Source: Dehalococcoidia bacterium (GTDB lineage Bacteria > Chloroflexota > Dehalococcoidia > Dehalococcoidales > JAUVZA01). From it: DNA of 64,000 nucleotides. The notes under the pieces are model-generated. The model saw nothing but the letters and a program-made list of their open reading frames with translations. It was not told the DNA's origin and searched no databases. Location: the NCBI GenBank assembly GCA_030602805.1, contig JAUVZA010000001.1:2426-66425 (forward strand), written 5' to 3'. The first letter of the stretch is position 1. Each line of letters begins with the position of its first letter. This document shows, piece after piece, positions 1 to 64,000 of the stretch. The position numbers and the translations under genes were made by a program.

Positions 1-142
1 GTTAAATAGATAAATCATCGCCGGGGGGCTCGGGAAATCAAGGTATGGCTCACCCCAAGTGGCATAATTCATCCCGTCCCGTGCGGTACCTTGACCGTAA
101 TCGGGGTCAGCCCCCTGCTAGTGAGGAAATATAATAAAGGGG

Positions 143-382
143 GTGAATTCAGTGGCGGCAAAGGCTTTTGTTCTAATTGAAACAGTGGTGGGTAGAAGTA
201 AGGAGGTGGTTTCTGCTCTTAAGCAACTAGAAGGGGTAAAATCGGTTGATACTGTAACTGGACCCTATGATGTTATTGCTACAATAGAAGGAGAAACCCT
301 CAACGATATCGGCGATTTAGTCACTGCTAAAATCCATCCTATCGCTGGCATTTCCAGGACGGTGACCTGTCTGGCAATATGA
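143..382 (+). CDS. Small stand-alone Lrp/AsnC-type ligand-binding domain protein
   Basis: 79-aa ORF. The pattern KAFVLIE...VTGPYDVIATIEGETLNDIGDLV is typical of AsnC/Lrp C-terminal (RAM) domains. A purine-rich RBS (aaaggggg) lies just upstream. Confidence 0.55.
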   Translation: MNSVAAKAFVLIETVVGRSKEVVSALKQLEGVKSVDTVTGPYDVIATIEGETLNDIGDLVTAKIHPIAGISRTVTCLAI

Positions 383-404
383 GCCACCCAAACCCCATTG
401 CCTT

Positions 405-1262
405 TTAGATTTGAGCTAGGGCTTCGAGCCTCGCCAATACTTCATCTATAGTTTGCTCATCAGTAGAAGCCCCGGCAGTTATACCTATATGGCACTGACC
501 TTGAAGCCAGGAGGGCTGAATTTCCTCTGCAGTTTCAACTAGATATGTTTTAGTAGCCACAGAGCATAACTCAACAAGATGATGGGTATTAGCACTGGTA
601 TGACCACCGATAACGAGCATCAGGTCCACTCTACTAGCTAGCTTGAGGGCTGCTGCTTGTCGTTGTCTAATATCATGACATATGGTATCAATAATGCGTA
701 GTTCAGAGTCTTTAGCCAAGGCAGAATCAATAAGCTTCTTTACAAATTCAGTAAAATGAGCTGGTACCTGAGTCGTCTGGGATAGAACACCTAAACGACG
801 AGGTAGATTGTCAAACCTAGCTATAAACCTCTCATCTAGCGTAGCCACTCCCTTACCCTTAGCCCAACCAAGAATACCCTTGACCTCAGGGTGGTCAACA
901 TCACCATATATAATAGTAAAAAAACCGGACTCAGCTAATCTCCGAGCCGCAACCTGGGCTCGGTGAACAAAGGGACAAGTAGTATTAATTATGTCAATAC
1001 GCCGAGCCCTAATCTCCTCCTCTAGTTGTGGGCTCACTCCATGAGAGCTAATAGCTATCGTGTCACCCCGTATATCATCAACACTCTTGGCTACCCTAAC
1101 CCCAATCTCGGCTAGTCTTTGTAGCACCGGTTGGTTATGCACCACAGCCCCCAATGTTTCCACCCCACCACGCTCGCGAGCAACCTTCTCCAGGATATTG
1201 ATGGCTCGCTTAACCCCAAAGCAAAACCCTATTCCAGCCGCTTTTTCAATCCTCAATGTCAT
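405..1262 (-). CDS. ispH: 4-hydroxy-3-methylbut-2-enyl diphosphate reductase
   Basis: 285 aa. N-terminal GFCFGVKRAI motif, plus later SHG and TICHD Cys/His contexts characteristic of IspH/LytB. Confidence 0.9.
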   Translation of the reverse strand: MTLRIEKAAGIGFCFGVKRAINILEKVARERGGVETLGAVVHNQPVLQRLAEIGVRVAKSVDDIRGDTIAISSHGVSPQLEEEIRARRIDIINTTCPFVHRAQVAARRLAESGFFTIIYGDVDHPEVKGILGWAKGKGVATLDERFIARFDNLPRRLGVLSQTTQVPAHFTEFVKKLIDSALAKDSELRIIDTICHDIRQRQAAALKLASRVDLMLVIGGHTSANTHHLVELCSVATKTYLVETAEEIQPSWLQGQCHIGITAGASTDEQTIDEVLARLEALAQI

Positions 1263-1902
1263 CTAATTTCCTTGCCCCGTAATCCCCACGATACTTTAGG
1301 GGGAGGAGTTCAGCTATATGCCCCATTATAGAATTAGTAAGTTCAGTAAGCTCCGCCTTAGTCAATCTACTACTAACTGGTGGCAGATAGAAGGGGTGAC
1401 CAATATTAACCGTTATCTGAGGGCGACGCAATAACCAGGTTACACCCCTAATCTTTTCTGTCCCAATAATGCCTACGGGCAGGATAGGAGCACCACTACG
1501 CATGGCTATTAGCGCTGGGCCGGAGAAGGCGGGTCGCAGCCGACCACTGCGGCTCCTCGTTCCTTCAGGGAACGTGACTAGAGCCAAGCCATCAGCGAGT
1601 ACCTGATATGCTTGGCGCAGTGCCTTTCTATCTAGTCGCCCTCGGTGCACTGAAAATGCACCAAAACTACCTATAAAGTAACCAATCACCCTAAAACGAA
1701 ATAACTCCTTTTTAGCCATAAATATCACTTTCCGGCTAAGGCTAACACCAAGTAAAGGCGGGTCAGCTAGACTAAGGTGATTGGCTACTATTAGCAGGGG
1801 GCCTTGGCTAGGGATATTCTCCCTGCCCTTGACCTGACAATGAGTCAAGAGTTTTAGTAGCACCCTTACTATTACTCTGGCGACATAATAGAACCAGGGC
1901 AT
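1246..1902 (-). CDS. plsC: 1-acyl-sn-glycerol-3-phosphate acyltransferase
   Basis: 218 aa. Acyltransferase motifs NHLSLADP (HX4D) and FPEGTRS. The stop overlaps the ispH start by 17 nt. Confidence 0.8.
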   Translation of the reverse strand: MPWFYYVARVIVRVLLKLLTHCQVKGRENIPSQGPLLIVANHLSLADPPLLGVSLSRKVIFMAKKELFRFRVIGYFIGSFGAFSVHRGRLDRKALRQAYQVLADGLALVTFPEGTRSRSGRLRPAFSGPALIAMRSGAPILPVGIIGTEKIRGVTWLLRRPQITVNIGHPFYLPPVSSRLTKAELTELTNSIMGHIAELLPLKYRGDYGARKLDDIED

Positions 1903-2161
1903 TATCCCACTCTCCCCAGATAAGAAATTGGTGCTTGATAATTATAGCCTACGGCTGGGGATAAAGCCAAACCTTGATTAGACTTGACTTTTATCCCATA
2001 ATACCCAAGGGGAAACATGAAAAGATTAAGCATTGGTAAAAGATGTGGAAAAACTACTACCCCAAATCAAAGTCTGGGAGATAAAACTAAGCAGCCGACT
2101 AAAACATTCTTCCCTGCCGGTAACGAAAGCCCTTCATCAGATTGAGGTTAATAAAATAATC

Positions 2162-2743
2162 TTAATCCTTTTCATTACTTGTCCCTATTATCTCCTTGAG
2201 AGCTGATGAGTAGGCTCTAAAGGTTTGAGAATCAAACAGCACGAATACTACTTCCCTGACAGAAGTAACGCTTTGGCGAAGAGAGGCAATAACTGTCCCG
2301 ATGGCCAGTCTTGATGCCTTAGCCACTGGATAGCCATAGGCGCCGGTGCTAATTGACGGGAAAGAAATACTAAATAATTGGTTCCCCATCGCCAGTTTTA
2401 AGCTCTCCTGATAGGCACTAGCCAACAGTTCAGGCTCTCCTTTATCGCCTCCATACCAGATAGGTCCAACAGTATGAATGACATGCCTTGCCTTAAGATT
2501 TCCACCGGTTGTCATTACTGCCTTACCTGTTGGCAGATGTCCTTGTCTGGCTACAATCTGCTTACACTCCTCTAAAATGGCAGGACCTCCTGTCCTGTGG
2601 ATTGCTCCATCCACTCCACCACTACCCATGAGGCTGGAATTGGCAGCATTAACTATGGCATCAGTATCCTGCTTAGTAATGTCCCCTTGAATTATGCGCA
2701 GCTTTGCTTGGTTAATAGTAACTTCCACAACTTGCTTCTCCAT
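2162..2743 (-). CDS. Macro-domain protein (ADP-ribose binding / O-acetyl-ADP-ribose deacetylase type)
   Basis: 193 aa. IVNAANSSLMGSGGVDGAIHRTGG and later ISTGAYGYP motifs are typical of YmdB-like macro domains. Confidence 0.85.
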   Translation of the reverse strand: MEKQVVEVTINQAKLRIIQGDITKQDTDAIVNAANSSLMGSGGVDGAIHRTGGPAILEECKQIVARQGHLPTGKAVMTTGGNLKARHVIHTVGPIWYGGDKGEPELLASAYQESLKLAMGNQLFSISFPSISTGAYGYPVAKASRLAIGTVIASLRQSVTSVREVVFVLFDSQTFRAYSSALKEIIGTSNEKD

Positions 2744-2861
2744 ATCCTCACCTCTATATTTCTCTACTGCGTCAAACTAACGACTATTCTTTCAGTAAGC
2801 AGGGTGGAAGGAACACTACTTACCCGCTCCAACCATGATTACACCGTATTTAGCTTCCGGC
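2726..2861. repeat. 136-bp direct repeat, copy A (5' leader plus first 6 codons of the macro-domain gene)
   Basis: Identical to 7478-7613 except for one position (c2816 vs t7568). Both boundaries were checked base by base. Confidence 0.95.
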
Positions 2862-2869
2862 AAGTAAGC

Positions 2870-3718
2870 TTAACCAAATAATTGCGTTGACATATCTTTA
2901 TGTAAAAGTCCTACCGCATCGGCACGGCATTGTCGGCAATGCGTCATTTGTTTAATAACTTTGGCACATTCATCCTGTAACCTCTTCCTCTCAGTAGGCG
3001 AAGGAGGACTAAGGTGAGTAAACTTGAAGAGAGGAATTAGAGGCATGATATTTTGCATGTAAACTCCAAGCTCTTTAATTTTTGTAGCCACTTCAATGAT
3101 ATGATTATCATTTATGGTAGGAATCATGACAGTGTTTACCTTGACAACTATTCCCTCTTTAACAGCCATCTTAATCCCCGCTAATTGATTATTGAGTAAC
3201 ACTTCCGCAGCTTCAACCCCTTCTAGCTTTTTACCCTGATAATAGACAACGGAATGGATTTTTGCTCCTATAGAGGGGTCAACGGTATTTAAGGTTACGG
3301 TCATAGTGGCTAGCCCTAATTGCTTTGCCGATTCCACTTTTTCTGGTAGCAAAAGTCCATTGGTGCTCATGCATTTATGTAGATAGGGAAACCTATCTTT
3401 TACTAGGCGAAACGTTTCAAAAGTTTCTTCATTAAATAGAGGGTCTCCTGGCCCGGCAATGCCTACTATCCTTATATTAGGAAATTTTTCAATTACTTCC
3501 CTAACTCTTCCCACCGCCTCTTGAGAGCTGATGACCTTGCTTGTCACACCAGGTCTACTCTCATTAACACAATCATATTCTCTACTGCAATAATTACATT
3601 GAATATTACACTTAGGAGCAACAGGCAGGTGAATCCTGCCCACGCGGTCGTGAGCTTGATCGCTGAAACACGGGTGCTGGCTGATAATATCGCTTGTCAC
3701 TAAGCTATCTAGCTTCAT
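2870..3718 (-). CDS. NifB-like radical SAM protein (radical SAM core only, no NifX-like extension)
   Basis: 282 aa. CNIQCNYCSREYDCVNESRPGV closely matches the NifB radical-SAM signature. Last gene of the nitrogenase-like cassette. Confidence 0.8.
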   Translation of the reverse strand: MKLDSLVTSDIISQHPCFSDQAHDRVGRIHLPVAPKCNIQCNYCSREYDCVNESRPGVTSKVISSQEAVGRVREVIEKFPNIRIVGIAGPGDPLFNEETFETFRLVKDRFPYLHKCMSTNGLLLPEKVESAKQLGLATMTVTLNTVDPSIGAKIHSVVYYQGKKLEGVEAAEVLLNNQLAGIKMAVKEGIVVKVNTVMIPTINDNHIIEVATKIKELGVYMQNIMPLIPLFKFTHLSPPSPTERKRLQDECAKVIKQMTHCRQCRADAVGLLHKDMSTQLFG

Positions 3719-3749
3719 TACACTCCCTCTATGGACGGCTCTACCTTAC

Positions 3750-4592
3750 CTATGCCTTCAGATGCCGCCGGTACAAAGCCTCCAGCTCAGATAGTTCCTC
3801 CAGCGGTGTCGGGATGACAGGAGAATCGTTGTTTATCACCTTTTCCGCCAACTCGCGGAATACCCCAGCCTCTGCCGACTGAGGAGAATGCTCCAGCACT
3901 GTTTGGCTCTCTACCTCACAGGCCTGAATCACCGGGCTGTGCGGGACAAAATGGACAAGCTTAGTTCCCAATCGCCCAGCGAAGTCGGAGAGAACCTCCT
4001 TCTCGAAACTATCCTGTCCGATACTGTTGCATATCACGCCAGCCAGCCCTGTTTCACCCCGCCGTGAGAGGCGGCGAATTGCTTTAGCAATGTTGTTAGC
4101 GGCATAAAGGCTCATAAAGCCTCCAGAGCAAATTAGGTAAATCTCCCTGGCATAGCCCTGACGAATTGGCTGGGCAAAGCCTCCGCAAACCACATCACCC
4201 AAAACATCGTAAACAACCACATCAACGCTATAGGTGTCGAAGGCCTTGAGGTCCCTAAGAATGTTGATTGCGGTCAGCACCCCCCGACCAGCACAGCCAA
4301 CCCCTGGCTCAGGTCCCCCCGATTCCACACAATAAACCCCCTGATGCCCCACAAAGACGATATCCTCAAGAGCGATGGCATATTCGTCACGCCCCATTCT
4401 CAGGTGCTCTCGATAGGTTTCGAGCACTGTTGGGATCAGCTGTCCCCCGGTCAGAGTCCTGGTGGAGTCTCTCTTGGGGTCGCAGCCTACCTGCATAACC
4501 TTCAAGACCCTTTGCTGCAGAGCAATACAAAGATTAGAGGCTATGGTGCTCTTGCCAATGCCCCCCTTGCCATATATTGCTATCTGTCTCAT
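3750..4592 (-). CDS. NifH-like ATPase / Fe protein of a nitrogenase-like enzyme
   Basis: 280 aa. P-loop [10 protein letters not shown]. Both 4Fe-4S Cys contexts are present ([11 protein letters not shown] and GDVVCGGF). Confidence 0.85.
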
Positions 4593-4595
4593 CCT

Positions 4596-5939
4596 TTACC
4601 ACCTCGCCTTGTATTCTCGCTGCCGTGACCGATATTTATCTCTCCAGTCGTTCTGGATGAACTCAATGATATTCAGCATGCCGGTGTAGCCGAAGTACTC
4701 ACGATTGATTATACGGAAACGTGTGGTGGGGGAAACCAGCAAAAAGACAAAGGGTATGTCCAGCTCCTCGACGGCGTGCTTTTCGATATTGCTGCCGAAG
4801 ACGATCTCCGGCTTGAGGTCAGCCAGCGCCACCTTCGACTGGTAGACATCAGCGCCATAGATCACCCGAGGGGCAAGGTTCAGCTCCTTAAGTTCCTTCT
4901 CCAAAACCCTTCTGGCTACCTCCTGGGAGGAGCGAAGACAGATGAGCTGGGGAACCATCTCCAGGTCCTCACTGATGAAGTGAACCAGGGGGATGCCTAC
5001 CGTAGCATCAGCAACGATTGCTACTGGCGCTCGATGCATAAAGAACTGCTCCAGACCCTTTCGCCGGCAGACCTCCACCACCATCTTCTCCCCCTCATTA
5101 GCTAACTTATCAGCCACCTCGCCGACACCGAACCTCTCCCCCAGCTCTCTTAGCCAGCGGCGGGTGTTGGTGAAGCCCACGGGCAAGGGGATATCCTGGC
5201 ATAGCTGCTCGACGCCAAACTCCGAAGCTAAATAACCGGCTGCCTTGTGACCACAGTCATGGCTCAACACCAGTGATGCCTCGCTGGCCGACACTCTTGC
5301 AAAATCGCTGAGGGCCGTCTGATGGGTGATGGTAGCCGTCACCTCAACCCCCATCCGTGAGAGCACGCCTTTCACCCACTCAAGGTCACCCATCCAGGTG
5401 GGATTGGCATTGGCGTAGGGAGCAATAAGGCACACCGATTTGGCTATCTTTTGCCCCCTGTCTACTATCAGCTTTTTCAACAGCACATCCAGGGCTATAT
5501 CGCTGCCATCGTATTGAGAGCCACGAAAGCCGGCGCACTGGATGGGCACCACATCGAAGTTCACCTGGCTACGCACATCCTCACAAACGGCAACGATGTC
5601 GTCGCCCACGATCTCGGGCCCGCAGGAACTCAACACAAAGACAATGGGAACATTGAATTCCTGGGCCTCCAGGATAGTGCGGGTAAGGAGTTCCTCGCCG
5701 CCATGGACAATCTCATTCTCACAGAGCTTGGTGCACAGGGTTAAGGTTTCTGTATAGTCAGCGTCCTGCCAGCCAAAGGCAGAGCTCACCAGCATATTGC
5801 AGCCCTGTGGTGCATAGGACAGGACGCAGCAGCCGCTAATGCCCAGAGCGGCCTGCGCGGCACCGTAGAGGGCACAGCGGAGATAAGGGTCGTGGCATTT
5901 CTCAGCCGTAGCTGTCACAAATTTACCGGTTGTACTCAT
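4596..5939 (-). CDS. Nitrogenase component-1 beta-like subunit (NifK/NifN-like)
   Basis: 447 aa. Cys residues in RCALYGA, YAPQGC and SSCGPEIVGDD contexts resemble NifK positions 70, 95 and 153. The start overlaps the upstream stop as ATGA. Confidence 0.7.
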   Translation of the reverse strand: MSTTGKFVTATAEKCHDPYLRCALYGAAQAALGISGCCVLSYAPQGCNMLVSSAFGWQDADYTETLTLCTKLCENEIVHGGEELLTRTILEAQEFNVPIVFVLSSCGPEIVGDDIVAVCEDVRSQVNFDVVPIQCAGFRGSQYDGSDIALDVLLKKLIVDRGQKIAKSVCLIAPYANANPTWMGDLEWVKGVLSRMGVEVTATITHQTALSDFARVSASEASLVLSHDCGHKAAGYLASEFGVEQLCQDIPLPVGFTNTRRWLRELGERFGVGEVADKLANEGEKMVVEVCRRKGLEQFFMHRAPVAIVADATVGIPLVHFISEDLEMVPQLICLRSSQEVARRVLEKELKELNLAPRVIYGADVYQSKVALADLKPEIVFGSNIEKHAVEELDIPFVFLLVSPTTRFRIINREYFGYTGMLNIIEFIQNDWRDKYRSRQREYKARW

Positions 5940-7348
5940 GACTGCCGATCTCCGTATAGAACCCGCCGAAATAGCTTCGAGCGAGGACGGCCAGCGTTGA
6001 CTACCGCCGACTCCACCAGCCTGGCTAGGTTAACAATGCCGGGATAACCATAATGGGGATAGCCGGTACGAGTGGTCAGGTTCACCTGAGGTATGCCGGG
6101 TTGTCTCATCGGGGTGCCAAAAAAGATGGCATTATTATATTCGGTGACCAGCTCTTCCAGTTGAAATTCCGTTTGCCAGGAGGAACGGAAGGTGCCCAAA
6201 GAAAAGATACCCTTGGTGAGCACCACCTCAGGGTTCTGCCCCGTCTCCAGAAGAAACTTTATGCTGGGCATCCTCTCCTTAATGGTGTAGGGGTGGATAT
6301 TGATAACCACCGGTCGCGCTCCGAACTCCTCAACCATTCTGGCTATGGAGAGGGCCCTGATCGGGCCAGGGAATTCGGCTACTTCAATAAGAGCTGTCTT
6401 GTCATTAAGATTCCTTCTCAGAGATTCGGCTTCCTCTTTGACCCCATCCGTCTCCTTCTGGATCACTTCTCTGGCCTTTTTCTCCAGACCCAGCGGCCTG
6501 GCTACTCCCATAATCCACTCCTCGGTTGCTCGGAGGCCGTAGGGCTGACCGGTACGGCTGTAGGCTATGCCGTATCTTTTCTGCATAAGGTCACCCAGCT
6601 TCTGCCCCCAGTCGTAGCACCACGAGGCGTTGAGCTCCACCTCGCGCGCCCGGCGAATCTCCTCCAGGGTGCAGCCACCACAGAGAACGGCATTGATGTC
6701 AACCCCGATGGCGTTTACCAACCTGATGATCTCATCCAGGTCTTCCCGCCACTCGGTGTAGGTAGGGCCCACCCTGGCACCGAGGATATTGATGGTTTTC
6801 TGCCTCTTCTGCCGCGGAGGCTCCATTAGATCCATGATAACCCGGAACGCATCCTCGAACCCGCTGCGGAAATCTCCACCGAAGCCCTCGCTGTGTATGG
6901 CTATCACCTTGGCGTTAACCGACTTCTCCGCTTCCTCAGCGATAGTTTCCACATCATCACCGATGATGCCTGAGCAGCAGCAGGAAAGGATAACAATGAG
7001 CTCAGGGTGATACCTTGCCTCCGCTTCCTTTACTGCCTCAACGAGCTTTCCCTCGCCACCATAGACAATATTGGTCTCACCCAGGGCAGTGCAACTGGTA
7101 GGCTCGAGGGGAACACCCCGGTATTCACAACTGGTCAACTTGTAGGCACTAGCCACGCCATAGGTGCAACCAACAGGGCCATGGATCACCGGTGCCATGT
7201 GACGAATACCATTAACCACCATAAAGGCCGTCCAGAACTTACAGGGGGGAGCATGAGAGGCCTGTAATTTGGGGATCATTTCTCCCTTTTCCACTTTCTC
7301 CAGCAACTGCTGTAGATTACCTCGAAAGGCGATATAGTCCTCGTCCAT
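5936..7348 (-). CDS. Nitrogenase component-1 alpha-like subunit (NifD/NifE-like)
   Basis: Cys residues in PPCKFW, HGPVGC, SCCCSGIIGDD and LNASWCYDW contexts. The preferred start is Met35 of the track ORF (7348), with GGAGG 8 nt upstream. The longest ORF would start at 7450. Confidence 0.7.
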   Translation of the reverse strand: MDEDYIAFRGNLQQLLEKVEKGEMIPKLQASHAPPCKFWTAFMVVNGIRHMAPVIHGPVGCTYGVASAYKLTSCEYRGVPLEPTSCTALGETNIVYGGEGKLVEAVKEAEARYHPELIVILSCCCSGIIGDDVETIAEEAEKSVNAKVIAIHSEGFGGDFRSGFEDAFRVIMDLMEPPRQKRQKTINILGARVGPTYTEWREDLDEIIRLVNAIGVDINAVLCGGCTLEEIRRAREVELNASWCYDWGQKLGDLMQKRYGIAYSRTGQPYGLRATEEWIMGVARPLGLEKKAREVIQKETDGVKEEAESLRRNLNDKTALIEVAEFPGPIRALSIARMVEEFGARPVVINIHPYTIKERMPSIKFLLETGQNPEVVLTKGIFSLGTFRSSWQTEFQLEELVTEYNNAIFFGTPMRQPGIPQVNLTTRTGYPHYGYPGIVNLARLVESAVVNAGRPRSKLFRRVLYGDRQS

Positions 7349-7477
7349 TCCTGTTGCCTCCCTTCCAGCTAAATCGAGTAGGATTCCAACTGACAGCCGG
7401 TTTACCAATGCTAGGCCGGCTGTACCATCTACAGTGACACAACATAGCATAACGCCCTGTCGGCTCTGGCGTCAACT

Positions 7478-7613
7478 CACAACTTGCTTCTCCATATCCT
7501 CACCTCTATATTTCTCTACTGCGTCAAACTAACGACTATTCTTTCAGTAAGCAGGGTGGAAGGAACATTACTTACCCGCTCCAACCATGATTACACCGTA
7601 TTTAGCTTCCGGC
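7478..7613. repeat. 136-bp direct repeat, copy B (upstream of the nitrogenase-like cassette)
   Basis: 135/136 identical to 2726-2861. On the minus strand it carries the stub ATG GAG AAG CAA GTT GTG AGT TGA, which is the first 6 macro-domain codons followed by a stop. Confidence 0.95.
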
Positions 7614-7849
7614 TCTTCTTTCTGACAAAGTGCTTTTATTCAGCAGGCGGCACCGGTCATCAACATAACTTTTTACTATTTCAGGGCTAGCTAACTCAAC
7701 ACGCCTATCGGACAAAAAGCTATCAATCCGAACTTTTCTAGCCTGCAGCTTCTCTTGGCGATATTGATAAGTTCACTGCCAGAAAAAGAGATAGACACCT
7801 TTAATACACTCCCTCCCCTAAATTTATAGGGCAGATGTTCCGCTTCTGC

Positions 7850-9784
7850 TTACTTTGCCTCTTCCTCCGCTTTCTTAAGTTCCTGGTAAGCTCTGACTAT
7901 CTCCTCAACGGAAGCTTCATCTTCCAATGTGGTGAGGTCACCGATAGTAGCGTCATTAGCCACTGCCTTTAGAACTCGTCGCATTATCTTGCCACTCCTC
8001 GTCTTGGGCAGCTTGGAAACGAAATATATCTCATCAGGAGTGGCTATTGGTCCTACCATGCGCCGCATGTGGTCAGTCAGCTCCTTCTTCAGGCTCACCG
8101 AGGGAGTGCTTCCCTCGTTAAGTATGGCAAAAACTACGATGCTCTCGCCCTTTATCGGGTCAGCTTTGCTCACTACTGCTGCCTCAGCCACCTGGGGATG
8201 GGAGACGGCAGCATCCTCTAGTTCAGCCGTGCCAATCCTGTGGCCGGCAATCTTGAGCACCTCATCAGCTCTCCCTAGAATCCAGAAGTAGCCATCTTTA
8301 TCCTTTATAGCATAGTCGCCTGTGTAGAACATGCCTGGAAATCTTGACCAATAAGCCTCTTTATACCGCTCCGGGTTGCCGTAGATGCCAAGAAGCATCC
8401 CTGGCCACGGTTTCCTTATCACCAAGAGTCCTCGCTCCTCAGGGTTGACCAGCTCACCACTTTCATTGACCACAGCTGCGTCTACTCCGGGCAGGGGGAA
8501 GGTTGCTGAGCCGGGCTTTAGTGGAACACATTCTATCCCGGGGGTGGGCGATATCATGATGCCACCGGTTTCGGTCTGCCACCAGGTATCAACTATAGGG
8601 CACCTCTCACCCCCTATATGCTGGTAATACCATAGCCAGGCTTCTGGGTTGATGGACTCACCGACACTCCCTAGTAGCTCCAGGCTGCTCAGGTCATGCC
8701 TCTTTGACCAATCCTCACCATATCTCATGAACATCCTGATAGCGGTGGGAGAGGTATAGAATATGGTAACCCCGTATTTCTCGATTATGTTCCACCACCG
8801 GTCAAGCGAGGGATAATCTGGTGCCCCTTCATAAAGGACTATAGCGGCGCCATGTGCCAGAGGGGCATAGACTATCGAACTATGTCCGGTAACCCAACCC
8901 ACGTCAGCAGTACACCAGTAGACCGATTCTTCTTTCAGGTCAAAGGCCCACTTGTAGGCACAGTAGTTCTGGACAAGGTAACCTCCAGTGCTATGAACTA
9001 TCCCCTTAGGCTTACCTGTGGTACCTGATGTGTAAAGTATGTAGAGCGGGTGGTTCGACTCTACCGGCACAGGTTCAACAAATGGCGCTGCCTTCTCGAG
9101 CAAGTCCTGAAGCCAGAAGTCCCTCGACTGTTTCATAGCCACAGGCTTGCCTGTTCTTCTTACTACAATAGTCTTTTCCACCGAAGGGCTCAGGGCAACA
9201 GCGTCGTCGGCTATCTCCTTGAGTGGCACGACCTTTCCTCTCCTGAATCCACCGTCGGCGGTTACCAGCAATTTGGCCTCTATGTCATTGATCCTATCGG
9301 CCAGAGCCTGAGCACTGAAACCTGAAAAAATGACGGTGTGTATGGCACCGAGCCTAGCACAGGCAAGCATAAATATAGGGAGCTCAGGTATCATAGGAAG
9401 GTACAGGGCTACCCTATCCCCTTTTGTCACCCCGGCACTTCTCAGGATGGAAGCAAACTTGTTGACCTCACTGTATAGCGTTGAATAGCTAAGGACTCTG
9501 ACGTCTCCTGGTTCACCTTCCCAATATATGGCTACCTTACTCTTCCGCCAAGTCTTGACATGACGATCGACACATATATATGATGCGTTCAGTTGTCCGC
9601 CTACAAACCACCTAGCGAAGGGCGGTTCCCATTCCAGCACCTTGCTCCAGGTTTTGAACCAATCCAGCTGGCGTGCCTGTTCAGCCCAGAATTCCTCTGG
9701 CTCTCTTATTGACCTCTCGTAGACATCGAAAAGCTTCTTCACAGGCCAATATCTCGACTCAAAAGGCAGCGATAAATGTGACAT
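7850..9784 (-). CDS. acs: Acetyl-CoA synthetase (acetate--CoA ligase, AMP-forming)
   Basis: 644 aa. YTSGTTGKPKG AMP-binding motif, full-length Acs-like N-terminus (FWAEQA...) and C-terminal PKTRSGKIMRR. Confidence 0.95.
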   Translation of the reverse strand: MSHLSLPFESRYWPVKKLFDVYERSIREPEEFWAEQARQLDWFKTWSKVLEWEPPFARWFVGGQLNASYICVDRHVKTWRKSKVAIYWEGEPGDVRVLSYSTLYSEVNKFASILRSAGVTKGDRVALYLPMIPELPIFMLACARLGAIHTVIFSGFSAQALADRINDIEAKLLVTADGGFRRGKVVPLKEIADDAVALSPSVEKTIVVRRTGKPVAMKQSRDFWLQDLLEKAAPFVEPVPVESNHPLYILYTSGTTGKPKGIVHSTGGYLVQNYCAYKWAFDLKEESVYWCTADVGWVTGHSSIVYAPLAHGAAIVLYEGAPDYPSLDRWWNIIEKYGVTIFYTSPTAIRMFMRYGEDWSKRHDLSSLELLGSVGESINPEAWLWYYQHIGGERCPIVDTWWQTETGGIMISPTPGIECVPLKPGSATFPLPGVDAAVVNESGELVNPEERGLLVIRKPWPGMLLGIYGNPERYKEAYWSRFPGMFYTGDYAIKDKDGYFWILGRADEVLKIAGHRIGTAELEDAAVSHPQVAEAAVVSKADPIKGESIVVFAILNEGSTPSVSLKKELTDHMRRMVGPIATPDEIYFVSKLPKTRSGKIMRRVLKAVANDATIGDLTTLEDEASVEEIVRAYQELKKAEEEAK

Positions 9785-9877
9785 ATCCTGATTCCTTTCT
9801 AACCTTGCTGTTCCTCTTCTTTCAGCAGGTCACTGAATACCTCAGTATGCTCAATTCTTGGATTGCCGCTAATAGGA

Positions 9878-10171
9878 CTACTTTCCCTCTAATAATTCAG
9901 CAATCTCTACCTTCCCCTTTTTGATATACTCCGCCTGCTTGGGGTCGAGAATTCCCAGTAGTGCCAGGAATTCCCCTACATGCTCCTTTTCATCATCCCG
10001 AGCATGGGCTAGCACTTTCTTAGCTCGCTCATCGTTAGTAGCGTCAATATGAGCTTGGTAGACAGCAACAGCATCCAGCTCGGCGGCTATATCTTGCATT
10101 ATAGCCCTCGCTAGCTCAGCGGCGTTCATCTTTCGGAGCACCAAAGTCCCAAAAGGATTACTGAAGTCCAT
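9878..10171 (-). CDS. Small ferritin-like protein of the encapsulated-ferritin (EncFtn) type
   Basis: 97 aa. AAELDAVAVYQAHIDAT...AHARDDEKEH aligns by eye with the EncFtn core (EELEAVDWY...HNRDEEKEH), including the Glu/Glu/His iron ligands. Confidence 0.65.
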   Translation of the reverse strand: MDFSNPFGTLVLRKMNAAELARAIMQDIAAELDAVAVYQAHIDATNDERAKKVLAHARDDEKEHVGEFLALLGILDPKQAEYIKKGKVEIAELLEGK

Positions 10172-10224
10172 TTTTCACCTCCTTTACTTTATTTTCTCAG
10201 GTTTGATTGCAGAGTATAAGTCCC

Positions 10225-10602
10225 TTAGCTAGATTTCCATAAACCGTGAATGCTGCAATACTCTCTGGCGGTTACTTTTTGCGGCTTTATGTCGAACTCT
10301 GCCTCCGGTTTTTCTCCTGGCTTAAGAAATATCCGGCAACTCTTGCCGTCAGCGATTATTTCTACCCACTCTATGTAGTGCTTTTCCTCCATTGGGTGGG
10401 GAATATCGCCAACCTTGACCTTTATTCCGTTATCTGTTGCCTCAATCACCGGTACATGCTTTTCCAGGCCAGCATCCGTTGCTTTCTCCTGGAGTAACTC
10501 CATTGGCTGCCCGCAACAGACTAGCTCCCCTTCCCCTGTATGCAGCACTTCGGTAATATTGCCGCAAACATTACACCTATAGACCTGCTTTTGTACTGTC
10601 AT
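10225..10602 (-). CDS. dfx: Desulfoferrodoxin (2Fe superoxide reductase)
   Basis: 125 aa. N-terminal desulforedoxin motif [12 protein letters not shown]...LVCCGQPM, followed by an SOR domain with HVPVIE and a C-terminal Cys/His. Confidence 0.9.
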
Positions 10603-10616
10603 GTTTTATACCTCCT

Positions 10617-11300
10617 TTATTCTATTTTTTCAAACTCATCCTTAGCTGCCCCACAGACAGGGCACACCCAGTCGTCTGGTATTTCCTCAAAGGGTGTTCC
10701 CGGTTTTATGCCGCCATCGGGGTCTCCCAGTTCAGGGTCGTAAATATAGCCACAAACGGTACATTTGTATTTTGGCACTTTGGCTACCTCCTTCTTCTCT
10801 TCAACATAGCTGGGAGCTGTCTTAGGCGTGGTGCCCCGTTTGACCTGATGGTAATAGGCATAGGTCATTGGTTCGCCTTCTTTAATAACATCTGCTCCCA
10901 CAAGCTCTCCAACAAAGATAGTATGAGTGCCCACATCCATCTCTTGAATTATCCTGGCTTCCAGATAAGCTAAGGTATTGTCAGTAACCACTGGAGCCTG
11001 GGTCTCACCTATTTTATAACTAATGCCCTCGAGTTTATCTATGTCCCTGCCTGACTTGAAGCCGAAGTGACCAATAAAAGAGAGAGGTGTATCCTGGGAA
11101 AGAATAGAAGCTGTAAAGACCTTGCTTTCCTTAATAAACTCGTGGGTTAGATTGTTTTTGTTGATGCTCACGGCAATAGTTGGCGGCTCAGAAGTTATTT
11201 GAAACACCGTATTAGCGATTTGCCCGTTGAGTCTATCTCCCTTTCTTGAGCTCACTACATACAAGCCGTAACCTAACTTATATAAAGCCTTAACATTCAT
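10617..11300 (-). CDS. Flavin-reductase domain fused to rubredoxin (high-molecular-weight rubredoxin type)
   Basis: C-terminal rubredoxin motif [13 protein letters not shown]...[16 protein letters not shown]-terminal flavin reductase-like domain. Start moved to ATG 11300, which has GGAGA 7 nt upstream; the track ORF extends to 11336. Confidence 0.85.
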
Positions 11301-11396
11301 TATTAGTCTCCAGGTCAAGCTTTTGAATTCCGGCAAAGGCAGCCTCTAGGTTCTTCTAGGTCCCGCTTCCTTTGAGTTCCATTAGTTTCTCCTTTC

Positions 11397-11627
11397 CTAC
11401 TTGGATTTCCTGATATAAACCTTGTATCCTCTGGCTTCTTCTTCAACACCTAAAAACTCATTTCCTGTGGCGTGGCACCAGGCGGGCATGTCCTGTTTTA
11501 TCCCTATATCATCAGCCGCCACTTCCAGAACCTCCCCCTGCCTCAGCTCTTTAATCTTCTCAGCGGTTTTAACAATCGGCATAGGACAATACAAGCCTAT
11601 GCAGTCTAAGCTTTGGTCGGCCTTCAT
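11397..11627 (-). CDS. TusA/SirA-like sulfurtransferase
   Basis: 76 aa with the signature LDCIGLYCPMPIVKT. Confidence 0.85.
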   Translation of the reverse strand: MKADQSLDCIGLYCPMPIVKTAEKIKELRQGEVLEVAADDIGIKQDMPAWCHATGNEFLGVEEEARGYKVYIRKSK

Positions 11628-11662
11628 CTTCTCCTCCTTGATTTGCCTCAGTGATTGTCTAA

Positions 11663-12151
11663 TTAGATAAAAAGGGTAACCTTTGATTCACGCGCCTCAC
11701 CCAAGAAATAACCGGCGCCGGCCAAACTATCAACCTCACTGCGGAAAGTATCCTTTTCTGGAGACAAGCCCATCACTCCGCAGGTAGTGGTGCAAGCAAC
11801 AAGTTTTACCCCCATTTGATGTGCCATAGTGATATACTCATCTATGGACGGCATATTAGTATCCTTCATCAGCCTCTTCATCATCCAGGTACCCAGGCCA
11901 AACATATTGCGCTTGGAAAGCTTCAGTCTCTTGGAGCCGCCCCGGTTGATAAGGTTCAGCATCTTCCTCATTATCCCTCGGCTTTTGATTGAGCCCTCAT
12001 TTCTCTTAATGATGTTTAGACCCCAGAAGGTGAAGAACACGCTCACCTCCATCCCCATAGCGGCACCAGTGATAGCCAGCATAAAAGCGGCTAAAGCCCG
12101 CTCTAGGTCCCCGCTTAAGACAGCTATGGTTAGCTTTTCCCTCTCTGCCAT
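11663..12151 (-). CDS. DsrE/DsrF-like family protein
   Basis: 162 aa. The pattern KLTIAVLSGDLERALAAF...VFFTFWGL is typical of the DsrE2-like family. It is paired with the TusA-like gene. Confidence 0.7.
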   Translation of the reverse strand: MAEREKLTIAVLSGDLERALAAFMLAITGAAMGMEVSVFFTFWGLNIIKRNEGSIKSRGIMRKMLNLINRGGSKRLKLSKRNMFGLGTWMMKRLMKDTNMPSIDEYITMAHQMGVKLVACTTTCGVMGLSPEKDTFRSEVDSLAGAGYFLGEARESKVTLFI

Positions 12152-12178
12152 TTAGTTCCTCCTCCTTTATAGACGATT

Positions 12179-12373
12179 TCAGCCCCGAATCTCAGCCCCG
12201 CAATGAGGGCATACCTCATTGCCCCGGAGTAATGGCTTTCGGCACTCAGGACAATAGAATACGGTTATTCCACAAGCCTGGCAGTAAGGTAGAGCAGATA
12301 TGACTAGCTCGTCTTCACAGTAGGGGCAAAAACACTTCCTCTGCTTTTCCTTTGGCTCTTCACTCCTTTTCAT
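12179..12373 (-). CDS. Double zinc-ribbon protein
   Basis: 64 aa with four CxxC pairs (CPYC, CQAC, CPEC, CPHC). Overlaps the upstream gene stop by 14 nt. Confidence 0.5.
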   Translation of the reverse strand: MKRSEEPKEKQRKCFCPYCEDELVISALPYCQACGITVFYCPECRKPLLRGNEVCPHCGAEIRG

Positions 12374-12776
12374 CTTTCCTCCTCTTTTTGCTTTTCACCT
12401 TTTTGCCCGGCTTCTTCAGGTAGTCATCAATAGCCTTATTCAGGGCTTGAGCGCCGAGGTTGGAGCAATGATACTTGTTTTTGGGCAGCCCTTCTAGCTC
12501 CTGAGCTACCAGCGCTGGGGTTATCTTTCTCGCCTTCTCCAGCGTCTTTCCCATAGCCATCTCGCTCACGATACTGGAGACGGCGATGGCGGCGCCGCAG
12601 CCGAAGGTCTTGAACTTGACATCGCTGAGTTGGTTATCGTCCACCTTGATGTAGAAGGTCATCATATCCCCACAAACAGGGTTTCCCACCTCACCGATAC
12701 CATCTGGGTTCTCAATCTCCCCCACATTGCGGGGGTTCATGAAGTGTTCCATCACTTTGTCGCTGTAAACGGGCAT
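12360..12776 (-). CDS. IscU/NifU N-terminal-type Fe-S cluster scaffold
   Basis: 138 aa. The motifs YSDKVMEHFMNPRNVG, GNPVCGD, FGCGAAIA and HCSNL give the three scaffold Cys. Lys-rich tail. Confidence 0.9.
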   Translation of the reverse strand: MPVYSDKVMEHFMNPRNVGEIENPDGIGEVGNPVCGDMMTFYIKVDDNQLSDVKFKTFGCGAAIAVSSIVSEMAMGKTLEKARKITPALVAQELEGLPKNKYHCSNLGAQALNKAIDDYLKKPGKKVKSKKRRKDEKE

Positions 12777-12777
12777 C

Positions 12778-13965
12778 TTACCTCCCTCCCCTCTCTCCTT
12801 TCAGGAATTTAGCATAAAGTGGCGACATCTGCCGCAGCTTATCAACGATGGGCGGCATCGCTTCTAAGACATAGTCCACATCCTCCTCAGTATTCTCCAG
12901 ACCGAGGCTGAAAAGTAGCGAGCCTTGTGCTATTTCAGGGGGAATCCCCATGGCGGTGAGAACATGGGATGCCTTGAGCGCCCTCGAGGTGCAGGCCGAG
13001 CCACTGGAGGCAGCGACACCTTTGCTAGAGAGGAGCATCAGCGTCGCCTCCCCCTCGATGAACTCGATACAGAAGCTGGCATTTCCGGGGAGGCGCTGGG
13101 TGGGATGTCCAGTGAGGGTCACATGCTCGTTCCGGGACAGTAGGCCCCCGATCAACCTGTTGCGCAGGGCAGAGAGATGCTCCATCCTGGACTCCATCTC
13201 CTCCTTGGCCAGCTCAGCAGCTTTTCCCAGACCGACAATCGCCGGCACATTCTCGGTCCCGGCTCTCCGTCCTCCCTCCTGCACTCCACCATCGAGGAAG
13301 GGAATGATGCGCACCCCCTTCTTGACCCAGAGGGCACCGATTCCTTTGGGCCCGTAAAGCTGATTACCAGCCAGGCTTAAAGCATCTACTGTCAATTCCT
13401 TTACATTCACCGGGATGGTACCAGTGGTGGCCACGGCATCAGTGTGAAAAATCGCCCCCGCTTCTTTCGCTAACCTCGCTATCTCCCTGATGGGCTGGAT
13501 GGTGCCCACTTCACCGTTGGCGTGCATCACCGAGACCAGAATGGTATCCTCCCTTATGTTTTTGGCTACGTCTTCGCGGTCCACCAACCCGCACCTATCC
13601 ACCGGCACCAGGGTAAGCTCGAAGCCCCATTTCTCCAGGGTTCTGGCAGAATGCAATACTGAGAAGTGCTCAATTGCGGAGATAACTATATGCTTGCCCT
13701 TAGATTGCTGAGCCATCGCCAACCCTTTAATAGCTAAGTTGTTCGACTCAGTGCCACTGGAGGTAAAGATAATTTCCTCTGGCTGGGCGCCGATGAGGTC
13801 CGCCACCCTGCCCCGGGCATCCTCTATAGCTTCCCTGGCATCATCTCCCCAACCGTGCAGAGATTGGGGATTGCCATAAGCATCCTTGAAATAGGGCAGT
13901 ATAGCCTCCAGCACTTCGGGCAATATAGGAGTGGTGGCAGCATGGTCCAAGTAAACCTTCCTCAT
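12778..13965 (-). CDS. Cysteine desulfurase (NifS/IscS class I)
   Basis: 395 aa. [10 protein letters not shown]-terminus, a PLP-Lys region and the active-site loop SSGSACTS. Directly upstream of the scaffold gene. Confidence 0.9.
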
Positions 13966-13993
13966 TTTCTGCCTCCAGGATTTCTAGTCTTAT

Positions 13994-14530
13994 TTAGCCA
14001 CCATCCAGAGATGGGTGTTCTTTCCTAACAAACCACCCTGCTGGGTCTTTGAGGTACTCGTAGTAGTCAAGCAGAATTAGATGATGTTCCCTTTCTTCGG
14101 CAGCCAAGGTCTCATAAAAGTCTCTCTCAGCATCATAGGTAGCATTTCCCCCCTGGCTTTTGTAGAAATCATTGGTCTTATTTTCCATGTCCATGGCTGT
14201 TTGTATGGCATCAACCTCGGTGGGTAGAGCCTTTATATTGGAGCCAATTTCCTCGGTTGCCCTGGCAAATATGGTTCTCAGTCTTTTGCCTCCATCAGGC
14301 TGAAAGTCAGTCGTGGGCCAAGCCTTTTTACTTCGTATAGCACTGTATATCTCCTCAAACTTCTGCCGGTGAGTGTCTTCTTCTGTGGCTAGTGACTCCA
14401 GCAGTTTCTTACCCAGCTCATTATTACTTTCCTGGCTAGCTTTCAGATAGTATTCCTTGCCATCAATTTCCATCTGGGTAGCAATTTGAAGTGCTTTTAG
14501 AGTTTTATTCTGTTCGTTTTCCATACTCAT
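13994..14530 (-). CDS. Rubrerythrin-family ferritin-like diiron protein (no rubredoxin domain)
   Basis: 178 aa with duplicated E...ExxH-type helices (EIDGKEYY...EEDTHRQ; MENKTNDFY...EEREHH). Confidence 0.75.
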   Translation of the reverse strand: MSMENEQNKTLKALQIATQMEIDGKEYYLKASQESNNELGKKLLESLATEEDTHRQKFEEIYSAIRSKKAWPTTDFQPDGGKRLRTIFARATEEIGSNIKALPTEVDAIQTAMDMENKTNDFYKSQGGNATYDAERDFYETLAAEEREHHLILLDYYEYLKDPAGWFVRKEHPSLDGG

Positions 14531-14906
14531 CCTCCTTTAGCTTATTGTCTCAACTGAGGTCCCGCTTCCCAGACCTTTAGGTGGCGTATTAACAAATAAT
14601 GCATTTCCTCAAAAAGCAAGAGATGCCAACCTTTACTTTGACTGGCATCTCCCAGTACTCTAGTGGATACCTCCGCCAGTAACTACGTTACAACAGCCTC
14701 CCGCGTAGGGCAGAAACTCTGCATAGAACATAACTGCCTACCCACTCCGAGATTTACTTAAATATCTTACTTGTATTCAGTTGTCAATGTCTACCGGGAT
14801 TATGGAGTGTAACGAATAATAGACCTAAGTTTTCTCCTTGTCAATACATCTTACAGCCTAATTCTCTTCAATCTCAGGGCGCACGTTGAGTCCTTAGCCA
14901 TCTCTT

Positions 14907-17375
<2,469 letters not shown>

Positions 17376-17495
17376 CTACTGATAGCCTCCTTCCTGACCT
17401 CATCAGGCTAGGTCTTACCTAGCGACCAGGAGCTATTAGCTCTTGGTTTCGGCCTACAAGGCTGCGAGAGGGAAATGATAGGTACAAAACACAGG

Positions 17496-17792
17496 TTACA
17501 TCTGGTGACCACCGTGTCCGGCCATCTCATGCCCTCCGCCTCCGGTATACTTGGCAGGGTTTTCATCAAAGGCTTTCTTGCAGCCGGGCGAGCAGAAGTA
17601 GTAGGTCTTGCCTATGTGCTCCGACTTAGCCGGTGCCATCTTCTCATCCACCTCCATGCCACAAACCGGGTCTTTAGCCATCTTTGCCACCTCCTTTTCA
17701 TGCTTCTTCATCAACGCTGGCTCCATCTTCATAGTCTCTTCTTTTTTGCCCCCTCCCCCAAAAAGTTTGCCCAACCAGCCCATACTTGTCAC
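17496..17792 (-). CDS. YHS/TRASH-domain metal-binding protein
   Basis: 98 aa. DPVCGMEVD...YYFCSPGCKKAF is the YHS signature. Gly/His-rich tail. Confidence 0.8.
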   Translation of the reverse strand: MTSMGWLGKLFGGGGKKEETMKMEPALMKKHEKEVAKMAKDPVCGMEVDEKMAPAKSEHIGKTYYFCSPGCKKAFDENPAKYTGGGGHEMAGHGGHQM

Positions 17793-17831
17793 CTCCTTTT
17801 TGTCCTGTTCAGGTATGCTTGTAGCCCTGTC

Positions 17832-17987
17832 TTAAATCTCTCTGTTTAATATTTTCTGCTTCAGGGTTTCCCACTCACTCTTGGTCAGAACGCAGACGTT
17901 GTCCTTCTCACCTATCTCGACATGCTCGTCAGCTATCTTGACTACCGGACAACTTTGACAGGCACTACGTAAGCTCACTATTTTCAC
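17832..17987 (-). CDS. Unannotated 51-aa ORF between csoR and the YHS gene
   Basis: GTG start with GGAGG 8 nt upstream. Translates to MKIVSLRSACQSCPVVKIADEHVEIGEKDNVCVLTKSEWETLKQKILNREI. It fills an otherwise empty operon gap and is below the ORF-track length cutoff. Confidence 0.3.
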   Translation of the reverse strand: MKIVSLRSACQSCPVVKIADEHVEIGEKDNVCVLTKSEWETLKQKILNREI

Positions 17988-18081
17988 CTTTTTCACCTCC
18001 TTTCCAGAAAGAGTTTAGTCGCTATGTTATGTCCGTGAATGTCTTTATTGCGTGAAATCACCATTGAAATCATCACCGGTA

Positions 18082-18387
18082 TTACCGCCTCATAGCCTTA
18101 CGCAGTGTTTCCATCAACTCCCTCATGTGACTCTCGCTATGTTGCTCACGAATGGCATCAGCAACGCAGCCCTCAATGTGATTCTCAAGGATAAGGAGCG
18201 CAACCTCATCAGCCGCTGCACCTAGAGCCGTTATCTGCTGTATGATGTCAATGCAATAACGGTCTTCCTCAATCATTCGCCGAATACCTTTAGCCTGACC
18301 CTCGATTTTCTTCATCCTTGCTAAAAGGGATGGTTTTTCTTTGGTGTATCGGTACTGTCTCGTCATTGTTGTGGGCATCCTGTCCAT
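18082..18387 (-). CDS. csoR: CsoR/RcnR-family metal-sensing repressor
   Basis: 101 aa. The GIRRMIEEDRYCIDIIQQI...ENHIEGCV pattern gives the C-H-C ligand set. First gene of the copper operon. Confidence 0.85.
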   Translation of the reverse strand: MDRMPTTMTRQYRYTKEKPSLLARMKKIEGQAKGIRRMIEEDRYCIDIIQQITALGAAADEVALLILENHIEGCVADAIREQHSESHMRELMETLRKAMRR

Positions 18388-18840
18388 TTTTCTCCTTTCC
18401 AGCCAACAGGGATAAAGCTGGTATGATTAGTAACTATACTGTATACTACCATAGGGTATGCTCCTTGTCAAGTTATTATAGGAGCATCTGACTGATTGTG
18501 CCTGGAATCATCTTCTTGGGTAAAACTGGTAGGCTGGACTATAATAGCTTGATAAGGCATTTTAGGCGGGTGAATGGATGCTCGTATCAAGATTTCTTGT
18601 TAACTAGGGATATGGCTTTTGAGGTTTGGGAAGAACGAAGTATGGTTGAGTGGAGTATTGAACTTGGTGAGTATGAAGGCTTGATTAAGCAAAGTAGTGG
18701 TAAAAGTTAGAAGGTCAAAGGAACGAAGAGAGTTTGTGCCTGAGAACTTTAAGGTAGCGGACTTTAAGGAAGAGATAAAAGTGGTGGTATCTAGTGAATT
18801 TATTTAGGGCTATAATTAAGATAAAAAGGAGGTGACAGTT

Positions 18841-19200
18841 ATGGGCGAGCTGAGTAAGCGGATTGCCTGTGATGCCTATGAGGAAGTGGATAAGGTAGCC
18901 AAAGACGCTTGGGAACGACTTAAAAAGGCACATAAGAAAAAAGATAATTTTGCTGTAGAAGAAGCTATCAAAGATTTCTCTGAGTCAATGGAACTAGTCT
19001 ATGAGGTTTGGCCAAGCATTGTAGAAGAACTAGGGATTGATATGGATACATCAGCTACGAAAACTGGTTACTTGGCAGGTTATTATGAAGCTAAGCGGTT
19101 ACTCCCTGATGCCGATAGAAAGTTTTGGATTAGTAGAGGCGACCATGTTGCGACTAGGACTATGTATAAGGTTAGCCGTATATTTCCGTGGAAGCGCTAA
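18841..19200 (+). CDS. Hypothetical protein
   Basis: ATG at 18841 is preceded by AGGAGG at 8-nt spacing; the track's GTG at 18832 abuts the RBS. No recognisable motif. AT-rich region. Confidence 0.4.
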   Translation: MGELSKRIACDAYEEVDKVAKDAWERLKKAHKKKDNFAVEEAIKDFSESMELVYEVWPSIVEELGIDMDTSATKTGYLAGYYEAKRLLPDADRKFWISRGDHVATRTMYKVSRIFPWKR

Positions 19201-19258
19201 AAATAATTAAGTAAGTAAGAAGTATTGATATATTAGAGTAAGTGTTAGAAGCCCCCAG

Positions 19259-19288
19259 TTGGTAAGCCCGGGGGCTTGGTAGTATAAT
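19259..19288 (+). promoter_or_regulatory. Putative sigma-70 promoter of tRNA-Val
   Basis: TTGGTA-N18-TATAAT, with the -10 box ending 8 nt before the mature tRNA 5' end. A GC hairpin (AGCCCCC...GGGGGCT) overlaps it; its left arm lies 5' of the -35 box and its right arm falls within the -35/-10 spacer. Confidence 0.45.
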
Positions 19289-19296
19289 AGGGATGT

Positions 19297-19372
19297 GGGG
19301 GGTTAGCTCAGTTGGTAGAGTGCTCGGTTCACATCCGAGAGGTCAGAGGTTCAAGTCCTCTACTCCCCACCA
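19297..19372 (+). tRNA. tRNA-Val (anticodon CAC), CCA encoded
   Basis: The cloverleaf was folded by hand. It has a 7-bp acceptor stem (one G-U), D arm GCTC/GAGT, anticodon stem CTCGG/CCGAG with loop TTCACAT, T arm AGAGG-TTCAAGT-CCTCT, discriminator A and CCA. Confidence 0.9.
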
Positions 19373-19601
19373 CACCTAAAAACAGGGGTGGTACTGAACA
19401 ATACGCAGAACTCTCCTTTTTATCCACAAAAGTTTACCAACCGTTTACTGATGGTTTCCAATCACAAACCATTTGTCGTTCTTTCAAGATTAAATACATC
19501 GCCAAAGTGTGCTACTAAGGGAATGTGCTGAAGTAGGATAAAGGTCGAGCGACTGTCAAGGGATATAAATATAGCAATTTGTGATGGATACGCCTCAGTC
19601 A

Positions 19602-20939
19602 TTAATATATGCTCTCGATAAAGATCGGGCTCTCAGTCAGTTTGATTGCTGAGCTGTCTGTTCTTGTTCCCTTGCCATAAATATCGGTAACCAAAACTTC
19701 TCCCGTTATCTCTGCAGGGATTTCACCAGAGCCCCATAAGACAAAGACTATTTTCCCTTCTACCATAAACTTATACTGACCCTCGGCTAACTTCTCGGCA
19801 GAGGTAAATTTGTCCAGCTTCTCAATTAAGGTCTTTAAGCCATAATAAGTTGGCCTTCTCTCCCCATTCTCATCAACCAGGGCTGACTGTTTCATAAACG
19901 GTGGCTCAAAGCGAAGCGCTTTAAAGCGCTCGTAAAAGAACTTGTCCGCCCCACAGGCAAAAGAGATTACATAGCTCTTGACAAAAATCTGACCAAGCTC
20001 CTCAGGGGAAACATCAGCGCGTGGGTAATAGAATGCGTTGGTTACCCAGATGGGCTTATCAATGCCATATTTTGACAGCAACTCCTTGAATTCAGGGACA
20101 GTCAGCTCGGTAATGGCTATCAGCTCAGTCTTGTCTAGCTCGGGGTGGCCGAATTCAGCCAGCGGCCAGACCGTCTGGATACTGGCGATATCAAAATATT
20201 GACTTCCCTTCTCGAAGATTGGCTCCCAGAAGGAAACTTGTTGGGGCTACATTGTCCCTATGGTAGCATGCAGAACCTTTGCCTCTGGGTCAGCCTCTTT
20301 CACTGCTTGGTAGATCGCTATCAAAATCTCAAGGTAGTCCTGTGATGAACCATCAAAGAAGACCAAATAGCACCCTCGGAGACTTGGTGCGAAACCAACT
20401 TGCCAATGCTTAATGGGATATTTTAGCCCTGGCATATCACCTATTCCATCACCGTCATATCTCTCCACCAGAGCCGAAACAAACCTTCGGTAAGCATCCA
20501 TATCATATGGTTTGCGGCGACTTCTGCCCATCCACTGTTCAAATTCTAACGGCTCAGTATCAGCAACCAGTCCCCAGTTAGCCTGGTCCCACTCGGCAAA
20601 CGGCCAGATTACAGCTAAAATAGCAAAATTATAACCTTGAATTTTCTGAGCTAATTTATCTACCTCTTGCCAAATATATTTCCCGCTTTCACGCTCAATC
20701 AAGCCCCAGATAAATCCGGCAGATGGGAAAGCAAGGGGTTTAGCCCACCTTATACCCACCTCAGCGATTCCATCTATACCTTGGTCGACATTAGAAATGC
20801 CGAAGTGAGAGGCTAGAATTTCCTCTGGTATTGGTGGCGTGTATCTGGGTATACCGGGTGTTTCAGCAGGCTTCGCACATGATATCAAGAGAAAAAGTAA
20901 TGTAATAGCTATTGGAGTAACTAGTTTAGCCACTTTCAC
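19602..20939 (-). pseudogene. Glycoside-hydrolase-like lipoprotein gene interrupted by a single in-frame TAG
   Basis: The track ORFs 20247-20939 and 19602-20081 are in the same frame. The 55 codons between them (20082-20246) contain no stop, and the only interruption is the TAG at 20247-20249. N-terminal lipobox LLISC. A W..E..G.Y.W pattern suggests a TIM-barrel hydrolase. Confidence 0.6.
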
Positions 20940-20980
20940 CGTTGGTTTTCCTTTTGCTAGAGCCTGTTGTGCAGGCTTTG

Positions 20981-21640
20981 TCAGCGCTGAAATGACTTGT
21001 TCATCGACAACTCAAAATGACCATTAAGCTTAGGTGAGCGTGGTGGTAAGACAAATAGTTTTATACCTCTCTTCTGGCACTCCCTCTCAAAGGCATCCTG
21101 AAACTCTGAGCCTCCATCTACCGGAATAGCTTTGATAGGAAAGGGCATCCTGCTCTCCAGGGTATCCAAGAAGTGGGCAGCGGTGCTAGCATTAGCTCGA
21201 CTATGGACACTGACCACATCCCACCGTGATATGACATCACGGGCAGTAAAGTGCTTGAGAATTATTCCGGGCAGGGGTCTCACATCTAATGTATCCACCT
21301 CTATTATATCACCTGGCTTGTTGGCTAGGTATTCTTTGGGCTTTCTTATGGCATAAGGACGCTGCCACTGTCTTTTCCTCACCATGCAGCAGTATCACCA
21401 GCTTATCCTTTCCCCATCTGGGATATTGCTCTCTTAATTTAAGTACAGCCTGAACTAGCTCCGTAGAATGGGTAGGCTGTCTTACATGCTGGGGAGGGTG
21501 AGAACGATCCTCAAGGCTCTGCAGATGCCTGGGGTTATAGCGTCTCTTCCAGCGGTAGAAGGTCTGCGGGCTGATGCCAAAATAGCGGCAGGTAAGGCGA
21601 GCATTGTCCGCCTTAGGCGGATAGTGTCACTAATCTATCT
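20981..21640 (-). mobile_element. Degraded IS481-like transposase (rve/DDE integrase core with a frameshifted HTH part)
   Basis: The 134-aa ORF has integrase-core patterns (IIEVDTLDV..., PVDGGSEF). Upstream, in another frame, is a typical HTH region (CRYFGISPQTFYRWKRRY...REQYPRWGKDKL). Both the N- and C-termini are truncated. Confidence 0.7.
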
Positions 21641-21726
21641 GAACTAGCTCATAGCATTTAGTCGGGATTTCTGTTAACATTTGGCAAGTAGTATGAGGCT
21701 TGGATTTAATCGAATGGAGGTAAGTT

Positions 21727-23931
21727 ATGTCCATTGATAGGCGGGTACTGGGAGAAGTTGCTTTAAGTGAAGCTGAGTATGAATTGATAGTCCGTAGGCT
21801 GGGTCGGGAGCCCACAATTACGGAAATAGGTATGTTTGGCTCACTGTGGAGTGAACATTGCGGATACAAGCATTCTAAGCCTTTGTTCAAGATGTTTCCA
21901 GCTCGTGGTAGGAGAGTACTGGCTGAGCTTGGAGCCGAGAATGCCGGTGTGGTGGACATTGGTGATGGGCTTGCCGTGGTGATGAAGATTGAGTCCCATA
22001 ATCACCCCTCGGCTATTGAGCCTTATCAGGGGGCGGCTAGCGGCTTGGGTGGGGTGGCAAGGGATATTCTGACGATGGGAGCTCGCCCGGTGGTAGCTAT
22101 TGACTCCTTGCGTTTTGGTCCTCTGGATAATTCCCATAGCCGTTATCTATTTAGTAAAGCCGTCGCTGGCTTTGCCGACTATGGGAATAAGCTCGGTGTT
22201 CCTACCATTGCTGGGGAGTCCTATTTTTCTCGTTCATATTCAACTAATCCGCTGGTTAATGCTATGTGCGTGGGCATCGTGGAGGTTAAGAAATTGGTTA
22301 GAGCTAGAGCCAGCGGTGTGGGTAACCTGCTGATGATAGTTGGTGCTAAAACGGGGCGAGATGGAGTTCACGGCGCTTCAGGACTGGCGTCAAAAACATT
22401 TGAGGCTGAGCCAGAGCCGAGCACCGTGGTTCAGGCCAGCGACCCAGCACTGGAGAAAATACTTATTGAAGCCTGTCTGGAGTTAGCTGACACCGACTGG
22501 ATTGTAGGTATGCAGGATTTAGGTGCTGCTGGTTTAACTAGCTCAGCAGTGGAGACGGCGGCCAGAGCCGGTAATGGTGTGGAGCTTGATGTGCTTAAGG
22601 TACCTCGCCGGGAGGCAGGTATGACTCCTTATGAGATTATGCTCTCTGAGACACAGGAGCGGATGCTGGTAATAGTAAAAAAGGAGTATCAGGGTGAGGT
22701 AACTAACTTGTTCCACCGCTGGGGACTTCGCTGTGATGTTATCGGCAAGGTTACTGACGATGGGCTGGCTAGAGTTAAAGAGGGTGAAGTAGTGGTAGCC
22801 GAGGCCCCGGTAAAGATACTCACTGACCCGCCGATGTATAGTTATCAAGTGAGGAAACCGGCGTGGTTAAGACGACTTCAGTCACTTGACCTAGGGAATA
22901 TTCCTGACCTCACTCCTGAGACAGCTCAATCCGTTTTTCTTGAGTTGCTGGCATCACCCAATATTTGCGGTCGGGGATGGGTATTCCGTCATTCTGATCA
23001 AGCTAACCAAGCTGGCGTTGTTGTTCCCCCTGGCGGTGATGGTGGGGTACTGAGCATACCCGGCAGTAATAAAGGTCTTTCATTTACCGTGGATGGGAAT
23101 GGACGCTACTGTTACCTTGACCCCTATATTGGTGGGATTATAGCCGTGGCTGAGGCGGCGCGAAATCTGGTATGCACCGGTGCCAAGCCTCTGGCTGTTA
23201 CCGATTGCCTCAACCTGGGCAAACCGGAGAGTAAGGATGTTTATTACCAGCTTAAAGAGTCTATCCGTGGCATAGGTAGAGCTTGCCGTAAATTGAATAT
23301 TCAGGTAATTAGCGGCAATGTTAGCCTGTATAATGAGGGTAAGGAAGGAGCCATCTACCCCACGCCTATATGCGGCATGTTGGGTTTAATTGAGAATATA
23401 AGCCAGCGTTGCGATATGAGTTTTGTTGACGAGGGTGACCAGGTGTTCTTATTAGGTGGTGGCTTTGATAACAAAGGGCCGGGGGGTAGCGAATACCTTG
23501 AATTGATTCATGGTTTGGTTCAAGGCAGACCCTACATTAACCTTGACCTGGAGAAGAGGGTGCAAACTTGCTGCTTGAAGCTTATTAAACAGGGTGTTGT
23601 TAGCTCAGCTCATGATTGTTCTGAAGGTGGGCTGGCGATTACCCTGGCTGAGTGCTGTTTATGTGGGGGGCTTGGTTTTAAGGGAGAGAGATGGCAGTTT
23701 GAGGGAAGGGTAGATGCTGCCTTATTTGGAGAGGTGCAGTCGAGAATTATAGTCTCGGTGAAACCGGAAAAGATTAAACAGCTGGAGGCAATAGCTTCCG
23801 CCAACCATGTGCCTGTTACTAGATTAGGCACGGTAGGGGGAAAGCGGTTTACTATTGAGGGTTACATAGACCTCCCTCTGGAGCGGATTGAACCGGTATG
23901 GCGGGAGAGTCTGGAGAAAATGCTGGGTTAA
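21727..23931 (+). CDS. purL: Phosphoribosylformylglycinamidine synthase subunit PurL
   Basis: 734 aa. EIGMFGSLWSEHCGYKHSK and ESHNHPSAIEPYQGAA motifs, with the duplicated AIR-synthase-like architecture. Confidence 0.95.
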   Translation: MSIDRRVLGEVALSEAEYELIVRRLGREPTITEIGMFGSLWSEHCGYKHSKPLFKMFPARGRRVLAELGAENAGVVDIGDGLAVVMKIESHNHPSAIEPYQGAASGLGGVARDILTMGARPVVAIDSLRFGPLDNSHSRYLFSKAVAGFADYGNKLGVPTIAGESYFSRSYSTNPLVNAMCVGIVEVKKLVRARASGVGNLLMIVGAKTGRDGVHGASGLASKTFEAEPEPSTVVQASDPALEKILIEACLELADTDWIVGMQDLGAAGLTSSAVETAARAGNGVELDVLKVPRREAGMTPYEIMLSETQERMLVIVKKEYQGEVTNLFHRWGLRCDVIGKVTDDGLARVKEGEVVVAEAPVKILTDPPMYSYQVRKPAWLRRLQSLDLGNIPDLTPETAQSVFLELLASPNICGRGWVFRHSDQANQAGVVVPPGGDGGVLSIPGSNKGLSFTVDGNGRYCYLDPYIGGIIAVAEAARNLVCTGAKPLAVTDCLNLGKPESKDVYYQLKESIRGIGRACRKLNIQVISGNVSLYNEGKEGAIYPTPICGMLGLIENISQRCDMSFVDEGDQVFLLGGGFDNKGPGGSEYLELIHGLVQGRPYINLDLEKRVQTCCLKLIKQGVVSSAHDCSEGGLAITLAECCLCGGLGFKGERWQFEGRVDAALFGEVQSRIIVSVKPEKIKQLEAIASANHVPVTRLGTVGGKRFTIEGYIDLPLERIEPVWRESLEKMLG

Positions 23932-23971
23932 TATTTTGGCCAAGCAGTATGGCGACGGCTTCCAGATTTTC

Positions 23972-24613
23972 CTAAACGCGGTCAAGTGGGCTAGGGGTTT
24001 GTAGAGAGTGCTTCTTCGCTTCCTCTAATACTTCCTTTTGAGCCTCAAGGTAGGCAATGTAAGCTTTCTCAGCTCGTTCCATAGACTCGTCGAAGGGTTT
24101 GATTGCACGCACCGCTGCCTGGCTTCGGTTTGCCAGGTGCAGCTTCTCCATAATATTCCGCAGGTGGGTCTTTACCGTATTCTCGGAAATGCACAGGGAA
24201 TCAGCAATTTTATTATTGGTCGCTCCTTGAGCCACCAGTTGCAGCACCTCTCCCTCTCGTGGGCTCAAGTCAGCATTAGCTCCCTGAACGGTATTGGTAG
24301 AAATGTATAGAGGCTTAAGCAAAAAGGAGGGGGGCAGAAAGGAGGGCCAGTTTTCTTGCTCAATTGCCAATTTTAGGACTTGTCGCGCGTATGTAGAAGG
24401 TCCCGTTCCCAATTTAGCTGCCATATCTCGTAATCGTGTTAACTCTTCACCAGTGAGGCGAATAGATAGGAACGAAGACCGCTTTTGGTCAGGTTTGGGT
24501 CTGTGTATTCTCCCTTTGTGGCCTTTAGCTAGCGGGCCGTGTGCTTCCCAGTATTCTCTTTCTTCCTCGAGTGATTTAAATTCTGGAATTTTAGTCTCAC
24601 CTTTTATATTCAT
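23972..24613 (-). CDS. BrnA-like antitoxin (RHH) fused to a C-terminal LuxR-type HTH
   Basis: The N-terminal 85 aa (EEEREYWEAH...SIRLTGEELTRLRDMAAKLG..YARQVLKLAI) match the BrnA pattern. Residues 117-170 or so (LSPREGEVLQLVAQGATNNKIADSL.ISENTVKTHLRNIMEKL) form a LuxR HTH. Confidence 0.7.
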   Translation of the reverse strand: MNIKGETKIPEFKSLEEEREYWEAHGPLAKGHKGRIHRPKPDQKRSSFLSIRLTGEELTRLRDMAAKLGTGPSTYARQVLKLAIEQENWPSFLPPSFLLKPLYISTNTVQGANADLSPREGEVLQLVAQGATNNKIADSLCISENTVKTHLRNIMEKLHLANRSQAAVRAIKPFDESMERAEKAYIAYLEAQKEVLEEAKKHSLQTPSPLDRV

Positions 24614-24622
24614 AGCTCACTC

Positions 24623-24895
24623 CTAATGCCTTAGTCTTTTCCTATATCTACGTTTATATTTTTCGCTCATCTCAAAAGCTGTTATTGGCTTGAATAATCC
24701 CTTGTATACTCGCTCAATTACTACGTTTAGATACCTGCCATTTGCGGATTGCCCACTTAGAATGTATCTTCCGTTTCCTTCCTTTCTAATGATGTGAGTC
24801 CCAAAGCAGACATCCTCAACTTCCTGCGGGTTTACATTGTGTTTAGAAATGTGTTCAATATTTTCATCATCCCAGTAAAGACTTTCAATATTCAT
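24623..24895 (-). CDS. brnT: BrnT-family (DUF497) toxin
   Basis: 90 aa. The LYWDDENIEHISKHNV..EVEDV...RY.L.G.S.NGRYL.VV pattern is typical of BrnT. It lies 9 nt upstream of the antitoxin. Confidence 0.75.
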   Translation of the reverse strand: MNIESLYWDDENIEHISKHNVNPQEVEDVCFGTHIIRKEGNGRYILSGQSANGRYLNVVIERVYKGLFKPITAFEMSEKYKRRYRKRLRH

Positions 24896-24936
24896 ACATT
24901 TCTGCCTTATGAGTGTAACACAATGTCACACTTTTG

Positions 24937-26562
24937 TCAAGCCTTGTCAAGCTTTTTATATGTGTCTTGGCCTATAGCTCTGTTCAACTCCGCCTTAAGG
25001 TGACCGGATTCAGTGCCTAAATCCAGTATTGCCCAGGGCAGCTTTTCACTGGTATCCCACCTCTGGTGAGCATAGAAATCAATATCTAAATGGCATTTTT
25101 CTACGGCTTTACGCCAGCCAGCCAGTGACACCTCTTCTATACTAGCTAGTACCTTGGCTAATTTAATATCCCCTCGGGCTAGAATCCCTTGAACCTGGCT
25201 CCAGGCTGGGCTTTCACTTTTAACCTTAATTCCTTTAGGTGCCAGGCTGTTTTTGAGTAGAGACAAGCGGCGATTCAGAATTGAGGGTTGGGTCATCGGC
25301 AACCATTGAAAAGATGTGCCTGCCTTGGGCACAAAGGGGGCAATATTGAGACTAAGGCGACAGCCGGGTTGCTGCCTATCAAGGATATTCTTGCCACTGA
25401 GGGCTAGCTTTATGATTGCCTCTATATCCTCATCAGTTTCTGAGGGTAAGCCAATCATGAAGTAGAGCTTGAGCTGTTTTATTCCTTCTTCAGCCACTTT
25501 GCCTATTGACTCCAGAATATCGTCCTCGGAGACACCCTTTCTTATAACTTGGCGCAGGCGTTGGGAGCCAGCCTCAGGGGCGAGGGTGATGGTTCGCGCT
25601 CCCCCTTTAGCCATCTCCCTCAATACAATGCGGGAAAGGGGCTTCACCCGTAAAGAGCTGATGGAGAGTCCAGCCCCCATCTGACGCAGCTTAACCAGCA
25701 ACTCCTCAAGCTGGGGGTAGTCCGAAACAGCCGGTCCGACTAATCCTATGCGTCTTCTGTATTTAAGTCCTAGCTTAGCCTGAGCTATTAGCTTGTCTAT
25801 AGAGCGAAAGCGCATAGGGCGAAAGGCGTTGCTGACCAAGCAAAAGCGGCAACCCCAGTTGCAGCCCCGCTCCACCTCTATGAGGTATAGGTTACCTAGC
25901 TCAGTGTCTGGGGTGAGGATGGTAGAGGTGGTAGGAAAGTCATCCAGACTGCTTGCCCACTGGCGAACCACGGGAGTTCCAGAGGATGCTAAAGGCACAT
26001 AAGCGCCAGGTAATGAGGCTAGCTCCTTAAGCAGCTCATCACGCTTATCGCCAATTCCCTCAGATAGTATAGGGAGCATGGCAGGGAGTATTGGTTCTGC
26101 CTCACCGATGCATAGGCAATCAAAGAAGGGTGACAGAGGCAGGGGGTTAGCTATGATGCAGGGACCACCAGCTATAACCAGTGGATGCCTCTCATCACGG
26201 TCAGCAGCATATAGAGGTATGCCACTGGCTCTAAGAATTTGCACTACATTGAAGTAGTCAAGTTCATAGGTGATAGAAAAGGCGAGGACAGCAAAATCTG
26301 AAAGCGGTCGCTGAGATTCCAGGCTTAAGGGGGGTAGTTGCTCAGCCCGGTTGTCTCTTCCCCAGAAGGCTCTTTCACAAACGACCTCACTGTAGCTATT
26401 TAAGAGGCTATAGATAGCGTGAAGTCCCAGGTTGGACATGCCTATGTAGTAGGCGTTAGGGTAGATAAGGGCGATGGGTATTCTACCCCCCCAATCTTTA
26501 ATAATAGTGCCTTGTTCTCGGGAAAGTTGCTGCTTGGCTTTTTTAATTTTATCCCAGCTCAT
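24937..26562 (-). CDS. B12-binding-domain radical SAM protein
   Basis: 541 aa. N-terminal B12-like domain (ALIYPNAYYIGMSNLGLHAIY) and radical SAM motif ERGCNWGCRFC. Confidence 0.8.
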   Translation of the reverse strand: MSWDKIKKAKQQLSREQGTIIKDWGGRIPIALIYPNAYYIGMSNLGLHAIYSLLNSYSEVVCERAFWGRDNRAEQLPPLSLESQRPLSDFAVLAFSITYELDYFNVVQILRASGIPLYAADRDERHPLVIAGGPCIIANPLPLSPFFDCLCIGEAEPILPAMLPILSEGIGDKRDELLKELASLPGAYVPLASSGTPVVRQWASSLDDFPTTSTILTPDTELGNLYLIEVERGCNWGCRFCLVSNAFRPMRFRSIDKLIAQAKLGLKYRRRIGLVGPAVSDYPQLEELLVKLRQMGAGLSISSLRVKPLSRIVLREMAKGGARTITLAPEAGSQRLRQVIRKGVSEDDILESIGKVAEEGIKQLKLYFMIGLPSETDEDIEAIIKLALSGKNILDRQQPGCRLSLNIAPFVPKAGTSFQWLPMTQPSILNRRLSLLKNSLAPKGIKVKSESPAWSQVQGILARGDIKLAKVLASIEEVSLAGWRKAVEKCHLDIDFYAHQRWDTSEKLPWAILDLGTESGHLKAELNRAIGQDTYKKLDKA

Positions 26563-27475
26563 GCTCTTTCACTAACTCTTTGTTTATTTCCAGCAAGCTA
26601 TGTCATCATACAACTATGAGATAAAGTATTCCATCGGCACAAACTTTAGTTGAAGAAGTGCTAAAACTTAACCCGGACCTCGATGTCAATTCGCTTCACG
26701 ACGAGGTTTTTAGGCTCATGGTCAATTATAGGTCAAAATATTATGAGGCTAGCGTTGATTTATTCCTGTCCAAGCTTGATTTACCTAACAGGTTACGGAG
26801 ACAAATAAAGCAAAAAATGCTTGAACCGGTGACGTGGAAGATAAAGAATACAGCAACTTCATGGAAGAGGTATCACGCGCGTAAGTCAGGCTTTCCAGCC
26901 CATTTCGGGCAGTGTTGCCGAGCTATGCGCTGAAAGAGAATTAACCAGGATTGGCTTAGTTAAGGGATTCAACTATACAATAGAGCGTGGGCCAACGAAT
27001 ATAATCGTCTATTACCCTAAGAGGCTAAGAGGCTGCCTAAAAAGTCTGTGCCCCCAGCTTTGAGTGGGAAAATGGCCAGCTTCATAAAATCGCATTTTAG
27101 AGCTTTTTGGACAGCCTGAAAAGGAATTTACATCCAGAAGCAGATACACAATTGTCTTCTCACGGTGGGAAATTGAACAAGAGAGGAATTGTTAGGTCAC
27201 AATCCGATGAATTGTGTCCTAGGCAGTAAGCTATTCAACTCAGAGCAAGCAACTCTGAAGAGACTCGGTACGCTGGTGCACTTACGGCAGTGAGAAGCGA
27301 GCAGTTATGAGTAAGTATAGTTCCCGAGCGGGTCGCCAGCGGTGATATTATTGCTTGCGTATTTGAGGGGGAAAGATACCGATTTTGCTGAGGTGATGGC
27401 GCGGGACTGTAACTGGTCGAGCTGATTGTGTATGTTAAATGGACTATGTTAAGGTCTCATAATCCCTTTGTTAGC

Positions 27476-28291
27476 CTATCCTCCGGCCTCGCCATTTTTA
27501 AGGGTTACAAAGATGGTCTTCCTAACCCTAGTTTTTGGTCTTGGTATGGCGGCGACTTTCTTGAAAAGGCTGGGGTCTGCCTCCCCTGTCAGCGGTTTTT
27601 CTCCTATCGTTCCTACCTCGGACATCTCTCCCAATTTATTTAGGATATTCGCCAGCGGGGTAGGCTTTGGTAAGGCGATTGTAATGGCAGTGTCTCCCTT
27701 CCAAGAACCAACCATTTGCAGCAGGCGGGACTGAAACATCTCCTCCACTCGACTAACGAATCTTATCAACTGGTTAGCATCAACAGGTGGAGGTATAACC
27801 ATCTGCACCTCGTCAGGCATGGGGCCATTGTGCTCTTGCAGAAGGCTCCCTTTTGCCTTTTTGCCGAATCTCTCTTCATACTCAATTCGGGGTTGAGCTG
27901 TAATACTCTCACTAATCACTACTTCCCCATGGTGAACCTGCCTAATAGCTTGGGTAATTTCCGCACGCTTTGCATCTTTGAGGAGGTAACCTACTACCCC
28001 AGCCTCAATAGCCTCAGCCAGGTACTCATCATATAAAGTCAACATAATGACATTGCAGAAGGGTTGGTTCTCCCTTAGCTGTCGAGTAAGCTCAATTCCG
28101 TCCACCCCGGGCATCTTAATATCCATAAGAACAATGTTCGGGGAAAGCCTTTCTACCTGGGACAGGGCTTCTAAACCATCGGCGCTTTGGCCTACTACTT
28201 CCATATCCTCTTCTTGTTTCAGCATGTGCTGCAAACCCTCACGCACAACCTGGTGGTCATCAACTAAGAGAATCCGAATATCTTTCTCCAT
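27476..28291 (-). CDS. Response regulator: receiver domain plus an uncharacterised C-terminal 'GSW' domain
   Basis: The REC domain has DD, D(MDIKMP) and K(LLKD). The C-terminal 110 aa or so (VQMVIPPPVDANQLIRF...GSWKGDTAITIALPKPTPL...TIFVTLK) are shared with 34990-35808 and 37252-38556. Confidence 0.8.
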   Translation of the reverse strand: MEKDIRILLVDDHQVVREGLQHMLKQEEDMEVVGQSADGLEALSQVERLSPNIVLMDIKMPGVDGIELTRQLRENQPFCNVIMLTLYDEYLAEAIEAGVVGYLLKDAKRAEITQAIRQVHHGEVVISESITAQPRIEYEERFGKKAKGSLLQEHNGPMPDEVQMVIPPPVDANQLIRFVSRVEEMFQSRLLQMVGSWKGDTAITIALPKPTPLANILNKLGEMSEVGTIGEKPLTGEADPSLFKKVAAIPRPKTRVRKTIFVTLKNGEAGG

Positions 28292-28533
28292 CCTAACCCT
28301 CCATCCGTGTAGTTGAAAAAGCCAATGTAGTTATAGGACAATTTATGCCCGTTAATGATACCCCTTTAATACCAACTTCGGAAGTCCCAAAGGGATAAAT
28401 CTATGAGCCAAAAGGGTCAGTTTAATGAGCCTGAAGGTTCACATAGGTAGAGAGCTTACTTATTGAATTGGTGCGATGGAAGCAACTAAAAGAGACCCAC
28501 AGGCAAGGTCCTTTAAGAAGGGGTGCCGAGGTG

Positions 28534-29163
28534 TTAAATCAGCCTTCTTTTGTAAGCCTCTGATACCGCCTCGGAGCGATTGTAGACCCCCAGTTTTTCG
28601 AAGATGCGGTGCACGCTTCTCTTAACAGAGGCCTGGCTTAAAAAAAGCTGGTTAGCAATCTCTTTGGTGGTTACACCATCGGCAATCATTCGTAGGATAG
28701 TCAATTCTCGCTCTGACAGGTAAGCTCGCTGTTTGCCCTCAGCCGGAGCGACAAGCTCAGTTAATCGGTCTCGACTGAGAGATAGATTGAGTGGCGAGCG
28801 GCCCTGATGGACGGCTCGGATAGCTCTTGCCAGTTCCTCACGCTTAACATCCTTAAGCAGGTAACCTACTGCCCCAGCCTCAATAGCCTCAGTCAGGTAC
28901 TCATCATATAGAGTCAACATAATAATATTGCAGGAGGGCTGTTTCTCCTTTAGCTGTCGAGTAAGCTCAATCCCGTCCATCCCAGGCATCTTAATGTCCA
29001 TAAGGATGACCTCCGGGGAGAGCAGTTCTACTTGAGTGAGCGCCTCTTTGGCATCGCTTGCCTCACCTACCACCTCCATATCTGCTTCAAGCTCCAGCAT
29101 ATGCCGCAGCCCCTCACGCACGACTTGATGGTCATCAACCAGAAGTATCCGGATAGTGTCCAT
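28534..29163 (-). CDS. NarL/FixJ-family response regulator (REC + LuxR HTH)
   Basis: 209 aa. Canonical REC residues and the C-terminal HTH LSERELTILRMIADGVTTKEIANQLFLSQASVKRSV. The start abuts the kinase stop. Confidence 0.9.
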   Translation of the reverse strand: MDTIRILLVDDHQVVREGLRHMLELEADMEVVGEASDAKEALTQVELLSPEVILMDIKMPGMDGIELTRQLKEKQPSCNIIMLTLYDEYLTEAIEAGAVGYLLKDVKREELARAIRAVHQGRSPLNLSLSRDRLTELVAPAEGKQRAYLSERELTILRMIADGVTTKEIANQLFLSQASVKRSVHRIFEKLGVYNRSEAVSEAYKRRLI

Positions 29164-31248
29164 TTATTTTTCCTCTACTTGGGGCTGAATGGGAAGACTC
29201 AAGATTATAGCAGTTCCATCCCCTTCGCTTGTCTTTATCCTGATACCCCCTCCCAGCATCTCTGCCCTCTGTTTCATACCCAGCAAGCCCATATGTCTCA
29301 CAGATGTGGCGCTATCCAGCGTGTGAGAGAGGTCAAAACCCTTGCCATTGTCACGAACCTCAACCAAGAGTTTATCCGTCTGGAACTGCAAGCGGAGATT
29401 TACCCTGGTAGCGCTAGCGTGCTTTCGGATGTTAGTAAGAGCTTCCTGAACTGCACGGTAAACAGTTATCTCCGCGTTTGACGGCAGTCGGACCGGTGTG
29501 CCCACTTCACTAAAATGGCAATCCATGCCATCAGTCTTCAATTCTTCAAGGCTCTGCCGCAGGGCATGGCTAAGCCCCAGTTCATCCAAAGCGGGTGGGC
29601 GGAGTCCAGTTAGCACCCGACGCAGTTCCTTGAGGCTCTTATCAATGGTGCTTTCCATAGCAGCCAGTTCACCTCGAGCTTCATCGCTATCACTTCCCGA
29701 GAGAAGAGCATCAACGGTCTGAGCACGATATGAAGCGCCAGCTAGCCATTGGGCAACGCTGTCATGGAGGTCGCCGGAAATCCTCTGCCGCTCCTCCTCC
29801 TGGGCATGAATTGCCTCCGCCAGGAGCCGCTCCATTTGTAGCTGTTGTTTTTTGAGGCTATCAAGCATCTTGGCATTTTCTATCATGATGCCGGCTTGGC
29901 TTGCCAGGCTCATTACCAACTCTATGTCCTCTTGAGAGTAGAGAGCTTTTGATTGCTTTTTACCTAGGGCTAAAATGCCAATTAGCTTGCCCCGGCTCTT
30001 AATAGGATACAGAAGTTCTAAATTAGAAGCAACTAATTTCTCCCTTTCTGTCTGCCACAATCCCTTAAATTGGGGAATACTATCAATTTGCTTTAGGTCT
30101 AGGGGGCTAGTTGCTTTCTCCAGCCAAGCGACAATAGGGTTATCAAGATTAAATCTAGGTTCACCCCTTAATTTAGCTTTTACCTTTGGATAAGTAAATT
30201 GCGTGGTGAAATCACCACTGCTAATATCTTCAAATAATAATTTGGCTTGTGGGGTGCGTAGAGCCTTAACTATTGTGGATAACATTTCATCAGCCAGTTC
30301 ATTTAGGTTAATGATGTTGCCCATTTTACTGCTGAAACTGAGTAGTGCTTGGCGATAAGAATAGGTTTTCCGATAAAATAATTGGTCTACCATTCCCAAA
30401 AAGATGGGGCGTAGCCAGTAAACAAGTAGCGCTACCACAGCTGCAGACAATGTAGCTAAAGCCAAGGTAATAGCTTTTAGCTCAAAACCACCCAGCAAAT
30501 TAGCAAGGAAGAAAACAAGCAGATAAGCACCAGTGCCTATAGCAAGCAAACTTACCCATCCCAAACCACGGCGCAGAACGGAGTTCATACTTACCAGCTC
30601 GTGTTTCATCACGGCATAGGCTAAAATACAAGCAGAAAAAAGAGCACCAACATGGACCCAAGGGAGTCCCCCGGCCAGAGCCAGAGGAGTAATGCCGACA
30701 AAACCAAAGATGACAAGTAGACCTACGGCTGCAATCAGATAAGAGATTTTATTGCGCTCCCTAGGGTCAGTCAAAATCCTGAGCCTTTGCACTAGAGAGT
30801 ACACACACAGGCTAGCTAGGATAACCAGGGGAGCAACGTATAGAATAAACCACCACCCATAACTAGGACTGACGAATGTACCACCCTCGAGAATGATGCT
30901 TGGTGGTGCGTAACCCAGGACAGCCAGAGTCGTCAGTAGTGCTAGTGACGCATAGCCAAACCACACGCCAAAGCCACCTGGCAGGTGAAGGAAGGACCTG
31001 GCAAAATGATAGAGTTGCACGACCCACCACATAGAGCTAACGATGACGAGCCGAAACAAAAGGAGCTTATACTCTATAAGGAAGTTGCTAAGGAGGAGGA
31101 AGTTGCTGAAGCCCCACAGCGTAGCCGCCGCCAAGTACAGGACAAAAAGCTTGTGCTGTTTCTGCCACGGGCGGTTGATAATTACGACCAGAAACAATGA
31201 GACGTAAATAAGCGTTGCGATTAAAGGTATTAAATAATGAATCGCCAT
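29164..31248 (-). CDS. Sensor histidine kinase (multi-TM N-terminus, GAF-like region, HisKA_3, HATPase_c)
   Basis: 694 aa. About 7 N-terminal TM helices, the H-box RISGDLHDSVAQWL, and N/G boxes in the C-terminal ATPase. Confidence 0.85.
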   Translation of the reverse strand: MAIHYLIPLIATLIYVSLFLVVIINRPWQKQHKLFVLYLAAATLWGFSNFLLLSNFLIEYKLLLFRLVIVSSMWWVVQLYHFARSFLHLPGGFGVWFGYASLALLTTLAVLGYAPPSIILEGGTFVSPSYGWWFILYVAPLVILASLCVYSLVQRLRILTDPRERNKISYLIAAVGLLVIFGFVGITPLALAGGLPWVHVGALFSACILAYAVMKHELVSMNSVLRRGLGWVSLLAIGTGAYLLVFFLANLLGGFELKAITLALATLSAAVVALLVYWLRPIFLGMVDQLFYRKTYSYRQALLSFSSKMGNIINLNELADEMLSTIVKALRTPQAKLLFEDISSGDFTTQFTYPKVKAKLRGEPRFNLDNPIVAWLEKATSPLDLKQIDSIPQFKGLWQTEREKLVASNLELLYPIKSRGKLIGILALGKKQSKALYSQEDIELVMSLASQAGIMIENAKMLDSLKKQQLQMERLLAEAIHAQEEERQRISGDLHDSVAQWLAGASYRAQTVDALLSGSDSDEARGELAAMESTIDKSLKELRRVLTGLRPPALDELGLSHALRQSLEELKTDGMDCHFSEVGTPVRLPSNAEITVYRAVQEALTNIRKHASATRVNLRLQFQTDKLLVEVRDNGKGFDLSHTLDSATSVRHMGLLGMKQRAEMLGGGIRIKTSEGDGTAIILSLPIQPQVEEK

Positions 31249-31379
31249 CTGAAGCCTCGTATCTATTACACCTACCTAATTATGTAGGTAGCTTCAGAAG
31301 TTGTCAAGGGAGCGTAAAGTTTCTATAAATATCCGACAGTCCATGTAGACGTCTATTATTATATTTTACTGGTTATTGA

Positions 31380-32072
31380 CTATATTTTAATTGAAGTAAC
31401 GAGAAGGTCTCGATTATTTGTATAGGCTTCCTTCACAGAAATTATTCTAAAGCCAGCTTTTGATAGTTTTTCTTTTAGTTCGCTTTCACTCCAATAATGA
31501 TAAATGCCAGACCCTTGTCTCTTACCTAATACTACATTGAATAAACCAAGAACAAATAAGTGATAGAAGACATCAATAGCTTCTCCCCATCCACCTCTAT
31601 TCATAGCTTCCTTTATAACAGGCATTATTTCAATTGGCTGTTGCAATTCTGATAAAACAAATTGACCGTTTGGACGCAATATCCTGTAATATTCCTTTAT
31701 AACCAGTTCTGGATCTCTCATGGTGTATAGAGTATGAACAGAAATTATTCCTTCAAAGTAGTTATCAGGAAATGCTAGCTCTTTTTCTAAATCTAATTTA
31801 AGTAATTCTATATTTTTAATACCGGCATTTTTCTTTTTCTCCTTAGCTCTTTTAAGCATACCTTCTGTATAATCTATTCCCACAACATCATAACCTCTTT
31901 TAGCCAAAGCTATAGAAAAATTGCCAGTACCACACCCAGCATCTAATATTATGCCTTTATCAGAATATTTACTGACTTCCTCAACTACCTGCTCTAGAAG
32001 TTTTTGATAAGGTTGGAAGTGATTAGGCAGAGAGTCGTATACAGTGGCGTATAAATCCCAAAAGCTAACCAT
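31380..32072 (-). CDS. Class I SAM-dependent methyltransferase
   Basis: 230 aa. Motif I ILDAGCGTGNF. The gene is markedly AT-rich (about 33% GC by hand count, against about 50% in the flanks). Confidence 0.8.
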   Translation of the reverse strand: MVSFWDLYATVYDSLPNHFQPYQKLLEQVVEEVSKYSDKGIILDAGCGTGNFSIALAKRGYDVVGIDYTEGMLKRAKEKKKNAGIKNIELLKLDLEKELAFPDNYFEGIISVHTLYTMRDPELVIKEYYRILRPNGQFVLSELQQPIEIMPVIKEAMNRGGWGEAIDVFYHLFVLGLFNVVLGKRQGSGIYHYWSESELKEKLSKAGFRIISVKEAYTNNRDLLVTSIKI

Positions 32073-32223
32073 GTTATTCCTCTAACAAGTTATTAGCCCA
32101 TTATCCACTTCTCCATCGTTACTCTCGGAGAGAAACTGGTAACCAAACTTGGACGACAGCTTTGGTGCTATGAGAACATCGGCCTCTCTATTAGGTTTCC
32201 GTCATATCATATGCAGTTCAGGA

Positions 32224-33888
32224 CTATCGGCCAATCATAACTTTGTCCTTAACCGCAACCCCCACCTTAGGCACAGCTCCCGTTTTAGCTTCCAATAAGG
32301 AAAGCACCTTGTCCGAAGGGTTAATATGGGACGGCTTCAGGTGTGCCAGCTCAGCCCCTTCAGCTTGCCGCTGATTTTTATAATTAGTAAAGACCCCCGT
32401 GGGTAACAGAGTAACCTCTATCGGTTTGAATCCAATCAGCCTCTCCAAGCTTGCCAGGTCTTTGTAAATGTATAGGCCATCCTCTAATTTCTTGATTTGC
32501 TCATATACTGCTATAGCCACATCTTCCTCTGTGGCAATATGATTATCATTGAGTTCAAGATAGAGATGTAGCTTCGCTGTTTCCCCGACTTCTTTGCGCG
32601 CTGTCCAGTCCCGGTAAGGTATTTTAGTGTTCTCAATTGCCTGCCAGATTACCCTTTCTGTTAATCGCATAAAGCCTAGGTCAATGAGATCATCGGCCCG
32701 TCTCTCGAAAACCATCTGGGGTATATCAATGTTCAGTTTTTCGTTTCGTAGCGCTGTTATCCTAATCATATCTCCGACTCTATACCTGACCATAGCGCCG
32801 CCATGGAAGTTAGTGATAACCAATTCGTAGTTCTCCCCCGCTTTCACCTCATCTAACAGGACTGTCTTCGGCTGATAGCTATGGTTAAGTTGCCACTTAA
32901 AGTGTTCCTTTTCCGGTATAAACTCAAGGAAATTAAGGTTGGGGAAAAAGACCATGCCATCATAGTCCCAGGTTTGCGTGGCGATAACCGCGGTTTCGCT
33001 ATTGCCATATACCTCCAGAGGAGCTCTGCCCCACAAATCCTTGATTCTCTCCTTGTAAATCGTACAATCCGTTCCCATAGAGGCTATTATCTTTAATGTC
33101 CATAAATCCTTGGGTAACATGGGGCGCCTGGCCAGCTTACTTTTAATCAAGCCTTTAGCCAGCCGAGATAGCATCTTTGGCTGTGACAGTAACTGAGAAA
33201 ACTTCGTGTTTCCCGAGCCCTGCCTGAATTTTTCGCCAATGCCCACTAATACGCCAGCCAAGCCAAAAAAGCCAGCCATACCTTCAGACAAAGCCAGCCT
33301 AAAACCTTTATCTACTCTCTCCTCAAAGGACATTCCTTCCGATTCACGAAGGGATGGCAAAAACTCCCAGCCCAGCTCCTCTTCCATCTTATAGGCTATG
33401 GTGCCGGTTAGACAAAGTATCTGGGCCATAGCACGCAGCATCTTGTCGCCATTCTTATAAGGGATATCCCCCCTTTCTTTACAGGCAGCGAAAAGCGCTA
33501 TGGCGCTGAAATTTTGTCCTGCCTCTTGCCAGAATCTTTGGCTGACGGGCACCCATTTATGCGGATATTCACCTGATCTGCCTGAAGTTTGCACCCACAG
33601 AATGGGCTTCGTTGGCAGGGTATCCTCACGCTGTTCCAGAAGAACCGGGCAGTAGTCGGCATAGGTAGTCATTGGCACCTGCTCTCGGAATTCCTCCACG
33701 GTATAAGGATTAGCTCCGTTCACGATATACCGGCCCAGTTCGCATCTCTTTAGTAGCTCTAGCTGCTCCAGTAGTAACCGCTTCTGGATAGCCATAAACT
33801 CGTCCATGCTGAGATCAATGAAACCACAACACCTTTGCCATAGCTCTTCAGTCTTGCCTTCCCTCAGAAGTTCAGCTGCTCTTGACAT
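32224..33888 (-). CDS. GH3-family (acyl-acid amido synthetase-like) protein
   Basis: Length and motif pattern (WVQTSGRSGEYPHKWVPVS, later YRVGD) resemble bacterial GH3 auxin-responsive-promoter family proteins. Start set at Met61 (33888), with GGAGG 7 nt upstream. Confidence 0.65.
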   Translation of the reverse strand: MSRAAELLREGKTEELWQRCCGFIDLSMDEFMAIQKRLLLEQLELLKRCELGRYIVNGANPYTVEEFREQVPMTTYADYCPVLLEQREDTLPTKPILWVQTSGRSGEYPHKWVPVSQRFWQEAGQNFSAIALFAACKERGDIPYKNGDKMLRAMAQILCLTGTIAYKMEEELGWEFLPSLRESEGMSFEERVDKGFRLALSEGMAGFFGLAGVLVGIGEKFRQGSGNTKFSQLLSQPKMLSRLAKGLIKSKLARRPMLPKDLWTLKIIASMGTDCTIYKERIKDLWGRAPLEVYGNSETAVIATQTWDYDGMVFFPNLNFLEFIPEKEHFKWQLNHSYQPKTVLLDEVKAGENYELVITNFHGGAMVRYRVGDMIRITALRNEKLNIDIPQMVFERRADDLIDLGFMRLTERVIWQAIENTKIPYRDWTARKEVGETAKLHLYLELNDNHIATEEDVAIAVYEQIKKLEDGLYIYKDLASLERLIGFKPIEVTLLPTGVFTNYKNQRQAEGAELAHLKPSHINPSDKVLSLLEAKTGAVPKVGVAVKDKVMIGR

Positions 33889-34036
33889 GTAACCACCTCC
33901 CAAGCTTAAAGTTCGGCTAGAAAAACTATGACACCTATTGGTTAGCTTGGGAAGTGATTGTGTTCTAGAAGATAGTTCTATTAGATAGGAATAGTTGGTT
34001 AGAAATGAGGCTGTATGAGGGTTAATAGAGGCTTGA

Positions 34037-34360
34037 TTAGAGGTTTTTAGCTTTGCTACCAGAGCCACCGAGGGCTTGTAGTTTCTGGCTTAATTCTTCA
34101 AAGGTTTTATCCTTTGGTTGCTTACCTAGTTCTAGTCCATAGCTAATAAAGAACTCAAGGAAATTTCGTAACAGCTCCCTTGTTCCCTGCTGGAACTGAT
34201 TGAATTCTTCCTTGGTTATATAGTTTTGCTTCCCGGAGTCTTCCTTCAAACAGCTATCAATAAGAAAGTTAAGAAAGTCCGAACGGTTCATATCACCACG
34301 ATTTTCATCTACTTTCCTTACCACCTCGGCATCAACTATTAGCATCCTTTTCTCTGGCAT
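34037..34360 (-). CDS. Hypothetical protein with an RHH-like N-terminus
   Basis: 107 aa. The MLIVDAEVVRKVDE..G.MNRSDFLNFLI pattern resembles CopG/RHH. It shares a YITKEEF motif with the tail of 56808-57596. Confidence 0.4.
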   Translation of the reverse strand: MPEKRMLIVDAEVVRKVDENRGDMNRSDFLNFLIDSCLKEDSGKQNYITKEEFNQFQQGTRELLRNFLEFFISYGLELGKQPKDKTFEELSQKLQALGGSGSKAKNL

Positions 34361-34457
34361 GGAACACTCCTTTTATAATTTGTTGCAAACAAAGAGAAAC
34401 CTGAGGAATCCGCTTCCTCAGGTTACCCACAGACCGACAAACTGTTAAAATTAGCTT

Positions 34458-34730
34458 TCATCTGTCAAGCCAACCAAGCATCTCGGTTACACCATCTATA
34501 CTTTTAAGCAACTTCAAACCCAAGTCAGTCACTTGATAGGTTACTGCTGGATTACCCACCTTGACTTTATTGATAAAGCCTCGGCTCATTAGAAAGCCAA
34601 GATACTTTTGTATTTGGCTATAGCTCATATTGGCGCTGTACATAATCTCTGTCTTGCCAGCACCGTTCTCCCCCACCCTCAGCATGTCAGCTATAATCTC
34701 TATGTTAGACCTTCTATTGTTCATCTTCAT
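34458..34730 (-). CDS. Small winged-helix DNA-binding protein
   Basis: 90 aa. The IEIIADML......KTEIMYSANMSYSQIQKYLGFL..RGFI pattern is typical of archaeal-type wHTH regulators. Confidence 0.6.
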   Translation of the reverse strand: MKMNNRRSNIEIIADMLRVGENGAGKTEIMYSANMSYSQIQKYLGFLMSRGFINKVKVGNPAVTYQVTDLGLKLLKSIDGVTEMLGWLDR

Positions 34731-34989
34731 CCCTGCTTCTCCCTCCCGTGTCCTATTGTTTCAAGTTTTTATTTAATACCCTGGGCACTAACTTCCACTG
34801 CCCCATCTTGACCCAAAGGGTTCAGATTAATGAGCCTAAAGGTTCACAAAATACTATAATACTTTACCTTTTGGCAATTTGTCAAGAGAACGATTTAAAT
34901 CATCTAATATGTAAACAATGTTTATCAATTTTATGAGGGGGTGCTTGCTTTACTAAGAACCTCTACTCCGTTTCCTTAGTGCCCATTGA

Positions 34990-35808
34990 TTAGCTTGCTC
35001 TCAGCTCGGCTGATTCTAATTGTTTGGCTGTGCTAGTCTGCTTTAGGGTTACCAGGAACTTTTTCCTGGGACGGACCCTTAGTTTGGCTATGGATTTTTG
35101 GGGAAAGCTAAAGGAGTCGCGTTTTGCCGCTGGCTGTTCTTCCACCTCTTCTACATCGGGCATCTTTACCAGCCTATCTAACATATCTATAAATGGAGTG
35201 ACCTTTCGTAGCCTTACAGTAATAGTGGTGCCCTTATCCCAGGAGCCAACTTGTTGCACGATGGTTGCCTCGAGCGCCTCTTCCACTTGGTAAGCGAATC
35301 TTAGTAACCGAGCTGCATCAATAGGCGGAAGTATAACTAACTCTGCCTCTTTAACCAAGGTGCCGGAGCTATCGCCTCCCTGCGGCAGGTATTCTGACCC
35401 TCCTTCCACACCTTGGAGTGTGAAACGCTCATCAATAACTAATTCCCCGTTGTAAACTCTCCTAATAGCCTGGGCAAGCTCTTGGCGCTTTATGTCTTTA
35501 AGAAGGTAGCCTACTGCCCCAGCTTCCAGAGCCTCAGCCAGACAGTCCTCACACAAGGTTAGCATAATAATTTTAGAAGGCGTCCGTTTTTGGCAATAGC
35601 GGCGAGTAGCCTCAATTCCGCCCATGCCTGGCATCTCGGCTTCCATAAGGATGATGTTTGGTGAGAGTATTTCCGTCTGGCGCAAGGCTTCCTCAGCAGA
35701 GGAGCAATCGCCTATGATTTCCATATCTTCTTCCTGCTCCAGCATACCTCTCACCCCACGGCGAACAATCTCATAGCTATCAACTAAGAGTACTCGGATT
35801 TCCTTCAT
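34990..35808 (-). CDS. Response regulator: receiver domain plus C-terminal 'GSW' domain (paralog of 27476-28291)
   Basis: REC domain followed by AELVILPPIDAARLLRF...GSWDKGTTITVRLRKVTPF...KFLVTLK. Start moved to Met13 (35808), which has a GGGAG RBS. Confidence 0.8.
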   Translation of the reverse strand: MKEIRVLLVDSYEIVRRGVRGMLEQEEDMEIIGDCSSAEEALRQTEILSPNIILMEAEMPGMGGIEATRRYCQKRTPSKIIMLTLCEDCLAEALEAGAVGYLLKDIKRQELAQAIRRVYNGELVIDERFTLQGVEGGSEYLPQGGDSSGTLVKEAELVILPPIDAARLLRFAYQVEEALEATIVQQVGSWDKGTTITVRLRKVTPFIDMLDRLVKMPDVEEVEEQPAAKRDSFSFPQKSIAKLRVRPRKKFLVTLKQTSTAKQLESAELRAS

Positions 35809-36075
35809 AATTTTTTGCTCCCTATCTTTGATATTACTGAGCAAGAGCAGGAATTGGTACAGATGGTTGATAAAAAATAGCTTTTGATACTTTGGGCACT
35901 TGACCTGTGCCCCATATAGTTTAGACTCAGCTATAGTATCCTACGGCTTCCAGCGGGGATAAATAGCCCATTAGTAACTTTATGCCTAGGTAATTAGTCC
36001 TATTGGCTTGTTCTGAGAAAGTGCTCAAAGGGAGCTTTGTTAGGTGGAGCCTTAATTGTATTTGCCGCTATCCCA

Positions 36076-36795
36076 TCAGTTTTGGGGATAGGTTAGTGGA
36101 TAGGTTAGTGGCTGGAGTTCTTCGGTTGAAATCCAGCCATAGCGTATGGCTAAGACCACAGCGTGGGCTCTATCATTAGCATTTAGCTTACGGAGGATGT
36201 TACTAACATGATTCTTAATTGTCTGCTCACTGATTTGCAGAATATGGGCGATTTGCTTATTTGAGTTGCCGTTGGCAATGTAGTTCAGAATCTGTGTTTC
36301 CCTGGAGGTGAGGGAAACAACTATAGTATCCATAGTTTTCCCATTGATATTATGTATGCTTCGGAATTGTTTTAATACATGCTCAGCAACCTTAGGTCTG
36401 GCTAAGACGCTGTCATTTATAGGGTAATCACCACGGGCGACTTGTCTTATGCTCTTGGTCAGCTCTTTGGCAGTGATGCTCTTATCTAAGTAGTCTGCAG
36501 CTCCGGCCTTGATAATCTCAAAAAGCTGCTTGTCATCAGGCCTATAAGTTAGTATTATTACCTTGGTAGTTGGGCAGTGTAGGGCAATTTCTCGCGCTAG
36601 TTCAAGGCCTCGGAGGGAAGGATAGTCAATATCCAGTAGCAGCACATTGGGAGAGTTAGCTTCAATTAGGGCTATTGGGTTCTCACTTGGGGCACTATCA
36701 AATACCTCGAAGTCAGGTTGTTGGGACAAGGCGTGGCGCACCCCAACTCTAAAAAGAGCCTGTTTATCAACTATGGTTACTACTATTTTGTCCAT
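36076..36795 (-). CDS. Atypical receiver + LuxR-HTH regulator
   Basis: 239 aa. The REC-like domain has a reduced acidic pocket (IVDKQ). The HTH is LTSRETQILNYIANGNSNKQIAHILQISEQTIKNHV. The C-terminal duplication PLTYPLTYP is encoded by a 12-bp direct repeat. Confidence 0.8.
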   Translation of the reverse strand: MDKIVVTIVDKQALFRVGVRHALSQQPDFEVFDSAPSENPIALIEANSPNVLLLDIDYPSLRGLELAREIALHCPTTKVIILTYRPDDKQLFEIIKAGAADYLDKSITAKELTKSIRQVARGDYPINDSVLARPKVAEHVLKQFRSIHNINGKTMDTIVVSLTSRETQILNYIANGNSNKQIAHILQISEQTIKNHVSNILRKLNANDRAHAVVLAIRYGWISTEELQPLTYPLTYPQN

Positions 36796-36860
36796 CTAAT
36801 CATCTCTGGTAGTAGTTAGCTTTGTTAAGACAAAAATGCCAGCAAATGCCAGCTGGCTAT

Positions 36861-36890
36861 ATTATAAACCACCAAATAGCTATTTGTCAA
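36861..36890 (-). promoter_or_regulatory. Consensus sigma-70 promoter for 36076-36795
   Basis: On the minus strand this reads TTGACA (36890-36885)-N18-TATAAT (36866-36861). Both hexamers match the consensus perfectly. Confidence 0.6.
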
Positions 36891-36891
36891 T

Positions 36892-36929
36892 AAGTTATCG
36901 AAAAGTTATCGAAAAGTTATCGAAAAGTT
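36892..36929. repeat. 3.5 tandem copies of the 11-bp unit AAGTTATCGAA
   Basis: The perfect repeats were indexed base by base. They sit immediately upstream of the -35 box of the 36861-36890 promoter, in a divergent intergenic region. Confidence 0.9.
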
Positions 36930-37112
36930 TGTTTAATTCAACTAGCATCACTTCTTCCAATATAAGTTTCGGCTACCAGTTGACAAATTTTATGTGAACC
37001 TGTATTCTGAAATTAGATTTAGTTGTCCCAACTTTTCTGAAGGTACAAAATATGTATATACTCAATAGGCTCACCCGAAGAGGCTACTACCAGAAGATAC
37101 CATTCCTGTCTG

Positions 37113-37160
37113 AAATCACCCATTTGCAGGATTGCTTAATAAAGGAGACACCCCTATAAT
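37113..37160 (+). promoter_or_regulatory. Promoter module P1 of the pilus operon: 23-nt conserved box + TTGCTT-N17-TATAAT
   Basis: AAATCACCCATTTGCAGGATTGC (37113-37135) is 23/23 identical to the reverse complement of 48176-48198. Its 3' end forms the -35 hexamer, and the -10 box is at 37155-37160. Confidence 0.55.
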
Positions 37161-37183
37161 TTAGCGGGGATTGGATTAACTTT

Positions 37184-37212
37184 TTGACATTTGCCATTTG
37201 GCAAATTATAAT
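37184..37212 (+). promoter_or_regulatory. Promoter P2 (perfect TTGACA-N17-TATAAT) with an 18-bp palindromic operator in the spacer
   Basis: TTGACA at 37184-37189 and TATAAT at 37207-37212. The perfect palindrome ATTTGCCA-TT-TGGCAAAT occupies 37189-37206. The promoter lies 40 nt upstream of ATG 37252. Confidence 0.65.
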
Positions 37213-37251
37213 TTAATCATGGAGTAATAAATTAAAGGTGGGTTAATTCTA

Positions 37252-38556
37252 ATGGTGGAAAGGGAAATTAGTATTAGTCCTATGTTCAAGTGGCTTACTA
37301 AGCGATTCGACAAGAAGGACAAGAAGGTCAAGAAGGGGCGGAAGACAAGGCTCTTGTGGGGAAGGGAATTCAAGACTGTAAAAAAGGGGCTAGATGAAAA
37401 GCAGGTAGTTGATTCTGTGAATGACCCGGTGGCACAGTATGGTGCTTCACTCGACCCACTCCTTGAAACGACAGTAACGGATGCTGAACAGCTAGCAGCC
37501 AGCATCAAGGTGAAGGCACAACAAGAGGCCGAAGCCGAAGCTGAGAGGATTATTAGCCAAGCCAAGCAAGAGGTTCAGGAGATAAAGCTGAGCGCTGAAA
37601 TAGCAGCTGAGAAAGAAGCGGAAGATATTCTGTCAACGGTAAAGAGAAAAACTGAAATCATTGAGGCAGAAGCAAAGCAGCGAACTCTACTATACCTCCT
37701 CAGGGCAAGAGAGGAGATAGAGAAACAGATAAGGGAGGACTACAAGCGGGCTTACGCCCGATTATCCTCTTCCGTACAGGACCTAATGAATGAAGGGCAG
37801 AATATAGAAGTGGAGTTGAAGAACAAAAGAATAACGCTGTGGGAGAGCGAAAGCTTTGAACTGAAGGAATATGAAGCTGCACTGCTCAAGACCTCTGAAG
37901 TTACTGTGCTTCCTCTTGAAACATTGGCTCCTGAAGAGGGGACAGAGCAACCCGTTCAGCTTCAAGAGGAAGTTTCAGAGGAGAAAACAGAAGAGCCTGT
38001 CCAGCTTCAGGAAGAAGCTACTGAAGAGGGGACAGAGCAACCCGTTCAGCTTCAAGAGGAGGTTTCAGAGAAGGAAACAGAGCAGCCTGCCCAACTTCAA
38101 GAAGAAGCTACTGTCTCTGAGCCAACGGAGGAGGCAACGGAAGAGCTCTTGGGGCAGCACCCTCCGGAGGAAATACCTGACAGAGAGGAAACCAACTCTA
38201 CCCAGTTAAAACCAGCGGATAGCCAAACCCTTTATGCTGGTGAGGTAGAGTTAGCTATAGCTATGCCAGTAGAACTAAAGATGGTGTCTAAGTTATATAA
38301 TTATTTGCAAACGATACCTGATATAAAGATTCTCCGTACAACAGGCTCTTGGGACCGAGGCACTACTATAACAGTTGTGGCAGATAAGCCGATTCCCTTA
38401 ATCAGTAAAATATCAAAGATACCTGGTGTGGAAGTAACATCAGAGTTGCTTCAAAAGGATGATTTGGTGAAGGGGACATCAAGCTCACTGCTGCGAGCAG
38501 GGGGAAAGGGAGTAAAAGGGGTAAAAATAATCAAACTAACTTTAAAAGAAGCGTAA
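37252..38556 (+). CDS. DivIVA-like N-terminus + coiled coil + acidic repeat region + C-terminal 'GSW' domain
   Basis: 434 aa. The N-terminus has a REFKTVKKGLDEKQV motif (DivIVA-like), followed by AEAEAERIISQAKQE coiled coil and PVQLQEE repeats. The C-terminus is VELAIAMPVELKMVSKL...GSWDRGTTITVVADKPIPL...KIIKLTLK. First gene of the pilB operon. Confidence 0.6.
   Translation: MVEREISISPMFKWLTKRFDKKDKKVKKGRKTRLLWGREFKTVKKGLDEKQVVDSVNDPVAQYGASLDPLLETTVTDAEQLAASIKVKAQQEAEAEAERIISQAKQEVQEIKLSAEIAAEKEAEDILSTVKRKTEIIEAEAKQRTLLYLLRAREEIEKQIREDYKRAYARLSSSVQDLMNEGQNIEVELKNKRITLWESESFELKEYEAALLKTSEVTVLPLETLAPEEGTEQPVQLQEEVSEEKTEEPVQLQEEATEEGTEQPVQLQEEVSEKETEQPAQLQEEATVSEPTEEATEELLGQHPPEEIPDREETNSTQLKPADSQTLYAGEVELAIAMPVELKMVSKLYNYLQTIPDIKILRTTGSWDRGTTITVVADKPIPLISKISKIPGVEVTSELLQKDDLVKGTSSSLLRAGGKGVKGVKIIKLTLKEA
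37931..38110 (+). repeat. Two tandem 90-bp coding repeats (four PVQLQEE sub-repeats)
   Basis: The unit starts at 37931 and again at 38021 (ctgaagaggggacagagcaacccgttcagcttcaagagga...). It encodes EEGTEQPVQLQEEVSE(E/K)(K/E)TE(E/Q)P(V/A)QLQEEAT. Confidence 0.85.
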
Positions 38557-38634
38557 TCTCCCTAGTTGTAGGTAAGTGATGGGGATGTTACGAAAACTGG
38601 AGTTATTTATTAGATTACCTTGAGGAGAGAGGGA

Positions 38635-40335
38635 ATGGAGTCACCTAGAAAGACATCGCCAGAAGAGTTAGGCCAGATGCTGGTCGAGGCAAAGCTGATT
38701 ACTGAGGAACAGCTACACCATGTCAAGGAGCTACAAGCCAAGAATGGTGATAAGATTGAGCGAATCCTGCTGCAAGAGCGGTTAATCTCACTTCAGCAAC
38801 TGGCACTCTTTACCAGCCTGCAACTGGGAGTCCCCTTTGTCAACTTGAAGAAAGAGGGGGTTCGACCTGAGGCAGTAGCGCTAATCCCTGAGGTCATAGC
38901 CAGGAGATATGGTGTTATCCCCATAGATACACTGGATGGTACACTAGTGGTAGCTATGGAAGACCCGAGGGATATCCAGGCTATTGAGGACCTAGCAGCC
39001 CTGACAAGGAGGAGAATCGAGCCGGTGCTCAGTACCTCTCAGGATATCCAAGAGATGATAGACCTCAACTATAGGGTCGGTGGTGAGATTGAAGAGCAGC
39101 TTAGTCAAATTCCCACTCGCTACCAGAGAGTGGGGGTAGCGGAGGCACGCGTCTCGGCTGAGGCAATTGCTCAAGCCCCTGTTGTTCGCGCTATAGACCT
39201 CCTTATCAAGCAGGCAGTGAGAGACCGAGCCTCTGATGTCCATGTTGAGCCTCAGGAGGACAAACTGCGTGTCCGCTACCGTATTGATGGTATTCTGCAT
39301 GAAATTATGTCCCTCCCCTTGAGTGTCCATCCACCATTGCTTTCCCGAGTGAAAATAATGTCTGGACTGAACATTGCTGAACGCCGCCGCCCCCAGGATG
39401 GTCAAATTACCTTTGATATGGGAGATAGGGAAGTAGACATCCGAGTGGCTACCTCAAATACTGTACATGGAGAAATGGTGGTGCTACGTCTCTTGGATAA
39501 GACCTTTGCCTTTCTCCCCCTACCAGAGATAGGCTTTCTGCCTGGGACCTTGGAGAGGTACCTACAAATGGTGAAGACTCCCTTTGGAATGGTATTAATC
39601 AGCGGTCCTACCGGCTCGGGTAAGACCACTACTCAGTATGCTACGGTTAACCAGCTTGATAGCGTTGGACGCAATATCTTGACCATTGAAGACCCGGTAG
39701 AGTATCGCTTCGCTAATATCAATCAGATGCAGGTTAACCCCGCGGCTGGGGTGACCTTTGCCACCGGACTTAGAGCCTGCATGAGGCTTGACCCCGATGT
39801 TATCCTAATAGGAGAGATACGTGATGCTGAGACGGCTCAGATAGCTACCCAGGCATCCCTCACCGGTCACCTGGTGCTCTCCTCGGTTCATGCTAATGAC
39901 ACTGTAAGTGTTGTCTTCCGAATGATAGACCTGGGGGTAGAACCTTTCCTTCTTGCCTCGGCAGTGGTTGGTGTCGTTGCTCAGCGGATGGTGCGCCGCG
40001 TTTGTCCCTATTGTTCTCGGCCTATCCCGGTTAACCCCGAGGAGCAGGCGGCTTACGAGCAGGAGATGAACGAGAAACAATCGGAATTTCTTATTGGTGC
40101 TGGTTGTAACTTCTGCGCCAATACTGGCTACCTAGGGCGAACCGGCATCTTTGAGGTTATGGTAATGAGTGAATCAATAAGAAGGATGATTTTGAGTGGT
40201 GCCGACTCTGATGATATTCGCGCCCAAGCCTATAAAGAAGGCATGGCCTCACTATGGCATGATGGTATGCTGAAGGTAAAAGAGGGCGTCACTACTCCTT
40301 ATGAAGTCATACGCAACGTTTTCTCTATCGGTTGA
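38635..40335 (+). CDS. pilB: Type IV pilus assembly ATPase (GspE/PilB family)
   Basis: N-terminal T2SSE_N-type domain, Walker A GPTGSGKTTT, Asp/His boxes and a tetracysteine motif (CPYC...CNFC). ATG 38635 is preceded by GAGGAGAGAGGG; the track start is TTG 38620. Confidence 0.9.
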   Translation: MESPRKTSPEELGQMLVEAKLITEEQLHHVKELQAKNGDKIERILLQERLISLQQLALFTSLQLGVPFVNLKKEGVRPEAVALIPEVIARRYGVIPIDTLDGTLVVAMEDPRDIQAIEDLAALTRRRIEPVLSTSQDIQEMIDLNYRVGGEIEEQLSQIPTRYQRVGVAEARVSAEAIAQAPVVRAIDLLIKQAVRDRASDVHVEPQEDKLRVRYRIDGILHEIMSLPLSVHPPLLSRVKIMSGLNIAERRRPQDGQITFDMGDREVDIRVATSNTVHGEMVVLRLLDKTFAFLPLPEIGFLPGTLERYLQMVKTPFGMVLISGPTGSGKTTTQYATVNQLDSVGRNILTIEDPVEYRFANINQMQVNPAAGVTFATGLRACMRLDPDVILIGEIRDAETAQIATQASLTGHLVLSSVHANDTVSVVFRMIDLGVEPFLLASAVVGVVAQRMVRRVCPYCSRPIPVNPEEQAAYEQEMNEKQSEFLIGAGCNFCANTGYLGRTGIFEVMVMSESIRRMILSGADSDDIRAQAYKEGMASLWHDGMLKVKEGVTTPYEVIRNVFSIG

Positions 40336-40344
40336 GGAGAGACA

Positions 40345-41595
40345 ATGGCAAAAACCCTTGATATTCCCACAAAGCGAAAGGTTCTATCTTATCGCTATGT
40401 AGCTGCTACCAGCCAGGGGAAACTGGTGAAAGGCACTATTAAGGCTACCAACGAGGTTGCTGCTGAGCGCCTTCTCATCGGGCAAGGTTACCGTCCCGTA
40501 AATGTGGAGGTTGCTCCTTCTATGTTCAGCCTGGAAGAAGCTTTACCTAGCCTTTTCAGAGTCAAGCCTCGCGATGTGATTGTCTTCTCCCGCCAGCTAG
40601 CTACACTTCTCCGGTCAGGCATTTCACTCCTACCCGCTCTGGAGATTCTCCAGGGGCAAGTAACTGGCAGCAGAGCATTTAAAAAAATCATGGGAACTAT
40701 GGCTGATGACCTTCGCGCTGGCAGCGCATTTTCTCAAGCCATTTCCAAACACCCTAAGGCTTTTAGCGATATCTACTGTAGAACGATTGCGGTTGGGGAA
40801 CAGTCGGGGAATCTGGAAACCGTTTTGAACCGAATGGCTGACTACCACGAGAAACAGGGCGCAACAGCTAAGAAGATAGGCAGGGCTTTAACCTATCCGC
40901 TAATGATTATGGGTGTTGGCATAGTAGTAGTCGTTATTCTTATGACCGTGGTCATGCCTCAGCTACTTGGCATGTTTACTGCTATGAATGTAGACTTGCC
41001 CCTGCCCACCAGGATTCTTATCTGGGTAACAAATTTCCTCACTGCCAACACGCTTTACCTCTTGGTAGTTGGGGTGCTATTAGCTGCCGTGGCACTGTGG
41101 CTGGTCAAACAGCCTTCGGGAAGGCGGCTGCTTGACCGGCTGCGACTCACCATTCCCATAATCGGTCCCCCTACCCTTATGGGAGAGTTAGCTCGTTTCA
41201 GCCGAACCATGTCGGTGCTTATCAGCGCTGGATTGAGTCTGCAAGAAATAATGGAGATGATACCCCAATCCAGCAACAATAGGGTCATCCGTGATGCCTT
41301 AAGTCGGGTCAATGAGGGGCTCCTGCTGGGAGGGGGGCTATCTGAACCGATGTCCCGCATAGATATATTCCCACCCCTCCTCGTCCAGATGGTAGCGGTG
41401 GGTGAGGAAAGCAACACCCTTGATTTTACCCTGGGGGTTGTTGCCGATTTTTATGAGATTACCGCCGAAGAAAAAACGAGTGCCATGGTGGGGATGATGG
41501 GCCCTCTCCTCACCATTGTTATGGCTCTGGGGGTTGGCTTCATCGCTATATCAATACTTATGCCAATGTATACCCTCACCGGAGCCTTTGGCTAA
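40345..41595 (+). CDS. pilC: Type IV pilus platform protein (GspF/PilC family)
   Basis: 416 aa. Duplicated T2SSF domains with three TM segments, directly after pilB. Confidence 0.9.
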   Translation: MAKTLDIPTKRKVLSYRYVAATSQGKLVKGTIKATNEVAAERLLIGQGYRPVNVEVAPSMFSLEEALPSLFRVKPRDVIVFSRQLATLLRSGISLLPALEILQGQVTGSRAFKKIMGTMADDLRAGSAFSQAISKHPKAFSDIYCRTIAVGEQSGNLETVLNRMADYHEKQGATAKKIGRALTYPLMIMGVGIVVVVILMTVVMPQLLGMFTAMNVDLPLPTRILIWVTNFLTANTLYLLVVGVLLAAVALWLVKQPSGRRLLDRLRLTIPIIGPPTLMGELARFSRTMSVLISAGLSLQEIMEMIPQSSNNRVIRDALSRVNEGLLLGGGLSEPMSRIDIFPPLLVQMVAVGEESNTLDFTLGVVADFYEITAEEKTSAMVGMMGPLLTIVMALGVGFIAISILMPMYTLTGAFG

Positions 41596-41685
41596 CAAGT
41601 TAACCGGCAAGGTTAGCAATATTATGAAATGCCTGGAACAAGGGATATTAAGACTTTTTCGAGGGCAAAGCAAGGCTGTTTGGTG

Positions 41686-42087
41686 ATGAAAGTAAGAAAT
41701 AGTCAGAAGGGGTTTTTACTGATTGAAATACTAGTCGGCTTGGCTCTTGTGGGAATCATTGCTGCTGGCTTCATCAATGGGCTATCAACCACTTTCAAGG
41801 GGGTAACCGTGAGCCAGGAGAGAGTGACTGCTGAGAGCTTAGCTAAATCACAAATAGAATATATTAAAGTTCAAGATTATATACCGGTAGCAGAATATGA
41901 CCCTGTAACAAATTGTTATGAGCTAATTGATATTCCTGCAGACCTGGTTGCGGCTGGCTATACTGTTGAAATTAACCCTCCCGAAGCTATTATTAGCGAT
42001 GTGGTTGAACTTCAAAGCATAACAATAGCCATTAAGCGTAATGCTAGGGGAAAGTTAATAACCTCGGTCTATAGGGTGGGGGATTAA
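41686..42087 (+). CDS. Minor pilin (prepilin-type N-terminal cleavage/methylation domain)
   Basis: The class III signal is MKVRNSQKG|FLLIEILVGLALVGI, with Glu at +5. Start set at ATG 41686; the track ORF starts at 41629. Confidence 0.7.
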   Translation: MKVRNSQKGFLLIEILVGLALVGIIAAGFINGLSTTFKGVTVSQERVTAESLAKSQIEYIKVQDYIPVAEYDPVTNCYELIDIPADLVAAGYTVEINPPEAIISDVVELQSITIAIKRNARGKLITSVYRVGD

Positions 42088-42088
42088 C

Positions 42089-42598
42089 TTGATGAAACGA
42101 AGGGAAAAAGGGTTTACCCTGCTTGAGGCACTAATCGGGGTAGCTATAATGGCTATCGTTGTAGTGGCGGTTGCGATGACCATAACGACATTGCTGCTGA
42201 ATGAGGGGCAAGCTGCTGGGCAGAATACGGCCTTGCCTCAGGTGCAGAATGCCGGCTATTGGATTTCGCGTGATGTTCAGATGGCAAGGAACGTCACTCC
42301 CAGTGCCCCCAATGGTTTCCCCTTATCTCTTGACATCCCAAGGGATGATAACCCGGACAATGATTATACCATTGATTATTTGTTTGATGGCGGTAAGCTA
42401 AAGCGCCAGGTTTACGACTCTTTGGGCACTCTGATTTCAGAGACTTTTATTGCTGAGTACATTGATACTAGCAATACCACATTTAGTGCCCTGGACGCCG
42501 ACGCCGGTCTCTATAAGCTCACCGTAAGAGCTTCCAGAGATGAAACTGGGGCAACAAGAAGTTACGAAATTAGCCAGCGGCTCAGTTCGAGCAGTTGA
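42089..42598 (+). CDS. Minor pilin (prepilin-type N-terminal domain)
   Basis: MMKRREKG|FTLLEALIGVAIMAIV class III signal. Confidence 0.75.
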   Translation: MMKRREKGFTLLEALIGVAIMAIVVVAVAMTITTLLLNEGQAAGQNTALPQVQNAGYWISRDVQMARNVTPSAPNGFPLSLDIPRDDNPDNDYTIDYLFDGGKLKRQVYDSLGTLISETFIAEYIDTSNTTFSALDADAGLYKLTVRASRDETGATRSYEISQRLSSSS

Positions 42599-43734
42599 GG
42601 AGAGGGAAGCAAAAGGTGAAATTACTGAAGAGCAGGGAATCTGGACAAACCATGGTAATGGCTTTAATCCTGCTGGCGGTGGGTAGTTTGCTGGTGGTCC
42701 CGATGCTGAACCAGTCGTTTACCAACCTGGGGTATCACCAATCAATCGAGTGTAGGACGTTGACTAGTTACTCTGCCGATTCTGGCGTGGAATATGTATT
42801 GTGTAAGTTATATAACGCACCAGGCGCATATACGGAAACCCCTTTGCAAGAGAGTCTTACCCTCAACGACAGAACGGTAAATGTTACTGCTGAATATATG
42901 GGTGGCGGTATCTATGATATAACCTCTGTCGCCAGTGGTGGCGGTTGTGGCAGCACAACAATTGTATGCTATGTCAACCTGAGCGCCGGTTCCTTCGCCT
43001 TCGCTATCGCGGCTAAGGATTACATGCATATTGACAACACTACGGTTGACTCATTACCAGCCCCGGGTGGTGAGGCCAATATCCATTCTAACGGGGATAT
43101 TGACCTAGTCGGTGCTCAAACAGTGGTCAACGGTGATGCCTCTGCCGTAGGCATAATTTCCGGGTGGGACAAGGTTAACGGGGTGGTTACGTTCCCCAGC
43201 CCGCCGATACAGTTCCCCGGCGATTACTCCGAGTTATACGAGATGATGGCACGGGAAGGAGAAGACAGCCCGTGGGAGGGCGACTATCTCATTACGGGTG
43301 GAACCCAATACCTGGGACCATTATATATCAATGGGGACCTAAAGGTTGAGGATGCAACACTAATACTTGAAGGGACGGTGTATGTTACTGGTATGATTAG
43401 TGTGGAAAACGGCAATATTGACGGAGAACAGACGGTGGTTGCCGAGGGTAGTATACGCATCGAACAGGGTGCCGTTCGTTCTGAGATTATCCCACTCATT
43501 ATCTCTACAAAGGTCGACGGTGAAATCTACTCGGAGACGGGGACAACGGTGGATGGAGTATTATATGCCCCTTACGGCAGTATCAGGTTAGAAAATGGTG
43601 TTCGTTTATACGGTGCTGCCGGTGGAAAGACGGTTAATATACAAGGCTGCACCATCACCTATGCCAAAGAGCTTCAAGGTCGCCAGGACCTGCCTGGCGG
43701 TGAACTGGTAACTATCAGCTACAGCTATAAGTAG
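42595..43734 (+). CDS. PilX-N-like large pilus-associated protein
   Basis: The N-terminus ESGQTMVMALILLAVGSLLV resembles the PilX N-terminal hydrophobic segment. The rest is Gly/Val-rich and probably beta-rich. The start is uncertain (TTG 42595 or GTG 42616). Confidence 0.5.
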   Translation: MRRGKQKVKLLKSRESGQTMVMALILLAVGSLLVVPMLNQSFTNLGYHQSIECRTLTSYSADSGVEYVLCKLYNAPGAYTETPLQESLTLNDRTVNVTAEYMGGGIYDITSVASGGGCGSTTIVCYVNLSAGSFAFAIAAKDYMHIDNTTVDSLPAPGGEANIHSNGDIDLVGAQTVVNGDASAVGIISGWDKVNGVVTFPSPPIQFPGDYSELYEMMAREGEDSPWEGDYLITGGTQYLGPLYINGDLKVEDATLILEGTVYVTGMISVENGNIDGEQTVVAEGSIRIEQGAVRSEIIPLIISTKVDGEIYSETGTTVDGVLYAPYGSIRLENGVRLYGAAGGKTVNIQGCTITYAKELQGRQDLPGGELVTISYSYK

Positions 43735-43761
43735 TGGGCTAGAAATTACTGAGGAGCAAAA

Positions 43762-44148
43762 ATGACGCAAGAAACTGAAGTTCCCAACCAGATTAGCCTG
43801 GAAATGGAACGAACGGCTGCCCGGAGGGCAAGGGACAGAGCCAAAAATGCCAGGTGGGACCTTAATGTTGCCATATTCTTGTTTGCCGTTTTGATTCTTG
43901 TCATAATCCTGGCTACATATACAAAAATGGGAATTGAGATTGTGGCGCCAGTTGCCATCTTTGGCTTAGCCATGGCCTGGCTGGTGGGGTGGAGGCGGGG
44001 AAGGGAATTATACCAGCACTTCTACGATGAAGAGCTATCAAACTTGGAGCAGGAGCAAAAGTTAAAAATAAAAAAGACGGTTAAGGAAGCGGTAGAGGAA
44101 ACAATAGAGGAGAAGGTTCAGAAGGCACTGCGTGAGAGGTGGCGATAA
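43762..44148 (+). CDS. Membrane protein (2 TM + charged coiled-coil tail), function unknown
   Basis: 128 aa. A GAGGAG RBS precedes the ATG. Two hydrophobic helices and a Lys/Glu-rich C-terminus. Confidence 0.45.
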   Translation: MTQETEVPNQISLEMERTAARRARDRAKNARWDLNVAIFLFAVLILVIILATYTKMGIEIVAPVAIFGLAMAWLVGWRRGRELYQHFYDEELSNLEQEQKLKIKKTVKEAVEETIEEKVQKALRERWR

Positions 44149-44154
44149 CCGGAG

Positions 44155-44445
44155 GGATTAAATTCTAAACGTTTTGGTCATTAGTGCTTTGTATTTGTTC
44201 CGAAAATAGAATGCCTTAATCCTTCTGTCATTCTGAGCCGAAGGCGAAGAATCTCAAACCTCCTTTAGACCCTTCCCCTTCCCCTTCACTTCGTTCAGGG
44301 TCAGGGTGACATAGAAGTGGCTGAATGCTTACCACCCTTTTTCATCATTCGTTGGTGGGCAGTCGCCCATGGGCGTTTGTTTAGAGTTTAGTCCGCCTAA
44401 GGCGGATAGTATTTAGAATTTCCCGCCCCCTATTAAGGGAAGGGG
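44155..44445. repeat. AT-rich palindromic MITE/IVS-like element, copy E4 (about 200-bp non-coding insert)
   Basis: The termini GGGATTAAATTCTAAAC... and ...TAGTATTTAGAATTTCC are shared with copies at 46.8, 48.2-48.8 and 50.8 kb. Boundaries are within about 10 bp. Confidence 0.6.
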
Positions 44446-44476
44446 GGAGTGTAAGCTGAAAAAGAGGGACTGAAGA

Positions 44477-45055
44477 ATGGAAGTTATAAAGAACCTGCTC
44501 ATCAGATTTCGCCAGTCGGGAGTTCTACTTTTAATCGGTTTTTTCCTTATCATCTACATTGCCTTTGGCTTTGTCTATTGGCAGCAAGGCTCACAGCAAA
44601 AAGAACTTGAGGAGCAATCCGCCAAAATAAGCCTCATAGTCGCTAGGCCATTACCCAGCGAGGAGAAGTTACGGGCAGAATACGATGAAGCTAACCTTTC
44701 TCTCGCTCCAATGACAGATAGTGATGCCATTGCCATACTCGTTGGCATAGCTGAGAAGAGCGGAATTGATACTAGCCCTGATAGCGGTAAGCTCGTTGTT
44801 CCCTCAGCCCAGGTCGGGGAGGAGAAGGTGGGGGGAGGCACATATCAGGTTTTTTCCTTCAAGAATATCAGTGTGCAGGGTGATTATAGCAATGTCATCG
44901 CTTTCATCTCCGACCTTGATTCGGGTGAAACACGGGAGACCATAGCGCTGAAAAAGGTAACTATTGGCCAGATTGAAGTTAAGGGCGAAGGTGAAGGGGA
45001 AACCAAAACTGAGACTAAGGCTACACTGGATGTTGACCTCTATACTAAACTTTAG
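44477..45055 (+). CDS. PilO-like pilus assembly protein
   Basis: 192 aa. Short cytoplasmic N-terminus, a single TM (VLLLIGFFLIIYIAFGFVYW), a coiled coil and then a globular domain. Positioned before pilM/N. Confidence 0.45.
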   Translation: MEVIKNLLIRFRQSGVLLLIGFFLIIYIAFGFVYWQQGSQQKELEEQSAKISLIVARPLPSEEKLRAEYDEANLSLAPMTDSDAIAILVGIAEKSGIDTSPDSGKLVVPSAQVGEEKVGGGTYQVFSFKNISVQGDYSNVIAFISDLDSGETRETIALKKVTIGQIEVKGEGEGETKTETKATLDVDLYTKL

Positions 45056-45097
45056 GGTGGTGGCATTTGATGCCGGTAGTCAGAGGAGAAAGCAACC

Positions 45098-46522
45098 TTG
45101 GCTAAGAGAATCGTAACCCTTGAAATAGATACCACTGCCATCAGGTTCATGGAGACCAGTGGGGGAAGAGTAGTAAAATGGGCAAGCCTCTCTCTTGAAC
45201 CCACCATGGTTGAAGACGGGGTGATTTCAGACCCCCGGGCTCTGAGCGCTGCGGTCAGACAGCTTATGGACTCAAGTGGTATAAAGGCGAAGGATGTCAT
45301 TGCCAGTGTCAGCGGTCTTTATTCGGTAAGCCGTATCGTGGCGGTATCCAACCCGCCCGGGGGGGTAACCACCCCAGAGGCAGTTCTAGAGGCGGCAACG
45401 GATATAATGCCCTTACCTACGGATGAGCTGTATCTCTCCTGGCAGCTTATCGCCGCCGGTGGGGGTGCCCAGCAAGTGCTTGTGGTGGGTGTGCCCCGAG
45501 ATGTGATAGATGCTGAGATGCAAGCCTTGAGGGCGGCGGGCATCAATTCCCGTACACTGGAGCTCAAGGCTATAGCTCTAGTCAGGGCAGTGAATAAGGA
45601 GCAGGCTCTCATCCTCAATATTGAGCCCTCCAGCTTTGATATTGTTATAGTGGTTAATGGCATACCTGAGGTTATGCGCACCCTAGCCTGGCAGCCGGAT
45701 GGTCTTACCGTGGAAGATAGGGTAGAGCACCTGGCGATGAATCTGGAGATGATAGTGGGCTTCTATAATTCGCATCACCCCGATACTCCCCTCAACCCGG
45801 CTACCCCCTTCTTTATCACCGGGCAGATGTCCAGAGACCTCGACCTGGTGGAGAAGCTGCCAGCCAGGGTAGGCTATCCTATTGAATCACTGGCACCACC
45901 GTTAGAGTGTCCCAAGCACATGCCTGTCTCCCAGTATGCCGTCAATATCGGGCTTGCCCTGAAGGGGAGGACGCCAGCTAAAAGTCTGGAGCAGGATGGC
46001 TATGTGCCGCCCGATATCAATCTCCTGCCCGAAACCTATAAAGCATGGAAGCTTTCAGCCAAGCAGATATACTTCGCTGGTGCTGTAATAGCCGCCATTG
46101 CCCTGCTATTCCCTCTATATCAGATGACTGCTGGGGCTATGGATAAGACGGCTGACCTGCAGGCAAGATATAATATCCTCAATAATGAGCTGCTACGGAG
46201 GCAGCTTGAAATTAAAAACCGTGAACCCCTGCAGAAGGCTATTGGTGAATATAATACCATTGCGAATATGGGCGGCGGCTTCACCGAAGACCTGAGGGTT
46301 ATTAACAGCGAAGCCGACCGACTCGGTGTTCAAGTAGAGTCTGTTGTCCACCAAGGCGAGAGTATCACCATGACCTGCCAGACAGAGCCTGAGAGCCATA
46401 TCGTTTTTAGAGAATACGTAGCCAGTCTGGAGGAAAGCGGCCGCTTCGCTACGGTTACTCCTCCCTCTGAGAAATTCGCCTATATCACCGGCGGCACTAT
46501 TGAGCTTGAGCCCGCCCAGTGA
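45098..46522 (+). CDS. pilM: PilM-PilN fusion protein
   Basis: 474 aa. Actin-like ATPase N-terminal region (IVTLEIDTTAIRF...), followed by a TM helix (IYFAGAVIAAIALLFPLY), a coiled coil and a PilN-like tail. Confidence 0.7.
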   Translation: MAKRIVTLEIDTTAIRFMETSGGRVVKWASLSLEPTMVEDGVISDPRALSAAVRQLMDSSGIKAKDVIASVSGLYSVSRIVAVSNPPGGVTTPEAVLEAATDIMPLPTDELYLSWQLIAAGGGAQQVLVVGVPRDVIDAEMQALRAAGINSRTLELKAIALVRAVNKEQALILNIEPSSFDIVIVVNGIPEVMRTLAWQPDGLTVEDRVEHLAMNLEMIVGFYNSHHPDTPLNPATPFFITGQMSRDLDLVEKLPARVGYPIESLAPPLECPKHMPVSQYAVNIGLALKGRTPAKSLEQDGYVPPDINLLPETYKAWKLSAKQIYFAGAVIAAIALLFPLYQMTAGAMDKTADLQARYNILNNELLRRQLEIKNREPLQKAIGEYNTIANMGGGFTEDLRVINSEADRLGVQVESVVHQGESITMTCQTEPESHIVFREYVASLEESGRFATVTPPSEKFAYITGGTIELEPAQ

Positions 46523-46634
46523 GTAAGCGCGTGAGAAGCAGGGTGTTCTAAGAGGGGCGCCGGTCCCTCTTAAAGTAATCTTCCCCTTCCCCTTACTAAG
46601 GGGAAGGGGATAAAGGGGATAGGGTTACTAATTC

Positions 46635-46823
46635 TCAGATACGACTGACCACCTTGAGGTCATAGAGTTCAATATAGCCGCACCTGGGACAAAAATAAAG
46701 GGCAACGGATAGCCCCGGCGAATGCTCTGAGCTCACTATTCCTCTCCTTACCAGCTCAAAGGCGCCATCCCCCGGCTGTAATTGTGCCTGACACCGAGGA
46801 CATATCTTAACCACTGAATTCAT
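46635..46823 (-). CDS. Small zinc-ribbon protein
   Basis: 62 aa with CPRC...CPRC. Confidence 0.4.
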   Translation of the reverse strand: MNSVVKICPRCQAQLQPGDGAFELVRRGIVSSEHSPGLSVALYFCPRCGYIELYDLKVVSRI

Positions 46824-46842
46824 AGTTTTACCCCACCTTGAT

Positions 46843-46976
46843 TAAATCCTAATATCTAAATCCTAAATACTAAACAAATCCTAATTTTCAAATTTCAAAA
46901 CTGCTTAATCCTTTTGGATTTTGGTTATTTGATATTGTTTAGAGTTTAGAGATTAGTATTTAGTATTTTTTCACAA
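46843..46976. repeat. AT-rich palindromic MITE/IVS-like element, copy E1 (empty)
   Basis: The left arm AAATCCTAATATCTAAATCCTAAATACTAAACAAATCC and right arm TTGATATTGTTTAGAGTTTAGAGATTAGTATTTAGTATTT form an imperfect long inverted repeat. Confidence 0.6.
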
Positions 46977-47015
46977 AAGGACAGGTGCCCGATTTTATGC
47001 TTCCCGGACACCTGT
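46972..47015 (-). terminator. Intrinsic terminator downstream of the pilin genes
   Basis: On the minus strand the hairpin CAGGTGTCCGGG-loop-CGGGCACCTG is followed by TCCTTTTGTG. Confidence 0.55.
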
Positions 47016-47075
47016 TCTTCATACCTCCGCTTCCACCAAAACCCTGTTAAACCATCTTTATCATACTATGGATTA

Positions 47076-47543
47076 TTAATACCCGGTGCTTGCTTGGTCC
47101 ACCGTTCCAGAGGCATCAACAGTATAGGTGCCCTTGGTGGTGTCTGTAGCCAAATAGTTGACCAGTCCGGTTCCAAGACCATCGGCCATTATATCGTGCT
47201 GATAGAGTAGAAATCCATCCAGGTCACCAGCTGCGTATGCAACTCCATCGGGGTCATTTATCTTGTCAACAGTGATTGCCGAGGTCGCATCGGGGAAGGC
47301 ACCCATATCGCTAGTGGCTACGGCTATCGGATTGGGCAGTGAGCTCAACTGGTTATCAACCATCAGGGCAATCACGGCTGTCTGGACGTTGGCGAACTCA
47401 GTTTCTGCCGCCTCCTCCTCACCAGCGCCGATGAACCGTCCCACATTGGGGATGACCACGGCTGCCAGCACACCAAGGATGGCAACCACGATGAGCAACT
47501 CAATCAGGGTAAACCCCTTCTCCCCCCTTTTAGGTAATCTCAT
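47076..47543 (-). CDS. pilA: Type IV major pilin, copy 1
   Basis: 155 aa. Class III signal MRLPKRGEKG|FTLIELLIVVAILGVLAAVV. No Cys. Confidence 0.85.
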   Translation of the reverse strand: MRLPKRGEKGFTLIELLIVVAILGVLAAVVIPNVGRFIGAGEEEAAETEFANVQTAVIALMVDNQLSSLPNPIAVATSDMGAFPDATSAITVDKINDPDGVAYAAGDLDGFLLYQHDIMADGLGTGLVNYLATDTTKGTYTVDASGTVDQASTGY

Positions 47544-47600
47544 TTCCTAGCCTCCTTCTCACCTCACCCCATTTTATTGAGGTAAATATGCCACAGATTA

Positions 47601-48068
47601 TTAATACCCGGTGCTTACTTGGTCCACCGTTCCAAGTAAATCAACAGTATAGGTGCCCTTGGTGGTGTCTGTGGCCAAATAGTTGACCAGTCCGGTTCCA
47701 AGACCATCGGCCGTTATATCGTGCTGGTAGAGTATAAATCCATCCAGGTCACCAACTGCGTATGCAACTCCATCGGGGTCATTTAGCTTGTCAACAGTGA
47801 CTGCCGAGGTCGCATCGGGGAAGGCACCCATATCGCTAGTAGCTACAGCTACCGGATTGGGCAGTGAAGCCAGCTCGTTATCGGTCATCAGGGCAATCAC
47901 GGCTGTCTGGACGTTGCTGAACTCAGTGGCTGCCGCTTCCTCCTCACCGGCACCGATGAACCGCCCCACATTGGGGATGACCACGGCTGCCAGCACACCA
48001 AGGATGGCAACCACGATGAGCAGCTCAATCAGCGTAAACCCCTTCTCTCCTCTTTTTGGTAGTCTCAT
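47601..48068 (-). CDS. pilA: Type IV major pilin, copy 2 (tandem paralog)
   Basis: 155 aa, with the same leader. About 90% identical to copy 1. The duplicated unit spans 47071-47561 and 47596-48086. Confidence 0.85.
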   Translation of the reverse strand: MRLPKRGEKGFTLIELLIVVAILGVLAAVVIPNVGRFIGAGEEEAAATEFSNVQTAVIALMTDNELASLPNPVAVATSDMGAFPDATSAVTVDKLNDPDGVAYAVGDLDGFILYQHDITADGLGTGLVNYLATDTTKGTYTVDLLGTVDQVSTGY

Positions 48069-48150
48069 TTCCTAGCCTCCTTTCCTCCTTATTTTTGCTC
48101 CCTCCCTGAAAGAGAGAAAGCTAGCCCTTTCATTTAAGGCTACATATGAC

Positions 48151-48198
48151 AATATAAGGCATAGCGCTGCTGCTGGCAATCCTGCAAATGGGTGATTT
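48151..48198 (-). promoter_or_regulatory. Pilin promoter: the same 23-nt conserved box + TTGCCA-N17-TATATT
   Basis: The reverse complement of 48176-48198 is AAATCACCCATTTGCAGGATTGC. The -35 is at 48179-48174 and the -10 at 48156-48151. It lies about 80 nt upstream of ATG 48068. Confidence 0.55.
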
Positions 48199-48237
48199 TT
48201 GAGGGTGAAAGACTAGCTCTTTTAGGTGAGGGAGACT

Positions 48238-48832
48238 AAGTCGCTTCGCTCCAAATCCTAAATCCTAAGCACTAAATCACAAATAAATCCCAAATGTCAA
48301 AATCCAAATGACAATTGAAATCCAAATGCTTAAATGCCAAAACTACTTCTTCTTAGGCAAAAGAATAGAAGAAAATATCAAAGTAAGTTCTTGGGCTTCC
48401 CTCAGTAACTTTTGGCATTCATCTCGTCTATTGGGATTTGCTTTTGCAATCATTCTGAGCCAATGCTTTGTCTCTTTTGACTCTTTTTTGCAGATAGAAA
48501 TTTTATGTCGGAAATCTTTCTTGGATTCTGCTCCATCTGCTTCCATGTAGTTTGCCCCAATACTGGTTCCTGACCTTACTATTTGACTCATAAGTGAACT
48601 ATTGATAGGGTCTTTAGGGAGAGTTTTTACAAATTCGATAATAGCTTCACCGAATTGTGCTGTTCGTTCTTCAAGGTCATACTTCTTTTTGTCATTTGGA
48701 TTTTGGGCTTGATTTGACATTTGAGCCTTGTTATTTGGCATTGTTTGGAATTTTACCATTTGGTCATTTGATATTGTTTAGAGTTTAGAGATTAGTATTT
48801 AGTATTTCCCGGATTAGTATTTAGAATTTCCC
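48238..48832. repeat. Palindromic MITE/IVS-like element, copy E2, carrying the four-helix-bundle ORF
   Basis: The left arm (48238-48342) and right arm (about 48700-48832) are mutually complementary AT-rich low-complexity sequence. The termini are shared with E1, E3 and E4. Confidence 0.6.
48343..48759 (-). CDS. Four-helix-bundle protein (23S rRNA intervening-sequence protein family)
   Basis: 138 aa. SIGANYMEADGAESKKDFRHKISICKKESKETKHWLRMI is the hallmark of this family. The N-terminal QNPNDKK low-complexity stretch is encoded by the element arm. Confidence 0.8.
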   Translation of the reverse strand: MVKFQTMPNNKAQMSNQAQNPNDKKKYDLEERTAQFGEAIIEFVKTLPKDPINSSLMSQIVRSGTSIGANYMEADGAESKKDFRHKISICKKESKETKHWLRMIAKANPNRRDECQKLLREAQELTLIFSSILLPKKK

Positions 48833-49501
48833 CTATTCCTTGTATTGGGCAAGCCCTTTCTCAATGGCATAAGCCGCTGCCTGGCTTCGGTTGACCAGGT
48901 GCAGCTTTTCCATAATATTCCGCAGGTGGGTCTTTACCGTGTTCTCGGAAATAAACAGGGAATCAGCGATTTTCTTATTGCTCCCCCCTTGAGCCACCAG
49001 TTGCAGCACCTCTCCTTCTCGTGGGCTCAAGTCAGCATCGGTTCCCTGAATGGATTCTCTCTCCACCCCGGCGCTGAGGTCTTTGAACTCGGTGAGTAGC
49101 GTTGTTGCCATAAGAGGGGAGACTATCACTCCACCCTGGGCAATATGAAGAATGGCATGAATCAGCTCATCTGGCTCGGTATTTTTAAGAATGTAACCCC
49201 TGGCACCAAACTTCATGGCGGCGAAGAGGTCAGCCTCCTTGTCAGAGACGGTCAGGACGAGGACATTAACCTGGGGCATCTCTGTCTGGAGGGCTTGAAT
49301 GGCTTCTAATCCACTGCAGCGCGGCATATTTAGGTCCATCAAAACCACATCGGGGGCGATTTCCTTAGTCTTTTCTATTGCCTCCAGTCCGTCTAAGGCT
49401 TCCCCCACCACCTCTAGGTTTTCCTGGTTAGCCAATACAGCGGCGATGCCACGGCGAAACAAGGTATGGTCGTCCGCTACCAGTACTTTAATAGTGTCCA
49501 T
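48833..49501 (-). CDS. NarL/FixJ-family response regulator
   Basis: 222 aa. Canonical REC residues and the LuxR HTH LSPREGEVLQLVAQGGSNKKIADSLFISENTVKTHLRNIM. Confidence 0.9.
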   Translation of the reverse strand: MDTIKVLVADDHTLFRRGIAAVLANQENLEVVGEALDGLEAIEKTKEIAPDVVLMDLNMPRCSGLEAIQALQTEMPQVNVLVLTVSDKEADLFAAMKFGARGYILKNTEPDELIHAILHIAQGGVIVSPLMATTLLTEFKDLSAGVERESIQGTDADLSPREGEVLQLVAQGGSNKKIADSLFISENTVKTHLRNIMEKLHLVNRSQAAAYAIEKGLAQYKE

Positions 49502-49502
49502 T

Positions 49503-50678
49503 TCATAACCTCACTTTCTCAACGGGAAGGCTGACCCTTACTTCTGTCCCCTCCCCGGGGGCGGTAGAGATATTCAAGCTGCCGCCAAGCCCCTCTGCCC
49601 TTTCTTTTATGATGTTCAGTCCGTGGTAGCCGGGCGGGGATTTTTCAAGGTCGGAAAGGTTGAAGCCCTGCCCATTGTCCTTGACGAGCATCTCCACTGC
49701 CTGGCTGGTCTGCTCCAGTTTCACCTCTACCTCAGTAGCTAGGGCATGCCTTCTAACATTGGTCAGTGCCTCTTGGGCAATGCGCAGAAGCTGCAGCTCA
49801 GCGACAGGGGAAAGCTGGGGGAAGGCTCGGGAGACATTAAATTGAACCGGGATAGCATTATTATCGCCGAATTCCCTGGTATAGTTGGCCAGGGCGGGTA
49901 TTATGGGAAGGGTTCTTACCTCGGCACTTAATTGGTCAATGGATTCCCTGATGTCCTCATAGGTATCTTGCACTATCTGTCGAATGTCGCCAAGCTCGGT
50001 GAGCGCCTGCGCAGTGTTCTGGGAAGAGACTGAATCGCTTACTTGCTTTGTTTTTAGATTAAGGTAACCGAGTGACTGTGCCACCCCATCGTGTATTTCC
50101 CGGGCAATTCTTCGGCGCTCCTTAATAATAGCCTCCCTTTCTATACGCCGACGGATATTCAGGTTAGTGCGGTAAGGCACAATGGCAGCCACAAAGCTGA
50201 AAAGGGTATAGATTATCAGCAGGGTGAGATTATGTCCTTGCATAATCCAGGTAAATCTCTCACTAAACTGACCCAGAGCCAGGTGAGTAATGGAGAGGAA
50301 GATGGAGGCGGTAGCTGCCAGGGAAAGAGCCACCCTTTCCTCAAAAAGAAGGGCTGCCGTCATAATAGGGATAAGGGAATAGAGCAAGAAGGGGCTGTTA
50401 AGACCGTTGGTGTAGATAACCAGCAGGATGCAAAGCAAAAAGTCACCTATCAGAATTAGATAGGTCATCAGACTTCTCTCCCGCCAGCGGAGAGGAGAGA
50501 AGACTTTCAAGATGGTGTAGACGCCAAGCACACCCAGGATTATATAGAGTTGAATGAGAGGCATTGCTGGAGCACTTAGTCCTGGCACAACCTGCGTGAA
50601 CATCACCGCCAGGGCGTAAGCCAGAAAGCGGTAGGTCGCTAGAAACTGGTATGCCTCTCTTTCATATCTGGTCTGCAT
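49503..50678 (-). CDS. Sensor histidine kinase (5-6 TM, HisKA_3, HATPase_c)
   Basis: 391 aa. H-box RIAREIHDGVAQSL and a C-terminal ATPase with G-boxes. There is a 1-nt gap to the downstream regulator. Confidence 0.85.
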   Translation of the reverse strand: MQTRYEREAYQFLATYRFLAYALAVMFTQVVPGLSAPAMPLIQLYIILGVLGVYTILKVFSPLRWRERSLMTYLILIGDFLLCILLVIYTNGLNSPFLLYSLIPIMTAALLFEERVALSLAATASIFLSITHLALGQFSERFTWIMQGHNLTLLIIYTLFSFVAAIVPYRTNLNIRRRIEREAIIKERRRIAREIHDGVAQSLGYLNLKTKQVSDSVSSQNTAQALTELGDIRQIVQDTYEDIRESIDQLSAEVRTLPIIPALANYTREFGDNNAIPVQFNVSRAFPQLSPVAELQLLRIAQEALTNVRRHALATEVEVKLEQTSQAVEMLVKDNGQGFNLSDLEKSPPGYHGLNIIKERAEGLGGSLNISTAPGEGTEVRVSLPVEKVRL

Positions 50679-50756
50679 TTTTTTACCACTATTAAACTAA
50701 AGCATCTTATCTCTATATGTCAAGTAGACTAAAAACGAGTTGTTTATTAAGGGGAT

Positions 50757-50912
50757 TAAATCCTAAAGTCGCTTCGCTCCAAACCCTAATATCTAAATCC
50801 TAAATCCTAAACAAATTCTAATTTCTAAATTTCAAATTTAAAATCGTTTAGTTCCTTTGGATTTTAGACATTTGATATTGTTTAGAGATTAGAGATTAGT
50901 ATTTAGAATTTC
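50757..50912. repeat. AT-rich palindromic MITE/IVS-like element, copy E3 (empty)
   Basis: GGGGATTAAATCCTAAAGTCGCTTCGCTCC...TTTAGAGATTAGAGATTAGTATTTAGAATTTCGCC. It shares the GTCGCTTCGCTCC box with E2. Confidence 0.6.
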
Positions 50913-50923
50913 GCCATGAGCCA

Positions 50924-51757
50924 TTACAGATACCACTGCCAGATTGCCTGTCCCCAAAGCAGGGTAACCATAGCTGATGTAGCCAGGAAAGGGGCAAAGG
51001 GTATAGGGTCGCTGCGCTTCTTAATCTTGAAAGCAAGTAAAATGGCAGCCACCAGACCGCCGGTTATCACCCCTAGCAACAAGGCTATGGCTACTAAGGG
51101 ATAGCCGCTCATTAGTCCTACCAGTGCCCCTAGCTTGACATCCCCCATCCCCATCCCACGGCGATAGATGATAAAAGGCAGTGCCATAGCTGCCAGACCG
51201 AGAGCTCCTCCTGCCAGTGAGCTGACTACCTTGCCGAGGGCTTCTCCCGGTAGCGCACCTATCCCCTCAAGCCCCGGCCAGAAAAAAGAAAAGGCGAGGG
51301 CAAGTGCCATACCGGGGTAGATAACCTTGTCCAGGACCAGTTGGTTTTCCAGGTCAATAGCGAAGATGACGGTTAGCAAACTGGTGTAGACGAGAGATAT
51401 ACCCAGCTCCAGCCCAAGCCCGAATTTCCAGTAGAGTAAAGCAAACAGGAGACCGGTCACTCCTTCTACTATGGGGAGCCTGAGGGGTATGGGAGCTCGG
51501 CAATAGCGGCACCGACCACGCAGCCACAGATAGCTAAATATGGGGAGGAGGTCAAGAGTGCCCAGTTCACGGTTACAGGCAGCACAATGAGAACGAGGGT
51601 GAATTATAGATTGTCCCCGGGGCAACCTGTCTATACACACATTCAGAAAGCTGCCCACGAATAAACCCAGCAAGGCAAAAACCAACATCAATAATAAAGA
51701 CAACTTTTTATATTTTCCTATACTAAACTGGATTGTGTCAGAGCTATGATACCTCAA
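50924..51757 (-). CDS. pilD: Prepilin peptidase (A24 family)
   Basis: Zinc-binding motif CIDRLP...CAACNREL...CRYCRAPI, catalytic Asp context GMGDVKL, and multiple TM helices. The true start may be Met24 (51688). Confidence 0.85.
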   Translation of the reverse strand: MRYHSSDTIQFSIGKYKKLSLLLMLVFALLGLFVGSFLNVCIDRLPRGQSIIHPRSHCAACNRELGTLDLLPIFSYLWLRGRCRYCRAPIPLRLPIVEGVTGLLFALLYWKFGLGLELGISLVYTSLLTVIFAIDLENQLVLDKVIYPGMALALAFSFFWPGLEGIGALPGEALGKVVSSLAGGALGLAAMALPFIIYRRGMGMGDVKLGALVGLMSGYPLVAIALLLGVITGGLVAAILLAFKIKKRSDPIPFAPFLATSAMVTLLWGQAIWQWYL

Positions 51758-51821
51758 GGGAGTGAACTAAGCAACGCTCTGGTTACGAGGATGTGGGACT
51801 CCTGAATATTCAAAGGCGTAT

Positions 51822-52832
51822 TTAGCCTGCCCTAAGTATCTTCTCTTCCTCGGTGGGCTGGCGGCGGCTTCTGACGCACCCCGGCGGGAACTTAATTTCC
51901 TCGACCTCAGGTTTCACCTCTTCCGCCTTGGGTGCTCTCTGTTCCATAGTCTCCATTAGGTGAATCAGAACCTTATTCTGCTCAGCGGCACCCTTTTTAA
52001 GCTCCTGAGACGCCTCGCTTAAGCCCTGGATGGCACTGGTATGGCTCTTCAGGTGCTGGGCATACTCGGCTATGGCTGAGGCGAAGCTGTTTAGTGCTTG
52101 CTGTGTGCCTGCCATCCCCTTTTCAGAGGTCTCTATCCTCCGCTCCAGTATCCGGCTGCTACGCTGACTTGCTTCAATCACCGGGGCAAATATGCCCCTC
52201 TGCACCGTCTGCCTGCCCCGGCTAAGCTCATCAGCGTAGAGATAGAGGGCAAGGAGGGATAGACCTATGACTACAAAGATTAGCCCGTAGTCGCTCTGCA
52301 TAAACAGGAGGGGGAAGCCAAGGTAGGGGATTCGGTTACTCACCTGCCCCTTCAGGTCTTCGGCTCGCACCATAAACGGGTCTTCACCGCCGGCATTATC
52401 GCCTTGGGTGCGGAAGGTTACGCCTCTTTCTGAGGTATCTACCCTTACCACCCGGTGGGCAACTACTACCGGGTAGTTATAGGCTTCCCGGACCATAGGT
52501 GGAACAGTATAAACAATAACATCACCAACCTTGATGTCAGAGGGCGATACCTCTTCAATCAGGATTAGGTCACCTGGCTCATACTCCGGCTCCATACTGG
52601 TGCCGAAGATAGCCATAAACGGCATTACCCCTCTAATTGAGAGGAAGCCAACAGTAACTGCGGCTATTATCAGGGTAAGTGCCAGCGCTCGCTTCATACC
52701 TCTAATAGAAAGGAAGGCGGCAACATATCTCGCTATTATTGATATGAACCACAGCACTCCTTTCACTCCTCTAATGAAGGGAGAGCCAGTAACACGGGCT
52801 GCTATTAAGATGAATCTCAATGCTCGTTTCAT
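51822..52832 (-). CDS. SipW/Sec11-type (ER/archaeal-type, S26B) signal peptidase with a long C-terminal extension
   Basis: Catalytic motifs GTSMEP (Ser), VVAHRVV (His) and QGDNAGGEDP. A second TM helix and a coiled-coil tail of about 130 aa follow. The N-terminal MKRAL...FLSIRG segment is duplicated, so Met46 (52697) is an alternative start. Confidence 0.75.
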   Translation of the reverse strand: MKRALRFILIAARVTGSPFIRGVKGVLWFISIIARYVAAFLSIRGMKRALALTLIIAAVTVGFLSIRGVMPFMAIFGTSMEPEYEPGDLILIEEVSPSDIKVGDVIVYTVPPMVREAYNYPVVVAHRVVRVDTSERGVTFRTQGDNAGGEDPFMVRAEDLKGQVSNRIPYLGFPLLFMQSDYGLIFVVIGLSLLALYLYADELSRGRQTVQRGIFAPVIEASQRSSRILERRIETSEKGMAGTQQALNSFASAIAEYAQHLKSHTSAIQGLSEASQELKKGAAEQNKVLIHLMETMEQRAPKAEEVKPEVEEIKFPPGCVRSRRQPTEEEKILRAG

Positions 52833-52847
52833 TTTAGTCTCTTACCC

Positions 52848-54734
52848 TCACCTCTGCATAATCAGGCAGTAGAATTCCGGGGTTATCGTCCACCCCACCT
52901 CCCACTCCGATGTGTCCGTTGAAACCAGGCAATAGCTACCGCCGGCAACCTCCACCGTAAAAGATACAGCTTCGGCACTATAAGTTATGCTAACATCGCT
53001 CAATGTAGGCGTGTCACCGCCAGGACCGGAGAAGTATGCCTTGTATTGAATCCAGCGGTCGCCATCATGAACTGAGTTGATGTTGGTGCCGCTGGTGGTG
53101 TAGTAATCACCGGTCCCGGTAGGTCCATACCAGGTAGCGGCACTAAGCCCGCCTTCAGTCGCTGCCGTCCTTATCTGAAACTGGATATTTGTTGCTGACG
53201 GCTCATCTATGGTAAAGGAGATAATGCCCCAATCGGCATCATGCCCACTGTCATAGGTTGACGAGGTCAGGTCACCTGATGCATAGTATGTTGAAAAATT
53301 CACACTTATCTCATCCAGAACTGGTGTGTCGGTTCCGTCAGAGGTGAATTCCATTTTATAATAAAAGTTGTCTCCAGACCAGCCCAAGCCAGACAGGTCA
53401 ATTGAGTGCGAGCCTTCAGATAGCGTATCCCATTGGTCAGAATTACCGGAAGAATCATACCAGGTTGAACTATCTTGTGAAAATTGAACCTTTAAGCCGG
53501 TTCCTGAAGGAATAGCTGAGGCGTTGTAGCCAAAGCTGTCTATGCTTACCACTGTCTCGCCGGATAATAGATTAACCGAGGTAAGCGTTCCTGGCGAATC
53601 GTAAGCACTATAATTAACCTCAGCATATACCTGTGTGACCCGTGTGTATTTGCCTGCCTGTGATGCCCTAAGGCCAACACCAATTTGTAGGGCATCTATT
53701 TCAGCCCAGGTCCATGGTTGACCCGTTTGCGGGTTGTTATCCCATTGATAGTAATAAGGAGCATAACTAGTAGTAACTTCTATCCCAACGGGAGGATAAG
53801 GAGCAGTGTATTCCACGCTGTTGGTCTTGATGTGAAGGTAGAGACCATCCTGCTTTATCTTCTCTCCCTTAGCCACCGCATAGACCCTAATATAATTAAT
53901 ACTGCCGGAGCCGGTGGAGTGGTCAGCGATATTGTATAAATCCTCCTGCCAGTCCCACCAATCGGTGGCAATATAAGTGGCATCGTCATCATGGGGCGTC
54001 TCGTCGTCTACCTTATCCCAATGTTCTCCCCCAATTGGTACCTGCTCTGCGACCTCAGCCTCGTCGCCAGCGTCGTTTGGTCTCAGGGTTTCTGTTGCAC
54101 CGGCGCCGCCAGCGGTAAGTTTGACCTGACCGCCATCAACAACAAGATTAGTCTTGGCAGCAATCAAATTTTCATTGTCAAAGCTGTCAGTTACCGTATC
54201 AGAAAAGGTGTCAAGTATCACATCCCCCGGGCTGATGACATCAACCTGGTTTAAGGTGCCGCCCTGGAAATCAGACTGACTTGTTTGAATCCAGGTACCT
54301 TCGATACCGGCGATGTCCTGTATATTAAAGGTAGCCTCTCCATTTTGTAGGGTGAGCAGCTGATAGTTGGGCGTCTCTCCCGCCTCCACCGAGCCGTCCA
54401 GGTATAGCTTCATATTGAGATAATCATATGCCTTAACTAAGTCACCGGTATTAGTCAGGAAAACCTTTACCGCCAAGTCCCCAGTGTATAGGGAATTCGG
54501 GGTTATATCAAACAGGCCGTCGCTAGGCACTTCACCCATGAGTGGCGGGTCTTCGGGAGGCGTCAGGATAGAATTCCAATTAGGCTGAGTGGCAGACGGC
54601 GCAGTGGTGGCTATTGCCTCCTCAGCTACAACATCCATTGTTGCCGTAGTTGTGGTGTAGGCAAAGGCATATAAGCCACCGGTAACTACCAGGGCTAGCA
54701 CTAAACCTATTATTAACTGCCACTTCCTTTTCAT
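52848..54734 (-). CDS. Large secreted protein with a SipW-cognate-type signal peptide (fibre-subunit paralog 3)
   Basis: Start at Met22 (ATG 54734, forming a TAATG overlap with the upstream stop). Signal peptide MKRKWQLIIGLVLALVVTGGLYAFAYTTT. It shares the LFDITP...TGDLAVKV.LTNTGDLVKAY core and the C-terminal TSEWE.GWT.TPEFYC.I.QR motif with the 349-aa paralog. Confidence 0.6.
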   Translation of the reverse strand: MKRKWQLIIGLVLALVVTGGLYAFAYTTTTATMDVVAEEAIATTAPSATQPNWNSILTPPEDPPLMGEVPSDGLFDITPNSLYTGDLAVKVFLTNTGDLVKAYDYLNMKLYLDGSVEAGETPNYQLLTLQNGEATFNIQDIAGIEGTWIQTSQSDFQGGTLNQVDVISPGDVILDTFSDTVTDSFDNENLIAAKTNLVVDGGQVKLTAGGAGATETLRPNDAGDEAEVAEQVPIGGEHWDKVDDETPHDDDATYIATDWWDWQEDLYNIADHSTGSGSINYIRVYAVAKGEKIKQDGLYLHIKTNSVEYTAPYPPVGIEVTTSYAPYYYQWDNNPQTGQPWTWAEIDALQIGVGLRASQAGKYTRVTQVYAEVNYSAYDSPGTLTSVNLLSGETVVSIDSFGYNASAIPSGTGLKVQFSQDSSTWYDSSGNSDQWDTLSEGSHSIDLSGLGWSGDNFYYKMEFTSDGTDTPVLDEISVNFSTYYASGDLTSSTYDSGHDADWGIISFTIDEPSATNIQFQIRTAATEGGLSAATWYGPTGTGDYYTTSGTNINSVHDGDRWIQYKAYFSGPGGDTPTLSDVSITYSAEAVSFTVEVAGGSYCLVSTDTSEWEVGWTITPEFYCLIMQR

Positions 54735-55783
54735 TATTCGCCCCTCTGGACAATCTGACAGTAAAACTCCGGTGTTACTGTCCACCCCTCCTCCCATTCT
54801 GAGGTATCCCTTGAAACCAGCTCATAGTCACCACCAGTGGTAACAGAAAGGGTGTAGGTGTTACCGGGAGTAAAATCTTTTAAGTTAAAGGTGACCCATC
54901 CGTTTTCCAGAGCGAGTGTCCGGTAGTTGGGTGTCTCCCCTGCCTCTACCGAGCCTTCAAGATACAGATTTATATTAAGAGAGTCATACGCCTTAACCAG
55001 GTCACCGGTATTGGTTAAATATACCCGCACCGCTAGGTCACCGGTAAATTCAGAATGGGGGGTGATATCAAACAGGTCATCCATCGGCACATCACCCGAG
55101 AGCAGCGGAGCCTCGTAACTAACTTCAACATAGACCTGGGTGCAGTTTGTGTTTTGCTCTGCTGTCGGCTCTCTAAGTCCGACGCCGATTTGCAGGGCAT
55201 CTATTTCATCCCACGTCCAGTCAGTAAGTGTTTGTGGGTTGGTATTCCATTGATATGAATAGGTAGCATAGCTGGTAGTTATAGTCGCCTCGCTACCGTT
55301 ATATTCTGTTTCATTAGTCTTGATATGAGCATATACGCTGGTTTGCGTTGGGCTAGCATCGGCTCTACATTCCATATAGACCTTAACATAATTTATGGTG
55401 CCAGCGCCGGCGGAGTGGTCAGCGATGCTGTATAAATCTTCCTGCCAGGCGGAGCTGCTGGTGTAGACATAGGTGCTATCGCCATCGGGTGTCTCTTCAT
55501 ACACCTTATCCCAGTGTTCTCCCGAATCAGGATACTGGCTTGAGATATTGGTCTCGTCGCCAGCGGCATCTGGCCTTAAAATTTCGGTCTGGGTCACTGG
55601 CGTCAGGATAAAATCCCAGTCGGGCTGAGTGGTAGCTAGTTCATAGGTGGCAATATCCGCCCCGGTTACAGTAACACCCATTGTTGCCGTAGCTGAGAGG
55701 TAGCTAAAGGCATATAAGCCGCTGGTAATCACCATGGCTAGCACCAAGCCTAACATTAATTGTAACCGGAACTTCCTTTTCAT
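54734..55783 (-). CDS. Secreted protein with a SipW-cognate-type signal peptide (fibre-subunit paralog 2)
   Basis: 349 aa. Signal peptide MKRKFRLQLMLGLVLAMVITSGLYAFSYLSA. It contains the inserted ILRPDAAGDE...EIDALQIGVGLR...VYVEVSY module and the shared core. Confidence 0.6.
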   Translation of the reverse strand: MKRKFRLQLMLGLVLAMVITSGLYAFSYLSATATMGVTVTGADIATYELATTQPDWDFILTPVTQTEILRPDAAGDETNISSQYPDSGEHWDKVYEETPDGDSTYVYTSSSAWQEDLYSIADHSAGAGTINYVKVYMECRADASPTQTSVYAHIKTNETEYNGSEATITTSYATYSYQWNTNPQTLTDWTWDEIDALQIGVGLREPTAEQNTNCTQVYVEVSYEAPLLSGDVPMDDLFDITPHSEFTGDLAVRVYLTNTGDLVKAYDSLNINLYLEGSVEAGETPNYRTLALENGWVTFNLKDFTPGNTYTLSVTTGGDYELVSRDTSEWEEGWTVTPEFYCQIVQRGE

Positions 55784-55890
55784 TTCTTTTGCCTTCTGTC
55801 TTGAATTTCCTTAACACCCGGGAAAATCTGTTTCGCCTAAGGGACTCCCCCATCAAGGAAGGAGCCCCTTCTTAGACCTTGCCTACAGGG

Positions 55891-56631
55891 TTACGGAGCT
55901 GACCGCTGTAGCACCTGGCACATGATGAGCGGGTCTTCTGCATTTGCAGTAGCCCAGCCGCCACGGTGGGTGATGTAGTAGCCATCGGTGATTTCAACCG
56001 TGTAAGGCCCTGGTGTCGACTGGGTAAACTCAATACTGATTTCGCCAACACCCATAGTGAGATACTCGGTGGTTCCTATACTGGTGTCAGCAAGATTCCA
56101 AACCTCAATCTCAAAAACCAGGATGCGGTAGGCCTCAACCAGCTCATGAGCGTTACCGATGGTAACGACGACTGACATATCGCCAGTCCAGGCGTCGGCC
56201 GGGACACCATCAGCAGGGGTTATGGTGAATAGGGTCCCAGTCCCTACTTTGCCCTTATAACTTCCGAAAACATTCCAGGTGGGTCCAGCGCCCGCCGTCA
56301 CTGCGGCAAAGTCGGGCTGGTCAGTCAGACCAAGTCTAACTGTGGTTGTGGTGGCACCATAGGCAAATATGCCACCGGTGATAGCCAGGGCAAGCAGTAT
56401 AGCCCCGATGAAGAACAGTCCTTTCCTGCTCTTTTCAGCAAAGGTGAGACTGTCGTTATCGCCAAGGGCTGTCACGGGCTCGTGCTTCTGCCTAATCCCT
56501 TTGCCATTCAGGCTGGCTTGAGCCTTGTCCGGTATGCCAAACTCCTGTTTATACTGCTCGCGAGCCTCAGCCACGCTTTTACCGGCCAGGTCAGCCATTT
56601 CATAATTTTCACCATATCTAATTTCTACCAT
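55891..56631 (-). CDS. Beta-grasp-like N-terminal domain + signal-anchor + minimal fibre-subunit core (paralog 1)
   Basis: 246 aa. Residues 1-68 follow a ThiS/MoaD-like pattern (VEIRYG...SVAEAREQY...ASLNGKGI...LGDNDSLTF). Next comes KSRKGLFFIGAILLALAITGGIFAYGATTT, then LFTITP...TGDMSVVVTIGNAHELVEAY...LIMCQVLQR. Confidence 0.55.
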   Translation of the reverse strand: MVEIRYGENYEMADLAGKSVAEAREQYKQEFGIPDKAQASLNGKGIRQKHEPVTALGDNDSLTFAEKSRKGLFFIGAILLALAITGGIFAYGATTTTVRLGLTDQPDFAAVTAGAGPTWNVFGSYKGKVGTGTLFTITPADGVPADAWTGDMSVVVTIGNAHELVEAYRILVFEIEVWNLADTSIGTTEYLTMGVGEISIEFTQSTPGPYTVEITDGYYITHRGGWATANAEDPLIMCQVLQRSAP

Positions 56632-56654
56632 TTTTTTGTTTCCTCCTTTTTAGT

Positions 56655-56674
56655 ATTGACAATTGCTTGTCAAT
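56655..56674. promoter_or_regulatory. Perfect 8-4-8 palindrome ATTGACAA-TTGC-TTGTCAAT upstream of the fibre operon
   Basis: Indexed base by base. It lies 8 nt upstream of the GGAGGA RBS (56641-56646) of 55891-56631. Confidence 0.5.
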
Positions 56675-56807
56675 CGTGCTAGACTTTTATTAGCTTTCAG
56701 GTAGGGTGGTAGGTCTTCCTTTTTGCTCTTCGTTTTAGGGATTCCTATCACCTTTTCATTTACTTTTTTCACATCTTGTCACCCCCTTTTAATCATCTGT
56801 CTATTAT

Positions 56808-57596
56808 TTAGCCTAACTCGCCGCTAAGCGACTTGAAGCGTTCCCTTAAACTTTCTTTGAACTCGGTGAATTCTTCTTTGGTTATATAGTCTGCTTCCGG
56901 TTTACCTGCCCGCCTGGCTCTGGAGATTATTGATGGCAGGTGACTTTGCGCTGCCTCAATCACCTCCCGGTTGTGGTCATTAGCCACCAGCTTAGTCACT
57001 ATGACCTCAAGTTGCTGCCTGATAGCCTGTTCACTAATGCCCAAAGCCTGAGTGACTTGCTCTGTTGAGCTTCCGTCAGCAATTTGGCGTAAAATCTCAC
57101 TTTCACCCGGGGAAAGGCGAGCCAGCAGATTATTTACCTCTTTGCTTATTAACGAGAAGGCTTCAAATTCGTCAACAACTCGGGAGGCAATCCCCGGTCT
57201 GAGTAGGGCTTCACTTATAGGGTAAGCACCCTGAGCCACCTTCCTGATAATGTTGACCAGGTCAAGGGGGTCAATGTCTTTGGTCAGGCAGGCACTTGCC
57301 CCACACCTAATTGCCGAGAAAAGTTGCTCCTCATTGTCACTATCCATAATCAAAATCACCGATACTGATGGCAGGTTTTGCTTGATGCGGCCGGTAACAT
57401 CAATGCCACTGAGCTCGCCCCGGTCAGCATTCAAGATAGCTACCATTGGTGGATTTTTTTCAATAAAATTAAGCGCCTCTTCGCCATCGGTGACCTCACC
57501 TATAACCTCAATATCCTCCTCACCGGAAAGGGTAAAGTGGATACCCTCTCGGAAGAGAACCTGCCAATCAGCTAGAACAACACTAACCTTTTCCAT
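56808..57596 (-). CDS. Atypical receiver + LuxR-HTH regulator (paralog of 36076-36795)
   Basis: 262 aa. It has a reduced acidic pocket and shares the GAYPISEALLRPGIASRVVDEF linker with the 36-kb paralog (GDYPINDSVLARPKVAEHVLKQF). HTH: LSPGESEILRQIADGSSTEQVTQALGISEQAIRQQL. Confidence 0.75.
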   Translation of the reverse strand: MEKVSVVLADWQVLFREGIHFTLSGEEDIEVIGEVTDGEEALNFIEKNPPMVAILNADRGELSGIDVTGRIKQNLPSVSVILIMDSDNEEQLFSAIRCGASACLTKDIDPLDLVNIIRKVAQGAYPISEALLRPGIASRVVDEFEAFSLISKEVNNLLARLSPGESEILRQIADGSSTEQVTQALGISEQAIRQQLEVIVTKLVANDHNREVIEAAQSHLPSIISRARRAGKPEADYITKEEFTEFKESLRERFKSLSGELG

Positions 57597-57620
57597 TTTT
57601 TGCCCCCTTATAGAGATAAA

Positions 57621-57721
57621 TAATCTTTATGATTTAAATTTACCATACAAACATAAAGATAGGCATAAAAATCATAAAGATTCCGTAAAGGTTTCATAAA
57701 TATTTCATAAAGGTTTCATAT
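57621..57721. promoter_or_regulatory. Array of CATAAA(G) boxes including an 11-bp perfect inverted pair
   Basis: ATCTTTATGAT (57623-57633) and ATCATAAAGAT (57671-57681) are reverse complements. Further CATAAA boxes are at 57652, 57664, 57695 and 57706, with CATATG at 57717. The last three are spaced 11 bp apart. Confidence 0.5.
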
Positions 57722-57956
57722 GGTAACCACCGGTGATAAAATCCCCAAAAACACCGAAATGAAATTCCCCACCCCTGGCCGACCTTCTCAGCGATAATTA
57801 ACTTAGTCAACGTCGCTTGAGGAGTGCCCGAAAGACGATAGGAAGATACTCGGTTGTAAAGCCTTCGTAGATAGCGGGCTGTGGGACAAGTTTTATCGGA
57901 AAAACTAACCGAATAGCCTAGCAGGACAAGTCCACCTAAGGCGGGCAAGTGGGACA

Positions 57957-57996
57957 GGGGTCGGGAATCCCAAGACTACCGACCCCTCTCTTTTTG
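57957..57996 (+). terminator. Strong plus-strand intrinsic terminator or attenuator
   Basis: GGGGTCGG, a 14-nt loop, CCGACCCC and then TCTCTTTTT. It ends about 25 nt before the RBS/ATG of ORF 58022. There is no U-tract on the opposite strand. Confidence 0.6.
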
Positions 57997-58021
57997 CCAA
58001 ATTCGCTAGAAAGGAGGCGAT

Positions 58022-58183
58022 ATGAACATAGTTTACCGCTATAAAAACACAAGGAAGTGTTATTGGCTTTGCCGAGAGTGCCTTAAAGGGCACACCCACC
58101 GGTGCTCTCCAAAGTGCCCTGATTACCTCTCTATAGCCAAAGTCAAGAAAATGCTCGAAAAGGAGGTGAAAAATGGACGCTAG
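58022..58183 (+). CDS. Small Cys/His-rich protein (53 aa)
   Basis: AAAGGAGG RBS. Translates to MNIVYRYKNTRKCYWLCRECLKGHTHRCSPKCPDYL.... It overlaps the next ORF by 11 nt (ATGGACGCTAG). Confidence 0.35.
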   Translation: MNIVYRYKNTRKCYWLCRECLKGHTHRCSPKCPDYLSIAKVKKMLEKEVKNGR

Positions 58184-58418
58184 ATTGAGACAGGAGATTG
58201 AGGAAGTATTAGCCGAAGCTACCTTGCGGGAATTCTGCACCGACCTACAGCCCTACTTTAGCCGAATTATGCCTCTCAATGATGAGGCGGAGGATGCCTT
58301 GACCGCTATCTTTCGGGGTTACTTGGCGTCATCCTCATCACCTGTCAGGGCAATGTGGAAAGCCTTTATTGTGGGGCAGGCTTGGCAAAGGGTAGCAGAT
58401 GAAGCCGAACTGAAGTAG
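58173..58418 (+). CDS. Hypothetical protein (81 aa)
   Basis: GGAGGTG RBS before the ATG. Translationally coupled to the preceding ORF and followed by a terminator. Confidence 0.4.
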   Translation: MDARLRQEIEEVLAEATLREFCTDLQPYFSRIMPLNDEAEDALTAIFRGYLASSSSPVRAMWKAFIVGQAWQRVADEAELK

Positions 58419-58555
58419 GAGGTAGACAGATTATAGCGGAAGGAAGGGGAGGGAGCGATAATCTAAAACTATCGCAAACTGCCCAGGTTTGCAGGGGTAA
58501 GTATACCCAAAAATAAGCAAACTGTTTCAGTTCTAGCTGGTGTTCTCAACTAACA

Positions 58556-58589
58556 GGGTCGAGCAACTAACCCTCGACCCTTTCTTTTT
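58556..58589 (+). terminator. Intrinsic terminator
   Basis: GGGTCGAG, a 9-nt loop, CTCGACCC and then TTTCTTTTT. Confidence 0.65.
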
Positions 58590-58668
58590 GCATCTGAACT
58601 GACCTTACTATTGACTTTCGTAGCGCAAATGGTTTAGCCTCAATACAAAAATGGAGGGAGGTGAATAG

Positions 58669-58809
58669 ATGCAAGCCTACTGTATGAAGTGCCGCGCCAA
58701 AAGGGAAATGAAGGATACTAAGAGCATAATCATGAAGAACGGTAAGTCGGCAACCCAAGGTGTGTGCCCCGTATGTGGCACGAAGATGTTCAGGATAGGG
58801 AAGAGTTAG
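58669..58809 (+). CDS. Small zinc-ribbon protein (DUF5679-like)
   Basis: 46 aa: MQAYCMKCRAKREMKDTKSIIMKNGKSATQGVCPVCGTKMFRIGKS. GGAGGGAGG RBS. Below the ORF-track cutoff; the antisense 63-aa track ORF is rejected. Confidence 0.6.
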   Translation: MQAYCMKCRAKREMKDTKSIIMKNGKSATQGVCPVCGTKMFRIGKS

Positions 58810-58844
58810 AACTGACTTTGTAGGAATCAGAGTTGCATGAGAGG

Positions 58845-58877
58845 CTGGGTATTTCTGCTAGATTTACCCAGTTTTTT
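58845..58877 (+). terminator. Intrinsic terminator
   Basis: CTGGGTA, a 13-nt loop, TACCCAG and then TTTTTT. Confidence 0.65.
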
Positions 58878-59078
58878 GGTTTGCACTATACAGAATGGAC
58901 TTTCGTTCAAAGGGGTGACAGAATAAGCAATTGTTCAGTAACATCACTATTTGTACTGTCAAGATGAGTCGTTATTCTGCCAGCGACATAGGTTTAATAC
59001 CTTGACTGATAGCCAGCCATTGTTCTATCATAGCCGTCAAAGTGATGCTAAACTGTTCAATTCGAGAAAGGAGCGGAT

Positions 59079-59798
59079 ATGAGGGTAGATGATGAGAGTT
59101 GCATAGGGTGCTTTAACTGTGTCGCCTACTGTCCCGTTGAGGCCATCAGGGAAGACAACCAGGCAGGCAAGGCAGTTATCGATGAGGCGAAATGTGTTGA
59201 GTGCGGTGTCTGCCTCAGGTCGGCAGATTGCCCCAGCGATGCCCTGTACCAGCCAGAGTTGGCATGGCCGCGTATTCTACGGGCAGAGTTCAGTAACCCA
59301 GCTATCGCTCTGTCGACCGGTGTTACCGGGCGGGGAACCGAGGAGACCAAAACCAATGACGTAACAGGCCGATACCCGCGCGGCTATATTGGGATTGCTA
59401 CCGAGCTGGGGCGTCCTGGTACTGGGACATGTCTCGGCGACATAGAAAGGGTTGCTAGAGCCATTCTCTCACTAGGGGTTCATTTTGAAAAGGAGAACCC
59501 AACTTACAACCTGTTTGAGGATGTCACCACCGGCAACCTCCGCGAGGGCATTGCCGAAGAAAGGGTTCTCTCCGCGATTTTGGAGTTTAAAACCACCGAG
59601 GAAAAGGCTCCCGAAGTGCTAAAGACACTGGCTAAAGTGGCTAAAGAGGTTAATACCGTCATCACGGTGAATATCGCCTCAAGGTTTGCCCCGGACGGGA
59701 GCCTGCCGGCTGCCAGGGTCGCTCGGGAAGGGGGGTTCAGCATTCGGCCTAACGGCAAGAGTAACCTAGGGCTTGGCCTCCCGCTTATCAAAGGCTAA
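59079..59798 (+). CDS. 4Fe-4S dicluster domain protein with an uncharacterised C-terminal domain
   Basis: 239 aa. CIGCFNCVAYCP and CVECGVCLRSADCP ferredoxin motifs. The remaining 170 aa or so have no motif I recognise. Confidence 0.65.
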   Translation: MRVDDESCIGCFNCVAYCPVEAIREDNQAGKAVIDEAKCVECGVCLRSADCPSDALYQPELAWPRILRAEFSNPAIALSTGVTGRGTEETKTNDVTGRYPRGYIGIATELGRPGTGTCLGDIERVARAILSLGVHFEKENPTYNLFEDVTTGNLREGIAEERVLSAILEFKTTEEKAPEVLKTLAKVAKEVNTVITVNIASRFAPDGSLPAARVAREGGFSIRPNGKSNLGLGLPLIKG

Positions 59799-59811
59799 GA
59801 GGAGTAAAGCG

Positions 59812-60441
59812 ATGACTCACACCAACCATCGCCAGGGAACACTGGAAAGCCTGAGTAAAGACTGGATTGTCTTCATGTACGCCGCTAGAGGTATCAATCA
59901 TGAAGGGGCTGGGCCCAAAATGCAGGCGTTTTTACATCTGGCGCTCAGGCATAATCCCGTTAATATCGGCTCGCCGACAATCGGCAACATGTATGACACC
60001 ACAACAGACAAGATTATGGAAGGGCTCGCGGGGGCAACAAAGGTATATGCTGTCTTCGATGACGGGGCGAAGGCAGCCGCCCTCATTATGGATGCGAAGG
60101 AGGCGAACCTGGGTGTTTCGGTGATAGTGAGCGGCATCTTTGAAGAGGTTGAGAAGATATGCCAGACAGCAGGGATAAAGAGGCATACCGCCCAGTGCTC
60201 TCTGGGGGTGTGGGGTAAAACCGATCATCTCCCCCCACCTGAAATACTTGATATCACCACTATGTGCGGCCATGGGTTGGTTTCCTTTAACTTGGTGCGC
60301 CGCATGACCGACGAAGTGAGAAAAGGCAACCTGAACCTTGAGAAAGCAGCCGTAACCCTGGCCAAACCATGTATCTGCGGAGTATTTAATCCAGAACGTG
60401 CGGAGGAGCTTTTAGAGCGCTGCCTTTCGGCCGGCATATAG
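59812..60441 (+). CDS. Conserved-looking hypothetical protein (partner of the ferredoxin-domain gene)
   Basis: ATG 59812 has a GAGGAG RBS and lies 13 nt after the upstream stop. 209 aa, Cys-containing (TTMCGHG, KPCICG). No family recognised. Confidence 0.45.
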   Translation: MTHTNHRQGTLESLSKDWIVFMYAARGINHEGAGPKMQAFLHLALRHNPVNIGSPTIGNMYDTTTDKIMEGLAGATKVYAVFDDGAKAAALIMDAKEANLGVSVIVSGIFEEVEKICQTAGIKRHTAQCSLGVWGKTDHLPPPEILDITTMCGHGLVSFNLVRRMTDEVRKGNLNLEKAAVTLAKPCICGVFNPERAEELLERCLSAGI

Positions 60442-60555
60442 CTGCTTTAGTGCTAAACACCGGTGGGTAATCTGCCTAATTATTAAAGGTAACAAAACAA
60501 GCTATTGTTACCTTGGCTGGTCCGGCCGTACCGTCGATAATGCCGACCATGATAT

Positions 60556-62655
60556 TTAAGCGTCTGGGCTCGGAATCGGTGGTGCGGTCTCAACGGAATA
60601 TGGAGGCTTTAGCTCGCTAGAGGATATGACCAACATTTTAACCACCTTTTCATCCAAGGACATGTCGAATCTGAGGTGAGTGGCCTCAGATTCAAAGCCT
60701 CCCAGCGTAAGGTCTTCATCTATAGAGTGTACCCAGTATTTTCCCTGTGGCAGACCGAAGCGCTCCAGGTCTAGGCTATAAGTAAAAGCTCTTGCCTGAG
60801 TACTGGTATTTTGTATTCCCACGAAGACATCTCCGCTTCCAAGTTTTGACTCCGCAATTACAAGTCCCTCCTTCTCCTCAGTAGCGATGAAGTCCTCGAG
60901 ACCCAGGAGGTTTACGGTGAAGGGCCGGCAGATCTCCCGGTGCAAGAATCTGAGATCAACTTCATCATAGTTGCTCCACGTCGTTTCGGGGGAACGAGAG
61001 GATGTTTGAAGCCCCCAGTACAACATCCAGCCCTTTGCCGGATCAACACCTTCGTGATAGAGCAAAAGGGGATAACCCTCCGCCTTGGATCTGGTGCCGT
61101 CCTCATTGATCCACCAGAAGTCGCCTATCGGGTGATATGTTTTACCCAGGGCCTCTGGGTGAAGGGTCAGGCTGTAATGAAACCAGTCCTCGTACTGCAG
61201 GCTAATGCCCAAGAGATTCGGCTCGGTGATATTAATCTCGATATAGCCACCCAGAGCAGAGACCGGAGCATCGCCCTCGACAAGAAAACGATTCTCTCTG
61301 GCGCCGGTATCCATCATGTTTTTGTATCCATATCCTGTGCCGCCGAGGAAGATGACATTTCCACCCGCTCGAACGAGATCGTTGAGCTTGAGCACCGTTT
61401 CCTCATAGAATCGGTGTGCTGCGACCACAATCAGCTTGTAGCGGGACAGGTCCAGGTCTGCCTTCACAAAACACCTCTGGCTAACCGTGTCGTATTCCGT
61501 AAACAAGCCGAGTTCGGCGAAATCATAGTGGCCCATGACCAGAACCTGAGGCTGCGGCTTTATCACCGGCAACTTCATCAGTTCCCTGTTTAGTTGGTTA
61601 ATATACAGGTAAAGTCTCTGGCCAAGCTCATCAGATCTGTACCATCCCCACTCTCCGTAATTAACACCGGGTCGAGACTCATGATGCATGAACCACCCAA
61701 TCCCATCAGCTCCAGCGAGATATGCTATCCAGGCATGCTCCCTGATACGCTCGAATACATCTACGTCTGATTCACCCTCCACTTGACTTCCTAGTAACGT
61801 TACATGAACTGGCTTATCGGGAAACATGGTCTTGTAGTGGCGCACAACGTGATATATATCCCAGGGGTTCTCTGAATACATCCCGATCATAAACCCATCA
61901 GCCTTGAGCTCATAGGGCTCACAGTAGGCCCAATCCATCGGCCTAGCAGAAACGGATTGAAAGATAATTAGATGTGGCCATTTAGATTTAACATAGTCGT
62001 AAATATAGTTGAAAACCCAGACATTTTTGCTGTTCAGCCATTCAAAAAAGACTTCGGGCTCAGTTCCATTCATCTGGTTGGTGGGTTTGAGTTCAAAGCC
62101 TGTCTCTTCGTAATAGGTATCCCCATATTTGGCGATGTCTTGTGGCAGAGGGTCAGCGTCTAAGGCCCAACGATAAGCATTAGCCGGCTCCTCCTCGCTC
62201 AAAGTTAAGGCCCAAAGCTTCTCAGGGTTGATATTCTTGAAGTGATTATCAATTATCCTCTGCACTTCCTGACGGTATGACTCGTCATAATATATGTCTA
62301 ATGCGTTGTGCTGTTCCTCTGGAGGTGCAAACAGATTCCACCACCATACACGGTAGTTTATTTTAATACCCTGGGCTGCAAGCCAGTGGACCCTTTCAGC
62401 AACCTCTTTCTCGGTATCGAAGAAATCATCTTCGGATCCCATGCCCCAAAAAACGCTGCAATTATTTACAAGGCTCTTCCACTTATCCTTGCTGAACTTT
62501 AAACCCTCGCCCATGCTCATGTGGAATGTATCCACTCCTCCTGGTGGCCTGATCACGGGTGGAGCAGTGGGTGTGGCAGCGGGTGCTTTGCACCCTGTGA
62601 GCACTGCGATCAAAAACAGAAGGGAAAGGGTTAGGGCTAATACTTTGGCCAGCAA
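60556..62655 (-). CDS. Lipoprotein, GH42-like glycoside hydrolase architecture (tentative)
   Basis: A TTG start at 62655 (AAGGAAAG RBS) gives MLAKVLALTLSLLFLIAVLTGC, with a lipobox. A TIM-barrel-like N-terminal half is followed by a region resembling a beta-galactosidase trimerisation domain. The track ORF extends to 62718. Confidence 0.5.
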   Translation of the reverse strand: MLAKVLALTLSLLFLIAVLTGCKAPAATPTAPPVIRPPGGVDTFHMSMGEGLKFSKDKWKSLVNNCSVFWGMGSEDDFFDTEKEVAERVHWLAAQGIKINYRVWWWNLFAPPEEQHNALDIYYDESYRQEVQRIIDNHFKNINPEKLWALTLSEEEPANAYRWALDADPLPQDIAKYGDTYYEETGFELKPTNQMNGTEPEVFFEWLNSKNVWVFNYIYDYVKSKWPHLIIFQSVSARPMDWAYCEPYELKADGFMIGMYSENPWDIYHVVRHYKTMFPDKPVHVTLLGSQVEGESDVDVFERIREHAWIAYLAGADGIGWFMHHESRPGVNYGEWGWYRSDELGQRLYLYINQLNRELMKLPVIKPQPQVLVMGHYDFAELGLFTEYDTVSQRCFVKADLDLSRYKLIVVAAHRFYEETVLKLNDLVRAGGNVIFLGGTGYGYKNMMDTGARENRFLVEGDAPVSALGGYIEINITEPNLLGISLQYEDWFHYSLTLHPEALGKTYHPIGDFWWINEDGTRSKAEGYPLLLYHEGVDPAKGWMLYWGLQTSSRSPETTWSNYDEVDLRFLHREICRPFTVNLLGLEDFIATEEKEGLVIAESKLGSGDVFVGIQNTSTQARAFTYSLDLERFGLPQGKYWVHSIDEDLTLGGFESEATHLRFDMSLDEKVVKMLVISSSELKPPYSVETAPPIPSPDA

Positions 62656-62666
62656 ATCTTCTTTCC

Positions 62667-63890
62667 TTATTGACCAAGAAGTGTGGGGTGTACCCAGGCA
62701 TCGTCGAGTCTTTCCCAAAGGCCAGCGGGAGTCATGGCAACCCAGTCAAGTTGTTGTACTGCCTCCGCACTAAGGGTTGCCATTGCCACCTCGTCTTCCA
62801 CCCCGTCGCTAATAGGGAAGGTTCCTCTCATTATGACCTCTGATACCAGGAGGCCACTAGTATAGAGGGCTCTCATCACGGCAAGGACATCGGTCTTGGC
62901 CTTCTCCAAGATAGCTTGATAATCTTCAGCATCCTGAAGGGAGAAGGTAATGCGGATACGACCGCCACTCGATATACCAGTGGCTGTGATCCTCCTGACC
63001 CCTCGGTTGCTTTCTCCCAAGGTATCCTCGATAATTTGGCTAATGTTCGTAATATAGGCTTCCTCAGCCTGTACAGTGGCTACCTCCTCAGGGGAGGCCC
63101 GCAATCCTTCCACCTGTAGGGTATAGGAATCCATAAGCGTGGTATCAGGGATAATTATCTCTCTTATCTCGAAGTCAGCCTCTTCGCCAGCAAGGAGAAA
63201 CTCCACCAAGTACTGCTGCGACTCGTCAGTCCGCCACAGGTCTGCCCTAGCTCCCATACCCACGATTGTCCCCTGCTCGTCGTAGCAGCTGGCTATTACC
63301 CTGACCTCCTTGGCAGCAGCGGAGCCTGTATTCTTCACTACCCCCTTTATAACGAAACGGGATTCCTGCCCAGAACCTTCAAAGGCACTTTGGTGAGTCG
63401 CCACCACAAGCTCGCTATGGTAGTTTACCGACGTGTCTAGGTTTTCGCTACCCCAGGCAGCAAACGTATAGCCTTGAAAACTTTCCGCTGTGGATGGCCC
63501 CACCAGAAAGATGAAAGGAACTTTTGCCCCGGGAGGCAGAATATTAGCCGGTGTGACGGGCAATTCATCTTCGGGTAGCATCTCTCCTGAAGGCTCGTGG
63601 GGAGAGACAGGCTCTCCCGAGCTATCCCGGACTTCAACAATAATGGGAGGCACCACTACTACATCGCTGGTGTTTTCTAGCTCCCCAATTATTACAGCAA
63701 ATCTTGGCACCTCGGGAAACTCCACATCGTAGAAGTTGGCTTGCACAATTTCAAGGTCAATCTTTTTGGGCTCGCAGCCAGTGCCCATTGCTACCAGCAA
63801 TAGAAAGCAAAGGAGCAGAGGAATGATTCTTGACCGGCTCATCATCCCGCTCATTCGTTTCGCTAAATAGCGCTGCTTAACCTCTAACAT
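62667..63890 (-). CDS. Lipoprotein of unknown function
   Basis: The signal is MSRSRIIPLLLCFLLLVAMGTGC (the probable start is an internal Met of the track ORF). Two beta-rich repeats are suspected. No family recognised. Confidence 0.45.
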   Translation of the reverse strand: MLEVKQRYLAKRMSGMMSRSRIIPLLLCFLLLVAMGTGCEPKKIDLEIVQANFYDVEFPEVPRFAVIIGELENTSDVVVVPPIIVEVRDSSGEPVSPHEPSGEMLPEDELPVTPANILPPGAKVPFIFLVGPSTAESFQGYTFAAWGSENLDTSVNYHSELVVATHQSAFEGSGQESRFVIKGVVKNTGSAAAKEVRVIASCYDEQGTIVGMGARADLWRTDESQQYLVEFLLAGEEADFEIREIIIPDTTLMDSYTLQVEGLRASPEEVATVQAEEAYITNISQIIEDTLGESNRGVRRITATGISSGGRIRITFSLQDAEDYQAILEKAKTDVLAVMRALYTSGLLVSEVIMRGTFPISDGVEDEVAMATLSAEAVQQLDWVAMTPAGLWERLDDAWVHPTLLGQ

Positions 63891-64000
63891 TGGTTGCCTC
63901 CTAACTGTAAGCTGCAGTTCTCAAAAATAACTGCTGTGGCTATGTTATCGCTTCTGCTCATTGGATGTCAAGAACTTCAACCGGCCCAAAGTAACAAAAC

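Follow-up and report, generated by a model that had tools for sequence, protein, structure and literature searches.

A compact nitrogenase-like unit of four genes has probably been inserted, in recent times, between the genes for an acetyl-CoA synthetase (acs) and a macro-domain protein (macro) in an uncultured Dehalococcoidales bacterium, with duplication of 136 bp of the target. The window, the 64-kb stretch of DNA analysed here, carries all genes at this locus on the minus strand (Table 1). The two direct copies of the duplicated sequence (R), termed R_A and R_B, agree at 135 of 136 positions by repeat search and direct comparison, the sole mismatch being C2816 against T7568. Identity ends sharply on both sides, at 2725 (C) against 7477 (T) and at 2862 (A) against 7614 (T). 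R_A contains the macro leader, the ribosome-binding site GAGGTGAGGA and codons 1–6 (MEKQVV) of the gene. In R_B the same start reads ATG GAG AAG CAA GTT GTG AGT TGA from 7495 to 7472, so that the six codons run into a stop almost at once. The repeats, their mismatch and the contents of both copies had been described correctly in an earlier, sequence-only reading of this DNA; the distance of about 130 nt that it gave between R_B and the D-like gene is 129 nt when measured to the D start, and the 4.6-kb segment that it equated with the four-gene cassette is indeed exactly that.

Table 1. Features of the acs–macro locus, in window coordinates.
Feature	Coordinates	Strand	Description
macro-domain (O-acetyl-ADP-ribose deacetylase) gene	2162..2743	-	Intact after the putative insertion
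R_A, repeat copy A	2726..2861	-	Native macro leader (118 nt), ribosome-binding site and codons 1–6, continuous with the remaining gene; homologous to the single leader of L164, L082, L162 and L163
Inserted segment U (unique)	2862..7477	-	4,616 bp: 108 nt without homologue, D-K-H-B operon and 5 nt
NifB-like radical SAM gene	2870..3718	-	282 aa, restricted to the core domain; TIGR01290 score 348 (cut-off 343.65)
NifH-like ATPase/reductase gene	3750..4592	-	280 aa
NifK/NifN-like gene	4596..5939	-	447 aa
NifD/NifE-like gene	5936..7348	-	Nitrogenase-like component 1 subunit, 470 aa
Promoter-like site TTGACG-18-TATGCT	7446..7475	-	Candidate promoter of the cassette; begins 2 nt inside the insert; 9/12 consensus positions
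Mini-ORF MEKQVVS-stop	7472..7495	-	macro start and six codons, then insert-derived AGT TGA; probable product of the duplication
R_B, repeat copy B	7478..7613	-	Probable derived duplicate of the macro leader and start; 135/136 against R_A; 129 nt upstream of the D-like gene
Spacer, acs stop codon to R_B	7614..7849	-	236 nt
acetyl-CoA synthetase gene (acs)	7850..9784	-	Upstream neighbour; C-terminus ...KKAEEEAK, the ancestral type

On comparison with related loci, R proves to be the macro gene's native 5′ region rather than an independent element. Four loci from relatives (L162, L163, L164 and L082) hold one R homologue apiece, always in front of macro; DNA identity to the relatives with this single copy is approximately 92–93%. 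The alignment to L164 covers window positions 2857–2042, taking in nearly the whole of R and continuing into macro, and the alignment to L082 begins at 2799; the relatives share a conserved proximal block of approximately 52 nt. R is further matched by upstream read-through translations in P0003, P0008, P0034 and P0258. The N-terminus MEKQ..EV.INQ.KL is kept across the macro family and is therefore native to it, which makes the six codons in R_B a derived fragment. At position 7568, R_B has a derived A (minus strand), where R_A and apparently L164 have G. A 32-nt core of R occurs exactly twice in the 64-kb window with up to three mismatches allowed (0 expected), and each related locus has a single copy, at macro only; neither distribution is that of a dispersed repeat of the REP or MITE type or of a generic operon leader.

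Two of these relatives are free of the cassette. L162 and L163 (GCA_013282455.1) share the order Flav-Dfx-EncFtn-Acs-macro-...-PlsC-IspH at approximately 92–95% nucleotide identity, and in both macro follows Acs after 40 nt, in line with the earlier expectation that relatives would show a single leader and no cassette. They are not true empty sites: only 49 nt of their leader remain, joined to an acs end that is itself shortened. The longer Acs C-terminus is the widespread one, which marks this truncation as a separate deletion. No true empty site, with Acs, a 236-nt spacer, single R and macro in succession, was found among the relatives compared. The spacer and its 35-codon ORF have no homologue in any fetched locus, and the spacer may be part of the pre-insertion intergenic region or may have arrived with the insert. 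Alignments of the 50 nt upstream of the L164 leader, and of the L082 upstream region, to both window flanks score no better than shuffles. Among GTDB species representatives queried with the macro protein, the best match is only 76–77% identical and upstream gene order is not conserved, making this comparison uninformative on the junctions.

The relatives also place the duplication in time. Over the 66 nt that R shares with L163 identity is approximately 95%, and with L164 it is approximately 83%, against 99.3% between R_A and R_B, which implies that the duplication post-dates the splits from both lineages. These values fit the recent event that had been proposed from the single mismatch; gene conversion could, however, keep old repeats identical, so that recency in itself is unproven.

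The segment between the repeats holds exactly four genes, encoding D-like, K-like and NifH-like proteins and a NifB-like radical SAM protein, in the same orientation as acs and macro, with 129 nt 5′ of D and 8 nt past the NifB-like stop codon. Homologues of 467–470 aa place the true start of the D-like gene at ATG 7348 rather than in the longer ORF from 7450. GC3 is 0.58–0.67 in D, K and H and 0.37 in the NifB-like gene; the window mean is 0.52 (sd 0.08). By Pfam, NCBIfam and PDB sequence matches, NifH-, D- and K-like (Oxidored_nitro) proteins and a NifB-like radical SAM protein are encoded in one cluster, and these are the four components by which a Group IV nitrogenase-like (NFL) system with a NifB homologue is defined, as in NfaBHDK and MarBHDK (Chem Rev 2026, PMC13474568); Nfa, Mar and Isr are characterised subgroups. 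The likeness to those systems resides in the identical set of components. The order differs, B-H-D-K there and D-K-H-B here, and the D-like protein of the cassette is only distantly related to any solved chain, with a best E of 1e-31 to NifE/NifEN-type chains followed by 9fmg_A and 9d9u_A (E 1.9e-29), both deposited only as "Nitrogenase".

The D-K-H-B block recurs on other Chloroflexota contigs in four further contexts (L165; L166–168; L169–171; L172–173), for a total of five. Homology between contexts starts at the D ribosome-binding site and ends at the B stop codon, with no shared non-coding ends; in the comparison with the L172 cassette it is confined to window positions 7369 to 2867. The related cassettes in L165, L166, L169 and L172 have no flanking repeats. 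The L172 contig carries an integrase gene, and in L166 the cassette adjoins a gene for a mutator-type transposase. Several contigs of cassette size (4.25–4.56 kb) occur in other assemblies: P0123 (4,282 nt), P0243 (4,253 nt), P0305 (4,479 nt) and P0303 (4,557 nt) encode D, K or B proteins with at least 90% identity to representatives of clusters close to the proteins of the window, as does the shorter P0121 (1,707 nt). A scan of viral contigs with the conserved R core gave no match, and plasmid and phage collections returned only motif-level nifH/nifB matches or none; the cassette itself was not found as a circle, on a plasmid or in a phage.

The cassette-free relatives, the native MEKQ... N-terminus and the presence of the cassette elsewhere uphold the earlier view of the repeats as an insertion scar. 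The compact D-K-H-B unit of 4.6 kb would have entered between acs and macro in the same orientation as both, so that a 136-bp stretch of macro leader and start now stands on either side of it. R_A would still serve the intact macro gene, and R_B would be a by-product with the dead-end start of the mini-ORF. The most likely route, with somewhat less than an even chance, is a Campbell-type event in which a circularised molecule of U and one R recombined with the chromosomal R. Campbell-type integration is the standard source of direct repeats longer than 100 bp around an insert. As in suicide-plasmid integrants and some integrated plasmids, the segment here lies between direct copies of a sequence of which insert-free genomes have just one at this locus (one homologue at macro in all four relatives, L162 and L163 being without the cassette), and a repeat of 136 bp with 135 identities is long enough for RecA-dependent recombination, which also predicts reversibility. 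U differs from such integrants in having no replicon or vector functions and no observed circular form, and the homology would be a tiny piece of the recipient's own leader, which would require either that the cassette had earlier lain beside R or that the donor came from the same population. The Campbell crossover of the sequence-only reading is plausible, its circle not having been found as plasmid or phage. A linear fragment could instead have been captured illegitimately in a single step that duplicated 136 bp of target; this is a realistic second possibility, if one with only about a third of the total probability. Both U/R junctions are blunt and free of microhomology and so carry no mechanistic signature, and the insert lacks a recombinase, a replication gene and terminal inverted repeats. 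What is generally known of RecA-dependent recombination leads one to expect that exchange between the repeats can remove the cassette and leave one R behind.

A different account of the duplication would make R a functional leader, copied in front of the cassette to co-regulate it with macro or, in a wider version, a reusable leader in general. R_B does give the cassette a strong ribosome-binding site and start on its upstream side, relatives conserve the proximal block of R, and the minus strand has nothing terminator-like between acs, cassette and macro. Against this, R contains no promoter-like hexamers, and a promoter-like site falls in the first bases of the insert; it is a consensus match only and weak evidence, since the scanned region has 8 sites at this level against 5.8 expected. 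Hexamers of this kind can also be read, by eye, upstream of D in related cassettes. The six duplicated codons stop 121 nt before D, which leaves no fusion to D or translational coupling with it. R folds less stably than shuffled sequences (z = +1.46), R_B together with the D leader folds no better than shuffles (z = +1.13), and the hairpin arms in R are not conserved in L164 or L082. Rfam, which had been suggested as a check on the leader, gives only a tRNA at 19297–19369 for the whole window at gathering thresholds and no match to R in either repeat region at E-values up to 10. Leader capture is consequently very unlikely: neither the recruited macro promoter nor the reusable leader or REP element of the sequence-only reading agrees with these results or, in the data sampled, with the one copy of R at macro in every related locus. 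The 6-mer TGACGC common to the R interior (AGTTTGACGCAG) and the insert start (AGTTGACGCCAG) was set aside, approximately 0.5 such matches being expected by chance on our own estimate.

Two other readings concern the kind of event and the assembly itself. R_A and R_B could be the attL and attR sites of a non-autonomous island that carried a copy of the target gene's 5′ end and used a recombinase supplied in trans, as in CIMEs or the ssrA-targeted genomic islands reportedly found in Dehalococcoides. Those islands occur in the same host class and also place accessory modules between direct repeats that duplicate a target gene end; here too an accessory module lies between repeats made from the end of its target, the cassette occupies several loci, and the integrase and transposase genes on the L172 and L166 contigs would fit. 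The ssrA islands carry or depend on a site-specific recombinase, however, and target the 3′ end of the tmRNA gene with repeats of approximately 20 bp, whereas this insert has no recombinase in or next to it (the nearest hit, and the only integrase-like one examined in window 1–36.8 kb, is a sub-threshold rve fragment at 20981–21385, 13.5 kb away) and a 136-bp match lying at the 5′ end of a coding sequence would be unusual for att sites. With neither flanking repeats nor shared non-coding ends around the cassettes of other genomes, site-specific integration has little probability. A transposon or IS target-site duplication, which resembles the present case in its direct duplication of target on both sides, was rejected: 136 bp compares with 2–15 bp for such duplications, the insert has no transposase domain, and window 1–12000 has no inverted repeats. 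As to assembly, the sequence derives from a metagenome, on an assembled contig of 66,693 nt, and the chromosome could read acs-R-macro without the cassette, beside a separate circular or tandem R-U molecule that was joined to it through R. Logan contig L001 (SRR14872671), an independent k=31 assembly, equals window 2832–7507 at 100% identity and consists of U with exactly 30 nt (k−1) of R at each end, so that both insert-repeat junctions are present in reads. This disposes of only part of the earlier concern about an assembly artefact, because the k=31 graph is identical for an integrated copy and for an R-U circle with an empty site. NCBI is the only source of exact copies of Acs, EncFtn, macro, PlsC and IspH; those of D, K, B, Dfx and IscS are recorded from Logan as well, the NifH-like protein is present on a Logan contig, and the NCBI-only flanking proteins may reflect strain variation in the flanks. 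Against a separate molecule, the one-base difference between R_A and R_B, 45 nt and 90 nt from the repeat ends, lets assemblers at k 99–141 phase the copies, and a 4.75-kb circle without replication or mobility genes is unlikely to persist. Such an ambiguity is distinctly improbable, and even so the R-U junctions would be real and recombination involving the macro leader would still have occurred.

A bolder extension of the preferred reading, insertion with target duplication, is that the operon is a discrete unit moving among Dehalococcoidales and other Chloroflexota as a small circle, without mobility genes of its own, that integrates through short homology, so that the R-U-R arrangement would be reversible and coexist with cassette-free strains. 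This we regard as unlikely. Several leads fit it: the five contexts, with borders tight around the operon; the cassette-sized contigs; a history of the NifB-like gene separate from that of D, K and H; and the clean assembly of the Logan cassette, for which no immediately flanking protein was recovered as an exact match.

If the cassette was inserted as proposed, the neighbours of the nitrogenase-like system (acs, oxidative-stress genes and, further off, Fe-S assembly and sulfur-carrier genes) would be accidental and no guide to its substrate. The mechanism is otherwise that of an ordinary recombination scar rather than a regulatory element. For Group IV nitrogenase-like systems, both what they do and how they spread are still open (PMC13474568), and the locus would offer a dated, sequence-level case of an operon-sized nitrogenase-like cassette entering a Dehalococcoidales genome. 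It would also be a natural experiment, since a cassette between 136-bp repeats is predicted to be gained and lost within a population.

The two copies of the 136-bp repeat R, in direct orientation, are identical by sequence comparison at 135 of 136 positions (99.3%), the sole mismatch being C2816 in R_A against T7568 in R_B, and the borders are exact because the adjoining outside bases differ at both ends. These are the only two copies in the 64-kb window (32-nt core, at most three mismatches; 0 expected). Each comprises 118 nt of leader, the ribosome-binding site GAGGTGAGGA and codons 1-6 of the macro-domain gene (macro); in R_B these codons run into AGT TGA and read MEKQVVS*. All genes of the region, from the acetyl-CoA synthetase gene (acs) through the cassette of NifD/E-, NifK/N-, NifH- and NifB-like genes (D, K, H, B) to macro, lie on the minus strand. 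The D start is ATG 7348, which matches homologues of 467-470 aa, and the longer ORF from 7450 is not the start. What the sequence-only reading stated about the sequence was correct throughout.

Features of the acs-cassette-macro region, in minus-strand order
Feature	Coordinates	Strand	Remark
acs	7850-9784	minus	first in minus-strand order
spacer, 236 nt	7614-7849		between acs and R_B
R_B	7478-7613	minus	after spacer
leader, 129 nt			between R_B and D
D (NifD/E-like)	5936-7348	minus
K (NifK/N-like)	4596-5939	minus
H (NifH-like)	3750-4592	minus
B (NifB-like radical SAM)	2870-3718	minus
R_A	2726-2861	minus	8 nt past B; continues into macro
macro	2162-2743	minus	then plsC, then ispH

The window derives from a metagenome-assembled NCBI contig of 66,693 nt, for which an independent assembly is available in Logan (run SRR14872671, unitigs at k=31). 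A Logan contig of 4,676 nt equals window 2832-7507 with zero mismatches and is composed of the unique segment U between the repeats (2862-7477), extended at both ends by exactly 30 nt (k-1) of R. A de Bruijn graph yields such a contig when the flanking sequence on both sides also has a second continuation; both U/R junctions are therefore present in the reads, with the order acs-R-U-R-macro and an R-U circle beside an empty site looking alike at k=31. The base difference between R_A and R_B would let assemblers with k of at least 99 phase the copies.

The host clade, uncultured Dehalococcoidales/Chloroflexota, is often encountered in metagenomes from the subsurface and from sediments, and four related contigs (L162, L163, L164 and L082; ~92-93% DNA identity) are informative on the origin of R. 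The alignment of L164 (ENA) runs from window 2857 onward, nearly the whole of R, into macro, and that contig begins 50 nt further upstream; L082 shares the proximal ~75-100 nt of R behind a different, divergent upstream neighbour. The translation of R is matched by predicted proteins whose reading frames extend across the leader (P0003, P0008, P0034, P0258), and the N-terminus MEKQ..EV.INQ.KL is conserved throughout the macro family. Together, these comparisons indicate that R is the native 5' region of macro, single-copy in relatives, and that the six macro codons in R_B are a derived fragment. R_A and R_B are closer to each other than R is to L163 (~95% over the shared 66 nt) or L164 (~83%), suggesting that the duplication post-dates both splits, unless gene conversion homogenises the copies.

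The expectation that relatives carry a single leader and no cassette holds in part. L163 (GCA_013282455.1, JABUBO010000612.1) has the gene order Flav/Rd-Dfx-EncFtn-Acs-macro-...-PlsC-IspH, and L162 (JGI Ga0209991_10002932) shares the window's sequence from the end of acs via macro to PlsC-IspH; both have a single R homologue, a 40-nt acs-to-macro gap and no nitrogenase-like genes. They are not perfect empty sites, however, as their leader is shortened to 49 nt and fused to a shortened acs end (...AAAGCGGA joined to AGAATAGTCG) with GAAGA-type microhomology. The fusion lies at L163 7930-8010 and at L162 240-320 (window counterparts 7850-7870 and 2762-2800), and the acs stop codon of both now sits within former leader sequence. 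The widespread Acs proteins have 643-644 aa and a C-terminus of AEETE, AEETK or AEEEAK (the last in the window), and the 641-aa form (...KKAEE*) is limited to a tight subgroup, a distribution indicating that the fusion is a separate, derived deletion. The arrangement acs, spacer, single R and macro was not found among the relatives, and none of the fetched loci contains a homologue of the spacer; the spacer holds a 35-codon minus-strand ORF (7798-7694, VSISFSGSELINIAKRS...) with GGGGAGGGAG just before.

The D-K-H-B block is known in four other contexts: after a DsbA-like gene (L165, whose contig has the block start only), between polyprenyl synthase and mutator-type transposase genes (L166-168), between an MFS transporter gene and ahpC (L169-171), and between alcohol dehydrogenase and acyl-CoA dehydrogenase genes (L172-173). 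No flanking direct repeats surround the cassette in any of the four, and nucleotide homology to the window is limited to the stretch from the D ribosome-binding site through the B stop codon (in L172, window 7369-2867 at 79%). The D protein of L172 is 87% identical to window D by global alignment, and the relatives P0126, P0133 and P0139, also within a D-K-H-B block, are 83-86% identical; every solved chain is distant (E ~1e-31 to 1e-29). Neither the cassette nor R was found in the plasmid, phage and viral contig collections. D, K and H have a GC3 of 0.58-0.67, against a window ORF mean of 0.52 (sd 0.08) and 0.37-0.43 for the flanking macro, plsC and ispH, which is compatible with a foreign origin and is not strong evidence of one. 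For B, by comparison, GC3 is 0.37, and identity to the L169/L166 B proteins is 44-45% while D, K and H reach 77-84%; identity to L172 B is 75%. The cassette looks mosaic, with a B gene that appears to have its own history. Close D/K/B relatives in 90%-identity clusters near the window's proteins (P0123, P0243, P0303, P0305) come from contigs of 4,253-4,557 nt, about the cassette's size, and their assemblies may likewise break at cassette ends. Group IV nitrogenase-like systems with a NifB homologue include NfaBHDK and MarBHDK (PMC13474568); the window cassette has all four components of these, but in a different gene order.

The cassette thus sits between acs and macro, bracketed by a 136-bp duplication of the target and with macro intact, and the proposal that the repeats are an insertion scar is supported by the native, single-copy status of R in relatives and by the cassette's presence at other loci. 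An insert bracketed by direct repeats exceeding 100 bp is the hallmark of one crossover joining the chromosome and a circle that carries the homology. Such a Campbell route, in which a circle carrying U and R homology would have recombined with the chromosome, ranks first and is plausible, if tentative; it would require an earlier state, or a donor in the same population, with U beside R. One-step illegitimate capture with a 136-bp target duplication is a possible second choice. Both U/R junctions are blunt and without microhomology, and the insert contains no recombinase, replication gene or inverted repeats, so neither a transposon nor a classical integrative island is likely.

Two regulatory explanations had also been offered, and neither is supported. 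Were R a reusable leader, its hairpin GTAAGTAG...CTGCTTAC might have spoken for it, but the hairpin is absent from the predicted structure and neither L164 nor L082 conserves its arms; R has no Rfam match with E-values up to 10 allowed and folds more weakly than shuffled controls (z = +1.46; z = +1.13 for R_B with the D leader). Capture of the macro promoter by duplication fares no better, as a scan found no promoter site within R and placed TTGACG-18-TATGCT at 7475-7446, beginning 2 nt into the insert itself; this is a weak consensus match in a scanned region with 8 sites against 5.8 expected. Visual inspection of related cassettes also shows promoter-like hexamers ahead of D. The cassette probably has its own promoter, which would leave R_B as a passive by-product. 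In the minus-strand scan acs, cassette and macro have no terminator-like site between them, so read-through is possible; one such site lies downstream of macro (2079-2060).

The acs-macro locus is unstable in further ways. Relative to L162, L163 and L164, 1,871 nt between macro and plsC (pfkB and deoC) are missing from the window; the deletion junction (2042/2041) is blunt, with no microhomology, and what remains is a PfkB C-terminus stub (ORF 2033-2206, plus strand) together with 25 nt from the start of deoC. P0259 (GAI15650.1), a macro protein from marine sediment, starts MLFFATVAGGFYT followed by NQAKL, its first ten codons being replaced by sequence matching deoC antisense of L162 (~2597-2640), L163 and L164; a tandem duplication would create this junction at about macro codon 10. 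The macro 5' end is suggested to be a rearrangement hot spot in the host clade. Genes for TusA-like, DsrE-like, IscU/NifU-N, cysteine desulfurase and rubrerythrin proteins (11397-14530) lie upstream of Flav-Dfx-EncFtn-acs; L163 has rubrerythrin immediately ahead of the flavin reductase gene instead, so the upstream side also varies between relatives. Elsewhere, an integrase-core (rve) fragment below threshold (20981-21385; 31.7 bits, cut-off 32.6) sits ~1.6 kb away from a tRNA gene (19297-19369) and 13.5 kb from the repeats; the pair may be what is left of an IS or of an island border. AT-rich repeat blocks (AAATCCTAAATCC..., 3-4 occurrences, 46844-50911) surround two tandem 155-aa paralogues (47076-47543 and 47601-48068) with a common 300-nt repeat at 92% identity.

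As a recombination scar, R-U-R belongs to a type already described. The genes now next to the cassette are uninformative on its function, since it came to this site by insertion. RecA-dependent recombination would be expected to act at a measurable rate between 136-bp copies separated by 4.6 kb, and an exchange between R_A and R_B would delete the cassette and leave a single R.

Follow-up and report, generated by a model that had tools for sequence, protein, structure and literature searches.

Organisation of the D-K-H-B locus

Four close-packed genes, in the order D-K-H-B, form a minus-strand run at 2870-7348 of the window, which is the whole 64-kb stretch of DNA that was analysed. The genes and the signals upstream of them are the following:

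2870..3718, minus strand: B, 282 aa; archaeal-type, stand-alone radical-SAM NifB, without NifX domain
3750..4592, minus strand: H, 280 aa; NifH-family ATP-dependent Fe protein
4596..5939, minus strand: K, 447 aa; beta subunit, NifK/MarK-like
5936..7348, minus strand: D, 470 aa; alpha subunit, NifD/MarD-like (longest ORF 5936-7450)
7357..7366, minus strand: ribosome-binding site GGAAGGGAGG, 8 nt 5' of the ATG at 7348, read from the sequence
7446..7475, minus strand: candidate promoter resembling the sigma-70 type (TTGACG-18-TATGCT), some 100 nt 5' of the D start, from a consensus scan only

The start of D is placed at the ATG at 7348 because GGAAGGGAGG lies 8 nt upstream of it, because D homologues are 466-470 aa long and because an independent gene call for D also gives 470 aa; the cassette therefore extends over 2870-7348. 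The original prediction had given its span as 2870-7450: the four minus-strand genes stand, but a start of D at 7450 does not. K begins within the end of D, its ATG overlapping the D stop as ATGA (the junction reads ...CAG TCA TGA GT...), and by the ORF coordinates the K/H and H/B gaps are 3 and 31 nt; all three junctions had been described in this way and match both coordinates and sequence. The quoted motifs (PPCKFW, HGPVGC, SCCCSGIIGDD, LNASWCYDW, GIPQVNLT and GGDFRSGFED; RCALYGA, YAPQGC and SSCGPEIVGDD) are likewise found in the translations. The candidate promoter is a weak part of this annotation; related loci have their own -35/-10-like elements at the matching relative position, and their remaining upstream DNA is not conserved. 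The four ORFs are all uninterrupted, there is translational coupling, and the ribosome-binding site is a good one. A sequencing run independently yielded an identical cassette.

When the 64-kb window was searched in six frames with reference proteins of Nif, Mar and the family, neither a second PF00148 pair nor another NifH or NifB turned up. Pfam scans of 1-37 kb and of selected later ORFs revealed no NifX, PII, ModA or NifV and no NifI, nitrogen-assimilation or tetrapyrrole genes; the remaining ORFs of the 37-64 kb part, which are pilus genes, a sensor-kinase gene and genes for large hypothetical proteins, were assessed only by eye. The claim that nifE/N/V/X/Q, PII and mod genes are missing from the 64 kb agrees with these searches, in which none was found, the 37-64 kb part being covered partly by eye.

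Family assignment and conserved residues

The family matches of the four proteins are far beyond chance. In Pfam, D and K match PF00148 (E = 3e-72 and 3e-78, respectively), H matches PF00142 (E = 7e-99) and B matches Radical_SAM. With the curated Nif, Vnf, Anf, NifE/N, Bch and Cfb models no threshold is reached by D or K, and the margin is wide. D lies under every NCBIfam nif cut-off: its top model is nifE (157 bits, cut-off 505), and nifD gives 122 bits (cut-off 654). For K, nifK gives 62 bits (cut-off 427) and nifN 34.5 (cut-off 327), and the top NCBIfam match is BchB (106 bits, cut-off 490). The top PDB sequence match of K is MarK (9d9u_C, E = 6e-23). The AlphaFold2 model of D also finds MarD first in Foldseek (9fmg_A, E = 4e-17), a match that belongs to a model of moderate quality only, with a pLDDT of 68.9 that falls below 50 in domain I, which binds the cluster.

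H shares 53% identity with C. pasteurianum NifH and 47% with MarH. It has the P-loop (GKGGIGKS at residue 8), the Switch regions and both cluster cysteines (Cys100 and Cys136, equivalent to NifH Cys97 and Cys132), all of them invariant in the case of P-loop and cysteines, whose presence had been predicted. Since its scores are under both equivalog cut-offs (nifH, 355 bits against 394; CfbC, 349 against 402), H is a NifH-family member that is the orthologue of neither NifH nor CfbC.

The BchB match of K and the almost equal scores of H on the CfbC and NifH models would fit an enzyme that reduces a tetrapyrrole or another cofactor precursor in a biosynthetic pathway, like BchLNB, BchXYZ, CfbCD and the proposed Group VI. 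Tetrapyrrole reductases such as BchNB, BchYZ and CfbD (Groups V and IV-B), however, carry a single [4Fe-4S] cluster, bound by three Cys and one Asp or in a symmetric arrangement, lack a cofactor site of the Cys275 type and do not need NifB, whereas the present cassette has three plus three interface cysteines, the equivalent of NifD Cys275 and an obligatory NifB. Moreover, the Bch and Cfb scores are far under cut-off and no tetrapyrrole genes were found nearby. A biosynthetic reductase of this kind is therefore very unlikely, and the three plus three interface cysteines set D and K apart from BchNB and CfbD, the grouping raised at the outset as an alternative.

Ligand residues were assigned by alignment with A. 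vinelandii NifD, checked residue for residue against the PDB, and with R. rubrum MarD/MarK. D Cys36, Cys61 and Cys124 align with NifD Cys62, Cys88 and Cys154, and K Cys22, Cys47 and Cys106 with NifK 70, 95 and 153 and with MarK Cys32, Cys56 and Cys121; these K residues are invariant in 64 family members. All six P-cluster contexts proposed for D and K are kept, and the cysteine of LNASWCYDW is Cys244, which does align with NifD Cys275 as suggested. Across 82 D and 64 K sequences the cofactor and P-cluster cysteines do not vary. The second shell of NifD is also kept at the Val70 (D Val44), Gly356 and Arg359 (D Arg331) equivalents, and probably at that of Gly424. Further invariant cysteines are present in D (74, 86, 123, 125 and 226) and in K (15, 69, 73 and 119), which suggests that the interface cluster may be a non-standard P-cluster.

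The surroundings of the cofactor are different. NifD His442 is replaced by Thr425 in D (Thr or Ser among the aligned family members), Gln191 by Phe160 and His195 by Phe164 (Phe or Tyr across the family), so that the by-eye judgement on these three residues was right and the alignment of the cofactor ligands gives the Cys275 equivalent as present and the three FeMo-co-environment residues as absent. NifD Arg96 and Lys426 are also missing. MarD Arg428-His429 corresponds to Gly411-Thr412, on which MAFFT and hhalign agree, and the His429 position is Thr, Asn or Ser in the family. Both known distal histidines being absent, no residue ligating the distal end of the cofactor was identified in D; domain III, in addition, is remodelled: it has a 13-aa insertion and lacks the helix that follows the GSG loop. 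For these two reasons the cofactor may differ from the L-cluster or sit otherwise. The helix above the reactive face resembles that of Mar in its aromatic character (F-R-S-G-F/Y-E, compared with W-S-T-G-F-D in MarD).

B passes the NCBIfam nifB equivalog TIGR01290 (348 bits, cut-off 343.65), and its top PDB match is the NifB of Methanothrix thermoacetophila (6y1x, E = 1e-111; 57% identity over the alignment). It keeps the motifs HPCF, CNIQCNYC, DCVNE, KCMSTNG and HCRQCRADA, with the radical-SAM CxxxCxxC and the K1/K2 cluster ligands, at motif positions identical to those of 6Y1X and 7BI7. By these features B is a NifB of the archaeal type and a predicted carbide synthase. The M. thermoacetophila enzyme, its closest solved relative, makes an [8Fe-9S-C] cluster in vivo (bioRxiv 10.1101/2023.10.20.563283). 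Beyond its own lineage the nearest relatives of B are ANME-1/Methanomicrobia NifB proteins (62-65%). B is compositionally foreign to its operon: its GC content is 0.41, while that of D, K and H lies at 0.54-0.55. This archaeal-type gene seems to have taken the place of the type 2 B, more divergent in sequence, that most sister cassettes have.

A family in anaerobic Chloroflexota and methanogens

The cassette is not a one-off but a member of a conserved family that is widespread across anaerobic Chloroflexota and methanogens: D-K-H sets with identities of 64-94% are present in Dehalococcoidia, Anaerolineae and Bathyarchaeia and in many MAGs of methanogens. Across Bacteria and Archaea 175 of the 470 residues of D are at least 97% conserved, which indicates strong purifying selection on the family.

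Wherever a bacterial-type locus runs past H, a NifB-type gene lies directly 3' of it (18/18 distinct loci, one duplicate fetch of a region already counted being left out); the window and locus L093 have the same arrangement. The B genes of the bacterial loci belong to two NifB lineages: type 1 passes the nifB cut-off, and type 2 reaches 238-257 bits on that model, like MarB (259). The position of B after H is retained despite its replacement by a compositionally foreign B. None of the 51 archaeal loci has B adjoining D-K-H, an expected result, since all methanogens have NifB. In methanogen loci a TehB/TPMT-like methyltransferase gene directly follows H. No conserved sulfur-metabolism neighbour was found in the related loci.

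Some Dehalococcoidales hold partial copies, locus L001 having a truncated K and neither H nor B, and locus L004 only D and K. Together with the foreign composition of B, such copies could point to a laterally acquired cassette that is non-functional or decaying in the window as well. This is extremely improbable, given that the four ORFs and all ligand residues are intact, that coupling and a good ribosome-binding site are preserved, that the identical cassette is present in the independent run and that the family is under strong purifying selection.

In trees built by neighbour joining rather than maximum likelihood the D family forms its own clade (bootstrap 100), separate from the Nif/Anf/NifE clade (bootstrap 100), and MarD, P0220 and P0223 form a clade that leaves out the D family (bootstrap 94). 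P0223 is a representative with the NfaD cysteine pattern and groups with MarD; the phylogenetic placement asked for in the original prediction hence puts D outside both the Nif/Anf/NifE and the Mar/Nfa clades. The nearest relative is P0122 (39%), which with its partner lies between anfH-D-G-K and AnfO, where vnfEN-type genes would sit.

This location, the NifE profile as the best curated match of D and the lack of a His at the 442 position, as in NifE, would agree with D and K being a NifEN-like scaffold or maturase, which receives the NifB cluster and, with the help of H, delivers a finished cofactor to another enzyme. However, K has three interface cysteines where NifN has one, with a [4Fe-4S] cluster in place of a P-cluster, and K reaches only 34.5 bits with the nifN model; the partner of P0122 too keeps three; D falls outside the NifE/NifD clade, and neither the window nor the related loci examined encode a nitrogenase or other obvious client. 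We regard a scaffold function as quite unlikely.

Alternatively, the cassette could be a cryptic, NifEN-independent nitrogenase of the Nfa kind, which would use an iron-only cluster to convert N2, or else N-oxides or hydroxylamine, into ammonia. In fact, the six P-cluster cysteines, the Cys275 equivalent and a nifB gene are all there, the equivalents of the gatekeeper Val70, of Gly356, of Arg359 and probably of Gly424 are kept where Mar lacks or replaces them, and Nfa of Endomicrobium proavitum, which has no NifEN, may support 15N2 incorporation (PMC13474568). Against this, His442, Gln191 and His195 are all replaced, D branches apart from the Nif and the Mar/Nfa clades, the Mar-type Arg-His pair reported to be kept by NfaD is absent from the family, the searches of the window showed neither PII or NifI nor any gene of nitrogen assimilation, and the promoters look sigma-70-like. 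Such an activity is unlikely.

Proposed mechanism and comparison with known systems

Our preferred reading, to which we give a probability of about 60%, is that the cassette is self-contained and encodes an ATP-driven two-component reductase of the nitrogenase superfamily with a P-type and a NifB-made carbide cluster. Within the original prediction of a reductase with a NifB-derived cluster, which is still an inference, the dependence on a NifB product gains support from the constant presence of a NifB-type gene, of two lineages, behind H. Its second part, that this is not a canonical N2-fixing system, is borne out by the position outside the Nif clade, the missed curated cut-offs and the replaced His442, Gln191 and His195; judged from its sequence, the cassette is not a canonical nitrogenase.

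In the proposed mechanism, B would fuse two [4Fe-4S] units with a SAM-derived carbide into an [8Fe-9S-C] cluster of the L-cluster/NifB-co type, which would go straight to D without NifEN, molybdenum or homocitrate and be anchored by Cys244. The H dimer, with its [4Fe-4S] cluster and two nucleotide sites, would dock on a D2K2 tetramer and, by ATP hydrolysis, pass electrons to a P-type [8Fe-7S] cluster held by three D and three K cysteines. From there they would move on to the iron-only carbide cluster and reduce a small substrate. A precedent is MarDK, which contains a P-cluster and an [Fe8S9C] cluster supplied by MarB (PMC12552129; PMC13474568).

The best guess for the reaction is that a bond in a small and rather apolar molecule other than N2 is cleaved reductively, on account of the Mar-like aromatic helix, the kept second shell and the lack of both the N2-specific proton relay (Gln191/His195) and a distal His. 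The leading candidate substrate, by analogy with Mar, whose C-S cleavage turns DMS, EMS or MT-EtOH into methanethiol and a hydrocarbon, is a volatile organosulfur compound, an assignment that is speculative, finds no backing in a conserved sulfur-metabolism neighbour and is more likely wrong than right. A broader proposal, which taken with all its parts is tentative and somewhat improbable, is that the D-K-H(-B) family is a distinct NifB-dependent enzyme class with a reaction new to the superfamily. Within the remodelled domain III its carbide cluster could have Cys as the sole ligand or a distal ligand other than His; its interface cluster could be modified by the invariant CCC motif and the pseudo-symmetric extra cysteines; lateral transfer could have spread it among the anaerobic Chloroflexota and the methanogens that live in sulfate-poor wetlands, peat and digesters; and in methanogens it might be coupled to the TehB/TPMT-like methyltransferase encoded after H.

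To our knowledge, NifB-made carbide clusters are known or strongly implicated in three enzyme types only, which are nitrogenases, Mar and the methyl-coenzyme M reductase activation complex. A family that is highly conserved in two domains of life, always accompanied by NifB in bacteria and devoid of both known distal histidines would for these reasons be a natural experiment on protein tuning and on the reduction range of carbide clusters. The family is frequent among the methanogens and Chloroflexota that inhabit peat, wetlands and digesters, so that its substrate could matter for the turnover of sulfur, of carbon gases (methane or ethylene) or of nitrogen in these habitats. A 'nifHDKB' match in genomes of Dehalococcoidia, Anaerolineae or Methanomicrobiales should not be scored as diazotrophy.

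Among known systems, MarBHDK (Group IV-C NFL; R. rubrum; PDB 9FMG, 9D9U) also consists of four genes, for an Fe protein, D/K and a dedicated NifB-type enzyme, and shares with the window cassette the lack of NifEN and of homocitrate ligands, the six P-cluster cysteines, the cofactor anchor (Cys270/Cys275) and an aromatic helix over the cofactor (F-R-S-G-F-E here, W-S-T-G-F-D in Mar). Mar thus holds as the precedent named in the original prediction but not as the family. The Arg428-His429 pair on MarD Loop I, which is the Mar hallmark (PMC12552129), is Gly411-Thr412 here, while the Arg359 and Val70 equivalents kept here are absent in Mar; the gene order is D-K-H-B instead of B-H-D-K, and the window family has a remodelled domain III, extra invariant cysteines and archaeal members. 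An assignment of D/K as a Mar enzyme was rejected for the missing Arg-His pair, the identity of 25% for D and 25% for K and the position in a separate clade, outside that of MarD (bootstrap 94).

Nfa (Group IV-A NFL; Endomicrobium proavitum NfaBHDK) likewise combines B, H, D and K without NifEN and has the six P-cluster cysteines and the Cys275 equivalent. NfaD shows a Cys50/53/60/78/81 pattern together with the Mar-type Arg-His pair (PMC13474568); the window family has neither this C-x2-C-x6-C...C-x2-C pattern, found only in P0223, nor the pair. Nfa is set apart here indirectly, by its description and by the Nfa-like P0223 in place of an authentic E. proavitum sequence.

With Mo, V and Fe nitrogenases (Groups I-III) the cassette shares the fold, the two-component logic, the P-cluster ligands, Cys275 and the second shell (Val70, Gly356, Arg359 and probably Gly424 equivalents). 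It differs in an identity of only 21-28%, in curated scores far under cut-off, in the absence of Arg96 and Lys426 besides His442, Gln191 and His195, and in that nifENVXQ, PII and mod were not found nearby in the 64-kb window. Canonical NifDK, VnfDK and AnfDK were rejected on the incomplete Cys275 and His442 pair, the absent Gln191/His195 and the placement outside the Nif clade. NifEN shares the top curated profile of D (NifE), the lack of a His at 442 and, through P0122, an EN-like site; it differs in having one interface Cys in NifN against three in K, in its separate clade and in the nitrogenase client, which is not encoded here. The archaeal stand-alone NifB (6Y1X), finally, resembles B in passing the cut-off, in keeping the motifs and in having no NifX domain, whereas the B of the window is encoded within a bacterial NFL operon, to which it is foreign in composition.

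Organisation of the D-K-H-B operon

The four minus-strand genes that the original prediction had read as a nitrogenase-like D-K-H-B reductase cassette were all found as open reading frames (ORFs) with Pfam matches, and a sequence scan placed a candidate promoter ahead of them.

2870-3718, minus strand: B, NifB-type radical SAM protein, 282 aa (Radical_SAM match)
3750-4592, minus strand: H, NifH-family Fe protein, 280 aa (Fer4_NifH match, E 7e-99)
4596-5939, minus strand: K, NifK/MarK-like beta subunit, 447 aa (Oxidored_nitro match, E 3e-78)
5936-7450, minus strand: longest ORF of D, NifD/MarD-like alpha subunit, 470 aa from the start ATG 7348 (Oxidored_nitro match, E 3e-72)
7475-7446, minus strand: candidate sigma-70-like promoter (sequence scan)

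An ATGA overlap joins the D stop to the K start, and gaps of 3 nt and 31 nt separate K from H and H from B, so that ORF coordinates and sequence give the same junctions as had been predicted. The predicted span of 2870-7450 stands at its lower end and has to be shortened at its upper end, since D begins at ATG 7348: this codon is preceded by GGAAGGGAGG, D homologues are 466-470 aa long, and an independent gene call for D on an identical metagenomic contig is also of 470 aa. Exact protein matching returned only a 4.7-kb Logan contig, which carries the same cassette. No conserved regulatory element except promoter-like hexamers was found in the upstream DNA of ten close loci, and an Rfam scan of the window returned one tRNA only.

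The system appears to be dispensable or decaying in some genomes, for example at the related loci L001 (CP070832, Dehalococcoidales; D intact, K truncated, H and B missing) and L004 (CP070645; D and K only). That the window cassette is itself a decaying remnant is very improbable; its D-K-H-B operon is intact and translationally coupled, and encodes a NifH-type ATPase.

Cluster ligands, profile scores and phylogenetic placement

Ligand equivalences were obtained with MAFFT and hhalign against A. vinelandii NifD, whose reference sequence is identical to the PDB chain, and against MarD and MarK of the R. rubrum methylthio-alkane reductase MarBHDK (Mar); the marBHDK reference was taken as DNA, and its MarD numbering agrees with the literature.

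Aligned positions of D and K
D Cys36, Cys61, Cys124: NifD Cys62, Cys88, Cys154
K Cys22, Cys47, Cys106: MarK Cys32, Cys56, Cys121
D Cys244: NifD Cys275 / MarD Cys270
D Val44, Gly328, Arg331: NifD Val70, Gly356, Arg359
D Thr425: at the NifD His442 position
D Phe160: at the NifD Gln191 position
D Phe/Tyr164: at the NifD His195 position
D Tyr69: at the NifD Arg96 position
D Gly411-Thr412: at the MarD Arg428-His429 position

The D/K core has a complete P-cluster ligand set together with the cofactor Cys, in agreement with the P-cluster contexts and the Cys275 equivalent first recognised in the sequence, and the alignment bears out the judgement by eye that His442, Gln191 and His195 are not conserved. 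In Mar, Arg428-His429 of MarD binds the [Fe8S9C] cluster as a ligand and stabilises it, and the pair has been proposed as a Mar hallmark (PMC12552129; PMC13474568); within the alignment set this pair is carried only by Mar/Nfa-like sequences, Nfa being the Group IV-A system NfaBHDK of Endomicrobium proavitum, and it is absent from window D. The helix over the cofactor reads F-R-S-G-F/Y-E in the family, that is, in the clade of the window cassette, and is closer to W-S-T-G-F-D of MarD than to Q-S-L-G-H-H of NifD. In domain III of D an insertion of 13 residues is found, and the helix after the GSG loop, present in NifD and MarD, is missing. The invariant His352 of D (N-x-H-P-Y-T) aligns adjacent to MarD His375, which is close to the belt sulfide S2B (PMC13474568).

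NCBIfam equivalog cut-offs of the Nif, Vnf, Anf, NifE/N, Bch and Cfb models were applied to all four proteins. B exceeds the NifB cut-off (348 bits vs 343.65) and is, on this profile evidence, a bona fide NifB; H scores under the cut-offs of NifH (355 vs 394) and CfbC (349 vs 402), and D and K are far under those of all Nif, Vnf, Anf, NifE/N, Bch and Cfb models. The best match of D is nifE, at 157 bits vs a cut-off of 505, and a NifEN-like scaffold role for D/K is improbable, D also being separated from NifE in the trees below. The best match of K is BchB, at 106 bits vs a cut-off of 490; a tetrapyrrole-type reductase is more improbable still, and D and K do not cluster with Bch or Cfb, in line with the original prediction.

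When 1.84 billion cluster representatives were searched exhaustively with HMMER, the family proved to be discrete: one full-length representative is 65% identical, two are 38-39% identical (P0122 and P0123), and all other matches are at most 35% identical. In neighbour-joining trees with 100 bootstraps the family has a support of 100, the family with P0122 and P0123 of 99, and a sister clade of D/K-like pairs, clade C, of 82. NifD, AnfD/VnfD and NifE form a clade apart from the family (bootstrap 100), which places D outside Groups I-III as proposed in the original prediction. MarD and the representative relatives P0220 and P0223 form another separate clade (bootstrap 94), in which P0223 shows the Cys pattern that has been described for NfaD of E. 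proavitum; this pattern-matched metagenomic sequence is the stand-in for Nfa, and the Nfa comparison is therefore indirect. An Nfa-like cryptic nitrogenase is an unlikely reading of the cassette; its D groups apart from P0223 and lacks the Arg-His pair.

D is 21-28% identical to NifD, AnfD, NifE and MarD. Its AlphaFold2 model is of moderate quality (pLDDT 68.9, pTM 0.75), and the top Foldseek PDB match of this model is MarD (9fmg_A, E 4e-17, TM 0.61), with C. pasteurianum NifD and NifE next in rank. None of ten neighbouring relatives passed any NCBIfam model, and the representative relative P0157 had no PDB match at 1e-20. The family was not matched to the published IV-D/IV-E labels, the searchable text of the review and papers naming no members of those two clades, and a literature search found no paper describing its clade. 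Judged by trees and profiles, the D-K-H family is a distinct clade.

The closest distinct relative of D, P0122 (39%), is encoded with a K-like partner at L085 8001-10849, and also at L086. The pair immediately follows anfH-D-G-K and is succeeded by FecCD/ABC/periplasmic-binding genes and AnfO, a vnfEN-type position; the partner retains all three P-cluster-type Cys. Clade C pairs, at L089 3677-6630 and L091 6587-9542, have a Cys275-type Cys and share C-x-x-W-G and H-P motifs. They lie amid acyl-CoA genes (ADP-forming acyl-CoA synthetase, methylmalonyl-CoA mutase-like proteins, CoA transferases, thiolases), and no NifH or NifB gene is nearby in the surroundings of L089 and L091.

Distribution of the family, NifB linkage and genomic surroundings

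A search of 5.8 billion proteins returned 416 matches, of which the best 120 are all at least 70% identical, and among GTDB species genomes 80 loci with an identity of 64-85% were detected, in Dehalococcoidia, Anaerolineae, Bathyarchaeia, Methanoregula, Methanolinea, Methanosarcina, Methanothrix and Methanolliviera MAGs. The window is itself probably of Dehalococcoidia origin, and the nearest named relatives of window D belong to Dehalococcoidales (85%). The gene order D-K-H is universal in the family. Across 82 sequences 175 of the 470 D residues are at least 97% conserved. Further Cys and His are conserved in addition to the Nif-type ligands: D has the invariant Cys74, 86, 123 and 226 and, at 98% conservation, Cys125, the Cys triple of SCCCSG being residues 123-125. 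His32, 50, 56 and 352 of D are also invariant; in K, Cys15 and Cys73 are invariant and Cys69 and Cys119 nearly so. D Cys86 and K Cys69 are equally far ahead of an (I/V)V(Y/H)GG motif.

NifB linkage is obligatory in bacterial-type loci: a NifB-type gene follows H in all 18 distinct ones reaching beyond H, directly except in L007 and L008, where one gene intervenes. This gene, in Dehalococcoidia (L007 11561-12697, L008 11620-12675), encodes a protein of 351-378 aa whose repeated 'DGSW' motifs by eye resemble the repeats of prenyltransferases or terpene cyclases. Within the flanks of 51 archaeal-type loci no NifB-type gene was found, which fits with NifB being reported as universal and essential in methanogens (bioRxiv 10.1101/2023.10.20.563283).

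Two B lineages are present. Type 2, in most cassettes, scores 238-257 bits with the nifB model (MarB 259) and equals D, K and H in GC. Type 1, in the window, L012, L084 and L093, scores 348-366 bits, above the cut-off; M. thermoacetophila NifB (6Y1X, E 1e-111) shares 57% identity with this type, and its nearest sequences outside its own lineage are ANME-1/Methanomicrobia NifB (62-65%). Window B has GC 0.41 and GC3 0.37, vs 0.54-0.55 and 0.58-0.67 for D, K and H, a contrast repeated in the type 1 loci L012 and L093 and absent in type 2 loci. A foreign archaeal-type NifB thus appears to have displaced the resident B with its position retained, and composition suggests that this lateral transfer was recent. 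We regard such a replacement in place as the best support so far for a dependence of D-K-H on a NifB product.

The surroundings of the cassette include the following features.

2162-2743: macro-domain (ADP-ribose-binding/hydrolase) protein, directly downstream of B (Pfam)
9878-14530, minus strand, as the cassette: oxidative-stress and Fe-S assembly block, upstream of D (Pfam)
14907-18387: P1B ATPase of copper type, containing two HMA domains, and CsoR-like metal-sensing repressor, upstream of D (Pfam)

The absence of further nif genes from the 64 kb, also predicted, held: a six-frame search found no second PF00148 pair, NifH or NifB, and NifX, PII, ModA and NifV were not seen in Pfam scans, which covered 1-37 kb and selected later ORFs, the remaining genes being partly judged by eye. 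IspH and an acyltransferase are also encoded downstream of B, and an acetyl-CoA synthetase upstream of D. The 9878-14530 block (EncFtn-like protein, desulfoferrodoxin, flavin reductase-rubredoxin fusion, DrsE_2, IscU-like NifU_N, IscS/NifS-like class-V aminotransferase, rubrerythrin) could supply Fe-S building blocks to the cassette; it is not conserved beside it in other loci. NifH is subject to ADP-ribosylation control, and a similar control of H via the macro-domain protein was considered and dropped, because its gene is not next to the cassette elsewhere.

Clustering of all ORFs of 83 related loci and the first 20 kb of the window revealed no family-wide conserved neighbour, and this gene context gave no clue to the substrate. 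Neighbours confined to methanogens, in a minority of loci, are a TehB/TPMT-like methyltransferase, an ABC-2 pair and an MFS transporter. The SAM-dependent methyltransferase (210 aa; TehB 45 bits, TPMT 43 bits, both over Pfam cut-offs) is directly 3' of H in about 10 loci (e.g. L035, L040, L046, L054, L062, L069, L076, L077, L079), and is a possible functional partner or lead to the substrate; the ABC-2 ATPase/permease pair precedes D in several.

The rest of the window encodes two-component regulators, a type IV pilus cluster and hypothetical proteins. Response regulators at 27476-28291 and 34990-35844 are 44% identical to each other and share a C-terminal segment of 60-75 aa (28-33% identity, E 1e-6 to 1e-8), with no Pfam family reported, with the C-terminus of the 434-aa protein at 37252-38556, encoded at the head of the type IV pilus and secretion cluster (~37-52 kb). 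This cluster contains tandem pilin-like genes (47076-47543 and 47601-48068; 91% identical over 155 aa). At 52848-56631 three consecutive paralogous hypothetical proteins of 649, 349 and 246 aa have shuffled blocks at 55-70% identity.

Proposed function and relation to known systems

We consider a two-component reductase architecture the main reading of the cassette, with a probability of about 0.6. The Fe protein (H2) would pass electrons, in an ATP-dependent manner, to a P-type cluster, from which they would travel on to an iron-only [8Fe-9S-C] cluster on D that would be made by NifB and inserted without NifEN, molybdenum or homocitrate. In the pocket of D the second-shell residues are nitrogenase-like, the aromatic helix resembles that of Mar and the N2 proton relay is missing, a mixture that favours, as the predicted reaction, reductive cleavage of a small apolar non-N2 substrate; an organosulfur compound undergoing Mar-type C-S cleavage is the leading, still tentative, candidate.

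'Group IV NFL of unknown function with a NifB homologue' is a category already recognised (PMC13474568), and sequences of the family are in public databases under generic names. What distinguishes the family, as read from its alignments and loci, is the D-K-H-B order, the lack of either known distal His ligand, a remodelled domain III and extra invariant Cys, as well as a two-domain distribution and two recruited NifB lineages, and the cassette is a well-defined, testable target. Compared with known systems, it falls outside NifDK, NifEN and Bch/Cfb in the tests of membership; it possibly works like Nfa, yet lies outside that group too, and it likewise separates from Mar, yet the manner of working would be alike.

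Follow-up and report, generated by a model that had tools for sequence, protein, structure and literature searches.

A dispersed repeat family in a pilus cluster

The 64,000-nucleotide stretch of DNA analysed here (the window) raises the question of what kind of element lies repeatedly between the genes of a type IV pilus cluster, and why one copy carries a gene. Four co-oriented elements were located on the plus strand at 44154-44425 (copy 1), 46840-46972 (copy 2), 48238-48833 (copy 3) and 50752-50915 (copy 4). All are intergenic, and one of the four, copy 3, carries a small four-helix-bundle gene. Copy 3 has the orientation of its flanking genes and copy 1 is antisense to its neighbours. In the repeat search the left arm was common to three copies (family D2 at 46844, 48253 and 50781), as was the right arm (D3 at 46891, 48730 and 50834), and the right terminus GATTAGTATTTAGWATTTCC (D4), with a second tandem copy at 48812, and TTGTTTAGAGTTTAG (D7) were present in all four. 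The left terminus GGGATTAAATYCTAAA (D17) was found at 44154 and 50752, and the ends are imperfectly complementary (GGGATTAAATYCTAAA versus TTTAGAATTTCCC). The first-pass annotation assigned one left end to every copy; copies 1 and 4 have the terminus GGGATTAAAT, whereas copy 2 has a shortened form of it and copy 3 has ACTAAGTCGCTTCGCTCC in its place.

Across the 64-kb window the right-terminus pattern has nine matches versus 0.08 expected, all inside 44404-50911, and the TTGTTTAGAGTTTAG pattern six versus 0.16, which bears out the termini claimed to be shared by the four elements. Arms and termini gave no further element copies elsewhere in the 64-kb window. Copies 2, 3 and 4 have non-repetitive stretches of about 50 nt in common (85-96% identity), and alignment z-scores against shuffles are 13-19. 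Chance similarity of AT-rich low-complexity sequence would fit the composition of the arms (GC 0.28 versus about 0.50 in the flanks), and heptad similarity inflates alignment scores, but this explanation is refuted by the pattern counts, the alignment z-scores, the fold z-scores (-3.4 to -4.6) and the conservation of the element across genomes, and its probability is vanishingly small. It is confirmed that the four copies belong to a real dispersed repeat family, some members of which have the ORF and others not.

Heptamer arms and hairpin folding

The arms are AT-rich as first described, but they are not merely of low complexity: they consist of heptamers in degenerate tandem arrays, AAATCCT on the left and TTTAGAG/ATTAGTA on the right, with lag-7 autocorrelation z-scores of +3.9 to +5.7 in six of six arms. 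All nine period-7 tandem arrays in the window lie within three of the elements; TRF reported TAAATCC x4.6 and GTTTAGA/TTAGTAT in copy 2, and such arrays are also present in copy 4. Repeat numbers vary among copies.

The long hairpin predicted earlier for the arms is found in copy 2 (-30.9 kcal/mol, z -4.6) and copy 4 (-27.3 kcal/mol, z -3.4), the two copies correctly described as empty. In the minimum free energy structure of copy 3 the two ends pair around the ORF, and its inner repeat is perfect over 17 nt (48298-48314/48689-48705), but the whole 621-nt fold is no better than shuffles (z -1.3), and copy 1 has no end-to-end fold. Twelve related elements fold with 45-74% of their bases paired. 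Since hairpin stability is equal on both strands and RNAalifold found no compensatory changes, a DNA-level palindrome explains the structure equally well.

Cargo of the hairpins and occupancy of their sites

The hairpin is a carrier, and its loop is empty, or holds an IVP cassette (23S rRNA IVS protein family) with its own inner arms, or holds a non-coding module of 176 nt; nested within the hairpin are smaller palindromic modules. Empty copy 2 has the second pilin gene on one side and an ORF for a 62-aa zinc-ribbon protein on the other. Empty copy 4, with left terminus GGGATTAAATCCTAAA and insert AAGTCGCTTCGCTCC, is flanked by the stop codon of the prepilin peptidase gene and by the promoter region of a PilS-like kinase. 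Copy 3 (repeat families D2-D5, inverted repeats I5 and I8) has outer arms at 48238-48333 and 48759-48811 and inner arms at about 48282-48341 and 48689-48758. An additional right terminus follows in tandem (48812-48833), directly next to the stop codon of the response regulator. In the loop of copy 3, as first annotated, is the IVP gene (48343-48759, minus strand), which matches PF05635 (E 3e-19), TIGR02436 (E 7e-25) and PDB 2RLD (E 1e-15). Counted from the first ATG the protein has 138 aa; the start that homologues conserve is probably MPNNK (48741), which gives 132 aa. The start region lies inside the stem (I5, I8), and the N-terminal QNPNDK codons belong to the inner arm, in agreement with the initial description. 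Judged by a dN/dS of 0.11-0.23, the ORF is under purifying selection. The IVP sequence profile reaches structures 2RLD and 2GSC, both deposited with five chains. Sequence relates the conserved IVP to pentameric proteins, and its probable ligand is the repeat nucleic acid.

The outer arms of copy 3 are matched at 85-87% identity by copies 2 and 4, which have neither the ORF nor the inner arms; both also align to a copy 3 from which the ORF was removed in silico (z about 13). An ORF-deleted remnant, ATGACAAATGATAAAAAGAAGTAG, is present in L145, the deletion lying between AAGAAGTA microhomologies. These alignments show the ORF-less copies to be related to the ORF-bearing ones by what appears as loss of the ORF and inner arms, and the claim that both versions exist stands; the word "autonomous" for the ORF-bearing copy does not, the ORF encoding a small four-helix-bundle protein without known transposition activity. 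The same outer arms hold different IVP genes in different genomes: the IVP in L023 is 88% identical, and those in L047 and L033 are only 47-49% identical yet have the same outer arms. The IVPs of L017 and L018 have inner arms only.

Copy 1 is a composite with termini common to the other copies (D4, D7, D17). Its left arm (44154-44199) begins with GGGATTAAATTCTAAA, its right arm (44376-44425) has TAGTATTTAGAATTTCCCG at the end, and its cargo (44200-44375), originally taken for about 200 bp of unrelated sequence, is a 176-nt module that recurs nearly unchanged at three other places (two sites in L049, one in L020). The cargo contains a box, GTCATTCTGAGCCGAAGGCGAAGAATC (44227-44253, plus strand), forming a hairpin whose outer stem (ATTCT/AGAAT) is conserved and whose inner stem, beyond a GA/GAA internal loop, is variable. 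The box occurs once in the window and 78 times in 25 related loci, with 44 different inner stem-loops in which complementarity is kept, and has no Rfam match. Nested in the right arm is a mini GC hairpin, TCCGCCTAAGGCGGA (44392-44406, plus strand); mini hairpins of the form TCCTTC..GAAGGA are equally placed in the right arm of L082 and L083, directly before TAGTATTTAG or its variant, and occur twice in the right arm of L041 and once in the truncated arm of L025. Part of the same intergenic mosaic is a GC-rich module, CTAAGAGGGGCG...TCCCCTTCCCCTTACTAAGGGGAAGGGGATAAAGGGGATAGGG (46545-46630, assigned to neither strand), with a 14-nt perfect inverted repeat (I16, repeat search) and a terminator-like hairpin (minus strand, 46610-46582). 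Its homologues fill the PilD-kinase site in L023, L073, L035 and L042 and the regulator-pilin site in L053.

Occupancy was compared over 80 related pilus loci. The orthologous site of copy 1 is bare (9-66 nt) in seven loci and is occupied by an empty hairpin in L060 and L036; that of copy 2 is bare in L057, L036, L031, L023 and L055; and that of copy 3 lacks the element and measures 152-190 nt in many loci, some of which keep a solo right terminus. The PilD-kinase site, that of copy 4, has no module in 24 of 43 loci (57-73 nt in 17 of the 24), an AT-heptad hairpin in nine and other modules in the rest; L019, the closest relative (kinase 91% identical), is module-free there. The regulator-pilin site has no module in 20 of 37 loci. 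A duplicated terminus adjoins the inserted element in the window, L023 and L036, and this, together with the solo right terminus in "empty" sites, hints at targeting.

Pilus loci are recurrent hosts whose sites vary in occupancy, in line with the association reported at the outset. One may ask whether the elements are host regulatory structures (terminators, attenuators, mRNA stabilisers or protein-binding arrays) selected for pilus gene control. All four stand at boundaries between transcription units of the cluster, 0-100 nt from stop codons, copies 2 and 3 bracket duplicated, hypervariable pilin genes, and IVP paralogues occupy two further positions of pilus loci. However, the sites are bare in about half of the close relatives despite the same genes and conserved promoter sequence, occupied sites hold unrelated modules, the same elements stand beside ABC-transporter, oxidoreductase and other genes, and the intrinsic-terminator pattern is unmatched in the four elements save for one weak match inside copy 3 (48705-48728). 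Such a role is very unlikely to account for them.

The initial interpretation was a MITE-like family. A classical MITE would be a cut-and-paste element that is non-autonomous, ends in terminal inverted repeats and depends in trans on a transposase gene elsewhere in the genome, the IVP gene being a passenger. The elements do resemble MITEs in being multi-copy, palindromic, intergenic and insertion-polymorphic, with imperfectly complementary ends and ORF-less derivatives, and the IVP homologues (more than 120 clusters, 79-100% identity) are mostly on short contigs, like assembly-breaking repeats. Yet comparison of filled with bare orthologous sites revealed a target-site duplication at none of the four, the Pfam-searched genes (34990-35844, 37252-55783) include no transposase, the complementarity spans the full arm length and is built of variable numbers of heptamers, in place of defined terminal inverted repeats, and the left end is not constant. 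In other phyla, moreover, arms of unrelated heptamer sequence flank IVP genes, which argues for a gene-plus-heptamer design and not for one transposase-TIR pair. The strict MITE label is therefore abandoned, as such an origin is decidedly unlikely. Exactly identical IVP proteins were found in a single genomic context each, which gives no direct sign of recent movement.

Distribution, proposed mechanism and known systems

The same arms stand beside IVP ORFs in one Saccharimonadales and one Sphingobacteriales genome. Among viral-contig IVP homologues, period-7 arrays adjoin the gene in 14 of 21, and seven have no heptamer flanks. IVP genes are in sense orientation in 19 of 22 contexts (p 0.0009), mostly between co-directional neighbours; plasmid IVPs are antisense to their neighbours in 3 of 14. 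The two strongest arrays of a 40-kb Monoglobus control are those flanking the IVP gene, and in a Chlorohelix control the flanking arrays are among the strongest. In Planktothrix the gene is flanked by AATCCCC, presumably the cyanobacterial STRR1 unit.

Heptamer arrays could also have grown in place by replication slippage, the elements being non-mobile and the IVP genes merely co-located. Such slippage has been proposed for cyanobacterial STRR and Xanthomonas GGGAATC repeats. Heptamer arrays, often as inverted pairs, are known from intergenic DNA of Xanthomonas, Nostoc and Beggiatoaceae (PMC4692102; PMC4679880). The differing repeat numbers of the copies, and several AAATTCC arrays without an ORF in L017, agree with this scheme. 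It does not fit with composites of cargo and arms with identical internal junctions at unrelated sites (the window, L049 twice, L020), with the stretches of about 50 nt shared by copies 2, 3 and 4, with a 21-nt right terminus identical in 16 genomes, or with the plasmid IVP genes of six phyla, where period-7 arrays adjoin the gene in 14 of 14, mostly reverse-complementary across its two sides, yet are rare in the surrounding 40 kb. The data lean against a purely local origin, which we regard as unlikely.

We see about an even chance that the elements form a family of IVS-type hairpin cassettes in mRNA operons, with RNase III as the probable cutting enzyme and either arm homology or hairpin targeting as the probable means of spread. 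Our confidence is likewise evenly divided on describing the family as insertion-polymorphic intergenic palindromes whose arms are complementary degenerate-heptamer arrays, IVS-like in build and placed between protein-coding genes. The element would be transcribed by read-through within the host operon, and its RNA may form a long duplex cleaved by RNase III by analogy with rRNA IVSs. Cleavage would part the cistrons on either side, and the IVP message would be excised or controlled, which would make insertion tolerable. As 7-bp repeats can pair in several registers, the stem would survive slippage that alters repeat number. Spread and exchange of cargo would need no self-encoded transposase: homologous heptamer arms may recombine, or new insertions may be directed to hairpins and termini already in place. 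Of the mobile-IVS reading first offered, the repeat family, the IVS architecture and the varying occupancy are retained; strict MITE status and autonomy are not.

Avd, the accessory four-helix-bundle protein of diversity-generating retroelements, is encoded by genes commonly assigned to PF05635. It shares the Pfam family with the IVP, whose solved relatives 2RLD and 2GSC have five chains each, but the IVP profile does not reach Avd structures. No reverse transcriptase was found among the Pfam-searched genes beside the window IVP, and the repeat search showed no conspicuous template/variable repeat pair. MITEs and mosaic palindromes (REP/BIME, Correia elements, cyanobacterial small dispersed repeats) are likewise small, multi-copy, intergenic, palindromic, insertion-polymorphic in close relatives, mutually nested and assembly-breaking; the window elements differ in having no target-site duplication or matching transposase, in their heptamer-array arms and in the conserved non-transposase gene of a subset. 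Heptanucleotide repeats (cyanobacterial STRR/GGGGATT, Xanthomonas GGGAATC, Beggiatoaceae TAACTGA) are also intergenic tandem 7-nt units of variable copy number, frequently inverted and stem-loop capable, the Xanthomonas repeats often as convergent inverted pairs. The window units, in contrast, are AT-rich (AAATCCT) and belong to larger composite elements with unique sequence and cargo, and the portions of PMC4692102 and PMC4679880 drawn on here mention no four-helix-bundle, S23 or intervening-sequence gene.

The 23S rRNA IVSs (Leptospira, Coxiella burnetii, Xanthomonas, Brucella; S23p/PF05635) differ in lying in helix 9, 25 or 45 and not between protein-coding genes, and RNase III excision, demonstrated for them, is putative for the window elements. 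The Coxiella ORF is decaying and the window ORF is under purifying selection; the outer hairpin here also carries non-coding cargo and nested mini-palindromes. In common are a long stem, formed by the two ends of the element, whose loop holds a PF05635 ORF in sense orientation, a translation start region inside the stem, GC below that of the host, ORF-less and ORF-decayed versions and a sporadic distribution. The Coxiella IVS, whose stem is cut by RNase III, likewise has tandem heptamers (GACAGAT) in the 5′ arm upstream of the start codon (PMC4990558), and the IVS-type architecture first proposed is upheld. Since the gene-inside-heptamer-hairpin arrangement recurs across phyla, it looks like a protein-operon counterpart of the 23S rRNA IVSs.

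Heptamer-armed hairpins and a conserved loop gene

A type IV pilus cluster occupies 37-52 kb of the window (gene calls and Pfam), with genes for a PilB-type ATPase, a PilC-type platform protein, minor pilins, a PilM-like protein, two tandem pilins, a LuxR-type response regulator, a PilS-like kinase and a prepilin peptidase. Four AT-rich palindromic elements lie within 7 kb, each between protein-coding genes of this cluster and all in direct orientation: copy 1 at 44154-44425, copy 2 at 46840-46972, copy 3 at 48238-48833 and copy 4 at 50752-50915. In three of these four features the GC content falls to 0.28-0.36 from about 0.50. A repeat search found left arms and right arms common to the copies, the right terminus in all four and the left terminus at 44154 and 50752. 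The right-terminus pattern was matched nine times (0.08 expected) and a second arm motif six times (0.16 expected), every match lying within 44.4-50.9 kb. The observation in the window is real: the shared termini, arms and match counts bear out the repeat family described in the first-pass annotation, the interpretation of which was right in part. The sequence GGGATTAAAT, proposed there as the left end, is present but not universal among the copies. Loci carrying the same repeat belong mainly to metagenome-assembled Dehalococcoidia and other Chloroflexota genomes, which suggests a Dehalococcoidia-like source for the window.

Long hairpins are predicted for the two empty elements, copies 2 and 4, with z -4.6 and -3.4, respectively, versus dinucleotide shuffles. 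The predicted structure of copy 3 pairs the ends around an ORF and includes an inner perfect 17-nt repeat, and the whole 621-nt fold is no better than shuffles. The long hairpin ascribed to the element ends on first reading thus holds for copies 2 and 4 and, as paired ends and inner arms, for copy 3, but not for copy 1, where structure prediction gave no end-to-end fold. The arms of copies 2, 3 and 4 contain the only period-7 arrays that Tandem Repeats Finder detected in the 64 kb (AAATCCT, GTTTAGA, TTAGTAT), and lag-7 autocorrelation reached z +3.9 to +5.7 in all six arms; the element ends are only imperfectly complementary. The modelled stems exceed 22 bp, a duplex length that would be compatible with cutting by RNase III. 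RNAalifold of ten empty elements returned eight invariant pairs and no compensatory changes, and since indels between heptamers spoil this alignment, covariation neither supports nor rejects RNA structure. Hairpin stability was equal on both strands (7/12, equal means), with no G-U bias favouring one transcript.

Rfam searches of the window and five related loci, at gathering and at permissive E-values, returned no family for the hairpins or for the box and cargo described below. No intrinsic terminator (GC-rich stem with U tract) was found at the AT hairpins except a weak match inside copy 3 (48705-48728). The copy 2 loop resembled CRISPR-DR46 at 46901-46934 on the minus strand (31 bits, E 0.07), which is below threshold and was taken as chance. 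PF05635 genes have been published near CRISPR loci, and some predicted CRISPR repeats might be hairpins of this kind.

Alone among the four copies, copy 3 carries a PF05635-family ORF in its loop (48343-48759, minus strand), hereafter IVP. Its scores of 69.6 bits for PF05635 (cut-off 33.8) and 87.3 bits for TIGR02436 (cut-off 24) confirm the earlier assignment to the four-helix-bundle proteins of 23S rRNA intervening sequences (IVSs). The RSxxSxxANxxE motif is conserved, with Q59, S66 and A69 invariant and R62 nearly so (alignment A3), and the relatives in the PDB are 2RLD (profile E 3e-43) and 2GSC (E 5e-3), each deposited with five chains. As judged from codon comparisons, the IVP is under purifying selection (dN/dS 0.11-0.23 in six pairwise comparisons). 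PADLOC and PHROGs gave no match for the protein. A homologue search yielded 7985 proteins at E <= 1e-5, the best 120 of which form clusters at 79-100% identity, mostly on contigs of 0.5-5 kb, as is expected of assembly-breaking repeats.

In alignments, copies 2 and 4 correspond to the two outer-arm segments of copy 3, 48238/48257-48333 and 48759-48811, with 85-87% identity and z 17-19; the 425 nt between these segments, containing the ORF as well as a second set of arms further in, are missing from both. L017 and L018, two loci with close IVP homologues in another genome (L-numbers denote related loci from other genomes or contigs), have inner arms only, and there the N-terminal codons MxNxKAQMSNxxQNPN pair with the sequence directly past the stop codon. 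Because outer and inner arms are separable in this way, copy 3 can be described as an AAATCCT-type hairpin whose loop contains an IVP core cassette as a nested unit. The publicly annotated start codon and a weak AAGG preceding it fall inside one inverted repeat of copy 3 (I8) and the QNPNDK codons inside another, perfect one (I5), placing the translation start region in the stem.

Turnover and cargo exchange at fixed sites

An orthologous set was assembled by scanning metagenome contigs with the kinase, which gave 80 loci with kinases 74-91% identical and the same gene order. At the peptidase-kinase site, occupied by copy 4 in the window, 24 of 43 loci hold no module, among them the closest relative, L019, and 17 of these 24 measure 57-73 nt; nine of the 43 have an AT-heptad hairpin and the remainder other modules. 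The regulator-pilin site (copy 3) is empty in 20 of 37 loci, and the sites of copies 1 and 2 are bare in seven and five loci, respectively. At the regulator-pilin site L023 has the same IVP element, with a protein 88% identical, and L047 and L033 have a different IVP (47-49% identical) within the same type of outer arms, which on sequence comparison may be read as exchange of cargo in a resident hairpin. A solo right terminus (cTTAGTATTTAGAGCTTC) is kept at several bare regulator-pilin sites, and two tandem right termini occur in the window, L023 and L036. These solo and doubled termini suggest that new material enters beside an existing terminus.

ORF-deleted derivatives were found as well. 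In L145 an IVP gene is followed by ATGACAAATGATAAAAAGAAGTAG and then by a second 3' arm, and this remnant is a cassette minus its ORF, deleted between AAGAAGTA common to the N-terminal KKKY and the C-terminal KKK-stop codons. When the ORF is removed from copy 3 in silico, the resulting sequence aligns with copies 2 and 4 at z about 13. The proposed coexistence of ORF-bearing and ORF-less versions is upheld by these comparisons, but they do not establish the autonomy ascribed to the full version. IVP paralogues 83-89% identical to that of the window occupy other pilus-locus positions (L145 2501-3250, L150 2501-3300), in the contexts PilM, IVP, T2SSE ATPase and Mrr-like, IVP, pilin. The genome of L017, which is Dehalococcoidia-like and has two IVP genes, also contains four ORF-less AAATTCC arrays of 6-7 copies each within 5 kb (12852-12900, 14007-14049, 16655-16697 and 17434-17482), possibly empty relatives.

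The interior of copy 1 (44200-44375; 176 nt, non-coding), first described as unrelated sequence, proved instead to be a recurrent module. It is nearly invariant in four places, namely the window, two sites in L049 (about 4700-4900 and 6890-7090) and L020 (about 3000-3180), and its junction with the right arm is identical every time. The predicted helices include TGTCATTCTGA paired with TCAGGGTGACA, and the cargo is a candidate small RNA. Within it lies a GTCATTCTGAGC...GAAGAATC box (44227-44253) of a class represented 78 times in 25 loci, with a constant outer stem, a GA/GAA internal loop and 44 different inner stem-loops in which complementarity is kept. The box, also present in L020, L029, L037, L054, L083 and 20 other loci, looks like a separate, structure-constrained small repeat; its pattern is GTC-ATTGC-GA-[variable stem-loop]-GAA-GCAAT-C, often in inverted pairs. 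A hammerhead ribozyme core was ruled out on inspection of the sequence, the CUGAUGA/GAAA core being incomplete. Mini GC hairpins occupy the same point of the right arm in the window, L082 and L083. A GC-rich module at 46545-46630 contains an inverted repeat, perfect over 14 nt, and has a tail like that of a terminator; it is this module, distinct from the AT hairpins, that includes the strong terminator-like hairpin at 46582-46610. Homologues of the module occupy the peptidase-kinase site of four loci (L023, L073, L035 and L042) and, in L053, the regulator-pilin site. Cargo, box, mini hairpins and GC-rich module thus make up a hierarchy of mutually nesting palindromic modules in these genomes.

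Two observations concern the neighbouring genes. The pilin tandem duplicate (47076-47543 and 47601-48068; 92% over 300 nt) is bracketed by the direct-oriented copies 2 and 3, and such flanking repeats may promote exchange of pilin cassettes; among orthologous loci pilin identity is 47-98%, and that of the kinase and regulator 66-98%. A conserved CTACTTGACATATAGAG on the minus strand (50700-50735), shared by all orthologous loci, follows closely downstream of the copy 4 site and probably represents the -35 region of the kinase promoter; copy 4 is flanked by this box on one side and by the peptidase stop codon on the other.

Multiple copies and polymorphic presence, with the same arms in 16 genomes and about half of the sites bare, are what would be expected of the MITE-like family initially proposed, and in size, copy number and polymorphism the elements are similar to MITEs and to mosaic palindromic repeats. 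They differ in lacking target-site duplications and a transposase: no duplication was seen between filled and bare orthologous sites at four positions, where mosaic content blurs the junctions, and the Pfam-searched neighbouring genes include no transposase; the sole ORF-bearing relative encodes a four-helix-bundle protein. The MITE interpretation is not sustained by these comparisons. Identical IVP proteins in different contexts, sought as a sign of recent movement, were not found: each of three proteins had a single context.

Heptamer arrays and sense orientation across phyla

The 21-nt right terminus recurs exactly in 16 genomes of several phyla, and directly flanks a PF05635 ORF with AAATCCTAAAT-type arms in one Saccharimonadales, one Sphingobacteriales and one Chloroflexi genome. 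Since the terminus search had selected for the arm, an arm-unbiased sample was drawn by tblastn of the IVP protein against PLSDB plasmids. Period-7 arrays lie beside the gene in all 14 loci examined, in hosts from Cyanobacteriota, Bacteroidota, Spirochaetota, Chloroflexota and Bacillota. They are mostly two-sided and reverse-complementary, and their units are lineage-specific (e.g. GTAATTC/TTACGAA, ATTCAAA/TTTGAAT, CCAGTTA/ACTGGTC and AATTAGG/TAATTCC). In a 40-kb Monoglobus control the two strongest period-7 arrays are those flanking the gene, and in a Chlorohelix control the gene-flanking arrays are among the strongest. Period-7 arrays accompany 14 of 21 homologues on IMG/VR contigs and are two-sided in nine. 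The seven homologues there without such flanks are L118, L126, L128, L131, L132, L133 and L137. Flank-less viral-contig IVPs were also checked as the accessory protein Avd of diversity-generating retroelements (DGRs); the four with neighbours searched have no adjacent reverse transcriptase, and two adjoin a phage integrase.

The gene is in sense orientation in 19 of 22 contexts (p 0.0009), and its neighbours look like operon partners, as in RND adaptor/IVP/RND permease, hsdS/IVP/hsdR, DrmD/IVP/MmeI and DUF1156/IVP/HEPN. Plasmid IVP genes are often within defence operons (L102, L104, L108, L110, L111, L112), the contexts including DISARM drmD/IVP/MmeI, helicase/IVP/N6 methylase, hsdS/IVP/hsdR and cas2/IVP/cas1; DUF1156/IVP/Swt1-HEPN has the same position in a cyanobacterium and on a Chloroflexota plasmid. 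Elsewhere a PF05635-type gene has been reported between cmr3 and cmr2 (PMC3936711), and another paper described family members within insertions in CPR bacterial rRNA.

This regularity across phyla is the more interesting result than the finding in the window itself. The polymorphic sites, where versions with the ORF, with the ORF deleted or with swapped cargo occur, offer a tractable comparative system. The elements fragment metagenome assemblies, might be misread as regulatory or CRISPR-like repeats, and, sitting inside operons that include defence and pilus loci, may punctuate operon mRNAs.

Proposed mechanism and relation to known systems

The anatomy to be explained is a hairpin of complementary heptamers, with a conserved loop gene that has its start region in the stem and stands in sense orientation in operons. 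For IVSs in rRNA, read-through and cutting by RNase III are established. By analogy the element would be read through within the host transcript, and RNase III would cut the long duplex, separating the flanking cistrons and releasing or controlling the IVP message; such cutting would make insertion inside an operon tolerable. A stem of repeated 7-bp units could pair in shifted registers, so that slippage would be tolerated. Spread and exchange might proceed through homology of the heptamer arms or through targeting of existing hairpins or termini, and the IVP is putatively, and most likely, a protein that binds the repeat nucleic acid. We regard this account as a whole as evenly balanced between right and wrong. 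Its weak points are the antisense orientation of copy 1 relative to its neighbours, the equal hairpin stability on the two strands, the absence of compensatory changes, and the single context seen for each identical protein.

An assignment of the window IVP to DGR Avd genes was ruled out, since no reverse transcriptase domain was found in the flanking genes searched, which encode the response regulator, the kinase, pilins and the prepilin peptidase.

The 23S rRNA IVSs are built like the present elements, with a stem formed by the ends (copies 2, 3 and 4, copy 1 excepted) and a PF05635 ORF in the loop, but their location differs. An IVS lies inside the 23S rRNA gene, in helix 9, 25 or 45, within the rRNA precursor; the elements do not, and Rfam detected one tRNA only and no rRNA over the window. 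Judged by this defining location, the elements fall outside the IVSs proper. The heptamer arm is nevertheless common to both, since the Coxiella burnetii 23S rRNA IVS has three to four GACAGAT heptamers from the RNase III site to the start codon of its PF05635 ORF (PMC4990558). We found no description of heptamer-armed PF05635 cassettes outside rRNA in a searchable literature that is itself incomplete, and novelty is thus unproven.

As described in PMC4692102 and PMC4679880, the cyanobacterial STRR, Xanthomonas GGGAATC and Beggiatoaceae TAACTGA repeats resemble the elements in their 7-nt unit and inverted pairing, and copies 2, 3 and 4 likewise are intergenic with 7-nt tandem arrays. In term searches, neither paper mentioned a four-helix-bundle gene, an S23 gene or an intervening-sequence gene. 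A broader reading, which we consider improbable, would make PF05635 genes bracketed by inverted lineage-specific heptamer arrays a cross-phylum class of 'operon intervening sequences': selfish cassettes that ride host transcripts in sense, are excised as hairpins by RNase III and spread without a conventional transposase, their pentameric protein recognising the heptamer arrays. The 23S rRNA IVSs would then be the special case that landed in rRNA, and orphan heptamer repeats such as cyanobacterial STRR and the Xanthomonas GGGAATC inverted pairs would be empty relics. The window and its relatives show a single architecture outside rRNA, in which a PF05635 gene is surrounded by complementary heptamer arrays, and this links two puzzles that have stood since about 1990: the origin, mobility and function of 23S rRNA IVSs and their conserved ORF, and the meaning of the intergenic heptamers of cyanobacteria and xanthomonads.
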